A program made the translations under genes and the position numbers. Below the pieces are notes generated by a model that made no database searches, had not been told where the DNA came from, and saw nothing but the letters and a program-made list of their open reading frames with translations. From Nemertoderma westbladi (taxonomy: Eukaryota; Animalia; Xenacoelomorpha): a stretch of DNA of 64,000 nucleotides. The stretch is from the NCBI GenBank assembly GCA_032718475.1, contig JAUCBJ010004084.1, positions 1 through 64,000 on the forward strand, given 5' to 3'. Below, one piece after another: positions 1-64,000 of the stretch (positions are counted from its first letter, which is position 1; every line of letters begins with the position of its first letter).

Positions 1-800
1 GCACTAGTTACACCATTTTACACTAGTTACACCATGTTACACTAGTTACACCATGTTACACTAGATACACCATTTTACACTAGTTACACCATTTTATACT
101 AGTTACACCATTTTACACTGGTTACACCATTTTACACTAGTTACACCATGTTGCACTAGTTTCACCATGTTTCTCTAGTTACACCATTTTACACTAGTTA
201 CACCATGTTACACTAGTTACACCATGTTACACTAGTTACACCATTTTACACTAGTTACACCATTTTACACTGGTTACACAATTTTACACTAGTTTCACCA
301 TGTTGCACTAGTTTCACCATGTTTCTCTAGTTACACCATGTTTCTTTAGTTACACCATGTTTATCTAGTTACACCATGTTTCTCTAGTTACACCATGTTT
401 CTCTAGTTACACCATGTTTCTCAAGTTACATAATGTTTCTCTAGTTACACCATGTTTCTGTAGTTACACCATGTTTCTCTAGTTACACCATGTTTCTCTA
501 GTTACACCATGTTTCTCTAGTTACACCATGTTTCTCTAGTTACACCACGTTTCTCTAGTTACACCATGTTTCTCTAGTTACACCATGTTTCTCTAGTTAC
601 ACCATGTTTCTCTAGTTACACCATGTTTCTCTAGTTACACCATGTTTCTCTAGTTACACCATGTTTCTCTAGTTACACCATGTTTCTCTAGTTACACCAT
701 GTTTCTCTAGTTACACCATGTTTCTCTAGTTACACCATGTTTCTTTAGTTACACCATGTTTTTCTAGTTACACCATGTTTCTCTAGTTACGCACCATGTT
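1..800. repeat. 19-bp minisatellite (CTAGTTACACCATGTTTCT and variants), runs off window start
   Basis: About 40 tandem units visible; ...TTTTACA/GTTACA variants on the left switch to ...GTTTCT on the right. Confidence 0.97.
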
Positions 801-2264
801 ACAAACTAGCCACAAACCCAGGCATTCAGCCACCAACAAACAAACTAATAATAGCTACAGGAACACGAGCTAAATGCTACAATGGAATTGTAGCAGCCAG
901 TATGATGTTTTATAATGAATTTCAATACAAACTGAAAGTTTAGCCAACCATTTATTCTCCGGACTACAGCCGGAATATAGGCCTACACTGGCAAACTATG
1001 TTAAGTCATCGCTTTGGCTTTTTTGCCATACCAAGTTTGGGCTTTCTTAGCAAAAAATACACTTGTACAGTAACATGACAGAAGCGATTGGCGTTTTTAC
1101 CACAACTCCTACTCTTAATTTGCAATTCTCACTTTGGCTAAGACACATCTCTTTTCTGAAGCAGTGGATGTGAGTATCACTTTGGCGTTTATATCACACC
1201 TCCCTAAGGTACTCTAGTACAAATTTCAGTTAAAACCTCATTTTAGCCAAAATGGCACTTTGGCTGTTCGCCATATCACCGACGATATAAACACTAAACA
1301 GGTAGATTACACAGTGTGTAGTTTCATTGTCGAATTTTTAAATTAATTTACTTTTACTTCATTTAAGTAATAAAAATTTTAACTTTACTTAGCGCCGTTA
1401 GTATTAACAATGAATTGTTGTTGTTATATAGCACTACTTGTACAGTAGCACAAGAGTAGCACTGGCCTAATATAATATATTTGTAAATTCAAGAGAGACG
1501 ATACATTGCTAGGGAGCTTTACAATGAAACTGAACCTAAACCTGAATCTTCTTTACATGGCTTTACCATTTGGTTACCTCGCTAAGTAACTCATGTAGTT
1601 TCTGACGAATTATACCTAGTTGTTATATGTAGGCCTACTGTACTTTACCACTATCGATCTCTGGATCACTTGGAAAAGGACTAAGTAAAGTGATACTTTA
1701 TAATACAGGTATAATGAAAACAGTCAATTAATATCGGTTCTCATAAAAATATCTATGTATTAATTAATAATTACATTAATTTAGGATTAATTTGTGCCAA
1801 AGAGAGAGTGAAATCTCATGAAAATGGACCGTATTTACTATTGCGGGTTGCGTGACATATTCAAAATGATGTAGTATTTGGTTTGGTACTGCATTTTTTT
1901 TTCCAATTCAAGGTTCTGTTTTCAGCTACAATATCTAAGAGGAGCATCTGTAAATCTGCAAGAGCCCAGCAAGGATTGCCATAGAGCCGCAAAATTACTA
2001 GTTGTAATTTCCTCCACAGCTGCACGGAAAAGCTGCAATTTAAAGAGCTTTAAGGATGCTTTCATTTTGCGGATGCGGGGGTCATCTACCGAACATCTTT
2101 CTCATCCATGAGCACAGATAAAAAAAATAATTGCTGTAATATTGATGTTGAAACATTGAATTAGACAGATAGGCGGACATCCCACAAGGATTTTATGCTT
2201 ACTAAACGTTATAGAAGAGTGACTTACATCATAGTCCCATATGCTAAATATAATTTGAAAATAA

Positions 2265-2740
2265 GGTAGCACTTTGTGACGGTTTGTATTGTAAACATAT
2301 ATATAAATTATACATATAGTGAGACACAAAATGTAACATAGGGGTCAGCTATTCATACAAGCCGTACTATTCTGACAAAAATTTACAGAAATTGGGCATC
2401 CTGAAAATTTAAAAACAAGCGCATCTCTTAGAAGACATATTAAGTTGTACGGATATTAAGTTTTGTTAATTTACTATGTATTTAAATGGTAAAATAATTA
2501 AAAAAATGTAATTTCTAAAATTATCGAAAAATGACTTACACTTTTATTTTAAAAGATAATTTAAGTGGATTTATATGTTTAATATATGGAAGAATCAATG
2601 CTAAAAATTATTTATCAATGCAGATAGCGGTTCTTGTTATTAAATTTTGCATATGTAGATTCAAAATACAAAGGTAGCAGTACCGTCATTATTTAACAAA
2701 TATTAATTGATTTATTCGAAATCTAACAATTTATTATCAC
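2265..2740 (+). repeat. AT-rich dispersed repeat, copy 1 (same family as 3342-3815 and 6023-6491)
   Basis: Shares long blocks with 3390-3845, e.g. TTTTATTTTAAAAGATAATTTAAGTGGATT and ATATGTAGATTCAAAATACAAAGGTAGCA. Confidence 0.85.
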
Positions 2741-3341
2741 AACGTTTTTATAGAAATAGTATTATTTTTCCCCGTGGAAACATATAAACCATAAAAATGT
2801 AACAGAAGCTATTATTCTGAAACATTAATATTTTATAATTTTTCCAGAAGTAAATTTTCAGATTATGTATTTAATAGGTATTTCTTTCAGTTTCATGATA
2901 ATTTCCTAAATTGTTGTTTATTAATTTAAAGCATAAAACGTTTTACATCTCTAACTGCTATTAGAAAATCAACGCTACTTTCTATTAAATTATTCAAGTC
3001 ATATTCAAATTATTTATTTACTCAAACAGCCAATTTATTATTGAAGTATGAAAATCTGGGGATATGGCAATGGTGTATAGAAGGTAATTAATTGCTTTCC
3101 TTGATATCGTAAAGTACGGAACGCCAGTAGTAGCTATCCAGTTTACCCATAATAAAAAAAGGTAAGACAAACTGAAAGAGAGAAGAGCTACATCGAGATG
3201 AATTAAATTTACTGATAGCCATACCCTGAAGGCTTACACTAACTCATGACTCGCCCCTTATGCTTCTGTGTCTGGCACAATTTACCATTGCACATTATAC
3301 TGATGCCTGGCATGTATTTGATTCACCTGAATCAACAAAAC

Positions 3342-6300
3342 CGCTTTCTCAAATAAGTATTAGTCAATAACGCTAAATAAAACAATAAAGTAGCATTTTG
3401 CGACGGTTTGTGTTTTAAACATATATATAAATTATACATATATTGAAACACAAAATGTAACATACATGTCAGCTACTCTTACAAGCCATATTATTTTCAC
3501 GAAAAATTTCACAAAAATAACATCCTGATCATTTTAAATCAACCCCATCTATTATAACGGTTATTAAGGTGTATGAATATATAAGTTCCGCAGCTTTTCA
3601 ATGTATTTCAGTAGCAAAATTATTCAAAAATCAAAATTTCAAAAATTATCAAAAACATAACTTCCCCTTTATTTTAAAAGATAATTTAAGTGGATTCATA
3701 AGTTGAATGCATAGGAGAATCAAAGCAAAGAATTACTTATCAACCCACTTAACGTTTAATATTATTAAATTTTCCATATGTAGATTCAAAATACAAAGGT
3801 AGCAATACCGTCACTATTTAACAATTTATAATTGATTTATTCATAATTTAATTAATTAAATTAATTAAATTTAATTAATTTAATTAAGAAAACATGCAGT
3901 TTTAATTAAATAGATATTAATTCTTCTCAATAAAACAATTAATGGGTGGGTATGCGAAATATACAGTATACTGTAATATGATTTGCAAACAAAAATATTA
4001 AACAATTTACATGACTACGAATTGTATATCGTCTTTGTATATCAAGCAATAAAGTCAATTATTATATTATTAATTGGCAACAAAGATCAATTATTTTATT
4101 CCAAACTTGGATTCTATTGCAAGGGATTGATTTGACCGCACTGGTGTGAACTACAGATCGATTTCTCTACGATTTCTCGCGAACTCTTTCATTTTCTGTG
4201 ACAGTTTACTGTGCGCGATATTGCTCTCGAAGATCAGCTCTCGAACCGCGGAGAAACTTCGTGGTTTTCTTTACAGACGTGGTCCTCTCTGAAGCTGATA
4301 ATTCCACTTCCAACAGGTTAAATAATAGTTGTTTTAACTTTTATTTATTTTCTTTTAAAACGTTTATATTTTGATTGTATAAAGGTTGGCTGGCAGCTGA
4401 CAATGGCTAATTGTACATTGTATATATTATTAAACTTACTCTAGAACGAAATAATTAATTCATAATAATTCAGATACGGCAGACTTTCGACGCGACGACA
4501 GAAATCATCCCTCCTCCTAGTGGAAAATCGGCGCTGATTACTCCCAAAATTAAAACTGTCACCTGTACTAATGACTTTAGTTTATTGTATTGGTTAGAAT
4601 AACGCATCACTGCAACCCGCTCTTTTCCCTAGTAGATAATTTAACATTGCAACAAGATATAAATATAAATGAGGACTACTTGCGCCAATGTATATGTTTG
4701 ATTTAATGGTGCAAATTGATTGCAAACATATTTTAATAATAATATTAATAATAAATAATTAGTAATCTAATATGAAGCTGTTACAAATAATATTTAAGTA
4801 CAATATTTACATTACGTGCTAATAAATTCCTTTCCCAAGCTAATATTTTTCTTACTACACACCACATAACAGCATTTGGTTAATTAAATGCAGCTTATTT
4901 ACTGTTCTCTGATTGGGCGAGACCAGACGTCTATTAAATGGTTGGCGTATAAGACATTTAAGGAAAGGTGGGTTGACTCATTGTATTGTGTTATCAAGGT
5001 GTAGGGCCTACGTACACCTTATGTGTTATGCATTGTATTGTGCATTCTGTCCAATTGTTCGTTGACAAGCAACCACATACAGTCATAATAAACTCGAATA
5101 AATAAACAACCTGTTAGGCCTACCAAATGCAGTACAGCAGTAGTAGCCTCTCCTCTACTACCACTACCACACATCAACAGATGGGCTTGAGTTGGTATTA
5201 GTTTTTTTATTTACAGTTTGTTGGTAGTAGGCCTACTGTAGTACATTGTCGATGTTGAAGCGCAGGCGATCACTGAAGGCACTTTTGGCGCTACTTTAAT
5301 GTGAGATTCACTTACAATCTGCCTTTCGCTCTGGCGAAACACACTCGGAATACCCATACCCAATGCTGAACTTTTCAACTGTTTCGAGACATCTGATTAC
5401 GATTCTTCTACGACCTGCCGTTCCCTGAATAAGACTTCGCTATCAAAAAAAATGTGGTCTTGGCGTCTTAGAATCGAAGTTGGTAAAGGAAACATCAGCT
5501 CCGGTGAGAAGAACAACTGAAGTAAACAACTGACTGACTGAGTTCCTCCGCTGTTAGAGAGCGCTATATCGTGCACAGCAAATTGTAAGAGTTCGAGAAA
5601 CTGGAAGAGTTCGCGAGGAATCGTAGATAAATTGTAACAATTTATCTACGATTTCTCGCGAACTACAGAACAGTTCTGTAGTTCAACAGCGTGATGGCCC
5701 ACTCCCTCCCGATAATTTCTTCATATTTTTAATAATAATTTTAAACTAAAGATAATTTCTTCGATTGAGTGTTTGGAATAAACGTATACGCACGTATACT
5801 GAGCGGCCCGGAGGCTGACCTCTCAGCATATGGATTCTGTCGCCGCCGCCGTAACGAACATGCATCACACAGACTCCACGAAACAGATGGGATTGGAGGA
5901 TAAAAACCAATAATGACTTACATCAACCAAACAAACTGCCGTCTAATGTAATACACAGTCGCCTAAGCAGACAACTCACAATCACATCCTGATCCGCAAC
6001 CTGGGAAATTGTTATATATTGTCGGTACTGCTACCTTTGTATTTTGAATCTACATATGCAAAATTTAATAATATTAATCGTTAAGTGGGTTGATAAGTAA
6101 TTTTTAGCTTTGATTCTCCCATATATTAAACTTATAAATCCACTTCAAATATATTTTAAAATAAAGGGGAAGTTATCTTTTTGATAGTTGTTGAAATTTA
6201 AATATTTTAATTATTTTACTATTGAAATACATTGGAAAATTAACAAGACTTAATATTCATACACCTTAATAACCGTTATAATAGATGGGGTTGATTTAAA

Positions 6301-6491
6301 ATTATCAGGATGTTATTTTTGTGAAATTTTTCGTGAAAATAATATGGCTTGTAAGAGTAGCTGACATGTATGTTACATTTTGTGTTTCAATATATTTATA
6401 ATTTATATATATGTTTAAAATACAAACCGTCGCAAAATGCTACCTTGTTGTTTTATTTAGCGTTATTGACTAATACTTATTTGGGAAAGCG
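3342..6491. mobile_element. Foldback-like structure: ~470-bp inverted arms (3342-3815 / 6023-6491)
   Basis: Right arm is a near-identical reverse complement of the left (CGCTTTCTCAAATAAGTATTAGTCAATAACGCT vs AGCGTTATTGACTAATACTTATTTGGGAAAGCG); no TSD seen. Confidence 0.6.
4139..5693. mobile_element. Inner inverted-repeat-bounded element (arms ~4139-4260 / ~5540-5693), putative non-autonomous DNA transposon
   Basis: TGAACTACAGA..TCTACGATTTCTCGCGAACTCTT at the left is mirrored by AAGAGTTCGCGAGGAATCGTAGA..TCTGTAGTTCA at the right. Confidence 0.5.
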
Positions 6492-7383
6492 ATCCAGCAA
6501 CAATACTATACATTGGCTTATATTAGAAGCGAAATACAAATATATTTTTTTTACGATAACTGTTTTAAGTAACACGAATTAATTACAATTACTCTATCTG
6601 TTTCGAAACAGGTCAGATAAGTAGGGGGGGGGGGGGGGGGGGGATAAACACCCTCTGGTTAAAATATTAGTTTGTTTTCTTATCTTTTCTGGTGTATAAT
6701 TTGATTAGTATTTACGGTTTTCACTTTCAGGCATGTCGACCCTTAGCGACAGGCTGGTGAACTGCCGAATAATATACGTCCTCCCAAACACGCAACCGCC
6801 TGTGGTGCAATCTATATATGCCATGCATCAGCTCGAAAAGATTAAAAACAACAAAAACGCAGGACTTTTTCACCTTCAGACATTCCACCTACTACCGGTA
6901 GACTAGAGAACTTCAGCTTCCTCCCAAACACGAATCCAATCTTGTAGTAGATATTTCCCCAGTATCAGCTCAAAAACAATAAAATTGGTGATGGGAATGG
7001 TTTCACTCTCAGAGATTACACACCCAAGCAGCAGATTGAAGAACTGTAGGCTGGTCGGCGTCCTCTCACTCAAACAGGCAGCGTAAGATCTCTGTGGTAC
7101 ATACATACATACATACATACATACCTGCAAAGTTTCAGTTAGAACAGCCTTAGTCTTAGTCTAATGGTGAAACTGCAGTTACAAAGTCGCCTGAGTCCTG
7201 ATTGCTGACCAGTAATATATTTTGGCCTAAAACGATGCAAAATAATCCACTTTGACCACATTCGATTCACGCAAACAAATACTTAAAATATGACGAGATA
7301 GTGACGTTGCTCAAGTTAGCTTTCTATTATTGTATCGCGAGACAGACAGACTGAGATTTATAAGACTTAAAGTCAGAGATTTT

Positions 7384-7967
7384 ATATTGGACGGATCCAT
7401 CATGGATGTTGGACGGATCCGTCATGGATGTTGGACGGATTCGTCATGAATGTTGGACGGATCCATCACGGATGTTGGACGGATCCGTCATGGATGTTGG
7501 ACGGATCCGTCATGGATGTTGGACGGATCCGTCATGGATGTTGGACGGATCCATCATGGATGTTGGACGGATCCGTCATGGATGTTGGACGGATCCATCA
7601 TGGATATTGGACGGATCCGTCATGGATGTTGGATGGATCCATCATGGATATTGGACGGATCCGTCATGGATGCTGGATGGATCCGTCATGGATGTTGGAC
7701 GGATCCATCATGGATGTTGGACGGATCCATCATGGATGTTGGACGGGTCCATCAAGGAAGTTGGACGGATCCGTCATGGATGTTGGACGGATCCATCATG
7801 GATGTTGGACGGATCCATCATGGATGTTGGACGGATCCGTCATGGATGTTGGACGGATCCGTTATGGATGTTGGACGGATCCATCATGGATGTTGGACGG
7901 ATCCGTCATGGATGTTGGATGGATCCGTCATGGATGTTGGACGGATCCATCATGGATGTTGGATGGA
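7384..7967. repeat. 22-bp minisatellite TGGATGTTGGACGGATCCGTCA (~26 units)
   Basis: Direct reading; the three overlapping ORFs here are artefacts of a stop-free unit. Confidence 0.97.
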
Positions 7968-10321
7968 TATATTTATATTTCGAATAATTTTAGATAGATT
8001 TCGATAGATAGATTTCGTAATTTGCGTCATTATCAATGCATACTACACATAGTTCTATCGAAATACGAAAATAAGTGGCCTAATTTGTAATGACTGGAAA
8101 TTGCAGAATAAAACTAGCACAAAATCGCACAGACTAAATACTGAAATAGCACGGCGGTACTCTACTACTATAATAACAGTGGCCTTCTACGTCCTACATA
8201 CAGAAGCTAGGGACCCCCAATTATTCTACTACATTATATATTTCTCAATAGCAGTCTTACATATGTTTCCTTACATTTTCAGATATCACTAAATTCCATA
8301 TAGTAATTTCACTTTGCTACTAATGGGCTACAGTATTATTTAATATAATTAAGGATAACAAAATGTAGCATTTTATAGCGGTTTGCATATTCGCTATATG
8401 TACAAATTCTATATATAGAAATAATCTGTGTTTTTAAAGATATCTCGAAATGCTACCATCACCACTCCCAAAGTTTAATATATAAGTAGCATAGCCGTCA
8501 AATCTTCCCATTAACTGAAGGGTTTTTGTATATTCAGTTTCAGAATACAAAAATTATATGTATATTGACCATAGCAGCCGAACCATGATGATTTGCAAAA
8601 AGCAATTTGTTTCCAATGTTAGACATTTTGATTTATTTAATAATAAAATAGTTAAATAAAATGTATTAGATAATAAAATTAAAATATAAGAAATGTTAAT
8701 ATAAAACCATATGTATGTCTTTGAAATATATATTAGTGACGGTTCTGCTACATTTTGTGTATATATATATATATATATATAGTGGGTCATGGTCGGTAGT
8801 ACATGACTTACTATATATATATACCTATTAATCCCTTTTTGCGGATAAAATGGAAGCACAATTATTATATGTACCACCACCATAAATATATAACAGAATT
8901 ATATTTATATTAACCATATTATATTAAATTTGAGGTTGTCGAAGTTATCATTGACTGATAAGAGGAACCGAATCAAAGATTATTTTTGCATCGTCTAATT
9001 TTCAAGACCTACGATTGAGCTTTTCGGTCTTTTTCTCTTTCCTTCTCCTCAATAATTGAGTGCCCTATTTTATATGCTCACAGACAGCCTCAGTGGATAG
9101 TTCTTTTTATGTATTTTACGCATACTGTTTTATCTTTTTAAACGATATTATTGACAAATAATTACAATAGATTTTTACTCTTCATTTTTTATCAAGAACA
9201 TATAACATAACACTCACGAATTTTTATCCGTTTTATTTTTAGCTGTACTGTGTTGTTTGCAGAGCCCATTTCATTTGATATAAGTATTTTCACAATTCAC
9301 TGTTGATTTCACTACCGCTCACCGGCATTCCAATACCGAACTGGAACACCTATCGAATTATGAATAATTCAATTTGTTGTTCCAAATTCTTGTCAATTGT
9401 TGTCAATTCCAAAAATAATAATCATTGGCCTCTGCCTCTGGTGTTTTAAAATTTGGGCAGCCTTATTATCTGGCCTGATCTTATCCTGATCGTAGCAGAT
9501 ATAATAGCCATGTTGTTACTTTCCAAGACAATAATTATAATGTTTAATGTAAAAATGGTTTTGATATTTAACAAATTGCAACCATACATTCAATAAATAA
9601 ATATTGTATTGTATGTAAATTCTTAGAAGATTTTGTATGATCATTCTATGATCGTAGCAGATTTACAATGTATTATGATCAGTGCAGATGAATCAAGCAC
9701 ATACTGTAGTATGATCCGTATAGATCTTGGCAGATTTGTAAAGTCGCTAGTCTAGGGTAACCTTTCTTTACACCAATAGCACGCTCGTAATTCGTCTATT
9801 TACAATGTGATTTAACTGTAAATCCTTATATAATTATAATTAATACAAATTCCTAATCCTTATAATTATAGACCGGTCTCTCTCACATGTGTCAGTTGTA
9901 AGATTATGTATATTTGCATAAAAAAATGAAATCTTAGATTATCTACGTGCAAATAATATTATAAGTAGGGCACAGCGTGGTTTTGTAAAACGTCGTAGCA
10001 CATTGTACAGTATCATGTATATATCGCATATAATAGATAGATGGTACCGGTACACCAACGACAGTAGGGCCGTGGCTTCATGTAGGCCGCGGTGTACAGT
10101 ACTACAGCAAGAAACCTAAAGATAATAATGCCAGCCTAGCGCCATCTACGGGTCGCAAGGCCTAATAAACTACTGTACAGTATGTACAATAGCTCACACA
10201 CATGTTCACAACTGTTAGAGTGAACCAATAATTGGTTCAAATTATTAGATGATCGTAAGGATGCAGATGTAATATACGTTGACTGTATTCGACATTCGAC
10301 TGATTGAGATTCGATTGATTG

Positions 10322-10665
10322 AGGCATTCGACTCTGTAGTTCATTCTAAGTGAATTTGTAAACTTTTAAGTTACGGTATTAGTGGTAATTTACTACTTTG
10401 GATCAGTGCTTTCTTATCAAATCGGACGCAAAGTGTGATTGTAGGACATCTATTTATTATTACATTATTATTTTTTTTACTTTTGCAAATACGGTGCGGT
10501 GCAATAGAGGACATTCTTATAAACTTTTTAAAAGTTTTACTAGATTAGAGATAACTAAGTATTCCTATTCAAACCGTGTAGTAAGTGTATGGGACGATTT
10601 ACCATCAAACGTAGTTATGGCAGTCAATATTAATGTTTTTAAGAACTTTAAGAACTTTTAAGAAC
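10322..10665 (+). mobile_element. CR1-clade LINE remnant, internally deleted
   Basis: Translates AFDSVVHSK*ICKLLSYGISGNLLLWISAFLSNRTQSV, then the CR1 C-terminal RGHSYKL...SNRVVSVWDDLP. Confidence 0.85.
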
Positions 10666-10800
10666 TAATTACTTTAATTACCTAATAAAGTAATTCTCCT
10701 TACATATTATCTAATTAATTGAGTATTGCGGTCATCAGTCATGCCATGGTCTGATGGTATAGTTTAATAATATTATATTAACTATAATATACTGTATGTC

Positions 10801-10938
10801 ATTCTTTCATTGTTCATAATAAAATAGCACTTTATAGCGTTAGGGCACGAGTGATTTTGTTTCCCGAGCGACAGTGAGGGAAATAATAGAACGAGGGCCG
10901 TAAAAGCTTTAATGTGCTAATTCTGAACAATGGAGAAT
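10801..10938. mobile_element. Short palindromic (foldback) MITE-like element
   Basis: Ends ATTCTTTCATTGTTCA / TGAACAATGGAGAAT; inner TAGCAC/GTGCTA and TTTCCC..GGGAAA around CCGAGCGACAGTGAGG. Confidence 0.5.
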
Positions 10939-11087
10939 CTAATTTTATTTATTTGTGGATAATTATTTGTAGTTATGAACTCAAACATTTCTAGAACAAC
11001 CTAATATAATGACGCAGTGACATACTGGAAATACATAGCAAAATTTATGGCGTAGGGACACGGTCCTACGAATTACCGCAAAATACC

Positions 11088-11995
11088 ACTACTACTATTA
11101 CTAGGACCGGCATGCTGCATTTCAGCTGCATTTTTAAGAATGCTGTGCCGGCTTATCGACAAAATTGCACCGCCACAACTCCCTATCACCCATGACATTT
11201 GCTAGATCATCCGCATCTTAAAGGCCAGTGTCCTTTAAGATGCGTCTCAAGAAAGTCATGGGCTGTCCACCATGCTTATTCACTCCATGAGGCTGCCAAA
11301 GTACAAGATTATGCACTGGTTGGTCCTCACGGCGAAAGCAATGTCCTGCAAAGCGGAGGCGATTTTGTTCTAGTGTCAAGCTTGAGGGAACCAATGATAC
11401 ACCTCCAATGTTATATAGTGTCTGGTTGGAGATGTGTGCATTGTACTTGACACAATGAACCCGGCGTAGCATTCTTGTGAATGTGCCATCCAGAGATTTG
11501 GTGTCCTCAGCAGTTAGAGCCCAGCATGGACTCCCATAGAGGAGTACTGGAACTACTGCTGCTCTAAATAGTCGGACCTAAGTTTCCGATTAATTCTCGG
11601 TGACTTCCAAATCCTGGAAAGCCTATTCAAGGCTGCCCATGCCTTTCCCTTACGTATTCGAAGGTCCTCACCTGACTTCGGGATCCATGATCCCAGGTAA
11701 CAGAAGTCATCCACATGCTCAAGCATACCATCTTTTGAGCTTATGCTCATCCGATCAGAGACTTGCTGAGGACTTTCAAAGTTAACTGTCAAAATTTTGG
11801 TCTTTCTGGAGTTAATATAAAGACCACACTAGAAGCAGCATGTTCTAATGAGCTGAGGAGCCGTTGGGCTCCCTCTATTGATTCTGAGAGTACTCAAGTC
11901 ATCAGCAAAGTCTAGATCAGTTAGGTACTTGTTCCTCGACTTCTGGAGCCAGTAGGTGGAGTTATCATCAGCATCACCCCATCATCATTATGATG
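11088..11995 (-). mobile_element. 5'-truncated RTE-clade LINE (RT C-terminal half, frameshifted) with (TAG)n tail
   Basis: Minus strand TDLDFADDL, VDDFCYLGSW, RKGKAWAALNRL, RLRFAGHCFR; homologous to the RT at 37.8-38.9 kb; tail reads (CTA)n at 11088-11103. Confidence 0.9.
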
Positions 11996-12011
11996 ATCTA
12001 AGGATAATGAA

Positions 12012-12210
12012 ATGCCACAAAAGACCGCAAAGTACCGCAAAAGACCGCAAAATACCACTAAAGACAGCAAAAGACCGCAAAAGACCACAAAAGGACAGAT
12101 AAGGCATGAATATACTGCAAGACGAATTACCGCAAAAGACTGTAAATTACCGCAAAAGACTGTAAAATACCACAAAAGACCGCAAAAAAGCAAAGCAAAA
12201 GACCACAAAA
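12012..12210. repeat. Degenerate 10-bp tandem repeat (AAAGACCGCA / AATACCGCA)
   Basis: Direct reading; a matching unit at 11071-11087 suggests the RTE inserted into this array. Confidence 0.85.
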
Positions 12211-12292
12211 CTGCTTTAATACTATTACACAGTATATTATTTCTGTATTGTATTACATTACAGTTGCATACAGCAGTCTGGCAGTACAGTAA

Positions 12293-13330
12293 CTATATGC
12301 CGATGACGTTAAGATTTATGGTGTATCTTCCACACATGTATCATTAAGTGGTGCATTATACAGTAATATATACTTTAGTCTTGGAGTGAACGGTGGCAGC
12401 TTACCTTTGCCAGCCACGTAATGTACGTGGGTTTAAAAAACCCGGTGCATCCGTATTATTTAAATAATGTTCAGTTAAACTAGAAAGCCAGCAAGCTGGC
12501 TTTAAACGAACCTGCCCCTCAAACCAGTACCCTGAGTGAGTGAAAATGAAAACACGAAAATTGCCATCAATTCAACGATAGAAACACCAGCTGCTGGTAC
12601 TCATGAGGGCCTAGTAAGCTACTACTATTTATTGAATGGACAGGCCCAAACTGCAGAGAAGTATATTACTTGCCAAATTTATTACTATCTCACTCTAACC
12701 CAGTCAGTAATCAAATATCAACTGTTATTTTGTATAATGTATTACCCCACCAGATGAATACCTCTCCCCAGTGAATCCTATGGGAATATCATTGTAAGCA
12801 CTGGGCCGTTCAAATGTTTTATAGGTTGATGATAATGAATGAGGAGGCTGAGGGACCCAACTAACACTACGTTTGTCTATGGACGCTCTCCTTATAGCCA
12901 GCTTGCTGGCTTTTCTAGTTGAATCATATTATTCTGCAACCAATAATTTACTCTTTTAGACGAATTAGTGCGTTTTTTGCCGGACTAACAAATTTTGGCG
13001 ACGTTCTGTGCGAGATTGGCGATATTTGAAAAGATTCTGAGGCTCAAATGTGTTGCTCAAATGACTGAGATTAAATAAAATATAATACAGTAAATTTAAG
13101 GGCCTTGTCTATGAAACATGGACACATGTTGAAACACAACATATGTTGGACACATGGTAGATATTTTACTCTGATAGATTGATATGTTTAAATTTACAAC
13201 CACTAGAAGTTAGGCGTATTGTAAATGATTTGAAGATGCTATTTAAAATTGATAGATTGATTTGGATTTCGAAAGTTTTTTTTATGTATTGTAGAAGATC
13301 CGGGCTCAGAGGACACTCACATAAATTACT
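12293..13330 (+). mobile_element. Fragmented CR1-clade LINE (RT core to C-terminus), interrupted by insertions
   Basis: LYADDVKIYG at 12293, WSERWQL..YYLNNVQL to 12477, LNLQPLEVRRIVNDL..RGHSHKL at 13160-13330. Confidence 0.8.
12478..12920. mobile_element. 443-bp MITE with ~24-bp terminal inverted repeats
   Basis: AACTAGAAAGCCAGCAAGCTGGCT ... AGCCAGCTTGCTGGCTTTTCTAGTT; interrupts the CR1 frame. Confidence 0.8.
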
Positions 13331-14435
13331 GACCCGGATAATTGATTACGACTTTAGTGTGAAAAGGAGCGCTCGGCCGATTGGAGATTTGATTTATGAG
13401 CGAGTCTGGTACCCTGCCAACACGATGTGTGGGAGATGCGGTGTTACTGGACATCATGCGAGTAAGTGTAGTGGTAGACATATCCCAACAACTTAATTGA
13501 TTTGTGGATGGTGTGGAGAACAAGGATCACATACATTTTACACGTTTTAGAGGTTCGTGGCTCAATGTATGTACTGCAATATAAAGGGTCATCGAGCTTC
13601 GGAATGTCAGTTGAGAGACATACCTTATGAGACTGCAAAAGTCGGTAAAGCTCTCACGAAGGTTGTTTGACGAGTGGGAGGATTTTGCAGACGGACATGT
13701 GTCAGCACAGAGACGGAGATTCCCGATGAGAGCTCATCTTGGATTTTGGGCAGTAAATCCTCATACTATGATGTCTGAAGGTTACATCTCTGCTATGCCC
13801 AGTATGATGAATTGATGGAGGTGGTTAACATTTTGCCTCACGATAGTGGATTTCGAGTCGTGCCGGAATATTTCTTGCAGATACATCCAGATAACAAGAA
13901 CACTTGGAACTTCCAGAAAGTGGTCAATCGCATTACCTATGGAGAGTTCGATAGATTCCGGACTGGGCAAAGAAATAAAGGAGCGTGGCTAACTGTAGCT
14001 TGGGCGTATCGAGCTGCTTTCTACCATAGATGGATAAGGTCTAGTATATTCGAGGAAGGGGAGATTTTCGAGGAGACGAATATGCCAGCTACTCCGGTTG
14101 CCTCGTCGACACGTCACCCTCGGGAGGACGGACAACAGAAGATTATAAGGGCTCAGAAGATGGGTCAACAGTTGAAGAAAATAATTAATATCGAGGAGAG
14201 AGGAGGAGTTGACTCGACTATTCTAGTGGCTAGAGATACTGTATCGCTTCCCCGAGAACTGCGAGGAGGATTGGGAGACATACCAGCCGAACCAAAAGGA
14301 GTGCAGGCTCCTCGTGAACCTGAATTACCGGCTTCTAGCGTGTTTCCGGATGTCCTACCAACGGTTGAACCGACTCGTCGGTTACAAGGGATCGGACGAG
14401 GGTTTGTCGGTTCAACGATAAGGAGAGCATGCTAG
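13330..14435 (+). pseudogene. Decayed paralog of the 819-aa exonuclease/zinc-knuckle ORF (C-terminal half only)
   Basis: CGRCGVTGHHASKC, CGWCGEQGSH, CMYCNIKGHRASEC, then WEDFADGHVSAQRRRFPMRAHLGFWAVNPH, aligning to WEANADLHCDSRHRYYPGRAYEGVYAFHPY; stops and frameshifts present. Confidence 0.8.
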
Positions 14436-15380
14436 GAAATAGCCGCACCGCCTTCTAACCTTGGAGGTACTCTAGTGGCTCGCCCCGAGAGTCCTACCTC
14501 ACGTAGATCCAAGATATAAGTCGCTTTCGAGGACCCGGTAGAGCTTAATCTACCAAACGATAAGACCGAGGGTTATAGATGGACGGAAGACTCACGAGCC
14601 TTCCTTATTTGTTGATTTACCCACGAACGTTGTTGTTCTTGATCGATATTTGTATATTAGTTGAAGAGATTAGATCAGAAGGACGAACTCTATAGTCGTC
14701 AAGGGGACACTTATTTAACCTTTATAATTATGAACCCTTTGTAAATAGTTATTTGATATTATTTGGTGAAGGTTATGGAATTATACTTTATGCAATTTCA
14801 ATTATTTGTACGTTTGTTCATTTCGAAACCATTTATATTTTGTAATTTTAAACTTAAAAGTATATTTGTGATTATTTGAATTTATGCAATATTGATATGC
14901 AATAGATTTATATTTGGTAAATTTATATTTGGCGAATTTATATTTGGCGAACTTATTTTGGCGAATTTATTTACTAAATTGCAATACCTAATAGTGTTTG
15001 AATTTAAGTACCTAGATTTATTTTGTAAAATTTTATATTTACTTACAATGATACTAAGCATATTGTAAAGTTCGTATTTGTAATTATTTATGTACCAAGA
15101 AATATTATGTAGTAAGATTTATTGGTATTTAGATTTAAAGTTTGTATTTGTAAATATGTAGGTACGCTCCAAGTATTTGTAATTTTAGATTTATTTGTTT
15201 GTTTGTTTGCGAAAACAGTATATTTTATCCTGTTTTCATGGAGCAGTATGGAATTATATCCCAAATAGTTCCGAAATTTTTGAAATATTTAGTTTAAAAT
15301 TATTAGTACTTTATTTCTACGTAAATCGTTTAAATTGTTCATACATTATTCTAAAGTTATAAATTTCTAAAGTTATTAAT

Positions 15381-17326
15381 CGTGCCGCTGCAACCCACAA
15401 CATCGGGATGGTTTGTCCCTCGCTGCAAACGATAGTATCGAACTGCTATGCAACTCCTTCCAAGTTGTTCATCGGCGGGGAGTACATACTCTAATCAGAG
15501 GGCTTCACACAGGGCGATCCGATAGCGATGCCATCTTACGCGGTCGAATCGATCCCTCTGATCGACGTGGTGGGTGCTGCAGTGGATGTGCTACAGAAGT
15601 GGTTTGCGGACGGCGGCAATGCTGCGGGGACTCTAACGGAACTGCAGAAGTTCTGGGACCTCATCCAGACTCGCGGGCCCTCACATGGCTACTTTCTGAC
15701 AAAGTGCCACCTCCTTGTCAAACCGGAACTGATTTGGGATGCCCATTGTCTGTTTCCAGATGACGGTTTCACCATTGAAGTCAGAGGGAGCCGACTCTTA
15801 GGAGGTGTCATCGGGAACAATGAGTCGCGAGGAATTTGTAAACTCTAAGGTAGCAGAGTTTACTAATCAGGTGGATCTTATCACCAAGATTGCCTTTATG
15901 GATCCACACTGCGCCTACGATGGTCTCACGATTGGGCTAGCAGCTCGGTGGAGGTACATCTCTCATGTGGTACCCGGGTCAACCCAGTTATTCGGTGACC
16001 TTGAAAATGCAGTTAGGAAGTGCCTCAGCGCACTAACTGGTCAGCCATCCATCTAGACAGTGGAGAGGGAGTTGTTCTCTCTACCGGTCCGGTCAGGTCA
16101 GGTGGTCAGGCAGTTCCCCTTCCGAATGACCTGGATGCACAATATGTGAGCTCCAGGAGGTGTGTCAGCCCTTCAATGAACACGATGATCCGGACTCGAT
16201 TTGGGTGGCACAGCACGAGATCATCAAGGCGAGTCGGAGTACTGACACCCTGCAGTTGGAAGCGAAGCTGAATGCGATTCGCGATCAACTCGCGCCGAAC
16301 CAACAAACTCTCCAAGAACTTGTGTCAGAGAAAAGCGCCTCAGCGTGGTTGAACTCACGCCCCATCACCCTGCTCGACACACATCTCAACAAAGAGGAGT
16401 TCAAGGATTCACTCTGTCTTCGCTATGGCTGGTTTACCCCAGTTGCTCCTGGCTCGCTGCGTCTGTGGGACACGATTTTCCGTGAATCATGTCCTGTCGT
16501 GCCCCACTGGCGGTTATCCGTCAATTCGGCACAATGAGATCCGGGATTTCGTTGCATTAACCCTGACCAAGGTCTCCCAGAATGTCTCGATCGAACCCCG
16601 ATTGCAGCCTATCATTGGTGAGCAGTTCGAGAGGCGTTCAACAACAGAGGACCAGGAGGCGCGGTGGGACGTGGCGATGTCTGGGTTTTGGGGATCGAGA
16701 TTCCAGAGAACCTTTTTGGATGTCTCGGTTTTCAATCCTCTCGCTCCGACCAATGCAGCAATGACACTAGAGGGCGCCCATCCCCACAATGAGGCTCGGA
16801 AGCGGGGTCGTTATGAAAAACGCTGGCGACCTTCACGCCACGGATCATGTCTGCTTTCGGGGGAATCTCACCATCCTCGGCGCAGTTCTTCAAACACCTT
16901 GCTGTTCTGTTGGCGGATAAGTGGGAGATCAGCTACGCAGAGTGCGTTACCTGGATCCGACGACACCTGCAGTTTCCTGCTGGTTCGGGCCGCCCACATG
17001 TGCCTGCGCGGGTCAAGGTCATCACGTCACTGGCCAGTTCATAACACTGACCTGGGAGAAATCTCCATCCGGCTCACCAACAACGGGGCAGCCATCGGAG
17101 GCAGTGGGGTGGAATGCAGGGTTGAGCAGCTGTGTGCTGCACACTAATTAACTCTCTTCGCAACGTTGACAGCATTTATTGTCATAAAGTATTCAGCGTC
17201 AAAGCAATCTAAATAGCCATGTCAATTCCGTTCATAACCTTAAAGTTACCGGTAACAAAATTGTTCTATTTGTACTGAAATATATATTTGTAAAACTTAA
17301 TTAATAATAATTAAAAAGGAATAAAA
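15381..17326 (+). mobile_element. 5'-truncated CRE-like non-LTR retrotransposon (RT + restriction-like endonuclease), frameshifted
   Basis: QGDPIAMPSYA, WFADGG, GPSHGY; CVCG..HVLSCPTGG..RHNEIRD..IEPRLQP..RWDV..FLDVSVFNP; flanked by ATTCTAAAGTTATA (15348-15361 / 17327-17340). Confidence 0.85.
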
Positions 17327-17390
17327 ATTCTAAAGTTATATTCAAACTTCTTATTTTCATTGGCATAGTCATATTTTCGTTAATTGTTCA

Positions 17391-18300
17391 AGTGGTTCGG
17401 TAGCTAAAGACATACACCCGTTAGACAGTTGTATAATAGGTCCGAAGTTCAAATCCTAGTTGGTGTGAAGTATTTTTTGTGATTAACTATTCAAATTGAC
17501 CGCTGTAATATATTTGTATCTGTAGTAATTAGCTGGACCAATCTCATCGTAGTTACACACTATTAGCCAATAATGCTGTACTCGTTTGTAAGTTGTTGGG
17601 CCAATGGCATTTTTAAGAATATATCAGAACCTATGGAATTGCGTAGAACCTCGAGAAGCTCGGTAGCATCCCTAATTTCCTATAAAAGGGCGGATGCGTT
17701 TGTCATTATTTGTCTTAAATAATGTCTTAAAAATATGTCTTAAAGTCTTAGTAGTATTATTACACTATCTATTCAGTATTACAGTATTAAAATATTATTA
17801 AATTAACTTTGTGTCTTAGTATTTAAATTGTTACTATCTAATAATATAAATAATATAATGTAACTATATTTAATATATGTAAATAATATACCTCTCGTCT
17901 GTTTTGTAAACTCTGCAGTCTTTCATTATGATCCAATTTGGTGATTAACCGCACTGAAAGAGACACAGATGGCAGGCTGCTAGAGTCCGGGCAGCAGCGA
18001 TAAACGGGAACATCGACAAAATGTAGAGGAGACCACCCACACTTCTTCTAGATTATCATAGACCGCCGCCCCCGCCTAAAGGTAAGATCGCGTTCGACAC
18101 TCTCGCTACTCAAGATATAAGACCTCTGATTTTAGGTAGAATTAGTGTCGTACTGGACGCCAAAACAAATATTAGGGGCCATATTATCTGCTTTGGGCAA
18201 ACCTCGTGGTTATCCTTCGTACTCCTCCAGGTGCGCCATTGGTTCATTTTGGCGGTAATATGGTGTCCATTCATTGTCCCATAGTGTCTGTAGGCCAGTA
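17391..18300 (+). promoter_or_regulatory. LTR-like promoter/leader module, copy 1 (B box, CCAAT boxes, TATA, PBS-like site, splice signals)
   Basis: GTTCAAATCC at 17447, three CCAAT at 17538-17605, TATAAAA at 17681, TGATCCAA at 17929; motif blocks colinear with 23978-24900. Confidence 0.7.
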
Positions 18301-18990
18301 GAGGATCTGCTGTTTTTGCCGAATTGGAGATAAATTGCTCAGGCGGTGCGCAGTTACTGCTACTTGGCGTATAACAAAACAACTTAAGGCTGCAGGGGAT
18401 ACAAACATCTACCGTGTCCACGCCAGAAGTACTGTTAGGTGAATTTGCTGTACCTATCTAGGCAACCAAAATTTTAGATAAGCAATTAGCGACCAGGCTA
18501 GCTATCAGTACACGTACGCCTACAGTAGCAGATAACATTCTTCCTCTTAGTATTAGGGGCCTGGTACATCAGTGTCGAATTGGGCGTAGTATTAACATTT
18601 GTACACCTGATTGAGTCCCGAAAATATACAGGAGAGGAGCCCTACCATTGTGAGTATTAGACTATTAGATTATTTTTTAAATAATAAACTTGCCGGTTTT
18701 ACGCATTTATAATTAATAAGATAACTGTATTTATGTAGGCCTACTATATTAACTTACAGTTTTACTTTCACTTTGTCAATGCTGTAGACTCATTATTTTT
18801 ACCTTTATCTATATCTTTATATACTGTACGTTCTTTGGCGTACCGTACTTTAACAGATACAGTATGTCTTTCTGCTTCCCGAAGGAACAAGGTGCAAATG
18901 CATTTATTTTATTCTGGTGTCAATAATAACATAACATACGGTAACAATACTTATTACACGGTTATCGAGGTATTTTCCTGTATATATTGG

Positions 18991-19239
18991 CCGAGGCCGC
19001 AGCCCGAGGCCGCAGGGCCCGAGGCCGCAGCGCCCGAGGCCGCAGCGCCCGAGGCCGCAGCGCCCGAGGCCGCAGCGCCCGAGGCCGCAGCGCCCGAGGC
19101 CGCAGCGCCCGAGGCCGCAGCGCCCGAGGCCGCAGCGCCCGAGGCCGCAGCGCCCGAGGCCGCAGCGCCCGAGGCCGCAGCACCCGAGGCCGCAGCGCCC
19201 GAGGCCGCAGCGCCCGAGGCCGCAGCTGAGGCCGCAGCC
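18991..19239. repeat. GC-rich 15-bp minisatellite GAGGCCGCAGCGCCC (~16 units)
   Basis: Direct reading. Confidence 0.97.
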
Positions 19240-20065
19240 TGCGGAAGGGTACAATAACCTGGTTTGGCACACTAGAGATAAAATATAAATAATTGCACTA
19301 AAAATAGCTGCAAAAAATGTATTAAATGTTTAATAATTAAAGTACTATTAATTGTAGGCGTATTTAGTGATTTACTTATAATTATTTATAATTTAATTAT
19401 AATTTATCACTAAATTAAAATTCAATACACCATGTCTTCTAGAGCTGGTATGTTGCCTTTATAACTTTTTCATGGAAACTGGACCCCGCCCCTAATATTT
19501 CTACAAATCTTAATGAGATGGCATGAAATTTGAACCACACCAGAGTTAGTTTCACCTCCCTCCTCCTTGCTGTGTGAGTCATAATTTTTATTTTTGCTTT
19601 CAATCTTTAGCCACTGTAGGCCTAAGCGTTTGAAAAAGAAAGGTATTTCTCCATCGATGCAGTTCAAGGACTTTCGTTGATGCAAAACCATGCAACTTTC
19701 GAACGCCCATATCTCAGCTATTTTTGAACGTACATGTCATCCAGGTGTGTTACACATACATTATTTTTAATCCTTGTACGGCCAGCTTTCCATCTGTACC
19801 AACAAATTACTATACAGTAAGGTTGAGGGGGGGTAGTCTGGTCTGGTACACCACATGTTTACGGTGGGCTACATGCCTAATGACAGTTTAATTAAAAGCT
19901 CATGAAACCTTACGTAACCATGACACGATTATGCCTAATGGCTAAAATTCCACAATATAAATTCTTACATTGGAGCAATTGACATACTGTAGGGGTCATG
20001 TTAGATTAGCCTTTGGGTTACATCCCGTGATTCCGACGGCACTCCTACGTCCAACACTTGGCTGG

Positions 20066-21330
20066 TGTACGCGCTTTTGAAGACCTTTAGCAGTTTAACC
20101 TGCCAAAATTTATATGTCTTTTGGTTTACAAATAGACTTTAGAAGTTGACAAATATTTAATACCAATAAACACAACATTAGCAGAAGCCAGCCTAGTGCG
20201 CGTCCATTCACCCGCTGGATATACCCGGGAGACTGGATTCTGAGGGCTTAGATTATTATTGCAGTGTAAGCCTACTGTATTATTCGATTGATCGTTAATA
20301 AATAATTTCTGACTAATATTATTCACTTTCGGGAAATATTAACAGTTCCTTTAGGACGTGGCGCTCTATCTAGGTAAACAGAGATATGACTTATACTAAT
20401 CACAACGGTAAGTCGGTAAGGCTTATGATTCACGTATGAGGCGCATTCTTTAGGAAATGCTTAGTTATCAGTCACAATCATGCACACTACCGGTAACACA
20501 CAATACTGCTCACTAATTTGCCGACCGTCAATGAATTTTATCATATATAAAGAGAACAGCAACGGACTCATGTAGTGCTTATCAAATAGCATTAAATTCA
20601 CTACAAACCACAATAATATAAGTCGCAATCGCTATATATAACCCGTCTCTCTAACCTGTAGTGTATCAAGAAAATTGGGAAATTTGGGTTCTTTATAAAT
20701 GTTCTCCAAATAATATTCAACCAACTAATACAAAATATGACAACAGTAAAAACATTAAGACGGTAGGTTAAGATATGATATGACACGTTATGATATGTGA
20801 TATATGATATGACTGGAATGATAACAGTTATACGCTCTATAATCTTAAGCCTACTAATGTTTCTTCTAAAGTATGAAACGAATTGACTCTAGAGCCGGTG
20901 TTCCTGGCCTAGATAGCAACAACACAACAGTATCAAGAAAAACAGTAAGACTGAACACTCCTAGTATGATCGGCCGAATATCTCCACATCGACAGAAAAA
21001 ATCGCTCTGATTGGCTTAAGCTAAACAAAGAACCATGTGTCCAATGGCCGTTTCCATGTCAGCAACCAGCTGTTAGATGTCGCAATCTGAATCATCAAGG
21101 CCAAGCCGTGTAAAGGTATTTGGTGCATTGCGGGTTTTTTGCCTTACCATGTCCTCCAAAGCACGTATATAGAAGAATGACTTTTATGTCCGTTAAAACA
21201 CCTATAACGGTACCTTGCGGGCGAGGGGAATATATATATAGTTAGAGAGCCTTTTAGAGTATTCCAGCGCCTGGGGGGAAACTGGATTGCGAAGCAAAAG
21301 GGCCAGTTATATCCCACAGAAGCTTTTACA
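20066..21330 (-). repeat. ~1.26-kb LTR-like repeat (family B), uninterrupted copy
   Basis: Reverse complement is colinear with 48005-48859 + 53855-54204 (e.g. CTCCCGGGTATATCCAGCGGGTGAATG, AAGCATTTCCTAAAGAATGCGCC); homology bounded by TGT...ACA. Confidence 0.75.
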
Positions 21331-21408
21331 CCGCTCCCAGAAAATGGGATTTGAGTCTATAAAATATACAAAATCACAGTTTCTAATATACGTAAATACT
21401 CTAAACAG

Positions 21409-23868
21409 TTAGTCTTTCTTGCGCGGACGGCGTTTACGCAGTTTTTTAAAGCTAGCCAGAGTCCTTTTCTCTTTGGGGCGAGCCACTTTACAAGGAGGGC
21501 TATAACTCCTGGGTGAAGGGTGCAATATGATTGCATCAGAGGGTGTAGGATTATGGTCGGTGTATCCGCCAGTCGAAGTACCGGGTTGATTGACATCAAC
21601 GTCAGGGGAGAGGGGTCTAACGGCTTTGAGAGCTCGTTTCAAGACAGCCGCTCTTACGGGTCCTTTACGAGTGGTCTGAACGAGGGCCGTGGGTGGACCA
21701 TAGGCAGTTAGAAACCTCCGGGGTTTAATGGTCCTTTCCAACTCGCGTTCGCGGGCTCGGTATTCGTAAGGCCGTCGATATACTTCCTGTAACTCGGGGT
21801 GTGAGTTAACAAACAAGTCTCCATAGTCCGGATCCTGACGGATATAATTGATTAAGTTATAGGAATGAAGGTCGCTAGGATTAACACTCCTGAGAAATTT
21901 GCGTACGAATTTGGTTGAAATACATTCTCCGACGCGCTTCAGTAGCTCGTAACTTGATATGCGTGATTTCTGTTCAACCGAAGCGAATAGATAAGGATGG
22001 AACGCATAAACTCCTTCGTAAGCGCGTCCGGGATAATAGCGATGGCGCGAATCACAATGTAAATCAGCGTTCGCTTCCCAAGCTCTGATGTAACGTAGTG
22101 TGATCATTTCATCTACGCTTTCCAAATCGTGATTAAAAGGGCAATCGAAACTGGCATGTCCCTTTAGTTGACAATGGTGACATTGAGTCATAAATTGAGG
22201 GCAAACCGCAAAGATATGCAAGTTATTGAGTCTGCAATATGCGCAATAAATTTCCATAGTCGGTTGTTCTTGGAAATAGGAACAGCGGACGTTGGTGTCC
22301 ATGGGCGTATCGTGGTCTCTCGATGCGCATAACCGACAACGTTGCCTAGAAACATAGTTGGCATGTCGATAATCGTACGCAGTGAGACACTGTGGACCTT
22401 GATACCATTCTATGATGTAATCGTTGTCGCTGTTCCGGGGCGCGATAGGCTGAATCTCTTCAGATTCTAGACATATTGGTTCGTCTTCCAAGTGCATAGC
22501 TGAAGTGGGCGCGTCTGTCTCTTCAGGTGGACCTATTGTCTGAATTTCCACGACAGAATAACCTGTGGGGATTCGAGGTCTTTGTATAACAGAGGAGTGC
22601 AAGTTCGATATACAAATCTCTTGGAAAACGGCGAATCCAGCGCTATCCAACTTCTCTGCAGCTGAGTTTCTTAGGCTGAGCTTGGTCAAAGCGCGGTCTT
22701 TAAATTGGCTATCCACGTTGCGGAACGGGGTTAAAAATCGCCGGAAACATTCGAAACGGATGAATTTATTATGTTCATCTAGCTTAGCGAGTTTGGTCCC
22801 AAGTATTAATGGATGGGCGCGTATGGTACGACTGCACACATCGGCTAGCCAACCGGCAAGTGCGGTGTTTTCAAAGATCGTGTATATAGCTAAGGAGGGA
22901 CGGAGTGGAACACTCATGAAGCTATACACGGCGCCAGGTGCGGTCAATGGTCCATCAAAGTATAATCGAGAATAATGGTCTCCGTATACTTGTTGATAGT
23001 TAATGGGATTTCCGACTTTGAAATTCCATCCGTATTCCTGAAAGGCAAGATGTCCGATGGAAGTTCGTTGCACCTTTGTAATGTTGCTAGACGTATTAGC
23101 ATACATGGTGCGGAAGAAACCTCGACCTTCTGCCCAGGGAGCAATCAGCTGAGTATCAACGAAAGGGTATGGAATGTTCTCCATATTCCGAAAGTCGTTT
23201 TGGAGATCTCCATAAACAGCTGAGCCGATTTTAAGGATTCTTTCGTTGAATAACATCTCGAGTACGGGCTGGGGTAACATCGATCCATCGATGCCCATGG
23301 CCGGTTTGCGTTCGGTGTCAATGACGTAACGCTGCGCGAGTTCGAATTGTCCATGTCGGAGATTCTTTTGTGTTTCGGTGAGAGTTTCAAAAGAATAATC
23401 AATCACGTCGGAACACGCTCGAGTAAACACGTGGGTAGAACCAGCTAATCCGCGTATGTGGATCATGCGCGTAGTTCCTAGTTCTCCGACCGGAACGCTA
23501 CCTTCATTATCGTAGGTGACAACTCCATACATCTCAATAACATTAAGAGTTTCATTCCACTCCTTGGTGGCGTTCTCTAGGGTCATCCCTACTGGATGCC
23601 ACAAGGTGGCGCATTGGTTAGCGTCAGGGAGATCACTATACTTCATGTGCCGAGTGGTATACGTCTCCGCATTTCCATATCTTTGTATTTTCTCTTCTTC
23701 AAATAATACATCTAGATTCCAATGGACTAATCGAGTTTTGATAAATCCATCGAGATTATAAGGAGGTTCTATATCTTTCTCGATTCGAGAAATGTTATAT
23801 GGTTTTCTAAATGAGTTTACCTTTACTAACTGATCCAGATGATGAATTATTTCACTATAAGGTAGCAT
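21409..23868 (-). CDS. 819-aa intronless protein: DEDDy 3'-5' exonuclease-like domain + three CCHC zinc knuckles + basic tail
   Basis: ExoI VVTYDNEG (D120/E122), LPQPVLEMLFNERILKIGSAVYGD (D221), FVDTQ, SIGHLA..GWNFK, ExoIII PL..IYTIFE (Y329/E333); knuckles CRLC..H..C, CAYC..H..C, CHHCQLKGHASFDC; tail KKLRKRRPRKK. Confidence 0.8.
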   Translation of the reverse strand: MLPYSEIIHHLDQLVKVNSFRKPYNISRIEKDIEPPYNLDGFIKTRLVHWNLDVLFEEEKIQRYGNAETYTTRHMKYSDLPDANQCATLWHPVGMTLENATKEWNETLNVIEMYGVVTYDNEGSVPVGELGTTRMIHIRGLAGSTHVFTRACSDVIDYSFETLTETQKNLRHGQFELAQRYVIDTERKPAMGIDGSMLPQPVLEMLFNERILKIGSAVYGDLQNDFRNMENIPYPFVDTQLIAPWAEGRGFFRTMYANTSSNITKVQRTSIGHLAFQEYGWNFKVGNPINYQQVYGDHYSRLYFDGPLTAPGAVYSFMSVPLRPSLAIYTIFENTALAGWLADVCSRTIRAHPLILGTKLAKLDEHNKFIRFECFRRFLTPFRNVDSQFKDRALTKLSLRNSAAEKLDSAGFAVFQEICISNLHSSVIQRPRIPTGYSVVEIQTIGPPEETDAPTSAMHLEDEPICLESEEIQPIAPRNSDNDYIIEWYQGPQCLTAYDYRHANYVSRQRCRLCASRDHDTPMDTNVRCSYFQEQPTMEIYCAYCRLNNLHIFAVCPQFMTQCHHCQLKGHASFDCPFNHDLESVDEMITLRYIRAWEANADLHCDSRHRYYPGRAYEGVYAFHPYLFASVEQKSRISSYELLKRVGECISTKFVRKFLRSVNPSDLHSYNLINYIRQDPDYGDLFVNSHPELQEVYRRPYEYRARERELERTIKPRRFLTAYGPPTALVQTTRKGPVRAAVLKRALKAVRPLSPDVDVNQPGTSTGGYTDHNPTPSDAIILHPSPRSYSPPCKVARPKEKRTLASFKKLRKRRPRKKD

Positions 23869-23977
23869 TTGTAGTTTAACTTTAACGTAAAAACTTTCGA
23901 AAATCCGACGTATTTTGATTAAGTTACAGTAATGTAATATGCCTATTCATATTTGTACACATAAAACCCTTAGGCAC

Positions 23978-24052
23978 TCTCGTGGCGTAGTGGTCAGATG
24001 GTTAAGGCGTTGGTTACATTACATAGGTTACGTGTTCGAATCCCAGTCGGGA
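23978..24052 (+). ncRNA. tRNA-derived sequence with intact Pol III A and B boxes (not a canonical tRNA)
   Basis: A box TGGCGTAGTGG at 23983, B box GTTCGAATCC at 24034, TCTCG/CGGGA terminal stem; no clean anticodon arm. Confidence 0.65.
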
Positions 24053-24099
24053 AATTTGTATTTTGGGGCCATTTATTTTCGTTTGGTGCTAATTGGTAG

Positions 24100-24900
24100 G
24101 CCAATGAGAAGCGTACAACGTAGCGAATGATGAGCCAGGCCAATCATAGGGCATAAATTATCTTATTGCTCAAATGTGAGGCAGTGGAAAATTCTGTTAG
24201 GATTCCATGTCCCAGATTAGTGCAAGGGCCGGACTGCGTTGTACGATGAGCTGGGCCAATCATAGGGCACGAAGCACTTCATTGCTCAATTGTGAAGCTG
24301 TGGAAAATTCTGTTTAGTTTCCATGTGCAATTTCTAGTATAAAAGGCCGGTTTGCCTTCGGTTATCACTTCTATCACTCTTTTTAGAACCCTTATGTTAC
24401 ACTCTCTTATTCTTGTAAAAATTAGTTAATTCGGTTTCTTGTTGAAACTTCGTTTTGATAAATCCTTTGTAAAACTGTAAATATACTGCAAATTCCTGAC
24501 ATGTTTTCTTTTGGTCCAACTTCGGGACAGCCGAACATCAGGGAGATGGCAGCCTAGACCGTTAGGCCGTAAGCAACGCAGGGAAGGGATGTCCACAACA
24601 CGCTAGCGCCCACATTGGATCGACCGCGCTCCCCCTTTGCCCCTTCGAAATGCTCAACTTGCTATGCAGCGCCCGCTTTGTGAGAAAGGTAAGACTTTGT
24701 TCGACGCCCTTGCCCGCCGTAAGACCTATAGATCAGGGTAAGCGTGACACCGTACTGGACGCCGCAAATTTAGGATCAAATAATTATATCCAGACAACCC
24801 CCCCCCCCCCCCCCCCTTTGTCAAGTCCTACGAATCCCTGGGTTAACCTGTACTTCCTACAGGTGCGAACTATTGCCATTCGTCAGTACGCGAGTACATA
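24100..24900 (+). promoter_or_regulatory. LTR-like promoter/leader module, copy 2, upstream of BEL/Pao gag-pol
   Basis: CCAAT x3, 82-bp duplication (24129-24210 / 24245-24326), TATAAAA at 24338, PBS-like TGGTCCAAC at 24512, splice donor AAGGTAAG. Confidence 0.75.
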
Positions 24901-27083
24901 TTAGGTATGGACAGCATATGTTCCATAATTTAGTGATTCATAGCACTGACTGTTTGGTACCGGTTCGCTTTGTAGAACGTACATTAGTACCCCCCCCCCC
25001 CCCCCTGTCTGGAGTTAGCTATTTGATCAGGCAAGGAGCATTTCTGCTACCGGCACACTGCTTGGCCTAGGGAGGTTTATTAATATCCTACCGCGCCTTG
25101 CCACGTACTGATAGGTATTGCTGCTAACTACCGCAGCAACAAAGTTCTAGAATTAAATTAGTATACCAGATCAGCTAACGTACGGTAGCGATTAACCCAT
25201 ATTCTTATCTTACAACCAGAATCTGGTATTAGTGCCGATCACGGGTGTAGTTACTAACACTGTGGTTGCCCATTGGGTTGTGGATAGGAAGGAGAGAGCT
25301 TTGACGTCATTCGTGAGTATAAAGTTCTACAAACGCGACTAGTTTATTTTAGTAGCTAGCGCACGGTATCATTTTAGTCAGAAAATCACTAAAACCTAGT
25401 AAAAGGAATTACACGAAATTGTTTTATTTGTAACACACCCACACACACACGCCCTAAAACATATTGCCCTTAAAGTTCTACTAGCTATAGCGCACTATAC
25501 ATTACTTTAGGTGGAAATTGTCTGTATTTGTAAAATTAGGATCTGATTTAGTTGCGGCAAAATAAGGAGTATTTCACTTTCGTTATTAAACTGTTGATTT
25601 CTGTCCAGCAGTTATTGTTACATTTAGGCCTGACCTTTTAGACTGATTTCGTACAGGGGGATCAGTTATCGTTACATTAGGTACGACCCCTTTCGACTGA
25701 TTTTAGGACTGAATCAGTGTTGTTACGCTAGGTCTGTTAACCCACTAGCTCGTATATAAACCATATAAATCACACCGCGGCAAGTTACTGTATTTAGGAC
25801 TGTCAGTGATAGTTAGGATTCGCTGCGCGGGGATTGTTTTCCCGTGAGTTTGGTCTGTTACTGTAACTGTACATCTGCCTCACCGGTTAGAGGACAGGTA
25901 TCCTTCTGTCTTGTACGTAGGCATTAGACCCGCTCACGTACATAGAATAGATACTAGGCTCTGTTCCTCGCCAGTAGTCGTTTGTGTACTGTATCTGTTT
26001 GTTTAGATATCCTGGACTGGGATTTGTTGTCAGATACTGTACGAGCCCGTATACATTACTAGAGTCTCATAGTAAGATACATCGTTACTAGGATCTGGTA
26101 AGCGGTATACTACTGGACCCTTACAGTAGGAAGTATTTATATAAATTAGTATATAGTGTTTCCGCCGTAGCGTATAGTATAGTTTAGAATTGTTAGCTAT
26201 TGAAAGTAGGAGATATTTAAAATTTAAGGTTAGTAAATTTAGTAATTTAGAACGTCCCCTGCTTCAGTAGGCTTTTAGGGTAGCTAGTACTTTCGTATTT
26301 AATATTTGACTAGCTAACAGTTAGTTTGTAGCACTTTGTTTTACGCCGTGTGTGTGCGGTGTTACTTTCGGTACTTGAAAAGGTACATAGGGTTTAAAGA
26401 CCAATTTGTATCGTTACCTAGGAAGATTTTTCGTAAGCGTAGAAGTAAAACTCTCACCTTCGACCTTTTCAGGACTCAAGGACTCATTTCTGGACCGCTT
26501 CGAGGATTAGACCGCTTTTCGCAAAGTTTGGGAGACAATAAATTCGTCCGCGCCGCCGAAAAACGGAAAGACCCACGTCCGGTTTGTATTTGGGAATTTG
26601 TACGACTGGAAGATCAAAGGAACGTAAGTTTTACGACTCGCGTCGTTCAAACTTAAGAAAGCACAGTAGTACTCAAAATTTGTGGGTTTCACTGTCTATT
26701 AGTAGTGTTGTTGGTACGTATTTTCCCGTTAGACGTTGCTGTTTGGCCTATTGTTTGTACTTGTTGATCTATATTTTGTTAACGTATACCGTTATCTCAT
26801 TTATTCGTACAAATTTAGCCGGTAGGCTAGATTACTACTTATTTTATTATATACCTTGTTAGTTTTATTTGTACCGGTTAGGGTATATATATGATATATA
26901 TATATATCAAGGTAAGTTTGACATTTGTACATTTCGACATTTTGACATTTCGACATTCTGACTTGTTGATTTATTTGTACCGGTTAGGGTATATATGTAC
27001 TATATATACCAAGGTAAGTTTGACACTTCAACATTCAGACACTTTGACATTTTATTACCCGTACTTGACGTATATAATAAGAC

Positions 27084-30000
27084 ATGAGTGACACACCCCA
27101 TTCGACGAGATACCCACCTACCGACTATGACTCGTGCGACCCGGACAGATCGACAGTAGACGAACCGAGAAGGAGAACCCGAGATTCCACCGATGTCACA
27201 CCGCTTGCGTCGCCGGTACCCCGAACGGAAATACCGGAAGCCGCAACGCGTGGCGACGGCAGAATCGAAGATTTCCTTACCGTCCCGCAGACTAGATCAC
27301 GGGAACCGGACATGGTAAGTTCGACTGGAAGCCAGGAGAACGTTATTAGAAGTATAGGAGGACACATGGCCCAGATTACTCGGAACCTCGGAGAAGGTTT
27401 TCGCGTTTTACGCGAGTTAACCGCCCCGATGTCGAGATACGAGTTCTACACCTTACAGGTAAGGATAGAAAGTAGGGTACATGCCTCCGTAGATAAACTT
27501 AAAGGTTTACACGAACTTGCAGAGTTGCGTGGCGACAACTTTACTCAGGTAAAGATAGTAGATAAATTAGTAAGTGCGAGAGAAAGCATTATCCAGTTTA
27601 AGTCAGTAATAAGATTGGCTCAACAGGAGCAGTTTGACCAACTGCTAGGTGAGTCAGTTTCGGATGCGTTGTTACAACCCGAAGAGGAAGAAGAACTCTA
27701 CTGCCTGGACGGAAGGTTGGAAACGCTTACCAATTTTCTTCGTAGATGCGGCGTACCGATCGACGAACCGGAAGTCGAACCGCGAGGGACGACGGAAGTT
27801 CTCACTACGGAAGGCTCGCGAGCCTACCAACATCCACCACTGGATAGATCGTTCGTTAGCGTACGGAGCGACGTTGGCGACGTTGGCGACGTTAGTAGAA
27901 CAGCGTCTGGAATTATTCGACAACAACAGGAGGTCGCACGCCGACAACAAGTCGCTGAGGAAGAAACTCAACGACAATTGGCGCAGATTGCGATGGAAGG
28001 AGAAAGACAGCGTAGAGAAGACGTAGCGAAACTTGCGAAACTTCAAGCGCAGGCTGAGTTCGAAGCATCAGAGATGCGGAGACTGGAGGAGGACTTAGCG
28101 CGAGAAGCGGCAGCCGACGAGTTAGCACGACAGGCGGCAGCTGACGTGTTAGCACGACAGGCGGCAGCTGACGTGTTAGCACGACAGGCGGCAGCTGACG
28201 AGTTAGCACGGAAAAAGGCAGCATCCGACGCTCGGGCCAAGTTGGAGGCGCGGCAAATAAATGCTCGATTAGCTATACAGGAAGCGGAGTTAGCGGCACA
28301 ACAACAGGATGCAGATCGACGCGAAAGAGAGATGCAGCTCCAGTTCGAACTAAATCGCAGATCGCGCGAGGCGGCGAACGCGCAAGAGGACCTCGAACTC
28401 GACGCGAGAGATAGATCTATAAGATCGCGAACTGGACACGACTTGTCTGCCCTGGATCGTATGGAAGCTCGATATCGCGGAATACAGAAGCGGATCGAGG
28501 AAGGAAGCGTGGGAGCGATAGATCGAGGAGAGGAGTTCGTTGAGGATTACTGTAAACGTTTTCCCCAAGTTATTCCTATGCTCAAACCCACGACTCCAAT
28601 AAAACCGGTCTTTGTTACGAAACCTAAGGAAATAACGCCTGTGCGTTCGACGCAAGGCAACAGGTTTGTTGTGACGGAAATACCGCAACCTAGGGCGACT
28701 TCATCGCCAATTTTAGCAGGTAAGATAAGTAGTCCACCTACTGTAAGCCGTAGTTTACTTGTAGAGAGAGACGAACCTGCGTTTATGACAGTAAAACAGG
28801 TGAGTAAACCATTACAAGTTAAACCTGTGACGTGCTGCGCGAACCCAGTCATTTATAAACCTACAGTAGAGCTTAACTCCGATGTTTTTACTAGACCTCT
28901 CACCCAATGTTTAACGAGACCTACGACTTCGTGGAAGGCTTGCGAGCCTGCCGAACAACGGAGAGCCGTAGATCCCAGATCACAACGAACTCGACCAAGG
29001 ATAATACGCCGGACGCGAACCCGCCAACCACCTTATCCGGACGACAGCGACTCATCTAGCGACTCGGAGTCGACGGAACGGGAAATATTCCGTACGGGAG
29101 CGGCAGCGGCAGCGGATTACAAACGGGAGGAGAGATCGACAAACCCATACATCGACAATCCACCTCGAGAAACACCCCAACAGAAACCCACGTTGCAACC
29201 AGCGGAAGCGATTAGCACCAACAGACTCGCCGAAATAATGCGACCTGTAGCGGACCGACTAGCTCAGATAGAAGAGCGACTCGAAGCACAACCGTCGGAT
29301 CGATCACGAACCAGCGTGGAGTTGGAACAACCTAGACAACATCGACCACCGAGGAGAGAACAGGAGACTAGACGGACTCCGACACATCGAGAAGAAGATC
29401 CCGTTAATAATTCCTACCGACGAACAACGCGCGGAAGGGAACGACTGGACGACGCCGCCGAACAGGGACGCGGACAGTTGGATTTGGTTAGCGAGATTGC
29501 GAAATTCGCGGCTAGACACGGATTACCGGCACAGCAACCGCCGAAGTTCTCTGGCAACGCGAAACACTGGCGCACACTGGTAGACTACGTAGAGTCCCAG
29601 ATCGCTAAGTGTGCTTTCACCTCGACGGAGAAGTTTAATTACTTGCTCCAAGTCCTGTCTGGTGAGCCGAAACGATTAGCGGAAACCTTTATTGGTGTTC
29701 CCGATGCCTTTGAGTTGGCATACGACCGTTTGTATTCAATTTACGGCGGTAATGTCGCCATGGCTAAATCCATCATTGAAGACCTCTGCAGAGGAGGCAA
29801 CATTTCGAGACCGATCGACCTTTTACGACTCGCGGACGAAATAAAGAACGCTATAGGGACTTTACGGTCCATTGGACAACTCGAGTACGCTAACGCACCG
29901 ACGGTTCTCATTCGAATAATCGGTCGACTTCACCATCGACTACGAAGAGAATGGCGACGCATCGAGTACCAGCGCGAAGAGGCCGGAGGGTTATTAAAAC

Positions 30001-33000
30001 TCACCGATGTCTATCAACTTATTTCACGGGAGGCCGTGATCGAGACTCGATCGAACTATACCGATCACCATATCGCGGCGGAAGGGATAACTGTTTCTGC
30101 GCCGAATCGGACTAAACCGTTTCCGACGAACGCGAAAGCCGTTACTTACGCCACCCCTACTGAGACTTCTAAAGTTCTGACGCCTATCGGCACCACGCAG
30201 CCACGACAACAGTTGCCGGCGGACTTTGTGGGATGCTCATACTGCGAGCGGAACGGCAGAAACCATAGCGGACATAAACTACGTGGATGTCGCGCTTTTA
30301 AAGAGTTAGGGATCGAGGAGAGGAGACTCCAAATCCGATCTCTAGATTCCTGTTGGAGATGTATGAAGCCAGGACACGTCCGGAAGGATTGCCCGAGCGA
30401 CGATACATGTTCTTTGTGTGGACGTAACCATGACGCGTTGCTTCACACAACCAGTCATACTCCGACCAGACGCTTTCGACGAGAGCATCCAGATAAAGCG
30501 GCTAGATGCGACGCGCTTTATAAGGAGCGTGCGCCGCGCGAGATCCGTACCTTTTATACCGACTGTATGGATCAGTCAGGATCATCGGACGAGGACGAGG
30601 AGGAAGACGACACTTTCTACGTGCATGCAGGTGAGGAACAGCCATCGATAACGCTCCTCACACAGAACCAACTGAAAGGGTTTAGCGTGATTCCTATAAA
30701 GATTACCGGAACCCGAGGGAGCAAGCGTATATACGCCATCTTAGACTCTGCGTCATCGCATAGTTATGTCGACGAACAAGTAGCCGACGTAGTTACGGAC
30801 ATGAGTCAAGGTAAGACTGCTCAGTATACTGTAAGCAGCATGCATGGTAAGAGAGCGATTCCTGTGACAAGAGTAAAACTAACCTTAGACACTCTTCTTT
30901 CCAAAGCGGAACACAGCAAGGAGGAGCGCTCATTACTTCCGGTAAGAAATTTGACCTTTGCAGCTACGAAGGACTTTAGTAACTTGCTCGGCCCTGTGCC
31001 AGAGCAATCACCGGAAGATCGTAAGTATTTCCGACACCTTGGAATACCGGAATGTCCTGTCAATTATCGTTCTATTGCGATGTTAATTGGGACAGACCAG
31101 TTTAACTTACATCAGGTATGGGAGACACGCCCATCTGTTATTACAGCGGGCAACCCCTACGCATGTAGAACTCCCATAGGTTGGTATACTAGAGCACCAA
31201 TACGTTCACTAGAGGTAAGTGACCAGGAGGACGACGTTTTGAGTACGTGTAGTTTATTGACTAACACGATAGATAATTCTCCTTCACACTCCCGTGGTCC
31301 AATTGTACGGACGGCACTACGACAGACTTGCGTCACTAACGCAGACGCCACCGATACTGACGTAACCGATCTGGACACGACCATACGGACCTCTGACTTA
31401 CAACTACTTGCAGTAGACCAGGTTGTATTGACTGCTGAAGACCTGAGGGTTGTTGCTGTGGATGACTCGATGAACGAGGATTTTGGAAGGCTTGCGAGCC
31501 TACCGAAAAATCCGAAGGTCATTGACCCCACCCACCAGGCTTCGACACCGGTCGTTGATCTTGGAAGGCTTGCGAGCCTACCGATAGATCAAGAAGTTGT
31601 CAAACCGCCGCACGACGATTCGACGCCGACTAGTGACACCGGAAGGCTTGCGAGCCTACCAGACACCTTGACACTAGCCACCGCAGCGGACGAAGACGTG
31701 GACGAGGACCATGGCGCAGTGCAAGCAGCGCTTGACCGACTGCTGACTGAACGGACCATTCAATGGTTGGAACAGGACTCAGCAGAACCCGGTAGTTACG
31801 AGACCGCTATGTCAGAACAGGAAAAACGGTCATTAAATATTATGAGAGATACCATTCGCCAGACCGCGAATGGCCACTATGAGGTTGGTATGTTGTGGCG
31901 CAATGGACAACCTAAGCTCGTTAACAATTACCCGCTTGCTTTGAGGCGACTCAAATCAATAAGGCAGCGATTGTTGCGAGACGAGATGGCCCATATGCAA
32001 TACAATGCACAACTTCAGACGTATCTCCAAAAGGGATACGCCATTAGGATGTTAAATCCCGAGGTAACCACAGACCAGACATATTACCTGCCACATCATT
32101 TTGTTCGACACCCGGACAAACCTGGCAAGGTGCGTGTAGTCAACGACTGCGCTGCGCTTTACCAAGGGATGTCTATGAACAGCGAACTGATGGACGGGCC
32201 GAATATGAATAATTACCTCATGGGAGTCCTAATGCGTTTTAGACAACGCAAAGTGGCTTTCACCTGTGACGTAGAGGCCATGTTTCACCAGGTTAAGGCT
32301 TTGGAGCGGGACAGGGACAGTTTGAGGTTTCTTTGGTATCCGGACGGAAACTTACAACTTCCGCCAGAAACTTACCAAATGCAGGTAAGAGTTTTCGGAG
32401 CCAGGGACAGCCCCAACTGCACCATGTACGCCTTAAAGCAGACAGCATTAGACAGACGAGACCAATTTGACCCAGAAGTAGTTCGGACCGTGGAACGAGA
32501 TTTCTACGTGGATGACGGCCTCAAGAGTTGTGACACCTTGGAGCGCGCTACAACCGTAGCACACCAACTCCAGGATTGTCTCGCTGAGGGCGGATTTCAC
32601 CTGACGAAGTTCGCTTCCAACGAACCCGAACTGGTGAACTCATTTGACCCGATGGACCGTAGCGGAGGTGACTTGGACTTAGACCTAGAACCTCTGCCGA
32701 CGACCAAAGTATTAGGACTTAGTTGGGACCCTAACACCGACAATTTTAGGGTACGTGTAAGGTCCAACAACCAGACTAGACCTCTCACTAAGAGGACTTG
32801 CTTATCGACCATGAGTCGATTGTATGACCCATTGTGTTTCATTAGTCCAGTGATCCTACATGCTAGGATCATACTCCGCAGCATTTGGCAAGCCGGACTG
32901 GAATGGGACGATCCCATCCCAGCTGAGCGATGGAGGGACTGGGAAGCCCAACTGACGTTCCTACAAGACTATACCATACCGAGGGTATACTTTCCTTTAC

Positions 33001-33488
33001 AAACCACCTTTCCTGCCGATTTAGAGCTTCACAGCTTTAGTGACGCTAGCAAGGATGGATTTGGGGTTACTTTATACCTTAGACGACAAGTGACATCGGA
33101 CAGCTACGATGTATCTCTCGTTACTTCAAGGGCTAGAACAATGCCATTGAAGTATATGACTGTACCTCGTGGGGAGCTGCAAGCCGGGACGATATCCACC
33201 AATATTGTCAGTCTAGTTCAACGCGAGCTGGAGGCTAACTTGAAGGTCACATATTGGACGGATGCGACGTTGGTACTTTGGTACATAAACAACGAAACAT
33301 TCGAGTTCAAGACTTTCGTAGCCAACAGACGGGCTGAAATACTAGACCGGTCGCTCAAACAAGATTGGCGTCACTGTCCAGGGAAGCTGAACCCAGCTGA
33401 CATAATAGCGTTGCTAGTTCATCAGACGATTTCCCAGAATAAATATTGGATTATTAAAAGTTGGTGTGAAGAAGAAACAAATAGGTAG
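27084..33488 (+). CDS. gag-pol: BEL/Pao LTR retrotransposon Gag-Pol polyprotein, 3'-truncated in RNase H (no integrase)
   Basis: PPKFSG gag block, CWRC..H..C..CSLC..H..LLH knuckles, protease AILDSAS, RT YYLPHH..RVVND..DVEAMF..YVDD, RNase H FSDAS/PRGEL/WTDA/WRHCPGKLNPAD; homology stops ~33405. Confidence 0.95.
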   Translation: MSDTPHSTRYPPTDYDSCDPDRSTVDEPRRRTRDSTDVTPLASPVPRTEIPEAATRGDGRIEDFLTVPQTRSREPDMVSSTGSQENVIRSIGGHMAQITRNLGEGFRVLRELTAPMSRYEFYTLQVRIESRVHASVDKLKGLHELAELRGDNFTQVKIVDKLVSARESIIQFKSVIRLAQQEQFDQLLGESVSDALLQPEEEEELYCLDGRLETLTNFLRRCGVPIDEPEVEPRGTTEVLTTEGSRAYQHPPLDRSFVSVRSDVGDVGDVSRTASGIIRQQQEVARRQQVAEEETQRQLAQIAMEGERQRREDVAKLAKLQAQAEFEASEMRRLEEDLAREAAADELARQAAADVLARQAAADVLARQAAADELARKKAASDARAKLEARQINARLAIQEAELAAQQQDADRREREMQLQFELNRRSREAANAQEDLELDARDRSIRSRTGHDLSALDRMEARYRGIQKRIEEGSVGAIDRGEEFVEDYCKRFPQVIPMLKPTTPIKPVFVTKPKEITPVRSTQGNRFVVTEIPQPRATSSPILAGKISSPPTVSRSLLVERDEPAFMTVKQVSKPLQVKPVTCCANPVIYKPTVELNSDVFTRPLTQCLTRPTTSWKACEPAEQRRAVDPRSQRTRPRIIRRTRTRQPPYPDDSDSSSDSESTEREIFRTGAAAAADYKREERSTNPYIDNPPRETPQQKPTLQPAEAISTNRLAEIMRPVADRLAQIEERLEAQPSDRSRTSVELEQPRQHRPPRREQETRRTPTHREEDPVNNSYRRTTRGRERLDDAAEQGRGQLDLVSEIAKFAARHGLPAQQPPKFSGNAKHWRTLVDYVESQIAKCAFTSTEKFNYLLQVLSGEPKRLAETFIGVPDAFELAYDRLYSIYGGNVAMAKSIIEDLCRGGNISRPIDLLRLADEIKNAIGTLRSIGQLEYANAPTVLIRIIGRLHHRLRREWRRIEYQREEAGGLLKLTDVYQLISREAVIETRSNYTDHHIAAEGITVSAPNRTKPFPTNAKAVTYATPTETSKVLTPIGTTQPRQQLPADFVGCSYCERNGRNHSGHKLRGCRAFKELGIEERRLQIRSLDSCWRCMKPGHVRKDCPSDDTCSLCGRNHDALLHTTSHTPTRRFRREHPDKAARCDALYKERAPREIRTFYTDCMDQSGSSDEDEEEDDTFYVHAGEEQPSITLLTQNQLKGFSVIPIKITGTRGSKRIYAILDSASSHSYVDEQVADVVTDMSQGKTAQYTVSSMHGKRAIPVTRVKLTLDTLLSKAEHSKEERSLLPVRNLTFAATKDFSNLLGPVPEQSPEDRKYFRHLGIPECPVNYRSIAMLIGTDQFNLHQVWETRPSVITAGNPYACRTPIGWYTRAPIRSLEVSDQEDDVLSTCSLLTNTIDNSPSHSRGPIVRTALRQTCVTNADATDTDVTDLDTTIRTSDLQLLAVDQVVLTAEDLRVVAVDDSMNEDFGRLASLPKNPKVIDPTHQASTPVVDLGRLASLPIDQEVVKPPHDDSTPTSDTGRLASLPDTLTLATAADEDVDEDHGAVQAALDRLLTERTIQWLEQDSAEPGSYETAMSEQEKRSLNIMRDTIRQTANGHYEVGMLWRNGQPKLVNNYPLALRRLKSIRQRLLRDEMAHMQYNAQLQTYLQKGYAIRMLNPEVTTDQTYYLPHHFVRHPDKPGKVRVVNDCAALYQGMSMNSELMDGPNMNNYLMGVLMRFRQRKVAFTCDVEAMFHQVKALERDRDSLRFLWYPDGNLQLPPETYQMQVRVFGARDSPNCTMYALKQTALDRRDQFDPEVVRTVERDFYVDDGLKSCDTLERATTVAHQLQDCLAEGGFHLTKFASNEPELVNSFDPMDRSGGDLDLDLEPLPTTKVLGLSWDPNTDNFRVRVRSNNQTRPLTKRTCLSTMSRLYDPLCFISPVILHARIILRSIWQAGLEWDDPIPAERWRDWEAQLTFLQDYTIPRVYFPLQTTFPADLELHSFSDASKDGFGVTLYLRRQVTSDSYDVSLVTSRARTMPLKYMTVPRGELQAGTISTNIVSLVQRELEANLKVTYWTDATLVLWYINNETFEFKTFVANRRAEILDRSLKQDWRHCPGKLNPADIIALLVHQTISQNKYWIIKSWCEEETNR

Positions 33489-33974
33489 AACAGGTTATTG
33501 AATCCACAGTTCAAGATATGTCAGCCGCGGTAGATATACTCAGTACAGTATAACAGTTTTAATTAAATTTATAATCTTTTAGTCATTTCAAACTTGAACT
33601 CAAACCTAACTCAAACCTGTCTGGTTTACTGAAACCCAACTCAAACTCGCTTAACCACCCTCTGTGCAGACCTGTCGCCTACTCGCTTCTGTTATACTCT
33701 GCCTATGGGTTTGATGGTCTCCTGCTGTTATAACATTCCCTAAACTTGATTTGTTTGTGTGTAAACTCCAGTAGACAGTGAGAATTAAGTTGCAGACTCA
33801 GTGACTCAATTTATTTTTAAATTTCAGAATAGAAAAATTATATGCTAAATTATTAAACTGAAGATTTATTAATTTTTTATTACATTTATTAAGTATGTAT
33901 GACTCATAACATATTAACGTTATTTTACATAAAAATATAACCATAAAAGTTAACGTAACCTTATACATAACGTT

Positions 33975-35080
33975 GTCAGGTCAGGTCCCCAGATCCTGCT
34001 ACCACTATGGCAGTAATGTGGTACTACCCGTAGCTGTCAGCCCAGTAGGGCAGGCCCGATAAGCATGGCCTATTCATTATTTAGTTGATCAAGAGTGGGT
34101 TGGTTTAGCCCCGTCAACTAAATAAGTCATTGAGGGCTATAGCGCCTAGGGCACCATTGAAGACAAAGGCTTGATACGCATCTGCATTAGAGATGATACA
34201 CGCCCCGCCCTGTCTATACTGGATGCTCCTCTACCAGTGTTAGGTAACCTAACCCAGGAGGCACACTTGGTTCAGGGTGTAACAAAAGGACCCCTACAGT
34301 CGGCAGCAGGGCTGTAGGCCATGGATAGGCGGAAGGTAATCAACCAACGGCTAGACATGCTGACAAGGTCGGCGGAAGGTAATCAACCAACGGCGACCTA
34401 CTGCGAAGACGCTTGTAGGAGTTGCGACCACAAGCGATTTACTCCCGCAACTGAAAGATATGAGTATGAGAACCCTCCAGGAGAAATACCGGCTCGGTCG
34501 TCGCCCGGGTCAACAAGGACCGCGTCCCTCAGTGGTACACCAGGCTGGGGTCGATAAATTGGCTACTGGAACAGAAGACAGAGAAGAAAGAAGAACCAAC
34601 CTGTTGAAATGTAAAAAGACACTAAAGATTGCTACAATGAACGCACGCATGCTGAAAGCACATACCAAACAGGGTGACATGGTCGCTCTGGCAATGGAAT
34701 ATAACATCGACATCATCTGCATCCAAGAACATCGGATTTGTCATGAAGACAGTGCCATGAAGTACAATGACATTGGAAATGGATGGACGTTAGTAACAAG
34801 CTCAGCAGTAAGAAACTCGGCCAATGCATCAATTGGTGGAGTAGGAATTATGCTAAGCCCATTTGCACTTAAGACCCTAAACAACATCGAATCTATAAAT
34901 TCCAGGCAACATTTGATAGGAATCCCAAGGCAACAGTAATATGTTGCTACAGTTCAACCAATGCCTCAGAGCCAGAACAAGCAGTCAAGTTTTATGAAGA
35001 ACTGATTGGACTTATAAAGGACATCCCGAGACACAATGTTAACCCTATTACCACTGGGGTGTTTTGACCATTAGCACCAC

Positions 35081-35111
<31 letters not shown>

Positions 35112-38100
35112 GATTCGGCCCACCCACTATATTTTTGTAGTCGTCCAATGAAATCCTACAAAATTTGGGCTGTTGGTGAAACAACTATAGATGAACACTA
35201 CCAAACCTTAAAAAGTTAAAATTTCATAAGCAGGGACTCATAATTTTGATGAAAAATAAAAGTAGTCCCAGGACAAAATTACAAAATTTTTCGTTTTCTA
35301 AAAACTAATAGTGCGGCAGTGTTGGCTAGATTTAGTGAGTTTTTCAAGACGCTGAATCGAATGTGATTATATTCCACTTCCAAAAATTGAAGTGGATGCT
35401 ATTTTTCGTGCACCTAAGAAGTGGGCGTGGCACTTAAAATTTTGAAAAATTAGATATTCAGAAAATGCCCCTAATTTTTTTATTTCAACGCATCTTTATG
35501 GGTTTTCTGGGCCGCTGAATCGATTGAAAGTAATATAGAAGCATGAAGACTGAGTGGTTCGCCATTTTTGGTGCACCAAAATTAGGGCGTGGCACTTCAA
35601 ATTTTGAAAAATACGAGATTCGGAAAATAAACCAAAATTGAAATTTTAACGAATTTATATAGGTTTTCCAGGCCGCTGAATCGATTGAAAGTAATATAGA
35701 AGCCTGAAGACTTAGAAGTTAGCCATTTTTTGAAATCAAAACTTTAGTGTTTTTTTCCGAATAAAGTAATTTTGAAAATTTGAAGTGCCACGCCCTAATT
35801 TTGGTGCACCGAAAATTACGTACACAAAGGATTTGAGGCTTCTATATTACTTTCAATCGATTCAGCGCTCCAGAAAACCTATAAAATTAATTTGAAATCA
35901 AAACTTTAGTGAATTTTCCGAATCTCGTATTTTTCAAAATTTGAAGTGCCACGCCCTAATTTTGGTGCACCGAAAATGGCGAACCACTAAGTCTTCAGGC
36001 TTCTATACTACTTTTAATCGATTCAGCGCTCCAGAAAACCAATAAAAATGCTTCGAAATCAGAACTTTAGTAAATTTTCCGAATAAATTAATTTTGAAAT
36101 TTTAAAGTGCCACGCGCTAAATTTGGTGCTCCAAAAATGACGTACCACTACACTTACATACTTGTATAGAGCATTAGAGTGATCCAAACCAATAAAAATA
36201 GCCCAAACATAAATAATTACTAAATCACGAATGACTTTGTAAAATTCGAAAATTTCAAAAAATTTGGTGCTGGAGACCAAATTTTGAGGTGGCACCCAGA
36301 TCGAAAAGTAGAAATCCAATTGCAACGGCGTTTTTTGGAAGAGATGCGGCATTAAATTTGTCTAACGTAAAAATTTGGTACGTAATGTGGTTGCATAGTT
36401 ACAGCAACTAAAAACTAGGAAGGGGCCGATTCGCCCCCCCCCCCCCCCCCCCCAGTGGTAATAGGGTTAAAGTCATCGCTGGTGACCTGAATGCGCAAAT
36501 TGGCCCAGAAGACATCAAGGGTTACACCTATAACACCAGTTCTAACAGAAATGGGTACTTACTTTTAGACCTAATGGAAGAATGTGAATTGATACCAACA
36601 AACAACACATTCGAAAAGAGTAAGGGGAAGCTATGGACCTTTCAATGCCCTAATGGAACCAAAGCACAACTGGATTACATCCTTATAAACAAAAAGTGGA
36701 GAAACAGCATGATCAACTGCGAGGCATACAGCTCGTTCAACCTAATTGGTTCGGACCACAGAATTGTGACTGCAGAGATAAGACTCAGTTTGAGAGCCAG
36801 CAAACCCAGTACAAGCAAGCAAATCAACTATAACTGGGAGAAACTCAGAACTGATAATGCTGTAAAGGATGCTTATACAGTAGAAGTTCAAAACCGCTTT
36901 GAAGCACTTCAGTCAATGGGTGAAGACCAATCCACCGATTCAATATACCAGAATATAATAACAGCCCACAAGGAATCAGCTAAGAGGCATATCCCCCAGA
37001 AACCCAAACGAAAACAGTATGTGCCATGGCAAAACTCTGAGGTTACTTGTAAGAGAGAAGATCTTAAGATAGCCTACAAAGTTAAAACCGAACAACCCAC
37101 AACTGAAAACACTAACAAGGTTGAGAAAGCAGAGGACGATCTTAAATTGGCCTACAACATCAGCCAGGAAAAGTACATACAGGATAAAACTGAAGCAATT
37201 ACAACTGCTCAGATACAGCAACAATCAAGACTTACCTGGCAAACTGTAAATGAGGTATCTGGTCGGAAAAGTTGTGCAAAGGGGCGCCTCAAAGCCGATA
37301 GCCCTGAAGAACGTGTTAGGAAGTGGAAAAATCACTTCAGCAACTTGCTTGGGCAGCCACCAAACATCGAGGTCAGTCCTACAAGGAAAATATATGACAA
37401 GACACTACCTATAGAAACAGGGGACTTCACACCTGCTGAACTCCAAAGAAGCATTAAAAGCATGTCCAATAATAAAGCGAGTGGATTAGATGAAATCCCA
37501 GCGGAGGTATGGAAAACCGGAGTGCTAAACAGACCATTATTGAATGTTTGCAAAGGGGAAAAGCCACCACCAATTTGGACTAAAGGTCAACTAAAGCCTC
37601 TCCCCAAGAAAGGAGACCTCGGCATACCAACAAACTATCGTGGGATCTGTCTGCTTGTGGTAGCTGCCAAAATATACAATAAAATGATTCTATATAGGAT
37701 TAGGCCTCACATAGAGTAACTACTGCGTAAGAGCCAAAACGGATTTCGACCAAGTAGATCAACAATAGCTCAGATACTTGCACTACGGAGACTGATTGAA
37801 GGAATTAAGTCAAAGAATCTCCCCGCAGTCATGACTTTTGTGGACTTCAAGAAGGCATTCGACTCCATCCATAGAGGTAAAATGCTTGAAATCCTAAGAG
37901 CTTATGGAATACCAGAAGTAATTGTTGCTGGCATTGGATTGTTATATTGTGACACAGAAGCGCAGGTACTCTCACCAGATGGTGAAACTGAGTTTTTCTC
38001 AATCCTGGCTGGCGTACTGCAAGGTGACACATTAGCACCATTACTATTTGTAATTGTGCTGGATTACGCAATGAGGACGGCCACAAAGGGTGAAGATCTG

Positions 38101-38917
38101 GGATTCACACTTCAAGAACGCAGAAGTAGTAGATTTCCGGCAACTACAGTCACAGACACCGACTTTGCGGATGACATCGCCCTGCTCTCTAATACGCTAG
38201 CAGATGCACAGCTTCTACTAAATAAAGTGGAGAGGGCTGCTAAGGAGGTTGGATTGCATATAAATGCTACAAAGACCGAATTCATGACCTTTAATGTTGA
38301 TGGAAACTTGACAACCATTGATAATAATCAACTAAAGAAGGTCGATGACTTCCAGTACCTTGGATCATGGATAGAGAGTAGCAAAAAGGACATAGCAGTT
38401 AGGAAAGCAAAGGCTTGGGCAGCTCTATCAAAAATGGATACCATCTGGAAATCAGATCTCTCCAGGCACCTGAAGACCAAGTTCTTTCGAGCCACAGTGG
38501 AAAGTGTATTTTTATACGGGGGTGAGACCTGGACACTGACTAAATAACTTGAACAACGAATTGATGGTTGCTACACAAGACTACTAAGGGCAGCCCTAAA
38601 CATCAGCTGGAGACAACACATGACAAACGCCGAACTTTATGGTACAATACTACCTGTATCAACCACCCTCCGTGAACGCAGATTAAGATTCAGTGGGCAC
38701 TGCTGGCGAAGTAAAGACGAGGTCATACCAGATCTACTTCTCTGGCAACCAACTCATGGAAAGCGTAGTCGTGGACGACCGGCCATAACATATATAGATC
38801 AACTTGAAAGGGATACTGAACTTGGGAGAAACGAAATTGCGACAACTATGGAGAATCGGGAAGCCTGGAAGGATCTCATTTCCACTGTCCGAGTTCGCTC
38901 GACCTAATAGTAGTAGT
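33975..38917 (+). mobile_element. Near full-length RTE-clade LINE (APE endonuclease + RT), disabled, with (TAG)n tail
   Basis: IATMNAR..ICIQEHR, GDLNA, QLDYIL, GSDHR, NYRGI, FVDFKKAFDSI, GVLQGDTLAP, DFADDI, RRLRFSGHC, RGRP; stops at 37717 and 38545 plus a frameshift; 5' boundary approximate. Confidence 0.93.
35043..36466. mobile_element. Non-autonomous piggyBac-type DNA transposon (1424 bp) with TTAA target duplication
   Basis: TTAA|CCCTATTACCACTGGGG ... CCCCAGTGGTAATAGGG|TTAA; excision restores the RTE frame HNVKVIAGDLNA; internal ~170-bp subrepeats in mirror orientation. Confidence 0.93.
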
Positions 38918-39560
38918 CATTTCAATAGTGTTGAACTTTACATTGAGATACTTGCGAACTTGGTGCAGTTTGTATGGTGGAAGTGGTGAAAACAATGAGA
39001 TTGAGTCAGAGCAATGGTTGAAGGATTCATTATGAAGGCCAGTTAACTTGAGGGCCAGTTTTCCCACAAACCCGAATCTCATAGCACAAGAGTTTTTGTA
39101 ATAGAATAGAGTGGTCGAGGGTGTCAAATGCCTTTTTTTAGGTCGGTATATACTGTATAACCGAAGAGGAGTATGAACTGTCAAGGGCGTCACGTATAGA
39201 TTCTACAATGTTTAAAATTTTACTGGAAGATGTGGGCGGGTATCTCAAAGTACTCATCTTCAACGGACTTACTCGAAGTTATCGATAATAACGGTACGGG
39301 CAGCTCTGGCCTAGGCATCGAACCCCTCTACGGGTTCAGGCGGCGCGCGGCCGCGCAGCTGATTGTTAACGGCTGCCACCAACGTCTCTGCGATCTGGCA
39401 ACCGACTAATACCTGCATATGCAAACTATGTAACCGTGCTGCGGATACAAACTTACATTATACAACCTGCGAGGGGATCCCCCCAAACACCACATCGCTA
39501 CGGAAAGCAATATTTTTAATGACCCTGGAACTCTAATACTTTTAATAATATCCGGCTTCT

Positions 39561-40639
39561 ATGGCGACTGTACTGGACTCTGAGAATACATGGTCTAGAC
39601 CACATAAAACAGCATCGTCCAAAACCTGTACTTTTGCAAGTAAAATTGATGAAATCAAAACTGAAAACAGGTTCTCTGCCTTGATATTGAGTTAAAGGTA
39701 TCCAGTCTACTAAGAGACCAGAACAATATGTTGAAAGAACTTCTCGAGTTCAATAATTCAGACTCGAAAAGGCTTATAATCAAAGATCATTCTCAAAAAT
39801 CTAGCATTAACTTGCGGTATATATATATATCCGGTCTGGAAAGAAGCTGCAGCCGCAACCAGCTCATTGATTTCTGTTATAGGCAAACTGGGATTGAACC
39901 TATCCATGTGTGGATAATTGGAAACAGGGGATCACCAAAAAGTGCCAAAGTAATAATCCTAGAAGAACATCTTAATATTTTCTTGGATGCATCAATCTGG
40001 CCAGGGAATAATACCAAAGTATGGGAGTATAAACAAGGAGATCGCAAGGGGGAGGGGCCTAGATATTCCACGAATAAGCACACGAATCAAAAGGACTATA
40101 AACTTTCCACTAAATCATTTCCACCACAGGTTCTTCATGAAACGAGATATGGGTTTGCACATGACCCTGACAGGGAAAGAAAAAACAACTGGCATGGCCC
40201 ACCTACCATTAACAATTATGTCAGCCATCAAGTGCATAGGGGAATGCCTTTGAACAACTTTCAACATTACTCTCACTCTTCTCAATGGCAACAAGGCCAT
40301 CATCCACAATCACTGGAAAACATCCAACACAACATCAATAATAGGACCAATCTAACCAATAATCAAAACGTTATCCAACAAGAACATTTCAAGGGTCATC
40401 ATCAATTCAAGAACAACACAGGGCAGTATCTAAGTCCTGATCAACAGTGGCATCAATCGAGGGGCACTCCAGCAATTACATCATGCAATAGCCAGATACA
40501 TTTAAATCAGCATCTACTAAAAGATTCATTACCAAAGAACTATAACAATAATGGATTCAAGTCACCCCTCAAAGAAGTTTCATCTGTACAACGACGAGTA
40601 CTTCTAGAAACTCCATGCTACAATACAAATCGTTTTTAG
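39561..40639 (+). CDS. LINE ORF1 (RRM-like region + Q/H/N-rich tail), 5' part disrupted
   Basis: NRFSAL motif in an upstream frame; IYISGL..SAKVII..IWPG pattern typical of LINE ORF1; lies directly before ORF2. Confidence 0.7.
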
Positions 40640-40796
40640 AAAGTCACTTTTCCTGCAACAAACACTCCACAAGGCAAACACTATACAAGATATTAATAGG
40701 ACTACCAAAACACAATCAAGCTTTTCCAAAGATGGAACAGCAAAGTGCAAAAAGACTGAAGACATAGTCATTTTTACATTAAATTGCAAGGGTTTT

Positions 40797-43700
40797 GTGC
40801 GTAATAGACTGTACATCGAAACCTTAATTGATAGACATAAGCCTGACATACTTGCTCTTCAAGAGACCTGGCTAGGTCCTCTTGAAACAGAGGTTTATTT
40901 GAATCAGGACAAACCCTTTAGTGGTTATAAAATTCTCACAACAATTGCTGATGCAATGAAAGACCCTTTTTATAGTGGCCGGCCTCAGGGTGGCATCATG
41001 TTGTTAATGCGGGATGATTTGATGCAGTACTCCACCCCAGTCACAACCAACTCAGACCGCATCATTGCTGTGGAACTAAAGAATCACCCAACTATTATGG
41101 ATATCGCGCTTATGGCTGTCTACATGCCAGCTGACTGCAACCTTCCATCTGATAAGGATTCTTACATTCAACAGTGTGCGAGACTGGCAACATTGATCGA
41201 TGATAGAACTCAAAACATTCCAGTAGTTGTTTTAGGAGACATCAATGGTAGCCTTGGTCGTTTGAGTAGTGACAGTGGAAACGTCAACACTGCAACCTCC
41301 CGTTTTGGTGACATCTTTGTTCAAAATGTAGCACAACCCCATGGTTTGGTGGTTAGCAATTTTTGTTTTGCTCCAAATGAACTGCTTTCAACATTTTTCT
41401 TTAGATCAAATGGTATTGTGCAAAGATCTTCTTACATTGACCACATTCTTTTGTCACCAGATATTGCTCCAAATATAACATCTAGCATGGTCTTTGGGTT
41501 GGATCCAAGTAATCTCTCAGACCACACTCCAGTTAGAACAACACTGAGTCTTTCAGCCAAACGACAGAACGATAATTGGACCGCATCATCTCATCGCACA
41601 TACAAGAGAAAAATTGTATATTTCAGTAAAGCAACCACTAAACAGCTTGAACAGTATCGCAAGGTTGTATCAGAGAAGCTATCATCCTTTATCAAGCCCT
41701 ATAACAATTATTCTACAAATCCACACGATGCAGAGATTGTAATGGATAAAGTCATTGCTGTCCTGAGGAAAACATCCGATGTTTACATTCCAACCAGCTT
41801 TATTGATAATAGGAAACCAAGATCTGTAAACTCTAGATGGAAATCTTATGCTGACAACGCCAGTCTTGGTAAACTAAAATGTATCGTTGACAGGGCAAAG
41901 GAGATCTGGATCAATCAAGGCAGTATAAAGGATCCATCTAATGTCTCCTACATAGGATATTGGGCTGCCACAAGAAGATACAATCAAGTTGCTATGAAGC
42001 TAAGTAGAATTGAGTACTCCAATCATATTACTGAGTTGGTAGAGTCCTGCAGAGATGATGATGTAAAGTTCTGGAAGCTTACCAAGAACCGTGCTCCCCA
42101 GGAGGAAATGACAGACGAAATGTTCAGTAAGCTGAAGCAGCACTATGAGGATACATACAAGGATAGCACCTTAAATGGTAAGTCGTTGGAAAATATAGCA
42201 TCTCATGAAGCGAAAACATTAAACGACACATCAATCCTGTCCACAGAATGCATTGCAAGTGGTATCCGCAATTTAAACAGGAAAAAAGCTGCTGATTGCT
42301 TCGGGTTAAAGTCAGAACATTTATTTTTTGGAATCTCTGATGGGCTCTGCAGCGCCTTAGCATACATATTCAATTCTATGAGAGCCTCCTGTTCATGTCC
42401 TAAGAAGTTGAGCATGTCTCTGTTAATGCCATTATATAAGGGCAGGAATCTGGATAAATTTTCAACTAAGAGCTATCGTGGAATTGCAATTGTAGCTGTT
42501 ATCGCCAAACTTTGGGAAATGCTTATACTCCCTGAATTGCCATTGGACTCTCATGACTTGCAGATGGGTTATAAACAAAAAACAAATATAGAAATGACGT
42601 ATGCACTGGTCAACAACTTAGTAAATGAATTCACAAAAAAGGGTTCATCAATGTATATAGTATCATTAGACTTGTCATCTGCTTTTGATACCGTCGACTA
42701 CACAATGTTAATTAGGAAATTAGAGGATGCTAAAACTGAACACAACCTATTGGAAACACTAAGAAACTATTACTGCTCAGCTTCAGCTTTCTTGGCATCT
42801 AGAACACGGATATGTCAAGCATTCCCCTTAGAGAGAGGTGTAAGACAAGGCGGGATGTTATCCCCAATTCTTTTTAATTTCTATATGTCTAGTCTTTTTA
42901 AGGAGATTGATAACAGTGGTCTTGGTGTGCACATAAAGGCAGAATCTTTCGGTGGAGTGAGCTATGGTGATGATATCATTCTTGCAGCAAACATGAAGTC
43001 TGATGCAGAGAAACTTATGGCCCTATGCTGCAATTACTTTGAAAGACATAAGTTGCTTCTAAACATAAAAAAGACTCATTTCATATACCTGAATGGTGCT
43101 AGAACGAGCAATGGAGAGGAATCATTGGAATTCATAAATGGGACAGACAGCATTATTTTGGTTTCTGCGAAGGATTGCAACTATCTAGGGTTGCCCTTTC
43201 CCATGACGTCGCAATCTTTGACTCAGTTTGTAAAATGTAAAATTTGGACTTGTGTCAGCAGAATGGAGGCACGTGGTCTTTGCATTAACAGTGTTCCACT
43301 GGCAGTTGTTGTTAAAATATGGAAGGTGATGTGCCTCCCGTCAATACTGTATGGATGCTCGGAACTTGATAAGCCTAATATTGCAGAGATATCGCTACAA
43401 CTTCATAAAGCAATGAGAACTATATGTGCAATAGGAAACTATGTTTCTAATGGAATTCTATGTAAACTCTTTGGTATGATCAACCTGGAAGATTTCCTAT
43501 ACTTCAAAACTGCGTCATTTACCTACAGCATCTTAAATTGTCCTAATAGAAAGGTTCTTTTCTTCTTTCATCATTTAATCTGTCTGCACCTTGCAGGTCT
43601 GTCTAGTGCTCAGATTTTTTTCCGTTATGGTGTCTCCGCATGGCACCTCGGTTTACCAAGTTTGTCTTCTCTGAGTGTCTCTAGATACAGTTTCAAGGCC

Positions 43701-43853
43701 ATACGGAATCGACATGGAAAATCTCAAGCCACCGAACTGAGTCCTGCTAGTCAGTATAAACTCTTTTTTATTGGTACCATACTGAGTTGCACCACTGGCT
43801 CACATGCAGCTCGCCATTTAGTGGTATTGGACTTTTATAATCTTTATCAATAA
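40797..43853 (+). CDS. LINE ORF2 (APE endonuclease + reverse transcriptase), apparently intact; CR1/L2/RTEX-group, clade unresolved
   Basis: LALQETWL, GDING, IDHIL, LSDH; YRGIA, DLSSAFDTVD, GVRQGGMLSP, YGDD; stop runs into a (TAA)n tail. Confidence 0.93.
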   Translation: MRNRLYIETLIDRHKPDILALQETWLGPLETEVYLNQDKPFSGYKILTTIADAMKDPFYSGRPQGGIMLLMRDDLMQYSTPVTTNSDRIIAVELKNHPTIMDIALMAVYMPADCNLPSDKDSYIQQCARLATLIDDRTQNIPVVVLGDINGSLGRLSSDSGNVNTATSRFGDIFVQNVAQPHGLVVSNFCFAPNELLSTFFFRSNGIVQRSSYIDHILLSPDIAPNITSSMVFGLDPSNLSDHTPVRTTLSLSAKRQNDNWTASSHRTYKRKIVYFSKATTKQLEQYRKVVSEKLSSFIKPYNNYSTNPHDAEIVMDKVIAVLRKTSDVYIPTSFIDNRKPRSVNSRWKSYADNASLGKLKCIVDRAKEIWINQGSIKDPSNVSYIGYWAATRRYNQVAMKLSRIEYSNHITELVESCRDDDVKFWKLTKNRAPQEEMTDEMFSKLKQHYEDTYKDSTLNGKSLENIASHEAKTLNDTSILSTECIASGIRNLNRKKAADCFGLKSEHLFFGISDGLCSALAYIFNSMRASCSCPKKLSMSLLMPLYKGRNLDKFSTKSYRGIAIVAVIAKLWEMLILPELPLDSHDLQMGYKQKTNIEMTYALVNNLVNEFTKKGSSMYIVSLDLSSAFDTVDYTMLIRKLEDAKTEHNLLETLRNYYCSASAFLASRTRICQAFPLERGVRQGGMLSPILFNFYMSSLFKEIDNSGLGVHIKAESFGGVSYGDDIILAANMKSDAEKLMALCCNYFERHKLLLNIKKTHFIYLNGARTSNGEESLEFINGTDSIILVSAKDCNYLGLPFPMTSQSLTQFVKCKIWTCVSRMEARGLCINSVPLAVVVKIWKVMCLPSILYGCSELDKPNIAEISLQLHKAMRTICAIGNYVSNGILCKLFGMINLEDFLYFKTASFTYSILNCPNRKVLFFFHHLICLHLAGLSSAQIFFRYGVSAWHLGLPSLSSLSVSRYSFKAIRNRHGKSQATELSPASQYKLFFIGTILSCTTGSHAARHLVVLDFYNLYQ

Positions 43854-44519
43854 TAATAATACCTATAAAAGTATAAGTATAATAAATAATACTTAATCAA
43901 TAATACTCCTAATGATACGTGTTATTTTTAACTGATATGATACTATTAGTTTTTCGGCCCTTACATGCCAAAACCAGCCGTATTGTATTGTCATTGTATC
44001 TTGTTGCTCTTATTTTGTATGTTATTTTAATTACTTTGATGTTGTTAGACCATTTTACCAATAATAGCCGCCGATAAATCAACATACTGTATCTTATGTA
44101 TATAAATATCATAATCATTATTATAATATAATTTTATAATTTCACCCTTCCTTTCTATCATTTAAAATAATTGATTGTAAATACTGTCTCTTCAGCATAT
44201 TATATATATTCATTAATGTCATTTCATCCAACATAATTTAAATCTGACATTATCAGTTATATATTTACGGTGTGTTTTTTAGACCTCACCATTTTACTGT
44301 AATTGTGTATTTTACTTAACCTATATACCGTGCGTTTTAAATTTTGTTTTAACAGTTATCACCCTATAATTTTATCAATATAGCCTGCCGGGGCGTAAAC
44401 CGAGCTTTGAAATTGAAATTGAATAATATATAATGATATAATAATTTATTTATTTTAATAATTTTAACCTATCTAGTTTGTGCACTACTAATCTTACTTG
44501 TGATTCCATTTTATTTATC

Positions 44520-44880
44520 CAAATGTTTGGATGATAATTAAATAATTCAATGTTTAAAATTGCAAATGAGGTCGTGTATTTTTTTGCGAAAACCGAATGG
44601 GTGCGGGTGCGGGAAACCCAAACCGAATTGATTAGCACTAATTACAGTAAATTTGTTTAGATATGAGATCAGTTGATCATGTACAATGGATTCATAAATT
44701 TTATTGAAAACGGGTAAAAGTGATATGGGTCTGTAATTTGAAGTAAATGTTTTATAAGTAGGAAGAACTTTAGCCACTTTCAAAGATTTGGGGTAGAAAC
44801 CCTGGGTATTGAGTTAATTAAGAGTGATAAATGGACAGACAAAATATCATGAGCTGCCTTCACTAAGCTAGTTGGCAACT
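44520..44880 (-). mobile_element. L2/CR1-group LINE RT fragment
   Basis: KVAKVLPTYK..SNYRPISLLPVFNKIYESIVHDQL..NQFG. Confidence 0.8.
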
Positions 44881-44983
44881 GGTTGTTTGTGGTTGACCTT
44901 TGATTCAGATGTAAAAGTTTATACTGCAATTCCACCGGACACGTTTTCGTTAAAACAAATGAGTTTGGCTTGTTAAAACGGAC

Positions 44984-47900
44984 ATGACGGGTGGGACAGC
45001 GGTTAGATGACGGGTGGGACAGCGGTTAGATGACGGGTGGGACACAGCGGTTAGATGACGGGTGGGACACAGCGGTTAGATTACGGCTGGGACACAGCGG
45101 TTAGATGACGGGTGGGACACAGCGGTTAGATGACGGCTGGGACACAGCGGTTAGATGACGGGTGGGACAGCGGTTAGATGACGGCTGGGACACAGCGGTT
45201 AGATGACGGGTGGGACACAGCGGTTAGATGACGGGTGGGACATAGCGGTTAGATGACGGGTGGGACATAGCGGTTAGATGACGGGTGGGACACAGCGGTT
45301 AGATGACGGGTGGGACAGCGGTTAGATGACGGGTGGGACAGCGGTTAGATGACGGGTGGGACACAGCGGTTAGATGACGGGTGGGACACAGCGGTTAGAT
45401 TACGGGTGGGACAGCGGTTAGATGACGGGTGGGACAGCGGTTAGATGACGGGTGGGGCACAGCGGTTAGATGACGGGTGGGACACAGCGGTTAGATGACG
45501 GGTGGGACACAGCGGTTAGATGACGGGTGGGACACAGCGGTTAGATGACGGCTGGGACACAGCGGTTAGATGACGGGTGGGACACAGCGGTTAGATGACG
45601 GGTGGGACACAGCGGTTAGATGACGGGTGGGACACAGCGGTTAGATGACGGGTGGGACACAGCGGTTAGATGACGGGTGGGACACAGCGGTTAGATGACG
45701 GGTGGGACATAGCGGTTAGATGACGGGTGGGACACAGCGGTTAGATGACGGGTGGGACACAGCGGTTAGATGACGGGTGGGACACATCGGTTAGATGACG
45801 GGTGGGATAGCGGTTAGATGACGGGTGGGACACAGCGGTTAGATGACGGGTGGGACACAGCGGTTAGATGACGGGTGGGACACAGCGGTTAGATGACGGA
45901 TGGGACACAGCGGTTAGATGACGGGTGGGACACAGCGGTTAGATGACGGGTGGGACACAGCGGTTAGATGACGGGTGGGGCACAGCGGTTAGATGACGGG
46001 TGGGACAGCGGTTAGATGACGGGTGGGACAGCGGTTAGATGACGGGTGGGACACAGCGGTTAGATGACGGGTGGGATAGCGGTTAGATGACGGGTGGGAC
46101 ACAGCGGTTAGATGACGGGTGGGACAGCGGTTAGATGATGGGTGGGACACAGCGGTTAGATGACGGGTGGGATAGCGGTTAGATGACTGGTGGGACACAG
46201 CGGTTAGATGACGGATGGAACACAGCGGTTAGATGACGGGTGGGACACAGCGGTTAGATGACGGGTGGGACACAGCGGTTAGATGACGGGTGGGACACAG
46301 CGGTTAGATGACGGGTGGGACACAGCGGTTAGATGACGGGTGGGACACAGCGGTTAGATGACGGGTGGGACAGCGGTTAGATGACGGGTGGGACACAGCG
46401 GTTAGATGACGGGTGGGACACAGCGGTTAGATGACGGGTGGGACACAGCGGTTAGATGACGGGTGGGACACAGCGGTTAGATGACGGGTGGGACACAGCG
46501 GTTAGATGACGGGTGGGACAGCGGTTAGATGACGGATGGGACACAGCGGTTAGATGACGGGTGGGACACAGCGGTTAGATGACGGGTGGGACACAGCGGT
46601 TAGATGACGGGTGGGACACAGCGGTTAGATGACGGGTGGGACAGCGGTTAGATGACGGGTGGGACACAGCGGTTAGATGACGGGTGGGACACAGCGGTTA
46701 GATGACGGGTGGGGCACAGCGGTTAGATGACGGGCGGGACACAGCGGTTAGATGACGGGTGGGACACAGCGGTTAGATGACGGGTGGGACACAGCGGTTA
46801 GATGACGGGTGGGACACAGCGGTTAGATGACGGCTGGGACACAGCGGTTAGATGACGGGTGGGACACAGCGGTTAGATGACGGGTGGGACAGCGGTTAGA
46901 TGACGGGTGGGACACAGCGGTTAGATGACGGGTGGGACACAGCGGTTAGATGACGGGTGGGACACAGCGGTTAGATGACGGGTGGGACACAGCGGTTAGA
47001 TGACGGGTGGGACAGCGGTTAGATGACGGGTGGGACACATCGGTTAGATGACGGGTGGGACAGCGGTTAGATGACGGGTGGGGCAGCGGTTAGATGACGG
47101 GTGGGACACAGCGGTTAGATGACGGGTGGGACAGCGGTTAGATGACGGGTGGGACACAGCGGTTAGATGATGGGTGGGACAGCGGTTAGATGACGGGTGG
47201 GACACAGCGGTTAGATGACGGGTGGGACACAGCGGTTAGATGACGAGTGGGACACAGCGGTTAGATGACGGGTGGGACACAGCGGTTAGATGACGGGTGG
47301 GACACAGCGGTTAGATGACGGGTGGGACACAGCGGTTAGATGACGGGTGGGACACAGCGGTTAGATGACGGGTGGGACAGCGGTTAGATGACGGGTGGGG
47401 CACAGCGGTTAGATGACGGGTGGGACAGCGGTTAGATGACGGGTGGGACACAGCGGTTAGATGACGGGTGGGACACAGCGGTTAGATGACGGGTGGGACA
47501 CAGCGGTTAGATGACGGCTGGGACACAGCGGTTAGATGACGGGTGGGACACAGCGGTTAGATGACGGGTGGGACAGCGGTTAGATGACGGGTGGGGCACA
47601 GCGGTTAGATGACGGGTGGGACAGCGGTTAGATGACGGGTGGGACAGCGGTTAGATGACGGGTGGGACACAGCGGTTAGATGACGGGTGGGACAGCGGTT
47701 AGATGACGGGTGGGACACAGCGGTTAGATGACGGGTGGGACAGCGGTTAGATGACGGGTGGGACACAGCGGTTAGATGACGGGTGGGACACAGCGGTTAG
47801 ATGACGGGTGGGACACAGCGGTTAGATGACGGGTGGGACACAGCGGTTAGATGACGGGTGGGACACAGCGGTTAGATGACGGGTGGGACAGCGGTTAGAT

Positions 47901-48006
47901 GACGGGTGGGACACAGCGGTTAGATGACGGGTGGGACAGCGGTTAGATGACGGGTGGGACACAGCGGTTAGATGACGGGTGGGACACAGCGGTTAGATGA
48001 CGGGTG
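44984..48006. repeat. 3-kb G-rich minisatellite, 25-bp unit GATGACGGGTGGGACACAGCGGTTA with 23-bp variant (~120 units)
   Basis: Direct reading. Confidence 0.98.
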
Positions 48007-48859
48007 TAAAAGCTTTTGCGGAATTGCCCGGTTATTTTTCCTTATTTTTCCCGTAAAATACTCTGTAGTTGGTTTAGTAGGCGTAAGAGGCCGTATTATT
48101 GCTGTATCGGTGTTTTTTAGAGGACCTAAGAGCTATTTCTTCCGTATGTGTACTTTGGGGGACATGGTTGGTGATTCTATGGCAATTCTATGACGCAAAA
48201 TAGCTAGATCCTCTTGAAACAGTAGTTACTATGACGACGGTTAACAGCTGAGCTGTATACGTGTCGATTTTCTTTGTTCTACGGTGCCTCTCAGTTCAGT
48301 CAACCAATCAGAGCGTTTTTACTGTTCTTGTACAGAAATTTCCTAGAAATCACGCAATGCTTTATGGGCAGTGTTATCATTCAGTCCTGAGCCAAGAAAG
48401 AACGGCTTTTGGAATATTTGTGCTTTTCTGCTTTTAGCCTAACACTAGTAGGCTTAATTATAAGGACATATATCCGTTATCTGGGTAACTCAATGGTTAA
48501 CAACTTACTCAATGCTTGGCTGGTCTTGTCGTGCATACTTTTATAACGTTATACTGCTATTTACTGTCGGTTATTCATTATATGGTTGATGAAATATTAT
48601 ATTTGGAATAACGAGAAATAACCCCGAAAACCCAATATTCTTGATATACCGAAGGTAAGAGAGACAGGTTACATATAACGATTGTGACTTATGTTAAAGT
48701 GGTTTGAAGTGAATCTAATGTTATCTGATAGACCCTACATGAGTCGGTCTGTGTTCCTTTTATATGTGACTAAAATCAGTGAAGATCGGCAGATCAGTGT
48801 GCAGCATTGTGTATGAGTGAGACTGATAACGAAGCATTTCCTAAAGAATGCGCCATATA

Positions 48860-49212
48860 TGTTGTTAGTTGATTCACAATAGATTCTTATAACAAAGAAT
48901 AGGCTTGAATATAAAACTATATATTGAGCGATATTGATAAATCCGATTGTAATAACTATTGACGAATATATAATAAACAATTAATAGCCAAACACCAATG
49001 AACACAACTTTCGAAACCAAGGCGTCACGCACAAGTCAACGTTAGTCGGGCCAATGATAAAAGACTAACTACCGATGCCCTAGTAGCATACGGTAGGTTT
49101 AACTACAAGTACAGCAGTATCGCTTACCGGTACTGAGTAACACGTAAACTCATAAGTAAAAAAATAATCTACCGGTACTCGCTGATAAGCTAATTCAAAA
49201 TTCCCTCTCACA
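48860..49212 (-). repeat. Copia 3' LTR (353 bp, TG...CA)
   Basis: Follows the PPT; ends where host repeat B resumes. Confidence 0.8.
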
Positions 49213-49483
49213 AATTCCCCCCTACTTAAAACTTTGAATAAAGTGAACAAAAATTACATTACTTAACTTACAGTAAGTCAATGCAATAATCCGCTAAAGA
49301 TAATAGTTCTTGGCGATAATCGCAACATTTCCTAAAAAAATTACTGTATCAAACAAATATATAACACCAAAAAAAAAACTAAAAATGCCATCAATATCAT
49401 AGTTAGAATAGTAATTTAAATCATTGAATAGTAAATCAAAATTGCGAAAGCAATACAGTACAAAAGTTCTGTAATTAACCCAA

Positions 49484-52400
49484 TTACATCGAAACAATAA
49501 AATCGTCTTTGGTAACTTTACGCGGGTTCTTTTTCGTCAATACATCGGCCAAATTCTTCTCTGAAGCAATTAATTTCAGTTTCCAATCATTCCTTATGAT
49601 CCCTTCACAGATATACGAGAAATCTATCAACAGGCGTTTTTCCAATGGTGTTCCTCGTTTACCGGAAACAGCGTCAAACAAAGATTTATTATCAGTGTAC
49701 GCTTCTATCGCAGTAAAATAACCAGTTATCCATTCAATGATGTTCCGAACAAAACAGGCAGCATCTAGACCATCGACCAAAGCAATTGTTTCGGCTGATA
49801 AAGCGCTCTTAGCAACTCGTCGTGTCTTAACGGATCTCCACGAAATTAATGAACTACCCCAATAAATAATATACCCACACCAACTGGGTAAATCAAACGA
49901 GGCATCACAATAAACGGTTAGCTTGTTAGATTCCACCTTGGTATAATGTAAACCAACATTCGCTGTGTGCTGTAAATAACGTATTAATTTGTTAATCGTA
50001 TTCTTCGTAACATCTGTCATTTCTTGGTTATTTAACATGGAAAGTGAACCAACATGAAATGATATGTCTGGCCTCGAAGTTCCAGCCGCCCATAAAAGTT
50101 TGCCGACAATTTTCCGATTAATATTTGGTTTATATTGATTATCCACTTCATCAACTGAAAGCTCTATTAAATTTGAAACAAATTGAGATTGATTAATTTC
50201 AATCAAACCATTTTCTGAACGACGAATCTGCATACCAAGAAAATTGCTCCACTCTGAGGACAATATTTTCTTATATCCAATGGTCAATCGATGTGAAAGT
50301 TTGTTTAATACGACTCCAAATTCTACAGATCCTATAGAAATGATGTCATCTACATGGACTGCCATACAACCAATTATTTCCTCTGTCGAAGTTTTAAAGA
50401 CAAATACAGCTCTGTCCGACGGACAAGATTTTCCATTAAGAATACTTAGCTCTTCGTACAATCGATTGTACCATTGACGTGAGGCATCAGTTAAACCGTA
50501 CACGCATCGTTTTAGTTTCCAAACATAGCCTGGTCTCGCATAATCACGCGGTGGTATAACAAAAACATCTCTAGAGATATTAGACCCTTGAAGGAATGCA
50601 GTCTTAATATCAATAAACGTGATATCCCAGTTGTTCGTTAGAGCCAAAACTAGCAGCAAACGTATAGATTCTTTGGAGCAAGTTGGAGAATAAGATTCTG
50701 GATTATCCAAATCTTCAAACCCTCTAGCTACCAATCTCGCTTTTGGTACTTTTGCGCCATGGGGTGTTTCCTTCCAAGTCAATACCCATTTGGTAGTCAC
50801 GGTATTCATGCCTTCCTTAAAAGGTATTTCTTCATAGACATCATTAGCTGCCCATTGACTCAACTCGTCAAGCTTGGCAGCCTTAAATGGATCGAAGCTG
50901 TCATTATCATTAGCATTAGAGTTGAACATAGCCACTTCACACGATTCAACCTCAGATTCCGGATTTTCTGCAGGACCTCTCAAGCGATTTCTTAGTGGGT
51001 AAGTCTTGGTCTGGCTGTCTTTGACTAATTTTCTAGAACTACAAGATCCATTTACACCACCATTAACATTCTCATTGATTTGAGTTGGACCACTCTCCTT
51101 ATGAGAAGTATTGGAATGACCCGGATCGAATTCATTATGATGTGTTATCGGTACAGTGTTATCTGTTTGCTCTTTGTATGGTAAATTAAGTGGTGCGTCT
51201 TGAGATGGCGAATCATTATTGGTGGAAGGTTCGGAATCGGGAAGGTCATTCTCATCAATATTGTCGAGGTTTGAATTTCCTTTATTGATAATTGGTCTTA
51301 CAAAATTCTTGTGACAACGGAAAAATATTCCTCCCTGTTTAATCATGTATTCACAGCCTTGACGAGAAACAACTACGCCAGGACCACACCATTTCTTGAA
51401 ACGATTGCTGAAATAGTAGACTTGATCTCCACTAGCAGAGTGTATTATTGATGGTCGGATATTTCGTGCCAAAGCTCGCCGAACGCGTGAACTAGCCTCA
51501 ACTGTGGCATATTCCTTACGAACTTTATTTAACAGCTCGAGGTGTCCTTCAACAGACGATGCTGATTCACAAGCTTGATCCAACGCAGTAAGCTTATCGG
51601 TTAACATACTATTCAGATATGGACCTCTACCAAACACAATATGGTGAGGTGAGTATCCAGTCGCATTGGGCCAGGAGTTCTTTGCTAGAGAAATCATCCG
51701 AAATAGTTTATAATTACTTGAATTTGGCTGCTCCAGTTTCACCTTTTTAAAAATTTCTTTGACAATCGAATTATGGCGCTCGACAATGCCATTCGAAAAA
51801 GGACAGTAAGGCACTGTTGACTTATTAGATATGTTGAGTTTTTCGCACATTTCATTGAACAGATGGCTAACAAATTCCTTTCCATTATCGGTAAGAATTC
51901 CTTTCGGCTGACCAAATACAGACACCCACATGTCCAGAAAGACGTCGATGATCGTTGTAGTTCGTTTGTCTTTCACAGGTGTGGCAATACTATATCGACT
52001 AAACAAATCTATGATGTGAATTGCCCAGTTACCTGTCTCAGGAATTAAAAATAGGTCTGCAGCTAATACTTCATTGAAAGAATTAGACAAAGGCAATGAT
52101 ACAATTGGCCTAAATGGTGGTCTACTAATTAGGCTGCATGGCTGACATTGATCGATAACAGCTTGAATTTTTTACTTGGTGGTATCAAGGCCAGATTGAA
52201 TAATTAACTTGTAGAGTGTCTCACATCCAGCATGACCAAATTGACGATGTAGTTTATCCAATTCTTTATCACTCAAAGCTGATGTTGACACTGCCAAATA
52301 ATTCGTAGAACTTCCACACCGTTGAGTGTAGAGTACGAGATGACCATTGCGGAAAAAAAGTTTGCATTCAACACCATTTATTTTGATGATCCTTTTGGCA

Positions 52401-53776
52401 ATGTATATAACCGCGTCAAGGTTCTCAAGGGTGTTACTCGATAGAAGTAGCGGCAGCGTGCCTGATATAATATCAATAATAATTTTGTACCGGCTATTTG
52501 CGATATAAATTGGCACAATTACAGAAAATAACGCTTGTTGCCGTTCACCACCCCCAAATATAAACACGGTGTTTGAGTGTAACTGTTGTAGTTGTGAGAT
52601 ATCTAGTTTGCTAAAGGTCAAGAAACTGTTCAGCCATTCTTCTCCAGCTACAGTTTTAGTACATCCGGTATCAACAATGAGGTAAGGCACTGAAGGCTCA
52701 ATAGGACTCCTCGGAATATTTGAAGACAGGTAGACATTGTTGTTATCGTGATTATCATCTTCGACAATAGCATTACCATTATCACCATTATCCTGATTAC
52801 CAGCTAAATCATGGATGTGTGGGCAGAAATTGATTGAACAATAAACAGAATCACAAAAGTTGCATCGAAACGCTTTATCCTTATCAGGGCATGAATTGGC
52901 AAGGTGTAAAATAGAATTGCAAATATGGCAGCGAGGATTATTTTTGTGCGGACATTTATCAGCCCAGTGTTTTTGTGACAAACAAATTCGGCATGGATTA
53001 GATGAACTTGGACCTGAAGACGAAGTTTTATTACCAAAACTTTTATTACCATGACTAAATCGGTTGCGTGCTCTAAGTTGTGCTGAATATAGAGCCATAC
53101 CAGAACCATCATCATCATGAATTGCAGACGCTTCATTGCTTTTACCGAAGAAACTAGGCTCGACCTTAATTGCATCTTTATAACTATCTTCTTCACACAA
53201 AGTAGAACTTGAAAACTTAGAAAACATACGTAAGACATTACTACGTACATCCTCTGATTTCAGGGTAGAAGTTGCTAGAAGAAGGCGTCGTTCATACTCT
53301 GATATATTACAGCTATCAATCAACTGTGCGGCAACAACTGGATCGCTTAAAGTCATTTGATGCATTTTCATTTTATTTAGTACTCTGTCAAAATCGGCAA
53401 CAAAGCTTTTCATGCTTTGTGACTCCTTTCTTTTTAGCTTTTTAAATTTCGTAAAGCATTCAAAAGCGGATTCTTCTTGTCCTTGCTTGAAAATATCATC
53501 AAGAATCTTCAATAATCTCTCTAAACCGTCATCCTTTTCTAGGTCATCTAAGTCAATGTCTAGAGCCCTTTCTTTAGCTTTGCCTTGCAATCGTCGGATA
53601 ATTGCTAAAGCTCGTTTTCTTTTTCCTAGGTCAGTTATCCTATTCCATACATCAATTTCCTTTCTCCATAATTCAAAATTTGTCGAATTTGGATCGAAAA
53701 TGGGTGGATCTCGAATAGATGAGAACCGAGTATCTGGTCCAGCAGCAGCTAATTCGTCCATATCGCTATCATTCAT
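49484..53776 (-). pseudogene. gag-pol: Copia gag-pol single frame with one in-frame TAA (52172-52174)
   Basis: CCHC knuckles, protease IVDTGC, IN LHRQFGH..CQPC/ADL/TDNGKEF/NGIVER, RT KARLVARGF/DIKTAFL/YGL/HVDD, RH YCDAS/AET/TDNKSL/NLADVLTK; the 534-aa and 870-aa ORFs are in frame, 75 nt apart. Confidence 0.93.
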
Positions 53777-54484
53777 GATTTTTAGTAAGATGAAAGATGC
53801 AATTACTTAGATCTGGTATGTCTGTAGGCCTATATCTTACTCGTCCCTCTCACATATGTGAATTGTAACTAAGCCATATCGTTGCATGTAGTTTAAGTCA
53901 TAGCTCTGTTTATATAGATAGAGCGCCACGTCCAAAAGGAACTGTTAATATTCCCCGAAGGTGAATAATATTGTCAGAGATTATATAATACTGTCAGTCG
54001 AATAATACATTAGGCTTACATAGCAATAAGATTAAGCCGTCGAAGTCAATCTCCCGGGTATATCCAGCGGGTGAATGATCGCGCACAGATTGGTTTCAAC
54101 TAGTGTAGTGAATCAAATACTTGTCAGAGGCTAAAAGCGATTTATTATCTAGAAGACATCCTAATTTGGCGGGTTAAACTGCCAAAGGTCTGAAAGCGCG
54201 AACAATAACGGATATAGCTTCTGGATTGCGGTGTAAGCAATCTAGTCGAAAGTACCGGTCGACCGGTAACCAGTAGGCCTGACTGCCTGATCATCCGGAC
54301 CGGTACCTACAGTAGTACAGGTACAACAGTATTATTCGATTGTGGTATTGTATACCGGTAGGCTGTTTAAGAGATTAGGGACTGTACACCCCTTGTTTCT
54401 TTTGGAGCTTACTTATTTCTGTCAGTTTTATTTATTTGTAGGCCAGTATTGAGCAGAAGGCGTGTAAGCCTGCTCAGATTGTAC

Positions 54485-55058
54485 AGATAATTTGTAGGCT
54501 TGACTGTTGGCTAACTGTTGATTAGGTCTGAACGGATTGCAGTGCATGTAGAGTGTATGTCCGATAAAGAACGGTTAGGAAGTAGGGGCAGCCATAGCTG
54601 TAAGGTAAACCCCCATCTAAAGAATAAGTCGTACTACTGGGTTAGAACGCATACTACTTAACCATTTCGGAGTCTGCATGTCCTGTGGTTTATTTAGGCT
54701 TGATAGTAGTCTGCCATCGTTTGGTCTGTACTTTGTTTGTGTAGTCTGTACGGGTAGCGTATAATTTTATTTAGATAATTTGTAGGCTGGATAGTTGTCT
54801 GGCTGTTGTTGGGTTTGAGGAAATTTCGGTGTGTGTAGAGCATCTGTCCGATAAAGTGCTAAGTTAGGAAAGTAGGGGCTTCAAGTGCTGTGAGGTAAAC
54901 CCCCTGTGAAGAATAAGTCGTACTACTGGGTTAGAACGCATACTAACTAATCATTTTGGAGTCTGCATATACCGTAGTTTGTTTAGGCTTGATAGTAGTC
55001 TGACAGTATTTGGTCTGCATTTTGTTTGAATGGTTGTACGCGTAGCGTAATATTTATT
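54485..55058. repeat. Tandem duplication (period 288 bp) in the long leader of the BEL-like element
   Basis: AGATAATTTGTAGGCT at 54485 and 54773; AAGAATAAGTCGTACTACTGGGTTAGAACGCATACTA identical in both. Confidence 0.9.
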
Positions 55059-56402
55059 ATTCAGAGTTTATGCGATTATTCGCAACATTCATATCCCCAA
55101 GTTTGTTCCTACAGTAATTGTGTTTGTTATACATACCGTTATAGTTAAACTAACCCCGGTACTACATCAGGGCTGCTCGGCGTAGGTAAAGACTGGAGAT
55201 TTTGTGCTTTGGTCACTCCGGCAGATACCGTGGTTCTTTTGGCTGTTCAAGTATTTTTAACTACTGATTATTTGTTGTACAAGTACTTGTACCTAATTTA
55301 GGGTTTAGTGTACAGTACTTTCCGAAGGTGATTAGTGTGTAGGCAGTATATTTGTGTTGTAAAGTGGTTAATAGGCACGTTGGTTCTGGTAGACCGCGGT
55401 AATTAATCTCTAGGTAGGAACACTCCGTGATACATAACGTAGTACCTATAGCGATACGGTTATAGGTCGTCAGGCGGTGGTATTTTCCTATCTGGACAAC
55501 GCAGTATATTTACTACTACTTATTATTTTCAAATACCGTAGTAACCTGTCCGTTGTAATAACCAGATATTCTAACCCTTTGTTAGGCTGGTTAGTAGACT
55601 TCTTGTAAAATTACCCTAAAAATTTGTATTTGTGTATTTGCAATTAAATTTTTGTGTTTATTTAGAGATTGTAATCTCAACCCGAATTGTACGTAATTTG
55701 TAGTATTAAGTAACTTAGGTAAATTAGAATTATTTGTTTTAGTGTCTAACAAGTAGCACTCCACTGAGAGCGCACAGCTTATGTGTAGTGACTCCCCCAG
55801 AAATAATAACATTTATTTCAAACATTGACAAAACCCATTAAACGGGTATATATATATATTATAAATCAACTCAAACGATTTATAAATAGTAGGCCTGCCA
55901 TATAACAATTAGGTCTCAATATCAGTTGGACTACTGCTTAAATAACGGTAATAAAGTAAGTTAAAGTAACCAAGTAACCCTTAAAATTCAGAAATTCAAT
56001 TATTCTAAAATAATTGACATACCGGTATTTACAATAGGCTTATTATATTTATTTCTATAAATTTTAGGTTGAAATCATACCGGTATTCTGTAATTAATTC
56101 TAGTCTGTAATTATACTTATATATATACACTATAAGTGTAAAATGCATACAGGTATTCACGATAGGCCTATTATATATTTATATATATTTGTGCTAAAAT
56201 TATATACCGGTTTCTGTGATAAACTAGTCTGTAATAATACTTATATATACTATAAGCATACCGGTATTCTAACATTATATATATATCACGCTACACTGAG
56301 TAGCAGTATCGGTAATTAATTACTAGGCTAGCAGTTAATGCTGAATTACTAGACTTGCTTAGACTGTAATATAACAGTAGGCATTCAACTGTGTAAACAA
56401 AC

Positions 56403-59400
56403 ATGTCTGATACTAAGCAGAACCTGTCAGACAGTTTATTAGAGGTAACTATCTGCGACTCAGATAGAGGTGTAGAACCGTCTAGTCCTAAGTTCAGTTC
56501 ACCTCCCACTGTGAGGAAGGTCATCCCTCCAGTAGTAATAACAGAACCTAGGCTGGTCCAACATCGTAGGTCTATCATAGGCACTCGAGCTCAGGTCAAG
56601 CGGGACCAAGAAGCAGCGGAACAGCAACAACCCGCGAGCCAAGAACTTATTTCTCAGCGGCCCAACAGCTCCAGTAGTGAGGATACTGTAGAGTTGACAC
56701 CCGAGCGCGGAGCAAAGATGACGGATGCAGTTTATTCGGATCCCCTTCTCATCCTGCCTGCGGCCGTACTCACTAGGTTATTGATCGCGGTGGAAGAACA
56801 CCAGATCGATTGGGCGAGAAGTAAGCGATCAACTAAAGATAGTTATGAGGGATACACAAGGGAAGAACTGAAGTCTATGGTCGAGTCGCAATGGAACTTC
56901 CCCGGACCCGGACTCCCATTTGATTTATCAGAAGCTGCCTGGGAAGACATACACCGGATGGGAGTAGCCAAGGAGACCACCGATCCAGCTGTGTGGAAGA
57001 GGTCCGCAGCCGGATACGCACAGGGATTCTTCAGCTCTATGGAGCGAGTAGAAAAACAACTGTTTCAACAACCCCAAGGACCTCAAGAGCAGGGACAACT
57101 GCTTTATCAAGTTAGAGAAAGAATTCTACGAATCAGGCTAATCTTATCAGCCTTTGAGGAGGCTTCTAAAAGAAGACAAGACACGTCGTTGCAAGTTGCT
57201 GTAAAGACTTGGTTTCAAAAGGTGAGTCTCCAGGTTCAAGGAACGGCTCAGTGGAAAGCCCAATTAGATGAGCGCTCAACCCATGGAGAATCAACAGACG
57301 CTACATTTTCCCAAGTGGAGAGTGAAGCGACAGCAGAGAAGCCGCATAAGAGGGATGCTATTGATATCTATCTGTCGGACTATCAACGTTTTGTAGGTGA
57401 TGAAGAGCTGAGGAGAAGGCTAGAGGGACTTAGCCCTAATAGTGAAGGAGCCCAGCGTGTGTTGGACGCCATCGATGTGGATATGAGAGCTGCGAACCAA
57501 GCTAAATTTGATGAAAACATCCGCCTCACTAAGGTTCAAGAAGAACAAGTAAAGAAAAAACGTATAGAAGACAGAAAGATAGCAGCAGCGGCAGCAGCAG
57601 TGGCAGAAGCAGAAAGAAAGGCAGCAGTGGCAGAGGCCGAAAGAAAAGCGGCCTTGGCAGCTACAGTGGCAGAAGCAGAAAGAAAGGCGGCTTTGGCAGC
57701 TGCAGTGGAAGAAGCAGAAAGAAAAGCGGCTATGGCAGCTGCAGTGGCAGAAGCAGAACGAAAGGCGTCTGAGGAGCCTGCCCAACTAGAGTTGGAAAAT
57801 CTTCAAGAGAGGCAAGACAACTTTAATAAACAGTTAACAGCAAGTAATATGCAGATGATGAATCGATCTACTCCCAAGAGGCAAGGTTATACATCATCTG
57901 AGGAAGGCGATACCACAGATCATGAAGGCGGAGGAAATCGATCTCGCCTAAGCAGACATAAAAAAATGTCCCACCGTCAGAAATTGCCTGATTTGCCCCC
58001 AGCTGTTCGAAGGCAACTAAATAACACAAACTTAGGTAGTACAGAACCCACAGACCAAATAATTAAAATAGAAAGACTCCCTACTATAGTAGATGAGCCT
58101 GAAATAATTAGGCCTGTTCTTGAAATCACCCCTTCGGTGATAGAGACACTTGTACTCCCAGAACCTACCTTTAAATTCCCATTACACAGCACCAAATTAT
58201 CTGTGCCTAGAGGAACAGCCCTTGAAACAGTGTCGGTCCTGGACTCCGAGCGAAATATAAAGGATATATCGCCCGTAGTCCCTCGTCTGCCCGCTACGAC
58301 GTTGGCGGATCCCGCTTCGGCGGTTGATTGGGTGGACGAGAGACGGCGGGGGATGGACAATCTCCTCGGAAAGATGGAGGAGAATCGAGTACGCTCCTCC
58401 CAACAGGTCCGAGAGTTAGAAGGGACTGTTCAACAGTTAAAGGGAACTGTAAAGGAAAGTAGGTTAGAGTTGCAAGAAGTGCAGCAAAATATCGCGCTAG
58501 AACGTGATAAATTAGTGAATTTACAAATGGGTATACCACCACCCCCTGTAACAATGTGTCAACCTGTTAGGTCTGAAGTATTTCATGCGCAAGGTGTGGA
58601 GCCTACACGCATCTATACTGCTAGCGAAGTAGAAACTCCTATAGTGAACCCTATTAAGAGTAATTATAGACCTGTTGATAATGATATTCCCTATAGACCG
58701 GATCATAATCCGAGAAATTTATATACCGATAACTCGATATTAAATAACACGATGGCCCAAGAAAGTTTTACGCGTCAAATGGCTAGAACCGAAGCCCGTC
58801 AAGCGGTAAAGATGGGAGAGATAGTCAAGTTCAATGGAGATGAGATGAAATGGTTACCTTTTAATGAATATTATAAAGATAACATACAGAACTCTGTACT
58901 ATCTAATGGAGAGAAACTTAGATTCCTCATCGAGTGCTTGGAAGGATCTCCCAAGTTAATGGCGTTAAAGTTTATTGGACATCCAGATGGATTAAGACAA
59001 GTTTGGGATACAATAAACATCAGGTATGGTAATAGGACTAACATAGCTAGGTATTTGTATGCAAAATTAATGGCGCCCCGAAAGTTTCTTAGCAGCGGGA
59101 TTATAGAGTTTTCCGACGAAATTCAGGAGATCTGTAGACAGCTAGATTGGTTAGGTAAGTCTCATGAATACCAGAATTCTATGGTTGTAGGAGCCTTAGC
59201 ATCAACTCTGCCAAAGGGTGGAGTAGGTACATGCTGGGACAAGACAGTGTTATATATGATGGAACAACAACGACGAGACCCTACCATGGCTGATCTCATG
59301 TCATTCTTGGATGGCGAAGTGAAATTACAGCTCATAAAGCAGTCCAGAGAGAAGACACCGGAAAACAAGGTAAGTGAGAAACCCGTCTCTAGGAGAAAGG

Positions 59401-61136
59401 TAACACCAGTGTGTTATACAGACGACGGCGAAAGCCAGACTTCTCAAGGAGAGGATAGCGGGAAAGACACTGAAAGATCTTACTATGACAACAAAGCGAC
59501 TAAGGACGTAAGTAAATTCAAGTCTCGAACCAATGACAGGAGAGAACAGGTAAGAAAAACTCCTCCTACGTCTCCTAAGAGAATTCAAGTGAGAAAGCCC
59601 GAGGAAAGAACGAGCGTGCACCACACAGCACATGTTAAAGTAAGTAACATCAAACCAAAATGTGTGCTGTGCGACGGGCCCCACCGTTTGAATATGTGTG
59701 ATAAATTCCTAAAGAAATCATTAAAGGATAGACGTGAAGTCATGTGGGATAAGCGGTTGTGTTATAATTGCCTCAGACGAGGACACCAACGGCGAACCTG
59801 TTACTCCGACGCAAGGTGTGCGAAGTGCGACGCGAAACATCATATTTTGTTGCACACCGAATTCGAAAGAAACAGCCCGAGTCAGGTAAGTGAGTCCAAA
59901 CTACATGTCCAATTCAGTGATGTGAACGACACTGACCAAAGTTCTGAGATGGAAGGATTCTATACGGACGAATTCTCCGACCAAATTTCTGAAATGGAAG
60001 GATTCTATACGGACGAATTCTCAGACAAAAACGAATCCTGTTACTTAATAAATACCGCAGTGTATCGAGCACTTACGTATGAGAAGGAAACCGACAGTGA
60101 GCTCCCCCTAACTACTTCTGACAGACAACCATCTTGGAAAGCGCCACCTTCCAATGTAGGAATCCGAGAATTTCCTGTAGTCCAGGTAAGGGTCCACGGA
60201 CCTAAAAGGAGTTATGTAGTGAACGCCCTCCTTGACTCCGGTAGCACAGGAACATTCATCGACAAAGAACTAGCCGAAAACATCTTTGCTGGACAACCCA
60301 AGTTCCGAACTAAGCTAAACATGTCAGGAATTATGCAAGTTTGGAAATCTACCGTAATAGCGGATTATTATGTAGGCGCGTTGTCCACCCCCCAGGATGA
60401 ACTAGGAGAACACAGCATAAGGTCAGTGAAAATGGTAGCGATAAAGAACTTCGCGACCAGCCAAGTGGAACCTTATAACTGGGATGAGGACGATTTCACC
60501 CAGCAGTTTGGAATACCTAGATTCAACACCGATTACCCTGGAGTCCAAATACTCATCGGTCAAAATGCGCATGAAGCGCTCGAGACATTGGAGAAACGGC
60601 CTGCTCAACCGCAACCTCTACAAGTTTATGCGGGAAGAACTAGAGTAGGTTGGTACTTTACTGGCCCTTCTCGTAGAACTCTTATGGAAAGATTACCAAA
60701 AGAACAGGTATATCGATTAAGTGAACGGGAAGTGGAGAGCAGTGAAGTTGACGACCCAACTGAGGAAACACCATACTCCTCAGATAATGACGATATCAAC
60801 TCCAATGTAGATCAATGGAGACATTGCCCCGAGACGATCAATCTAGCCGACATCGCTTCCAGAGGAGCAACTCCTCAAGAACTTACAGATACTCCAAACC
60901 GGTTAGGTGGACCCGACTTCCTAAGTAAAGAAGATGAATGGCCTCCTCAGCTTACCCCGGTGAAGATTAGACAGGCCAAGGGAGCGGAGAAAGTAACACA
61001 ACCACTCAATCGCCCAGCTGGTCGTTTATGTTTACTGGAAAGAGACCGAAAACTGTCCGGAAACTATGGAAGGCAAGATACTCTTCCCACGACCACCTCC
61101 CAAATCCAACAAATATCTAGGGACTCCATAACGTAA
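56403..61136 (+). CDS. gag: BEL/Pao Gag-protease ORF (1577 aa) with RT, most of RNase H and integrase deleted in frame
   Basis: VKFNGDEMKW, CVLCDGPH..C, CYNCLRRGH..C..CAKCDAKHHILLH, ALLDSGS, RTRVGW, then directly WRHCP..NLADIASRG..WP and the IN tail RPAGRLCLLE; PPT-like GGAGTGGGTG at 61145. Confidence 0.9.
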   Translation: MSDTKQNLSDSLLEVTICDSDRGVEPSSPKFSSPPTVRKVIPPVVITEPRLVQHRRSIIGTRAQVKRDQEAAEQQQPASQELISQRPNSSSSEDTVELTPERGAKMTDAVYSDPLLILPAAVLTRLLIAVEEHQIDWARSKRSTKDSYEGYTREELKSMVESQWNFPGPGLPFDLSEAAWEDIHRMGVAKETTDPAVWKRSAAGYAQGFFSSMERVEKQLFQQPQGPQEQGQLLYQVRERILRIRLILSAFEEASKRRQDTSLQVAVKTWFQKVSLQVQGTAQWKAQLDERSTHGESTDATFSQVESEATAEKPHKRDAIDIYLSDYQRFVGDEELRRRLEGLSPNSEGAQRVLDAIDVDMRAANQAKFDENIRLTKVQEEQVKKKRIEDRKIAAAAAAVAEAERKAAVAEAERKAALAATVAEAERKAALAAAVEEAERKAAMAAAVAEAERKASEEPAQLELENLQERQDNFNKQLTASNMQMMNRSTPKRQGYTSSEEGDTTDHEGGGNRSRLSRHKKMSHRQKLPDLPPAVRRQLNNTNLGSTEPTDQIIKIERLPTIVDEPEIIRPVLEITPSVIETLVLPEPTFKFPLHSTKLSVPRGTALETVSVLDSERNIKDISPVVPRLPATTLADPASAVDWVDERRRGMDNLLGKMEENRVRSSQQVRELEGTVQQLKGTVKESRLELQEVQQNIALERDKLVNLQMGIPPPPVTMCQPVRSEVFHAQGVEPTRIYTASEVETPIVNPIKSNYRPVDNDIPYRPDHNPRNLYTDNSILNNTMAQESFTRQMARTEARQAVKMGEIVKFNGDEMKWLPFNEYYKDNIQNSVLSNGEKLRFLIECLEGSPKLMALKFIGHPDGLRQVWDTINIRYGNRTNIARYLYAKLMAPRKFLSSGIIEFSDEIQEICRQLDWLGKSHEYQNSMVVGALASTLPKGGVGTCWDKTVLYMMEQQRRDPTMADLMSFLDGEVKLQLIKQSREKTPENKVSEKPVSRRKVTPVCYTDDGESQTSQGEDSGKDTERSYYDNKATKDVSKFKSRTNDRREQVRKTPPTSPKRIQVRKPEERTSVHHTAHVKVSNIKPKCVLCDGPHRLNMCDKFLKKSLKDRREVMWDKRLCYNCLRRGHQRRTCYSDARCAKCDAKHHILLHTEFERNSPSQVSESKLHVQFSDVNDTDQSSEMEGFYTDEFSDQISEMEGFYTDEFSDKNESCYLINTAVYRALTYEKETDSELPLTTSDRQPSWKAPPSNVGIREFPVVQVRVHGPKRSYVVNALLDSGSTGTFIDKELAENIFAGQPKFRTKLNMSGIMQVWKSTVIADYYVGALSTPQDELGEHSIRSVKMVAIKNFATSQVEPYNWDEDDFTQQFGIPRFNTDYPGVQILIGQNAHEALETLEKRPAQPQPLQVYAGRTRVGWYFTGPSRRTLMERLPKEQVYRLSEREVESSEVDDPTEETPYSSDNDDINSNVDQWRHCPETINLADIASRGATPQELTDTPNRLGGPDFLSKEDEWPPQLTPVKIRQAKGAEKVTQPLNRPAGRLCLLERDRKLSGNYGRQDTLPTTTSQIQQISRDSIT

Positions 61137-62591
61137 CAACATACGGAGTGGGTGTGTGACTACATTATTTTATATTTATTTTATTATTTTATATTATGTA
61201 TGTATTATTATGTAATTTTATTATAATCGTTTTCTTTAATTTTATTTAGTAGAATGTTATTTAGTGATTATTTAGTAGATTAGTGCAATATATTAGTGTT
61301 TATTACTTAATTACTTATATATTATATTTAGTGCGACGGCGAGAAATAATTCTTTTTCTCTTTCCTTACTGTCCGTATTACATTACGAATACGTAACTAC
61401 AGTAAGATGAAATGTCCGTACTTATTAAAGTACAATAAAGCCACTACTATATTCAAGTATTATTGGTAGGCAGAGTATTAGGAATGCAAAGTTCAGATCC
61501 TCGTGTCTCGGCTAAACCAAGCTCTGGGTAGACCTTGGAAACGACTTGCCTCTTCACACTGACATTGCTTCGTGCGATATTGCTCTCATACCGTATATTA
61601 AATAATACATATAGTAGCGTGATGTCCCTTTAACAGTAGCGTATAACGCAAAATAAATCTGTTGAACCCTTTGACCATCTGCAATTCTAGTCGATTAAGA
61701 TATCGCGGCACCCACCGATATACTTGAAAGACAAAATTCTAGAATCAGTGGTTAACGTCCCCAGACAAGTTCTGGAATAAATCGGTGCCCATCTCAAATA
61801 TTAATTATTTAATATTTGCAAATCTAATAAATCAAAATCTGTAAAATTCAGATCCTTCAACAATTCTAGTCAATTAAGACATCGTAGCATTTACCGATAT
61901 TCTTAAAAAGACAATTTTCATAGAATTAAGGATCTTGTGTCCCCAGACCTGTTCTAGAATCAAAACATGTCAATTTAATTATCAAATAATAAAATTTCAG
62001 GGAATAAATTTAAATTCATGCCTTTTAATGAATTTAATAAATTGCCATTTTTACGCAATTTATAACATTCCCAAAATTCCATTAATTAATAGATCAAGGG
62101 AGCGGAGATTTATCTTCTTATGCGTATGAGTGTGCGAAAGTCTCCCAAACATAGTCAGTAGCCGATAAAATTCATAAAGCCATGTATAAAACAGGACATT
62201 GACCATTAAAGAATTACTATTAAATAACATCCCAGATCTGTATGCATTGGAATTACCCTAATTCTACCGCTAGCTTTGCATAATGTCACCATAGCAACAA
62301 CCACGCTAGAATTAGAATTGAGTTAAAAGAAAAATAGAAAGCTTGTCCCATTGAATAGCATAGGGAATAAATAGCGCACTGCTAGTATCCAAGGATACAT
62401 GATAATAACGTGACATTCTGGAAGGCACTGACTAACGGACAAGTGACCCGAGTGTGTGTAATTTGTGACAAGTTGTGTGTGTGGTATTTGTGAGTTTATA
62501 GGCGAATGTTACTACTAAGGTGTGTTTACAGTAGCGAGTCGCAATTGTGAAAGTAACCCTAACTCTCCAGTAAGAACCTGAGGTGTATCTA

Positions 62592-62716
62592 AGCCTTTGG
62601 GACGGACAGTCGAGTGACTTGTGCCGGTTGTCGTTGTCGTTGTGCGGCTACGTCGTTGGCGAAAGTACAGCGGCGACGACACATCGGCGCTGAGGATCTC
62701 GCACTGTCCGGGGGCT
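62592..62716 (+). other. Long G-U-rich RNA stem-loop
   Basis: Nested pairings AGCCTT/GGGGCT, CGGACAGT/ACTGTCCG, CGAG/CTCG, GCCGGT/ATCGGC, GTCGTTGTCGTTGTGC/GTACAGCGGCGACGAC. Confidence 0.7.
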
Positions 62717-62792
62717 GATTGGGGTAGGCAGCGACGCTCGCTAGCCTAAATATAAACTCATTATAATATTAATAAACTCATATATAGCAGAT

Positions 62793-63890
62793 ATGACGGA
62801 GTTGATAGAAGATGGTCTTGGTATCAGGGAGCGATATACTCTACTTTCAAGCGTTTGTTGATAGCTTGATACGCGGTGATACTAGTCCAACTACTACGGA
62901 GGATGATGGTAGTTATATCGAACCTACGATTTCCTGGAAGTAACTTACGCGTGAATTGGACTATTGAAAATTCACCGCTCGCTATACGCATCGTAATGGT
63001 ACGTATATGGACTTCTTGACTACTGGTCATCCTATTGATTTACACGACACCGACGATATAGACACCGAAAGGGAAATGGTTTTATTTAAATATCATACCC
63101 AGCGGAGTCGAAACGATAAATCGAGAATAGAACACGAGAACTCTATTCGAAACAGACTCGAGAGGGAAGACGTTGAAGAACCTGATAAACGTCGCGACTT
63201 CAACGATTATCTAGAATTCCTAAGAGAGACCTATCTCAATATTGCCAGTCAACAAAACCTCGAAACTCGATATCCTCAAGGTATACATCCAGACCCTATG
63301 ATGGAACTCAAACGGCTCTATTTTACGATGATGTATCTTACCGCCGATCGACCGCTACCTGTCGTTCCAGATAGCTTCGAACAGATGGAGGAATATTGTA
63401 AAACTGGAGAGCGATCACCCGCGTTTCCCCTTCAAGACGTGCGTCTTTGGTATTATTACGATAAATGCCCTAGACCCAGCCAATAAACGGAAAGACATAA
63501 ACATCCACGGAAACGTTGTGTTAAACACAGTTGTGCTCGTTATATTTACTGGAGTTTCGAGCGAAACTTGTTTGACGTATCACCTATGCTCACTCGGCTC
63601 GAACGATCCTGGAGTAAACCTACGATCAGAGTCCCGGAATACTCGGTCAAACCTCCTCATTCCTTAGTAGGACCTCAGACCTGCGATCCTGGTGGTGTCG
63701 CGGATCCTCGCGGACTGTATTCACTGTTCAAAGATCTAGTGCTACCCTAACAATTAATCGGTAACACTCCGACAGTGATTTCTAGCTAGCCGCCCATCTT
63801 ACCTAGCCGGATTGTGATGCAGATACCTAATATCACTATCCAACCGTATGGTCGTCCCCGTTTAACGCGATACAACCCTTCATCAAGGTG
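62793..63890 (+). pseudogene. Decayed orphan ORF of unknown function downstream of the BEL-like ORF
   Basis: ORFs 63007-63486 and 63568-63750 share a frame with one stop between them; the frame continues upstream with two stops; composition is coding-like. Confidence 0.5.
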
Positions 63891-64000
63891 AAGGAGAGCG
63901 TTGTACGAAACGAGTTAAACGCTATTCTATAAAGATCAAAAAAGAAACCAGCGTTTGTTCAGATAAACGTAAGTTATAACAGTAAGTCCAATCGATAAAC

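What the first reader, a model, noticed from the sequence alone, without database searches (positions are those of the whole stretch)
21409..33488. BEL/Pao-linked accessory gene encoding a DEDDy 3'-5' exonuclease fused to CCHC zinc knuckles
Seen: an uninterrupted, intronless 2.46-kb ORF starts ~110 bp from a tRNA-like/CCAAT/TATA/PBS-like module that leads, on the other strand, into a BEL/Pao gag-pol. It has Exo I (D120, E122), Exo II (KIG..D221) and Exo III (Y329-x3-E333) motifs plus three knuckles and a basic tail. Established: this motif spacing is that of the DnaQ-like DEDDy WRN/EXD/Mut-7/Nibbler family, several of which act in small-RNA pathways; canonical BEL/Pao elements encode gag-pol, sometimes env. 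Inference: a captured RNA-binding nuclease kept by the element, possibly as a piRNA/siRNA counter-defence or an RNA/cDNA end-processing factor. I know of no description of this in BEL/Pao.
Basis: partly seen in the sequence, partly recalled or inferred. Interest (0 to 1): 0.88.

Follow-up and report, generated by a model that had tools for sequence, protein, structure and literature searches.

The report
Exonuclease gene in BEL/Pao retrotransposon
A repeated jumping gene in an animal genome carries an extra gene, kept intact by selection, in the slot where retroviruses keep their envelope gene; its protein is predicted to be an RNA-trimming enzyme with zinc fingers that likely works against the host's small-RNA defence, and the element is likely of the BEL/Pao class, whereas we found such genes described only for other classes of mobile element.

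Summary
The 819-codon intronless ORF (23868-21409, minus) is real, highly repeated and under purifying selection (23 of 36 listed copy differences synonymous, 10.6 expected). One distant homologue (P0001) shares the exonuclease, the knuckles and the basic tail. The domain is WRN/EXD-like (PF01612) by profile and language-model evidence; both folds failed, and Exo III has Glu for Asp in both proteins. On the ORF's own strand the stop is followed after 78 bp by a polypurine tract, a 1.27-kb TG..CA LTR and single-copy DNA: the ordinary ORF3 (env) slot before a 3' LTR. A 68-80% identical copy of that LTR heads a second BEL/Pao gag gene at 56403. The adjacent gag-pol (27084-33488) more likely belongs to another BEL element inserted head-to-head at about 23840, where family contigs of four runs leave our sequence; an amplified composite is not excluded. 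DEDDy ORF3s are published for bdelloid Ty3/Gypsy-type elements and Terminons; no BEL/Pao case turned up in seven paper searches. Verdict: new variant of a known kind; function untested, small-RNA counter-defence favoured.

The parts
21409..23868 (-). Accessory ORF (ORF3 position), 819 aa: N-terminal extension, DEDDy-like exonuclease, linker, three CCHC knuckles, conserved post-knuckle segment, basic tail; codons 1-9 may be derived from the nested LTR
22834..23535 (-). Exonuclease domain, about aa 112-345: D120, E122, D221, Y329, E333
22141..22338 (-). Three CCHC-type zinc knuckles, aa 511-576
   Evidence: (P0001 knuckles match retroviral NC, E 1e-4)
21412..21486 (-). Basic C-terminal tail (13 K/R in 25), NLS-like; P0001 also ends basic
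21331..21338 (-). Short polypurine tract directly before the LTR
   Evidence: sequence
20066..21330 (-). LTR-B, 1265 bp, TG..CA, 3' LTR of the exonuclease-bearing element; begins 78 bp after the stop; single-copy DNA beyond it
23840..24540 (+). LTR-A, likely 5' LTR of the neighbouring BEL element (TGATG..CATCA), with A/B-box-like stretch, CCAAT repeats and TATA; ends approximate
24547..24552 (+). PBS-like TGGCAG, conserved in the related leader at 17970; tRNA not identified
27084..33488 (+). BEL1 gag-PR-RT-RNase H, truncated before integrase; likely a separate nested element
48005..54204 (+). Second LTR-B copy (48005-48860 and 53876-54204), split by a Copia element, 68-80% identical to the first
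54014..54236 (+). Long-range pairing between LTR-B interior (54014-54032) and the sequence just after the LTR (54218-54236); no TGG-type PBS after this LTR
56403..61136 (+). BEL2 gag-protease (internally deleted pol), 2.2 kb downstream of the second LTR-B in the same orientation
13400..14435 (+). Broken distant paralogue of the ORF's knuckle and post-knuckle region
   Evidence: phmmer E 1.2e-7 and 8.5e-4 among 18 frames

Best explanation
The ORF is a selected, multicopy accessory gene lying in sense just before the polypurine tract and 3' LTR of an LTR retrotransposon that is likely BEL/Pao, and it is predicted to encode a 3'-5' exoribonuclease whose CCHC knuckles would hold single-stranded RNA and whose likely job is to trim or destroy host small RNAs that silence the element. 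Shown: ORF, motifs, position before PPT and LTR-B, repetition, synonymous excess, a second LTR-B copy ahead of a BEL gag. Inferred: (1) that the exonuclease family's own gag-pol is BEL/Pao, through the second LTR-B copy (about 0.8); (2) that the neighbouring gag-pol at 27084 is a separate element nested head-to-head at about 23840 (about 0.7); (3) an active two-metal nuclease, from D-E-D-Y-E being kept at 25-29% identity (about 0.7); (4) RNA as substrate, by analogy with TbRND (exonuclease plus CCHC fingers) (about 0.7); (5) nuclear import by the basic tail and expression from a subgenomic, probably spliced RNA (untested); (6) counter-silencing as the selected role (about 0.4, the largest single share among the functions considered).
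For: Position: stop, 78 bp, PPT, TG..CA LTR of 1265 bp, then single-copy contigs that end 26 bp inside the LTR in two studies (X1 19701-20091 depth 28; X3 19696-20091 depth 7). Second LTR-B copy: 78% over 345 bp and 74% over 294 bp, 68% over 836 aligned bp with both ends matching (5'-most part score 65 vs max 23 in 200 shuffles), followed by 2.2 kb and a gag-protease ORF with DUF1759 E 2e-11. Nesting: contigs leave our sequence at 23841 in 4 of 4 runs (9, 4, 5, 5 contigs), none of the 32 pieces shown bridges that place, and in X5 depth is 388-789 in the seven ORF bins and 1334-4903 in the 13 bins from 23847 to 24379. Repetition: single contigs over the ORF at depth 5447 (X1), 5353 (X3), 10597 (X2) against about 28-31 for single-copy X1 contigs. 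Selection: 23 of 36 listed differences synonymous, 10.6 expected, P 2e-5; 13 of 14 in codons 92-571. Family: P0001, E 1.1e-6, the only hit among 1.84 billion representatives, keeps the same motifs; its residues 30-260 give 25 of 30 Atlas hits with PF01612 at up to 0.94; hhalign of the pair against two WRN-like sequences 92.8% over Exo II, one of which matches WRN exonuclease structures at E 1.5e-7. For counter-defence: DEDD nucleases were taken up by elements with unrelated replication modes (gypsy-type LTR, Terminons, Dada; PMC5408684, PMC3706591), which points to a general benefit (inference).
Against: No complete element with LTR-B, gag-pol and this ORF together was seen; no genome is held. 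BEL2's own 3' region up to 64000 shows no exonuclease match. Depth is continuous across 23841 in three of four runs and swings two-fold between bins anyway; only 24 of 260 loose-end rows and 32 of 4811 pieces were shown, and the long contigs that leave at 23841 are 12-16% diverged, so they may be a subfamily. Pfam gives no hit for the window protein and only E 0.2 for P0001; the Exo I alignment does not beat shuffles (22 vs mean 21); Exo III has E for D; both AlphaFold models had pLDDT 30. Nothing here measures activity, substrate or expression. Mature piRNAs carry 2'-O-methyl ends that resist such enzymes (general knowledge), and Rodriguez et al. found no clear link between a DEDDy ORF3 and copy number (PMC5408684).
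Confidence: 0.65

Rival explanations
1. One reading: ORF, tRNA-like/TATA module and the BEL1 gag-pol are one amplified composite element with a divergent promoter.
For: Summed depth is of similar size over ORF, module and leader in X1, X2, X3 and has no gap at the junction; the ORF has an ATG and stays open to 23946; a broken paralogue also lies upstream of a related module at 13400-18204, though in the same orientation.
Against: PPT and LTR-B follow the ORF on its own strand; LTR-B leads into a gag only 22-25% identical to BEL1; contigs leave at 23841 in 4 of 4 runs and no shown piece bridges it; X5 depth steps up about three-fold there; nested insertions are common in this window (Copia in LTR-B, non-LTR fragments).
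Confidence: 0.25
2. Same structure, different job: the enzyme serves the element's own replication, trimming an RNA primer or cDNA 3' ends; family B may prime without tRNA by folding its RNA 5' end onto the sequence after the LTR, as Tf1 does.
For: No TGG-type PBS after the second LTR-B; instead 54014-54032 pairs with 54218-54236, about 30 bp after a TATA-like motif (fold z -3.7, 1 of 200 shuffles as good; complementarity reached by 13 and 18 of 1000 shuffles for the two LTR copies). Rodriguez et al. and Kojima and Jurka propose 3'-end processing for their DEDDy domains.
Against: One locus only; the pairing starts 14 nt after the LTR end and is interrupted, unlike Tf1's 11-nt match (PMC7175516 passage); U5-leader stems are common in LTR elements (general knowledge); most LTR elements replicate without such an enzyme.
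Confidence: 0.25
3. The ORF rides in a non-autonomous or non-BEL LTR element, and LTR-B's position ahead of BEL2 is a chance neighbourhood.
For: Summed depth over the ORF exceeds that over BEL1 gag-pol several-fold; no pol of its own is seen; the second LTR-B has no target-site duplication and no canonical PBS.
Against: The second LTR-B is followed without a visible break by a 2.2-kb leader like BEL1's 2.5-kb leader (same strand skew, duplicated TATATA block before the ATG); four X4 contigs continue past the LTR end with letters that by eye resemble that leader start; BEL2 has no other promoter module.
Confidence: 0.2
4. A retroposed or captured host gene carried as a passenger, or a catalytically dead RNA-binding decoy.
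For: Exo III D-to-E change; earlier unchecked AI notes describe dead DEDD ORF3s in gypsy elements.
Against: All five catalytic positions are acidic or Tyr in both family members; strong synonymous excess among mobile copies; no close cellular relative among 5.8 billion proteins.
Confidence: 0.15

Closest known systems
DEDDy ORF3 of bdelloid rotifer LTR retrotransposons Juno and Vesta, and of Athena/Terminon elements (Rodriguez, Kenefick, Arkhipova 2017, PMC5408684; parts 1-3 of 5 read, abstract to discussion)
   Same: Stand-alone DnaQ-like exonuclease gene in the env slot of an LTR element, catalytic residues kept, no membrane segment, function untested
   Different: Those elements are not BEL/Pao and are low-copy; their motif is given as DEED, ours is D-E-D-E with the change in Exo III; no triple CCHC fusion is mentioned in the text read; sequences were not compared directly
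TbRND, Trypanosoma brucei RNase D (PMC7797062, passages read)
   Same: DEDD 3'-5' exonuclease followed by a linker and several CCHC fingers that bind the RNA substrate; the top whole-protein Atlas cluster for P0001 is a Euglenozoan PF01612 + zf-CCHC cluster (0.86)
   Different: Cellular mitochondrial gRNA-trimming enzyme with four fingers and canonical Asp in Exo III; a working analogue, homology beyond the fold not shown
WRN/EXD/Mut-7/Nibbler exonuclease domain (Pfam PF01612)
   Same: Exo II context (LP..L..L....KIG....D) and Y-x3-acid Exo III helix align
   Different: Below Pfam's cut-off; about 35-residue insertion after the first strands relative to P0001; Glu in Exo III
Dada DNA transposons of Laccaria and Ectocarpus (PMC3706591, passages read)
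   Same: Mobile element with a DEDDy domain proposed to process 3' ends
   Different: Domain is inside a DDE transposase, not a separate gene of a retroelement
Belpaoviridae / BEL-Pao elements (ICTV profile PMC8742986, whole text read)
   Same: gag (DUF1759), protease, RT, RNase H; LTRs of 0.7 and 1.27 kb; extra gene 3' of pol
   Different: The profile lists only gag, pol and env; no exonuclease gene; tRNA-Arg/Gly PBS not matched here

Membership tests
DEDDy 3'-5' exonucleases (PF01612) | Exo I D-x-E after a hydrophobic strand | tested here: inconclusive
   VVTYD120NE122 pairs with P0001 ILSIDVE in the best local alignment, but the score does not beat shuffles and MAFFT misplaces it
DEDDy 3'-5' exonucleases (PF01612) | Exo II Asp in its conserved context | tested here: met
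   D221; hhalign 92.8%, E 3.9e-7 over 37 columns against WRN-like sequences; those sequences were found with this motif, so the test is not fully independent
DEDDy 3'-5' exonucleases (PF01612) | Exo III Y-x3-D | tested here: not met
   Y329-x3-E333, and Y-x3-E in P0001, aligned to YAALD of WRN-like sequences: Tyr kept, Asp replaced by Glu; so DEDDy-like variant, not a canonical member
DEDDy 3'-5' exonucleases (PF01612) | Profile score above the family cut-off | tested here: not met
   No Pfam hit for the window protein; P0001 11.9 bits vs cut-off 23.6
DEDDy 3'-5' exonucleases (PF01612) | DnaQ/RNase H-like fold | tested here: inconclusive
   AlphaFold pLDDT 30 twice, so no fold search was run; Atlas features of the homologue 0.94, 25 of 30 hits PF01612
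DEDDy 3'-5' exonucleases (PF01612) | Two-metal 3'-5' exonuclease activity | not testable with these tools
   needs an assay
ORF3 of an LTR retrotransposon | Sense ORF directly upstream of PPT and a TG..CA 3' LTR | tested here: met
   single-copy flank beyond the LTR
ORF3 of an LTR retrotransposon | Multicopy, intronless, selected | tested here: met
BEL/Pao (Belpaoviridae) element | BEL-type gag-pol inside the same pair of LTRs as the ORF | tested here: inconclusive
   Inferred from the second LTR-B copy ahead of BEL2; no complete element seen
BEL/Pao (Belpaoviridae) element | 18-nt PBS for tRNA-Arg or -Gly after the 5' LTR | tested here: not met
   No TGG directly after LTR-B at 54204; one copy only, and host tRNAs could not be searched
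BEL/Pao (Belpaoviridae) element | RT phylogeny within BEL/Pao | not tested
   BEL2's RT is deleted; BEL1 assigned by Pfam only
Bdelloid Juno/Vesta/Terminon DEDDy clade | Sequence clusters with the rotifer retroelement DEDDy ORFs | not testable with these tools
   Those proteins were not returned by any search here

The most novel reading that the evidence does not exclude
A BEL/Pao lineage that has given up tRNA priming, primes reverse transcription by folding its RNA 5' end onto the sequence after the LTR, and carries its own exonuclease-knuckle enzyme to trim that primer.
Probability: 0.1. Interest if true: 0.8.

Novelty: new variant of a known kind. Interest (0 to 1): 0.52.

Why it matters
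It would extend exonuclease capture from rotifer gypsy-type and Penelope-like elements to a further retrotransposon superfamily, as an independent protein type (WRN/EXD-like with Glu in Exo III, fused to three knuckles). Unlike the low-copy rotifer cases it is abundant and under clear purifying selection, so it offers a direct test of an open question: whether animal retrotransposons encode enzymes against piRNA/siRNA silencing, or use such nucleases in their own replication.

Tried and rejected
No genome held, so copy context could not be scored. Word-indexed protein searches: none for the ORF at near and shorter lengths; only P0001 itself with the pair profile. PDB sequence searches gave no exonuclease for the ORF, P0001 or the pair profile. 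Two AlphaFold jobs uninformative; no fold search run on them. No related locus in JGI metagenomes with the ORF, IMG/VR, GTDB genomes or phages; the pair profile in metagenomes gave 4 loci with WRN-like domains, used only as family references. No RNA holder listed (X4 only guessed RNA): no evidence on expression. tRNA-like stretch not recognised and not significantly similar to its counterpart at 17390 (40 of 200 shuffles as good). Considered and set aside: one 4.4-kb LTR (20066-24501) with an antisense gene in U3, because the PPT, the independent LTR-B copy with both ends, and the 23841 departure fit two elements better; a DNA-transposon origin, because of PPT and LTR. Malik et al. 2000 is not held; I have an uncertain recollection that nematode Cer (BEL) elements were once noted to carry an exonuclease domain and could not check it. 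Paper searches for BEL/Pao with an exonuclease listed no such report; PMC3118150 has no occurrence of 'exonuclease'. Repbase, GyDB, subscription papers and supplements were not seen.
Full report
Observation. The ORF is as described: 819 codons on the minus strand, 23868-21409, without stops, far beyond chance (about 4e-20 at local composition). The neighbouring ORF at 27084-33488 is a BEL/Pao gag-protease-RT-RNase H (Peptidase_A17 E 1.9e-37, DUF1759 E 3e-9) that breaks off after the RNase H end motif near 33401. The tRNA-like stretch is an A/B-box look-alike by eye only; ARAGORN and Rfam did not call it.

The protein. Pfam has no hit for it. An exhaustive HMMER search of 1.84 billion representatives returned one relative, P0001 (648 aa, E 1.1e-6, 29%), an unnamed ENA singleton on a 9.4-kb contig. 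It has the same plan: D-x-E, KVG..D, Y-x3-E, three CCHC knuckles, a short conserved segment after them and a basic end. Three word-indexed searches added nothing. For P0001 residues 30-260, 25 of 30 Atlas hits carry PF01612 (best 0.94), the other 5 being unnamed clusters at 0.94-0.95; the whole protein's first hit is a PF01612 + zf-CCHC cluster at 0.86, a lead only. The pair profile found 4 metagenome loci of 237 candidates; ORFs of two of them are PF01612, one matches WRN exonuclease structures (E 1.5e-7), and they align with our pair over Exo II at 92.8% probability and place YAALD against YTIFE and YIYCE. Exo I does not score above shuffles, and both AlphaFold models failed at pLDDT 30. So the domain works out as WRN/EXD-like with a family-wide D-to-E change in Exo III; the fold is inferred, not shown.

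A selected mobile gene. Contigs of public DNA runs from several studies pile up over the ORF; single contigs reach depth 5447 (X1), 5353 (X3) and 10597 (X2) against 28-31 for single-copy X1 contigs, roughly hundreds of copies, with the tool's caveat that depth is no copy number. I took every listed difference inside the ORF: 17 of the 40 rows shown (1283 hidden) and 20 of the 40 shown (37 hidden), one shared. Of these 36, 23 are synonymous against 10.6 expected (P 2e-5), and 13 of 14 in codons 92-571. The rows are the best-supported ones, not a random draw. A broken, distant paralogue of the knuckle region lies at 13400-14435 (E 1.2e-7 and 8.5e-4 among 18 frames).

Which element. On the ORF's own strand the stop is followed after 78 bp by a short purine tract and a 1265-bp repeat that begins TG at 21330 and ends CA at 20066; beyond it lies single-copy DNA, with contigs of two studies ending 26 bp inside the repeat. 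That is the 3' end of an LTR element with the ORF in the env slot. A second copy of this LTR-B (48005-48860 and 53876-54204, split by a Copia) matches at 68-80% including both ends and is followed, in the same orientation, by a 2.2-kb leader and a second BEL gag-protease (DUF1759 E 2e-11). BEL1 and BEL2 are only 22-25% identical, so LTR-B is unlikely to serve both. Four X4 contigs continue past the LTR end with letters that by eye resemble the start of that leader. I therefore infer that LTR-B marks a BEL/Pao family and that the exonuclease is its ORF3. In 4 of 4 runs contigs leave our sequence at 23841 (9, 4, 5 and 5 contigs), none of the 32 pieces shown bridges that point, and in X5 depth rises from 388-789 over the ORF to 1334-4903 over 23847-24379. 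The simplest reading is a head-to-head nested insertion near the ORF's 5' end, in which case codons 1-9 come from the LTR. Against it: depth is otherwise continuous, bins vary two-fold, most rows are hidden (24 of 260 loose ends, 32 of 4811 pieces), and the long departing contigs are 12-16% diverged and could be a subfamily. I put nesting at about 0.7 and an amplified composite at about 0.25.

How it likely works. By analogy with TbRND, whose CCHC fingers hold the RNA that its DEDD domain trims (PMC7797062, passages), the protein is predicted to be a knuckle-guided 3'-5' exoribonuclease; retention of D-E-D-Y-E across 25-29% identity suggests it is active; the basic tail in both members suggests nuclear import. 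None of this is tested. I favour action on host small RNAs or their unmethylated precursors (about 0.4) because such nucleases have been taken up by elements that replicate in unrelated ways; the main rival is trimming of the element's own primer or cDNA ends (about 0.25). One clue for the rival: LTR-B is not followed by a tRNA-type PBS; instead the next 32 nt pair with a stretch about 30 bp after a TATA-like motif in the LTR (z -3.7, 1 of 200 shuffles; 13 and 18 of 1000 shuffles), recalling Tf1 self-priming (PMC7175516, passages), though the match is interrupted and offset.

What is known. Rodriguez et al. 2017 (PMC5408684, parts 1-3 of 5 read) describe DEDDy ORF3s in bdelloid Juno and Vesta LTR elements and Terminons, with motif DEED, activity untested, and raise both RNA 3'-end processing and silencing. 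Dada transposons carry a DEDDy domain (PMC3706591, passages). Later reviews repeat the rotifer case (PMC6338049, PMC5718144, PMC6431247, passages). The ICTV profile of Belpaoviridae lists only gag, pol and env (PMC8742986, whole text); the BEL/Pao survey PMC3118150 has no occurrence of 'exonuclease'; passages of PMC554778, PMC9094657 and PMC11662393 showed none for BEL elements. Seven searches listed no BEL/Pao exonuclease. Malik et al. 2000 is not held, and I have an unverified recollection that nematode Cer elements were noted to carry such a domain; Repbase, GyDB and supplements were not seen. Earlier unchecked AI notes report Rrp6-like and dead DEDDh ORF3s in gypsy elements of other genomes; they suggest the arrangement recurs, which lowers surprise, and I did not test them.

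Verdict. Real, selected accessory gene; DEDDy-like rather than canonical DEDDy; ORF3 of an LTR family that is likely BEL/Pao, but probably not of the gag-pol beside it. New variant of a known kind; interest 0.52.

Noticed in passing
window 13400-14435 (+): Broken distant paralogue of the ORF's knuckle region (stops and a frameshift), so at least two exonuclease-knuckle-type families exist in this genome.
   Followed up: partly
window 17390-18204 (+): Second A-type 5' end: B-box-like stretch, CCAAT, TATAAAA, TGGCAG and a leader homologous to BEL1's (score 126 vs max 83.5 in 200 shuffles); truncated.
   Followed up: partly
window 23980-24050 (+) and 17390-17470 (+): tRNA-like A/B-box stretch inside the U3 of two diverged BEL-type LTRs; possibly a retained TFIIIC site; not recognised by ARAGORN or Rfam.
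   Followed up: partly
window 54014-54236 (+): No tRNA-type PBS after LTR-B; the following 32 nt pair with the presumed transcript start region (z -3.7), recalling Tf1 self-priming.
   Followed up: partly
window 26855-27052 and 56018-56256 (+): Both BEL elements have 2.2-2.5 kb leaders ending in a duplicated TATATA-rich block just before the gag ATG; BEL1's carries two AGGTAAGT splice-donor motifs (26909, 27011).
   Followed up: no
window 62830-63750 (+): Broken ORF without Pfam match in the 3' region of BEL2; possibly another accessory gene.
   Followed up: no
window 48861-53875 (-): Copia element (RVT_2, rve, gag) nested inside the second LTR-B.
   Followed up: partly
window 44900-48000; 1-860; 7256-8091; 18957-19271: Tandem arrays of 25/23, 19, 22 and 15 bp.
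   Followed up: no
window 34364-38907, 39665-43853, 15380-17150, 11196-11828: Several non-LTR retrotransposon fragments; an inverted-repeat element at 35070-36460 interrupts one of them.
   Followed up: no
L001-L004: Metagenome contigs with intron-split WRN-like exonuclease domains sharing KIGSA..GDL with the ORF; probably fungal (inferred from Atlas neighbours), context not examined.
   Followed up: partly
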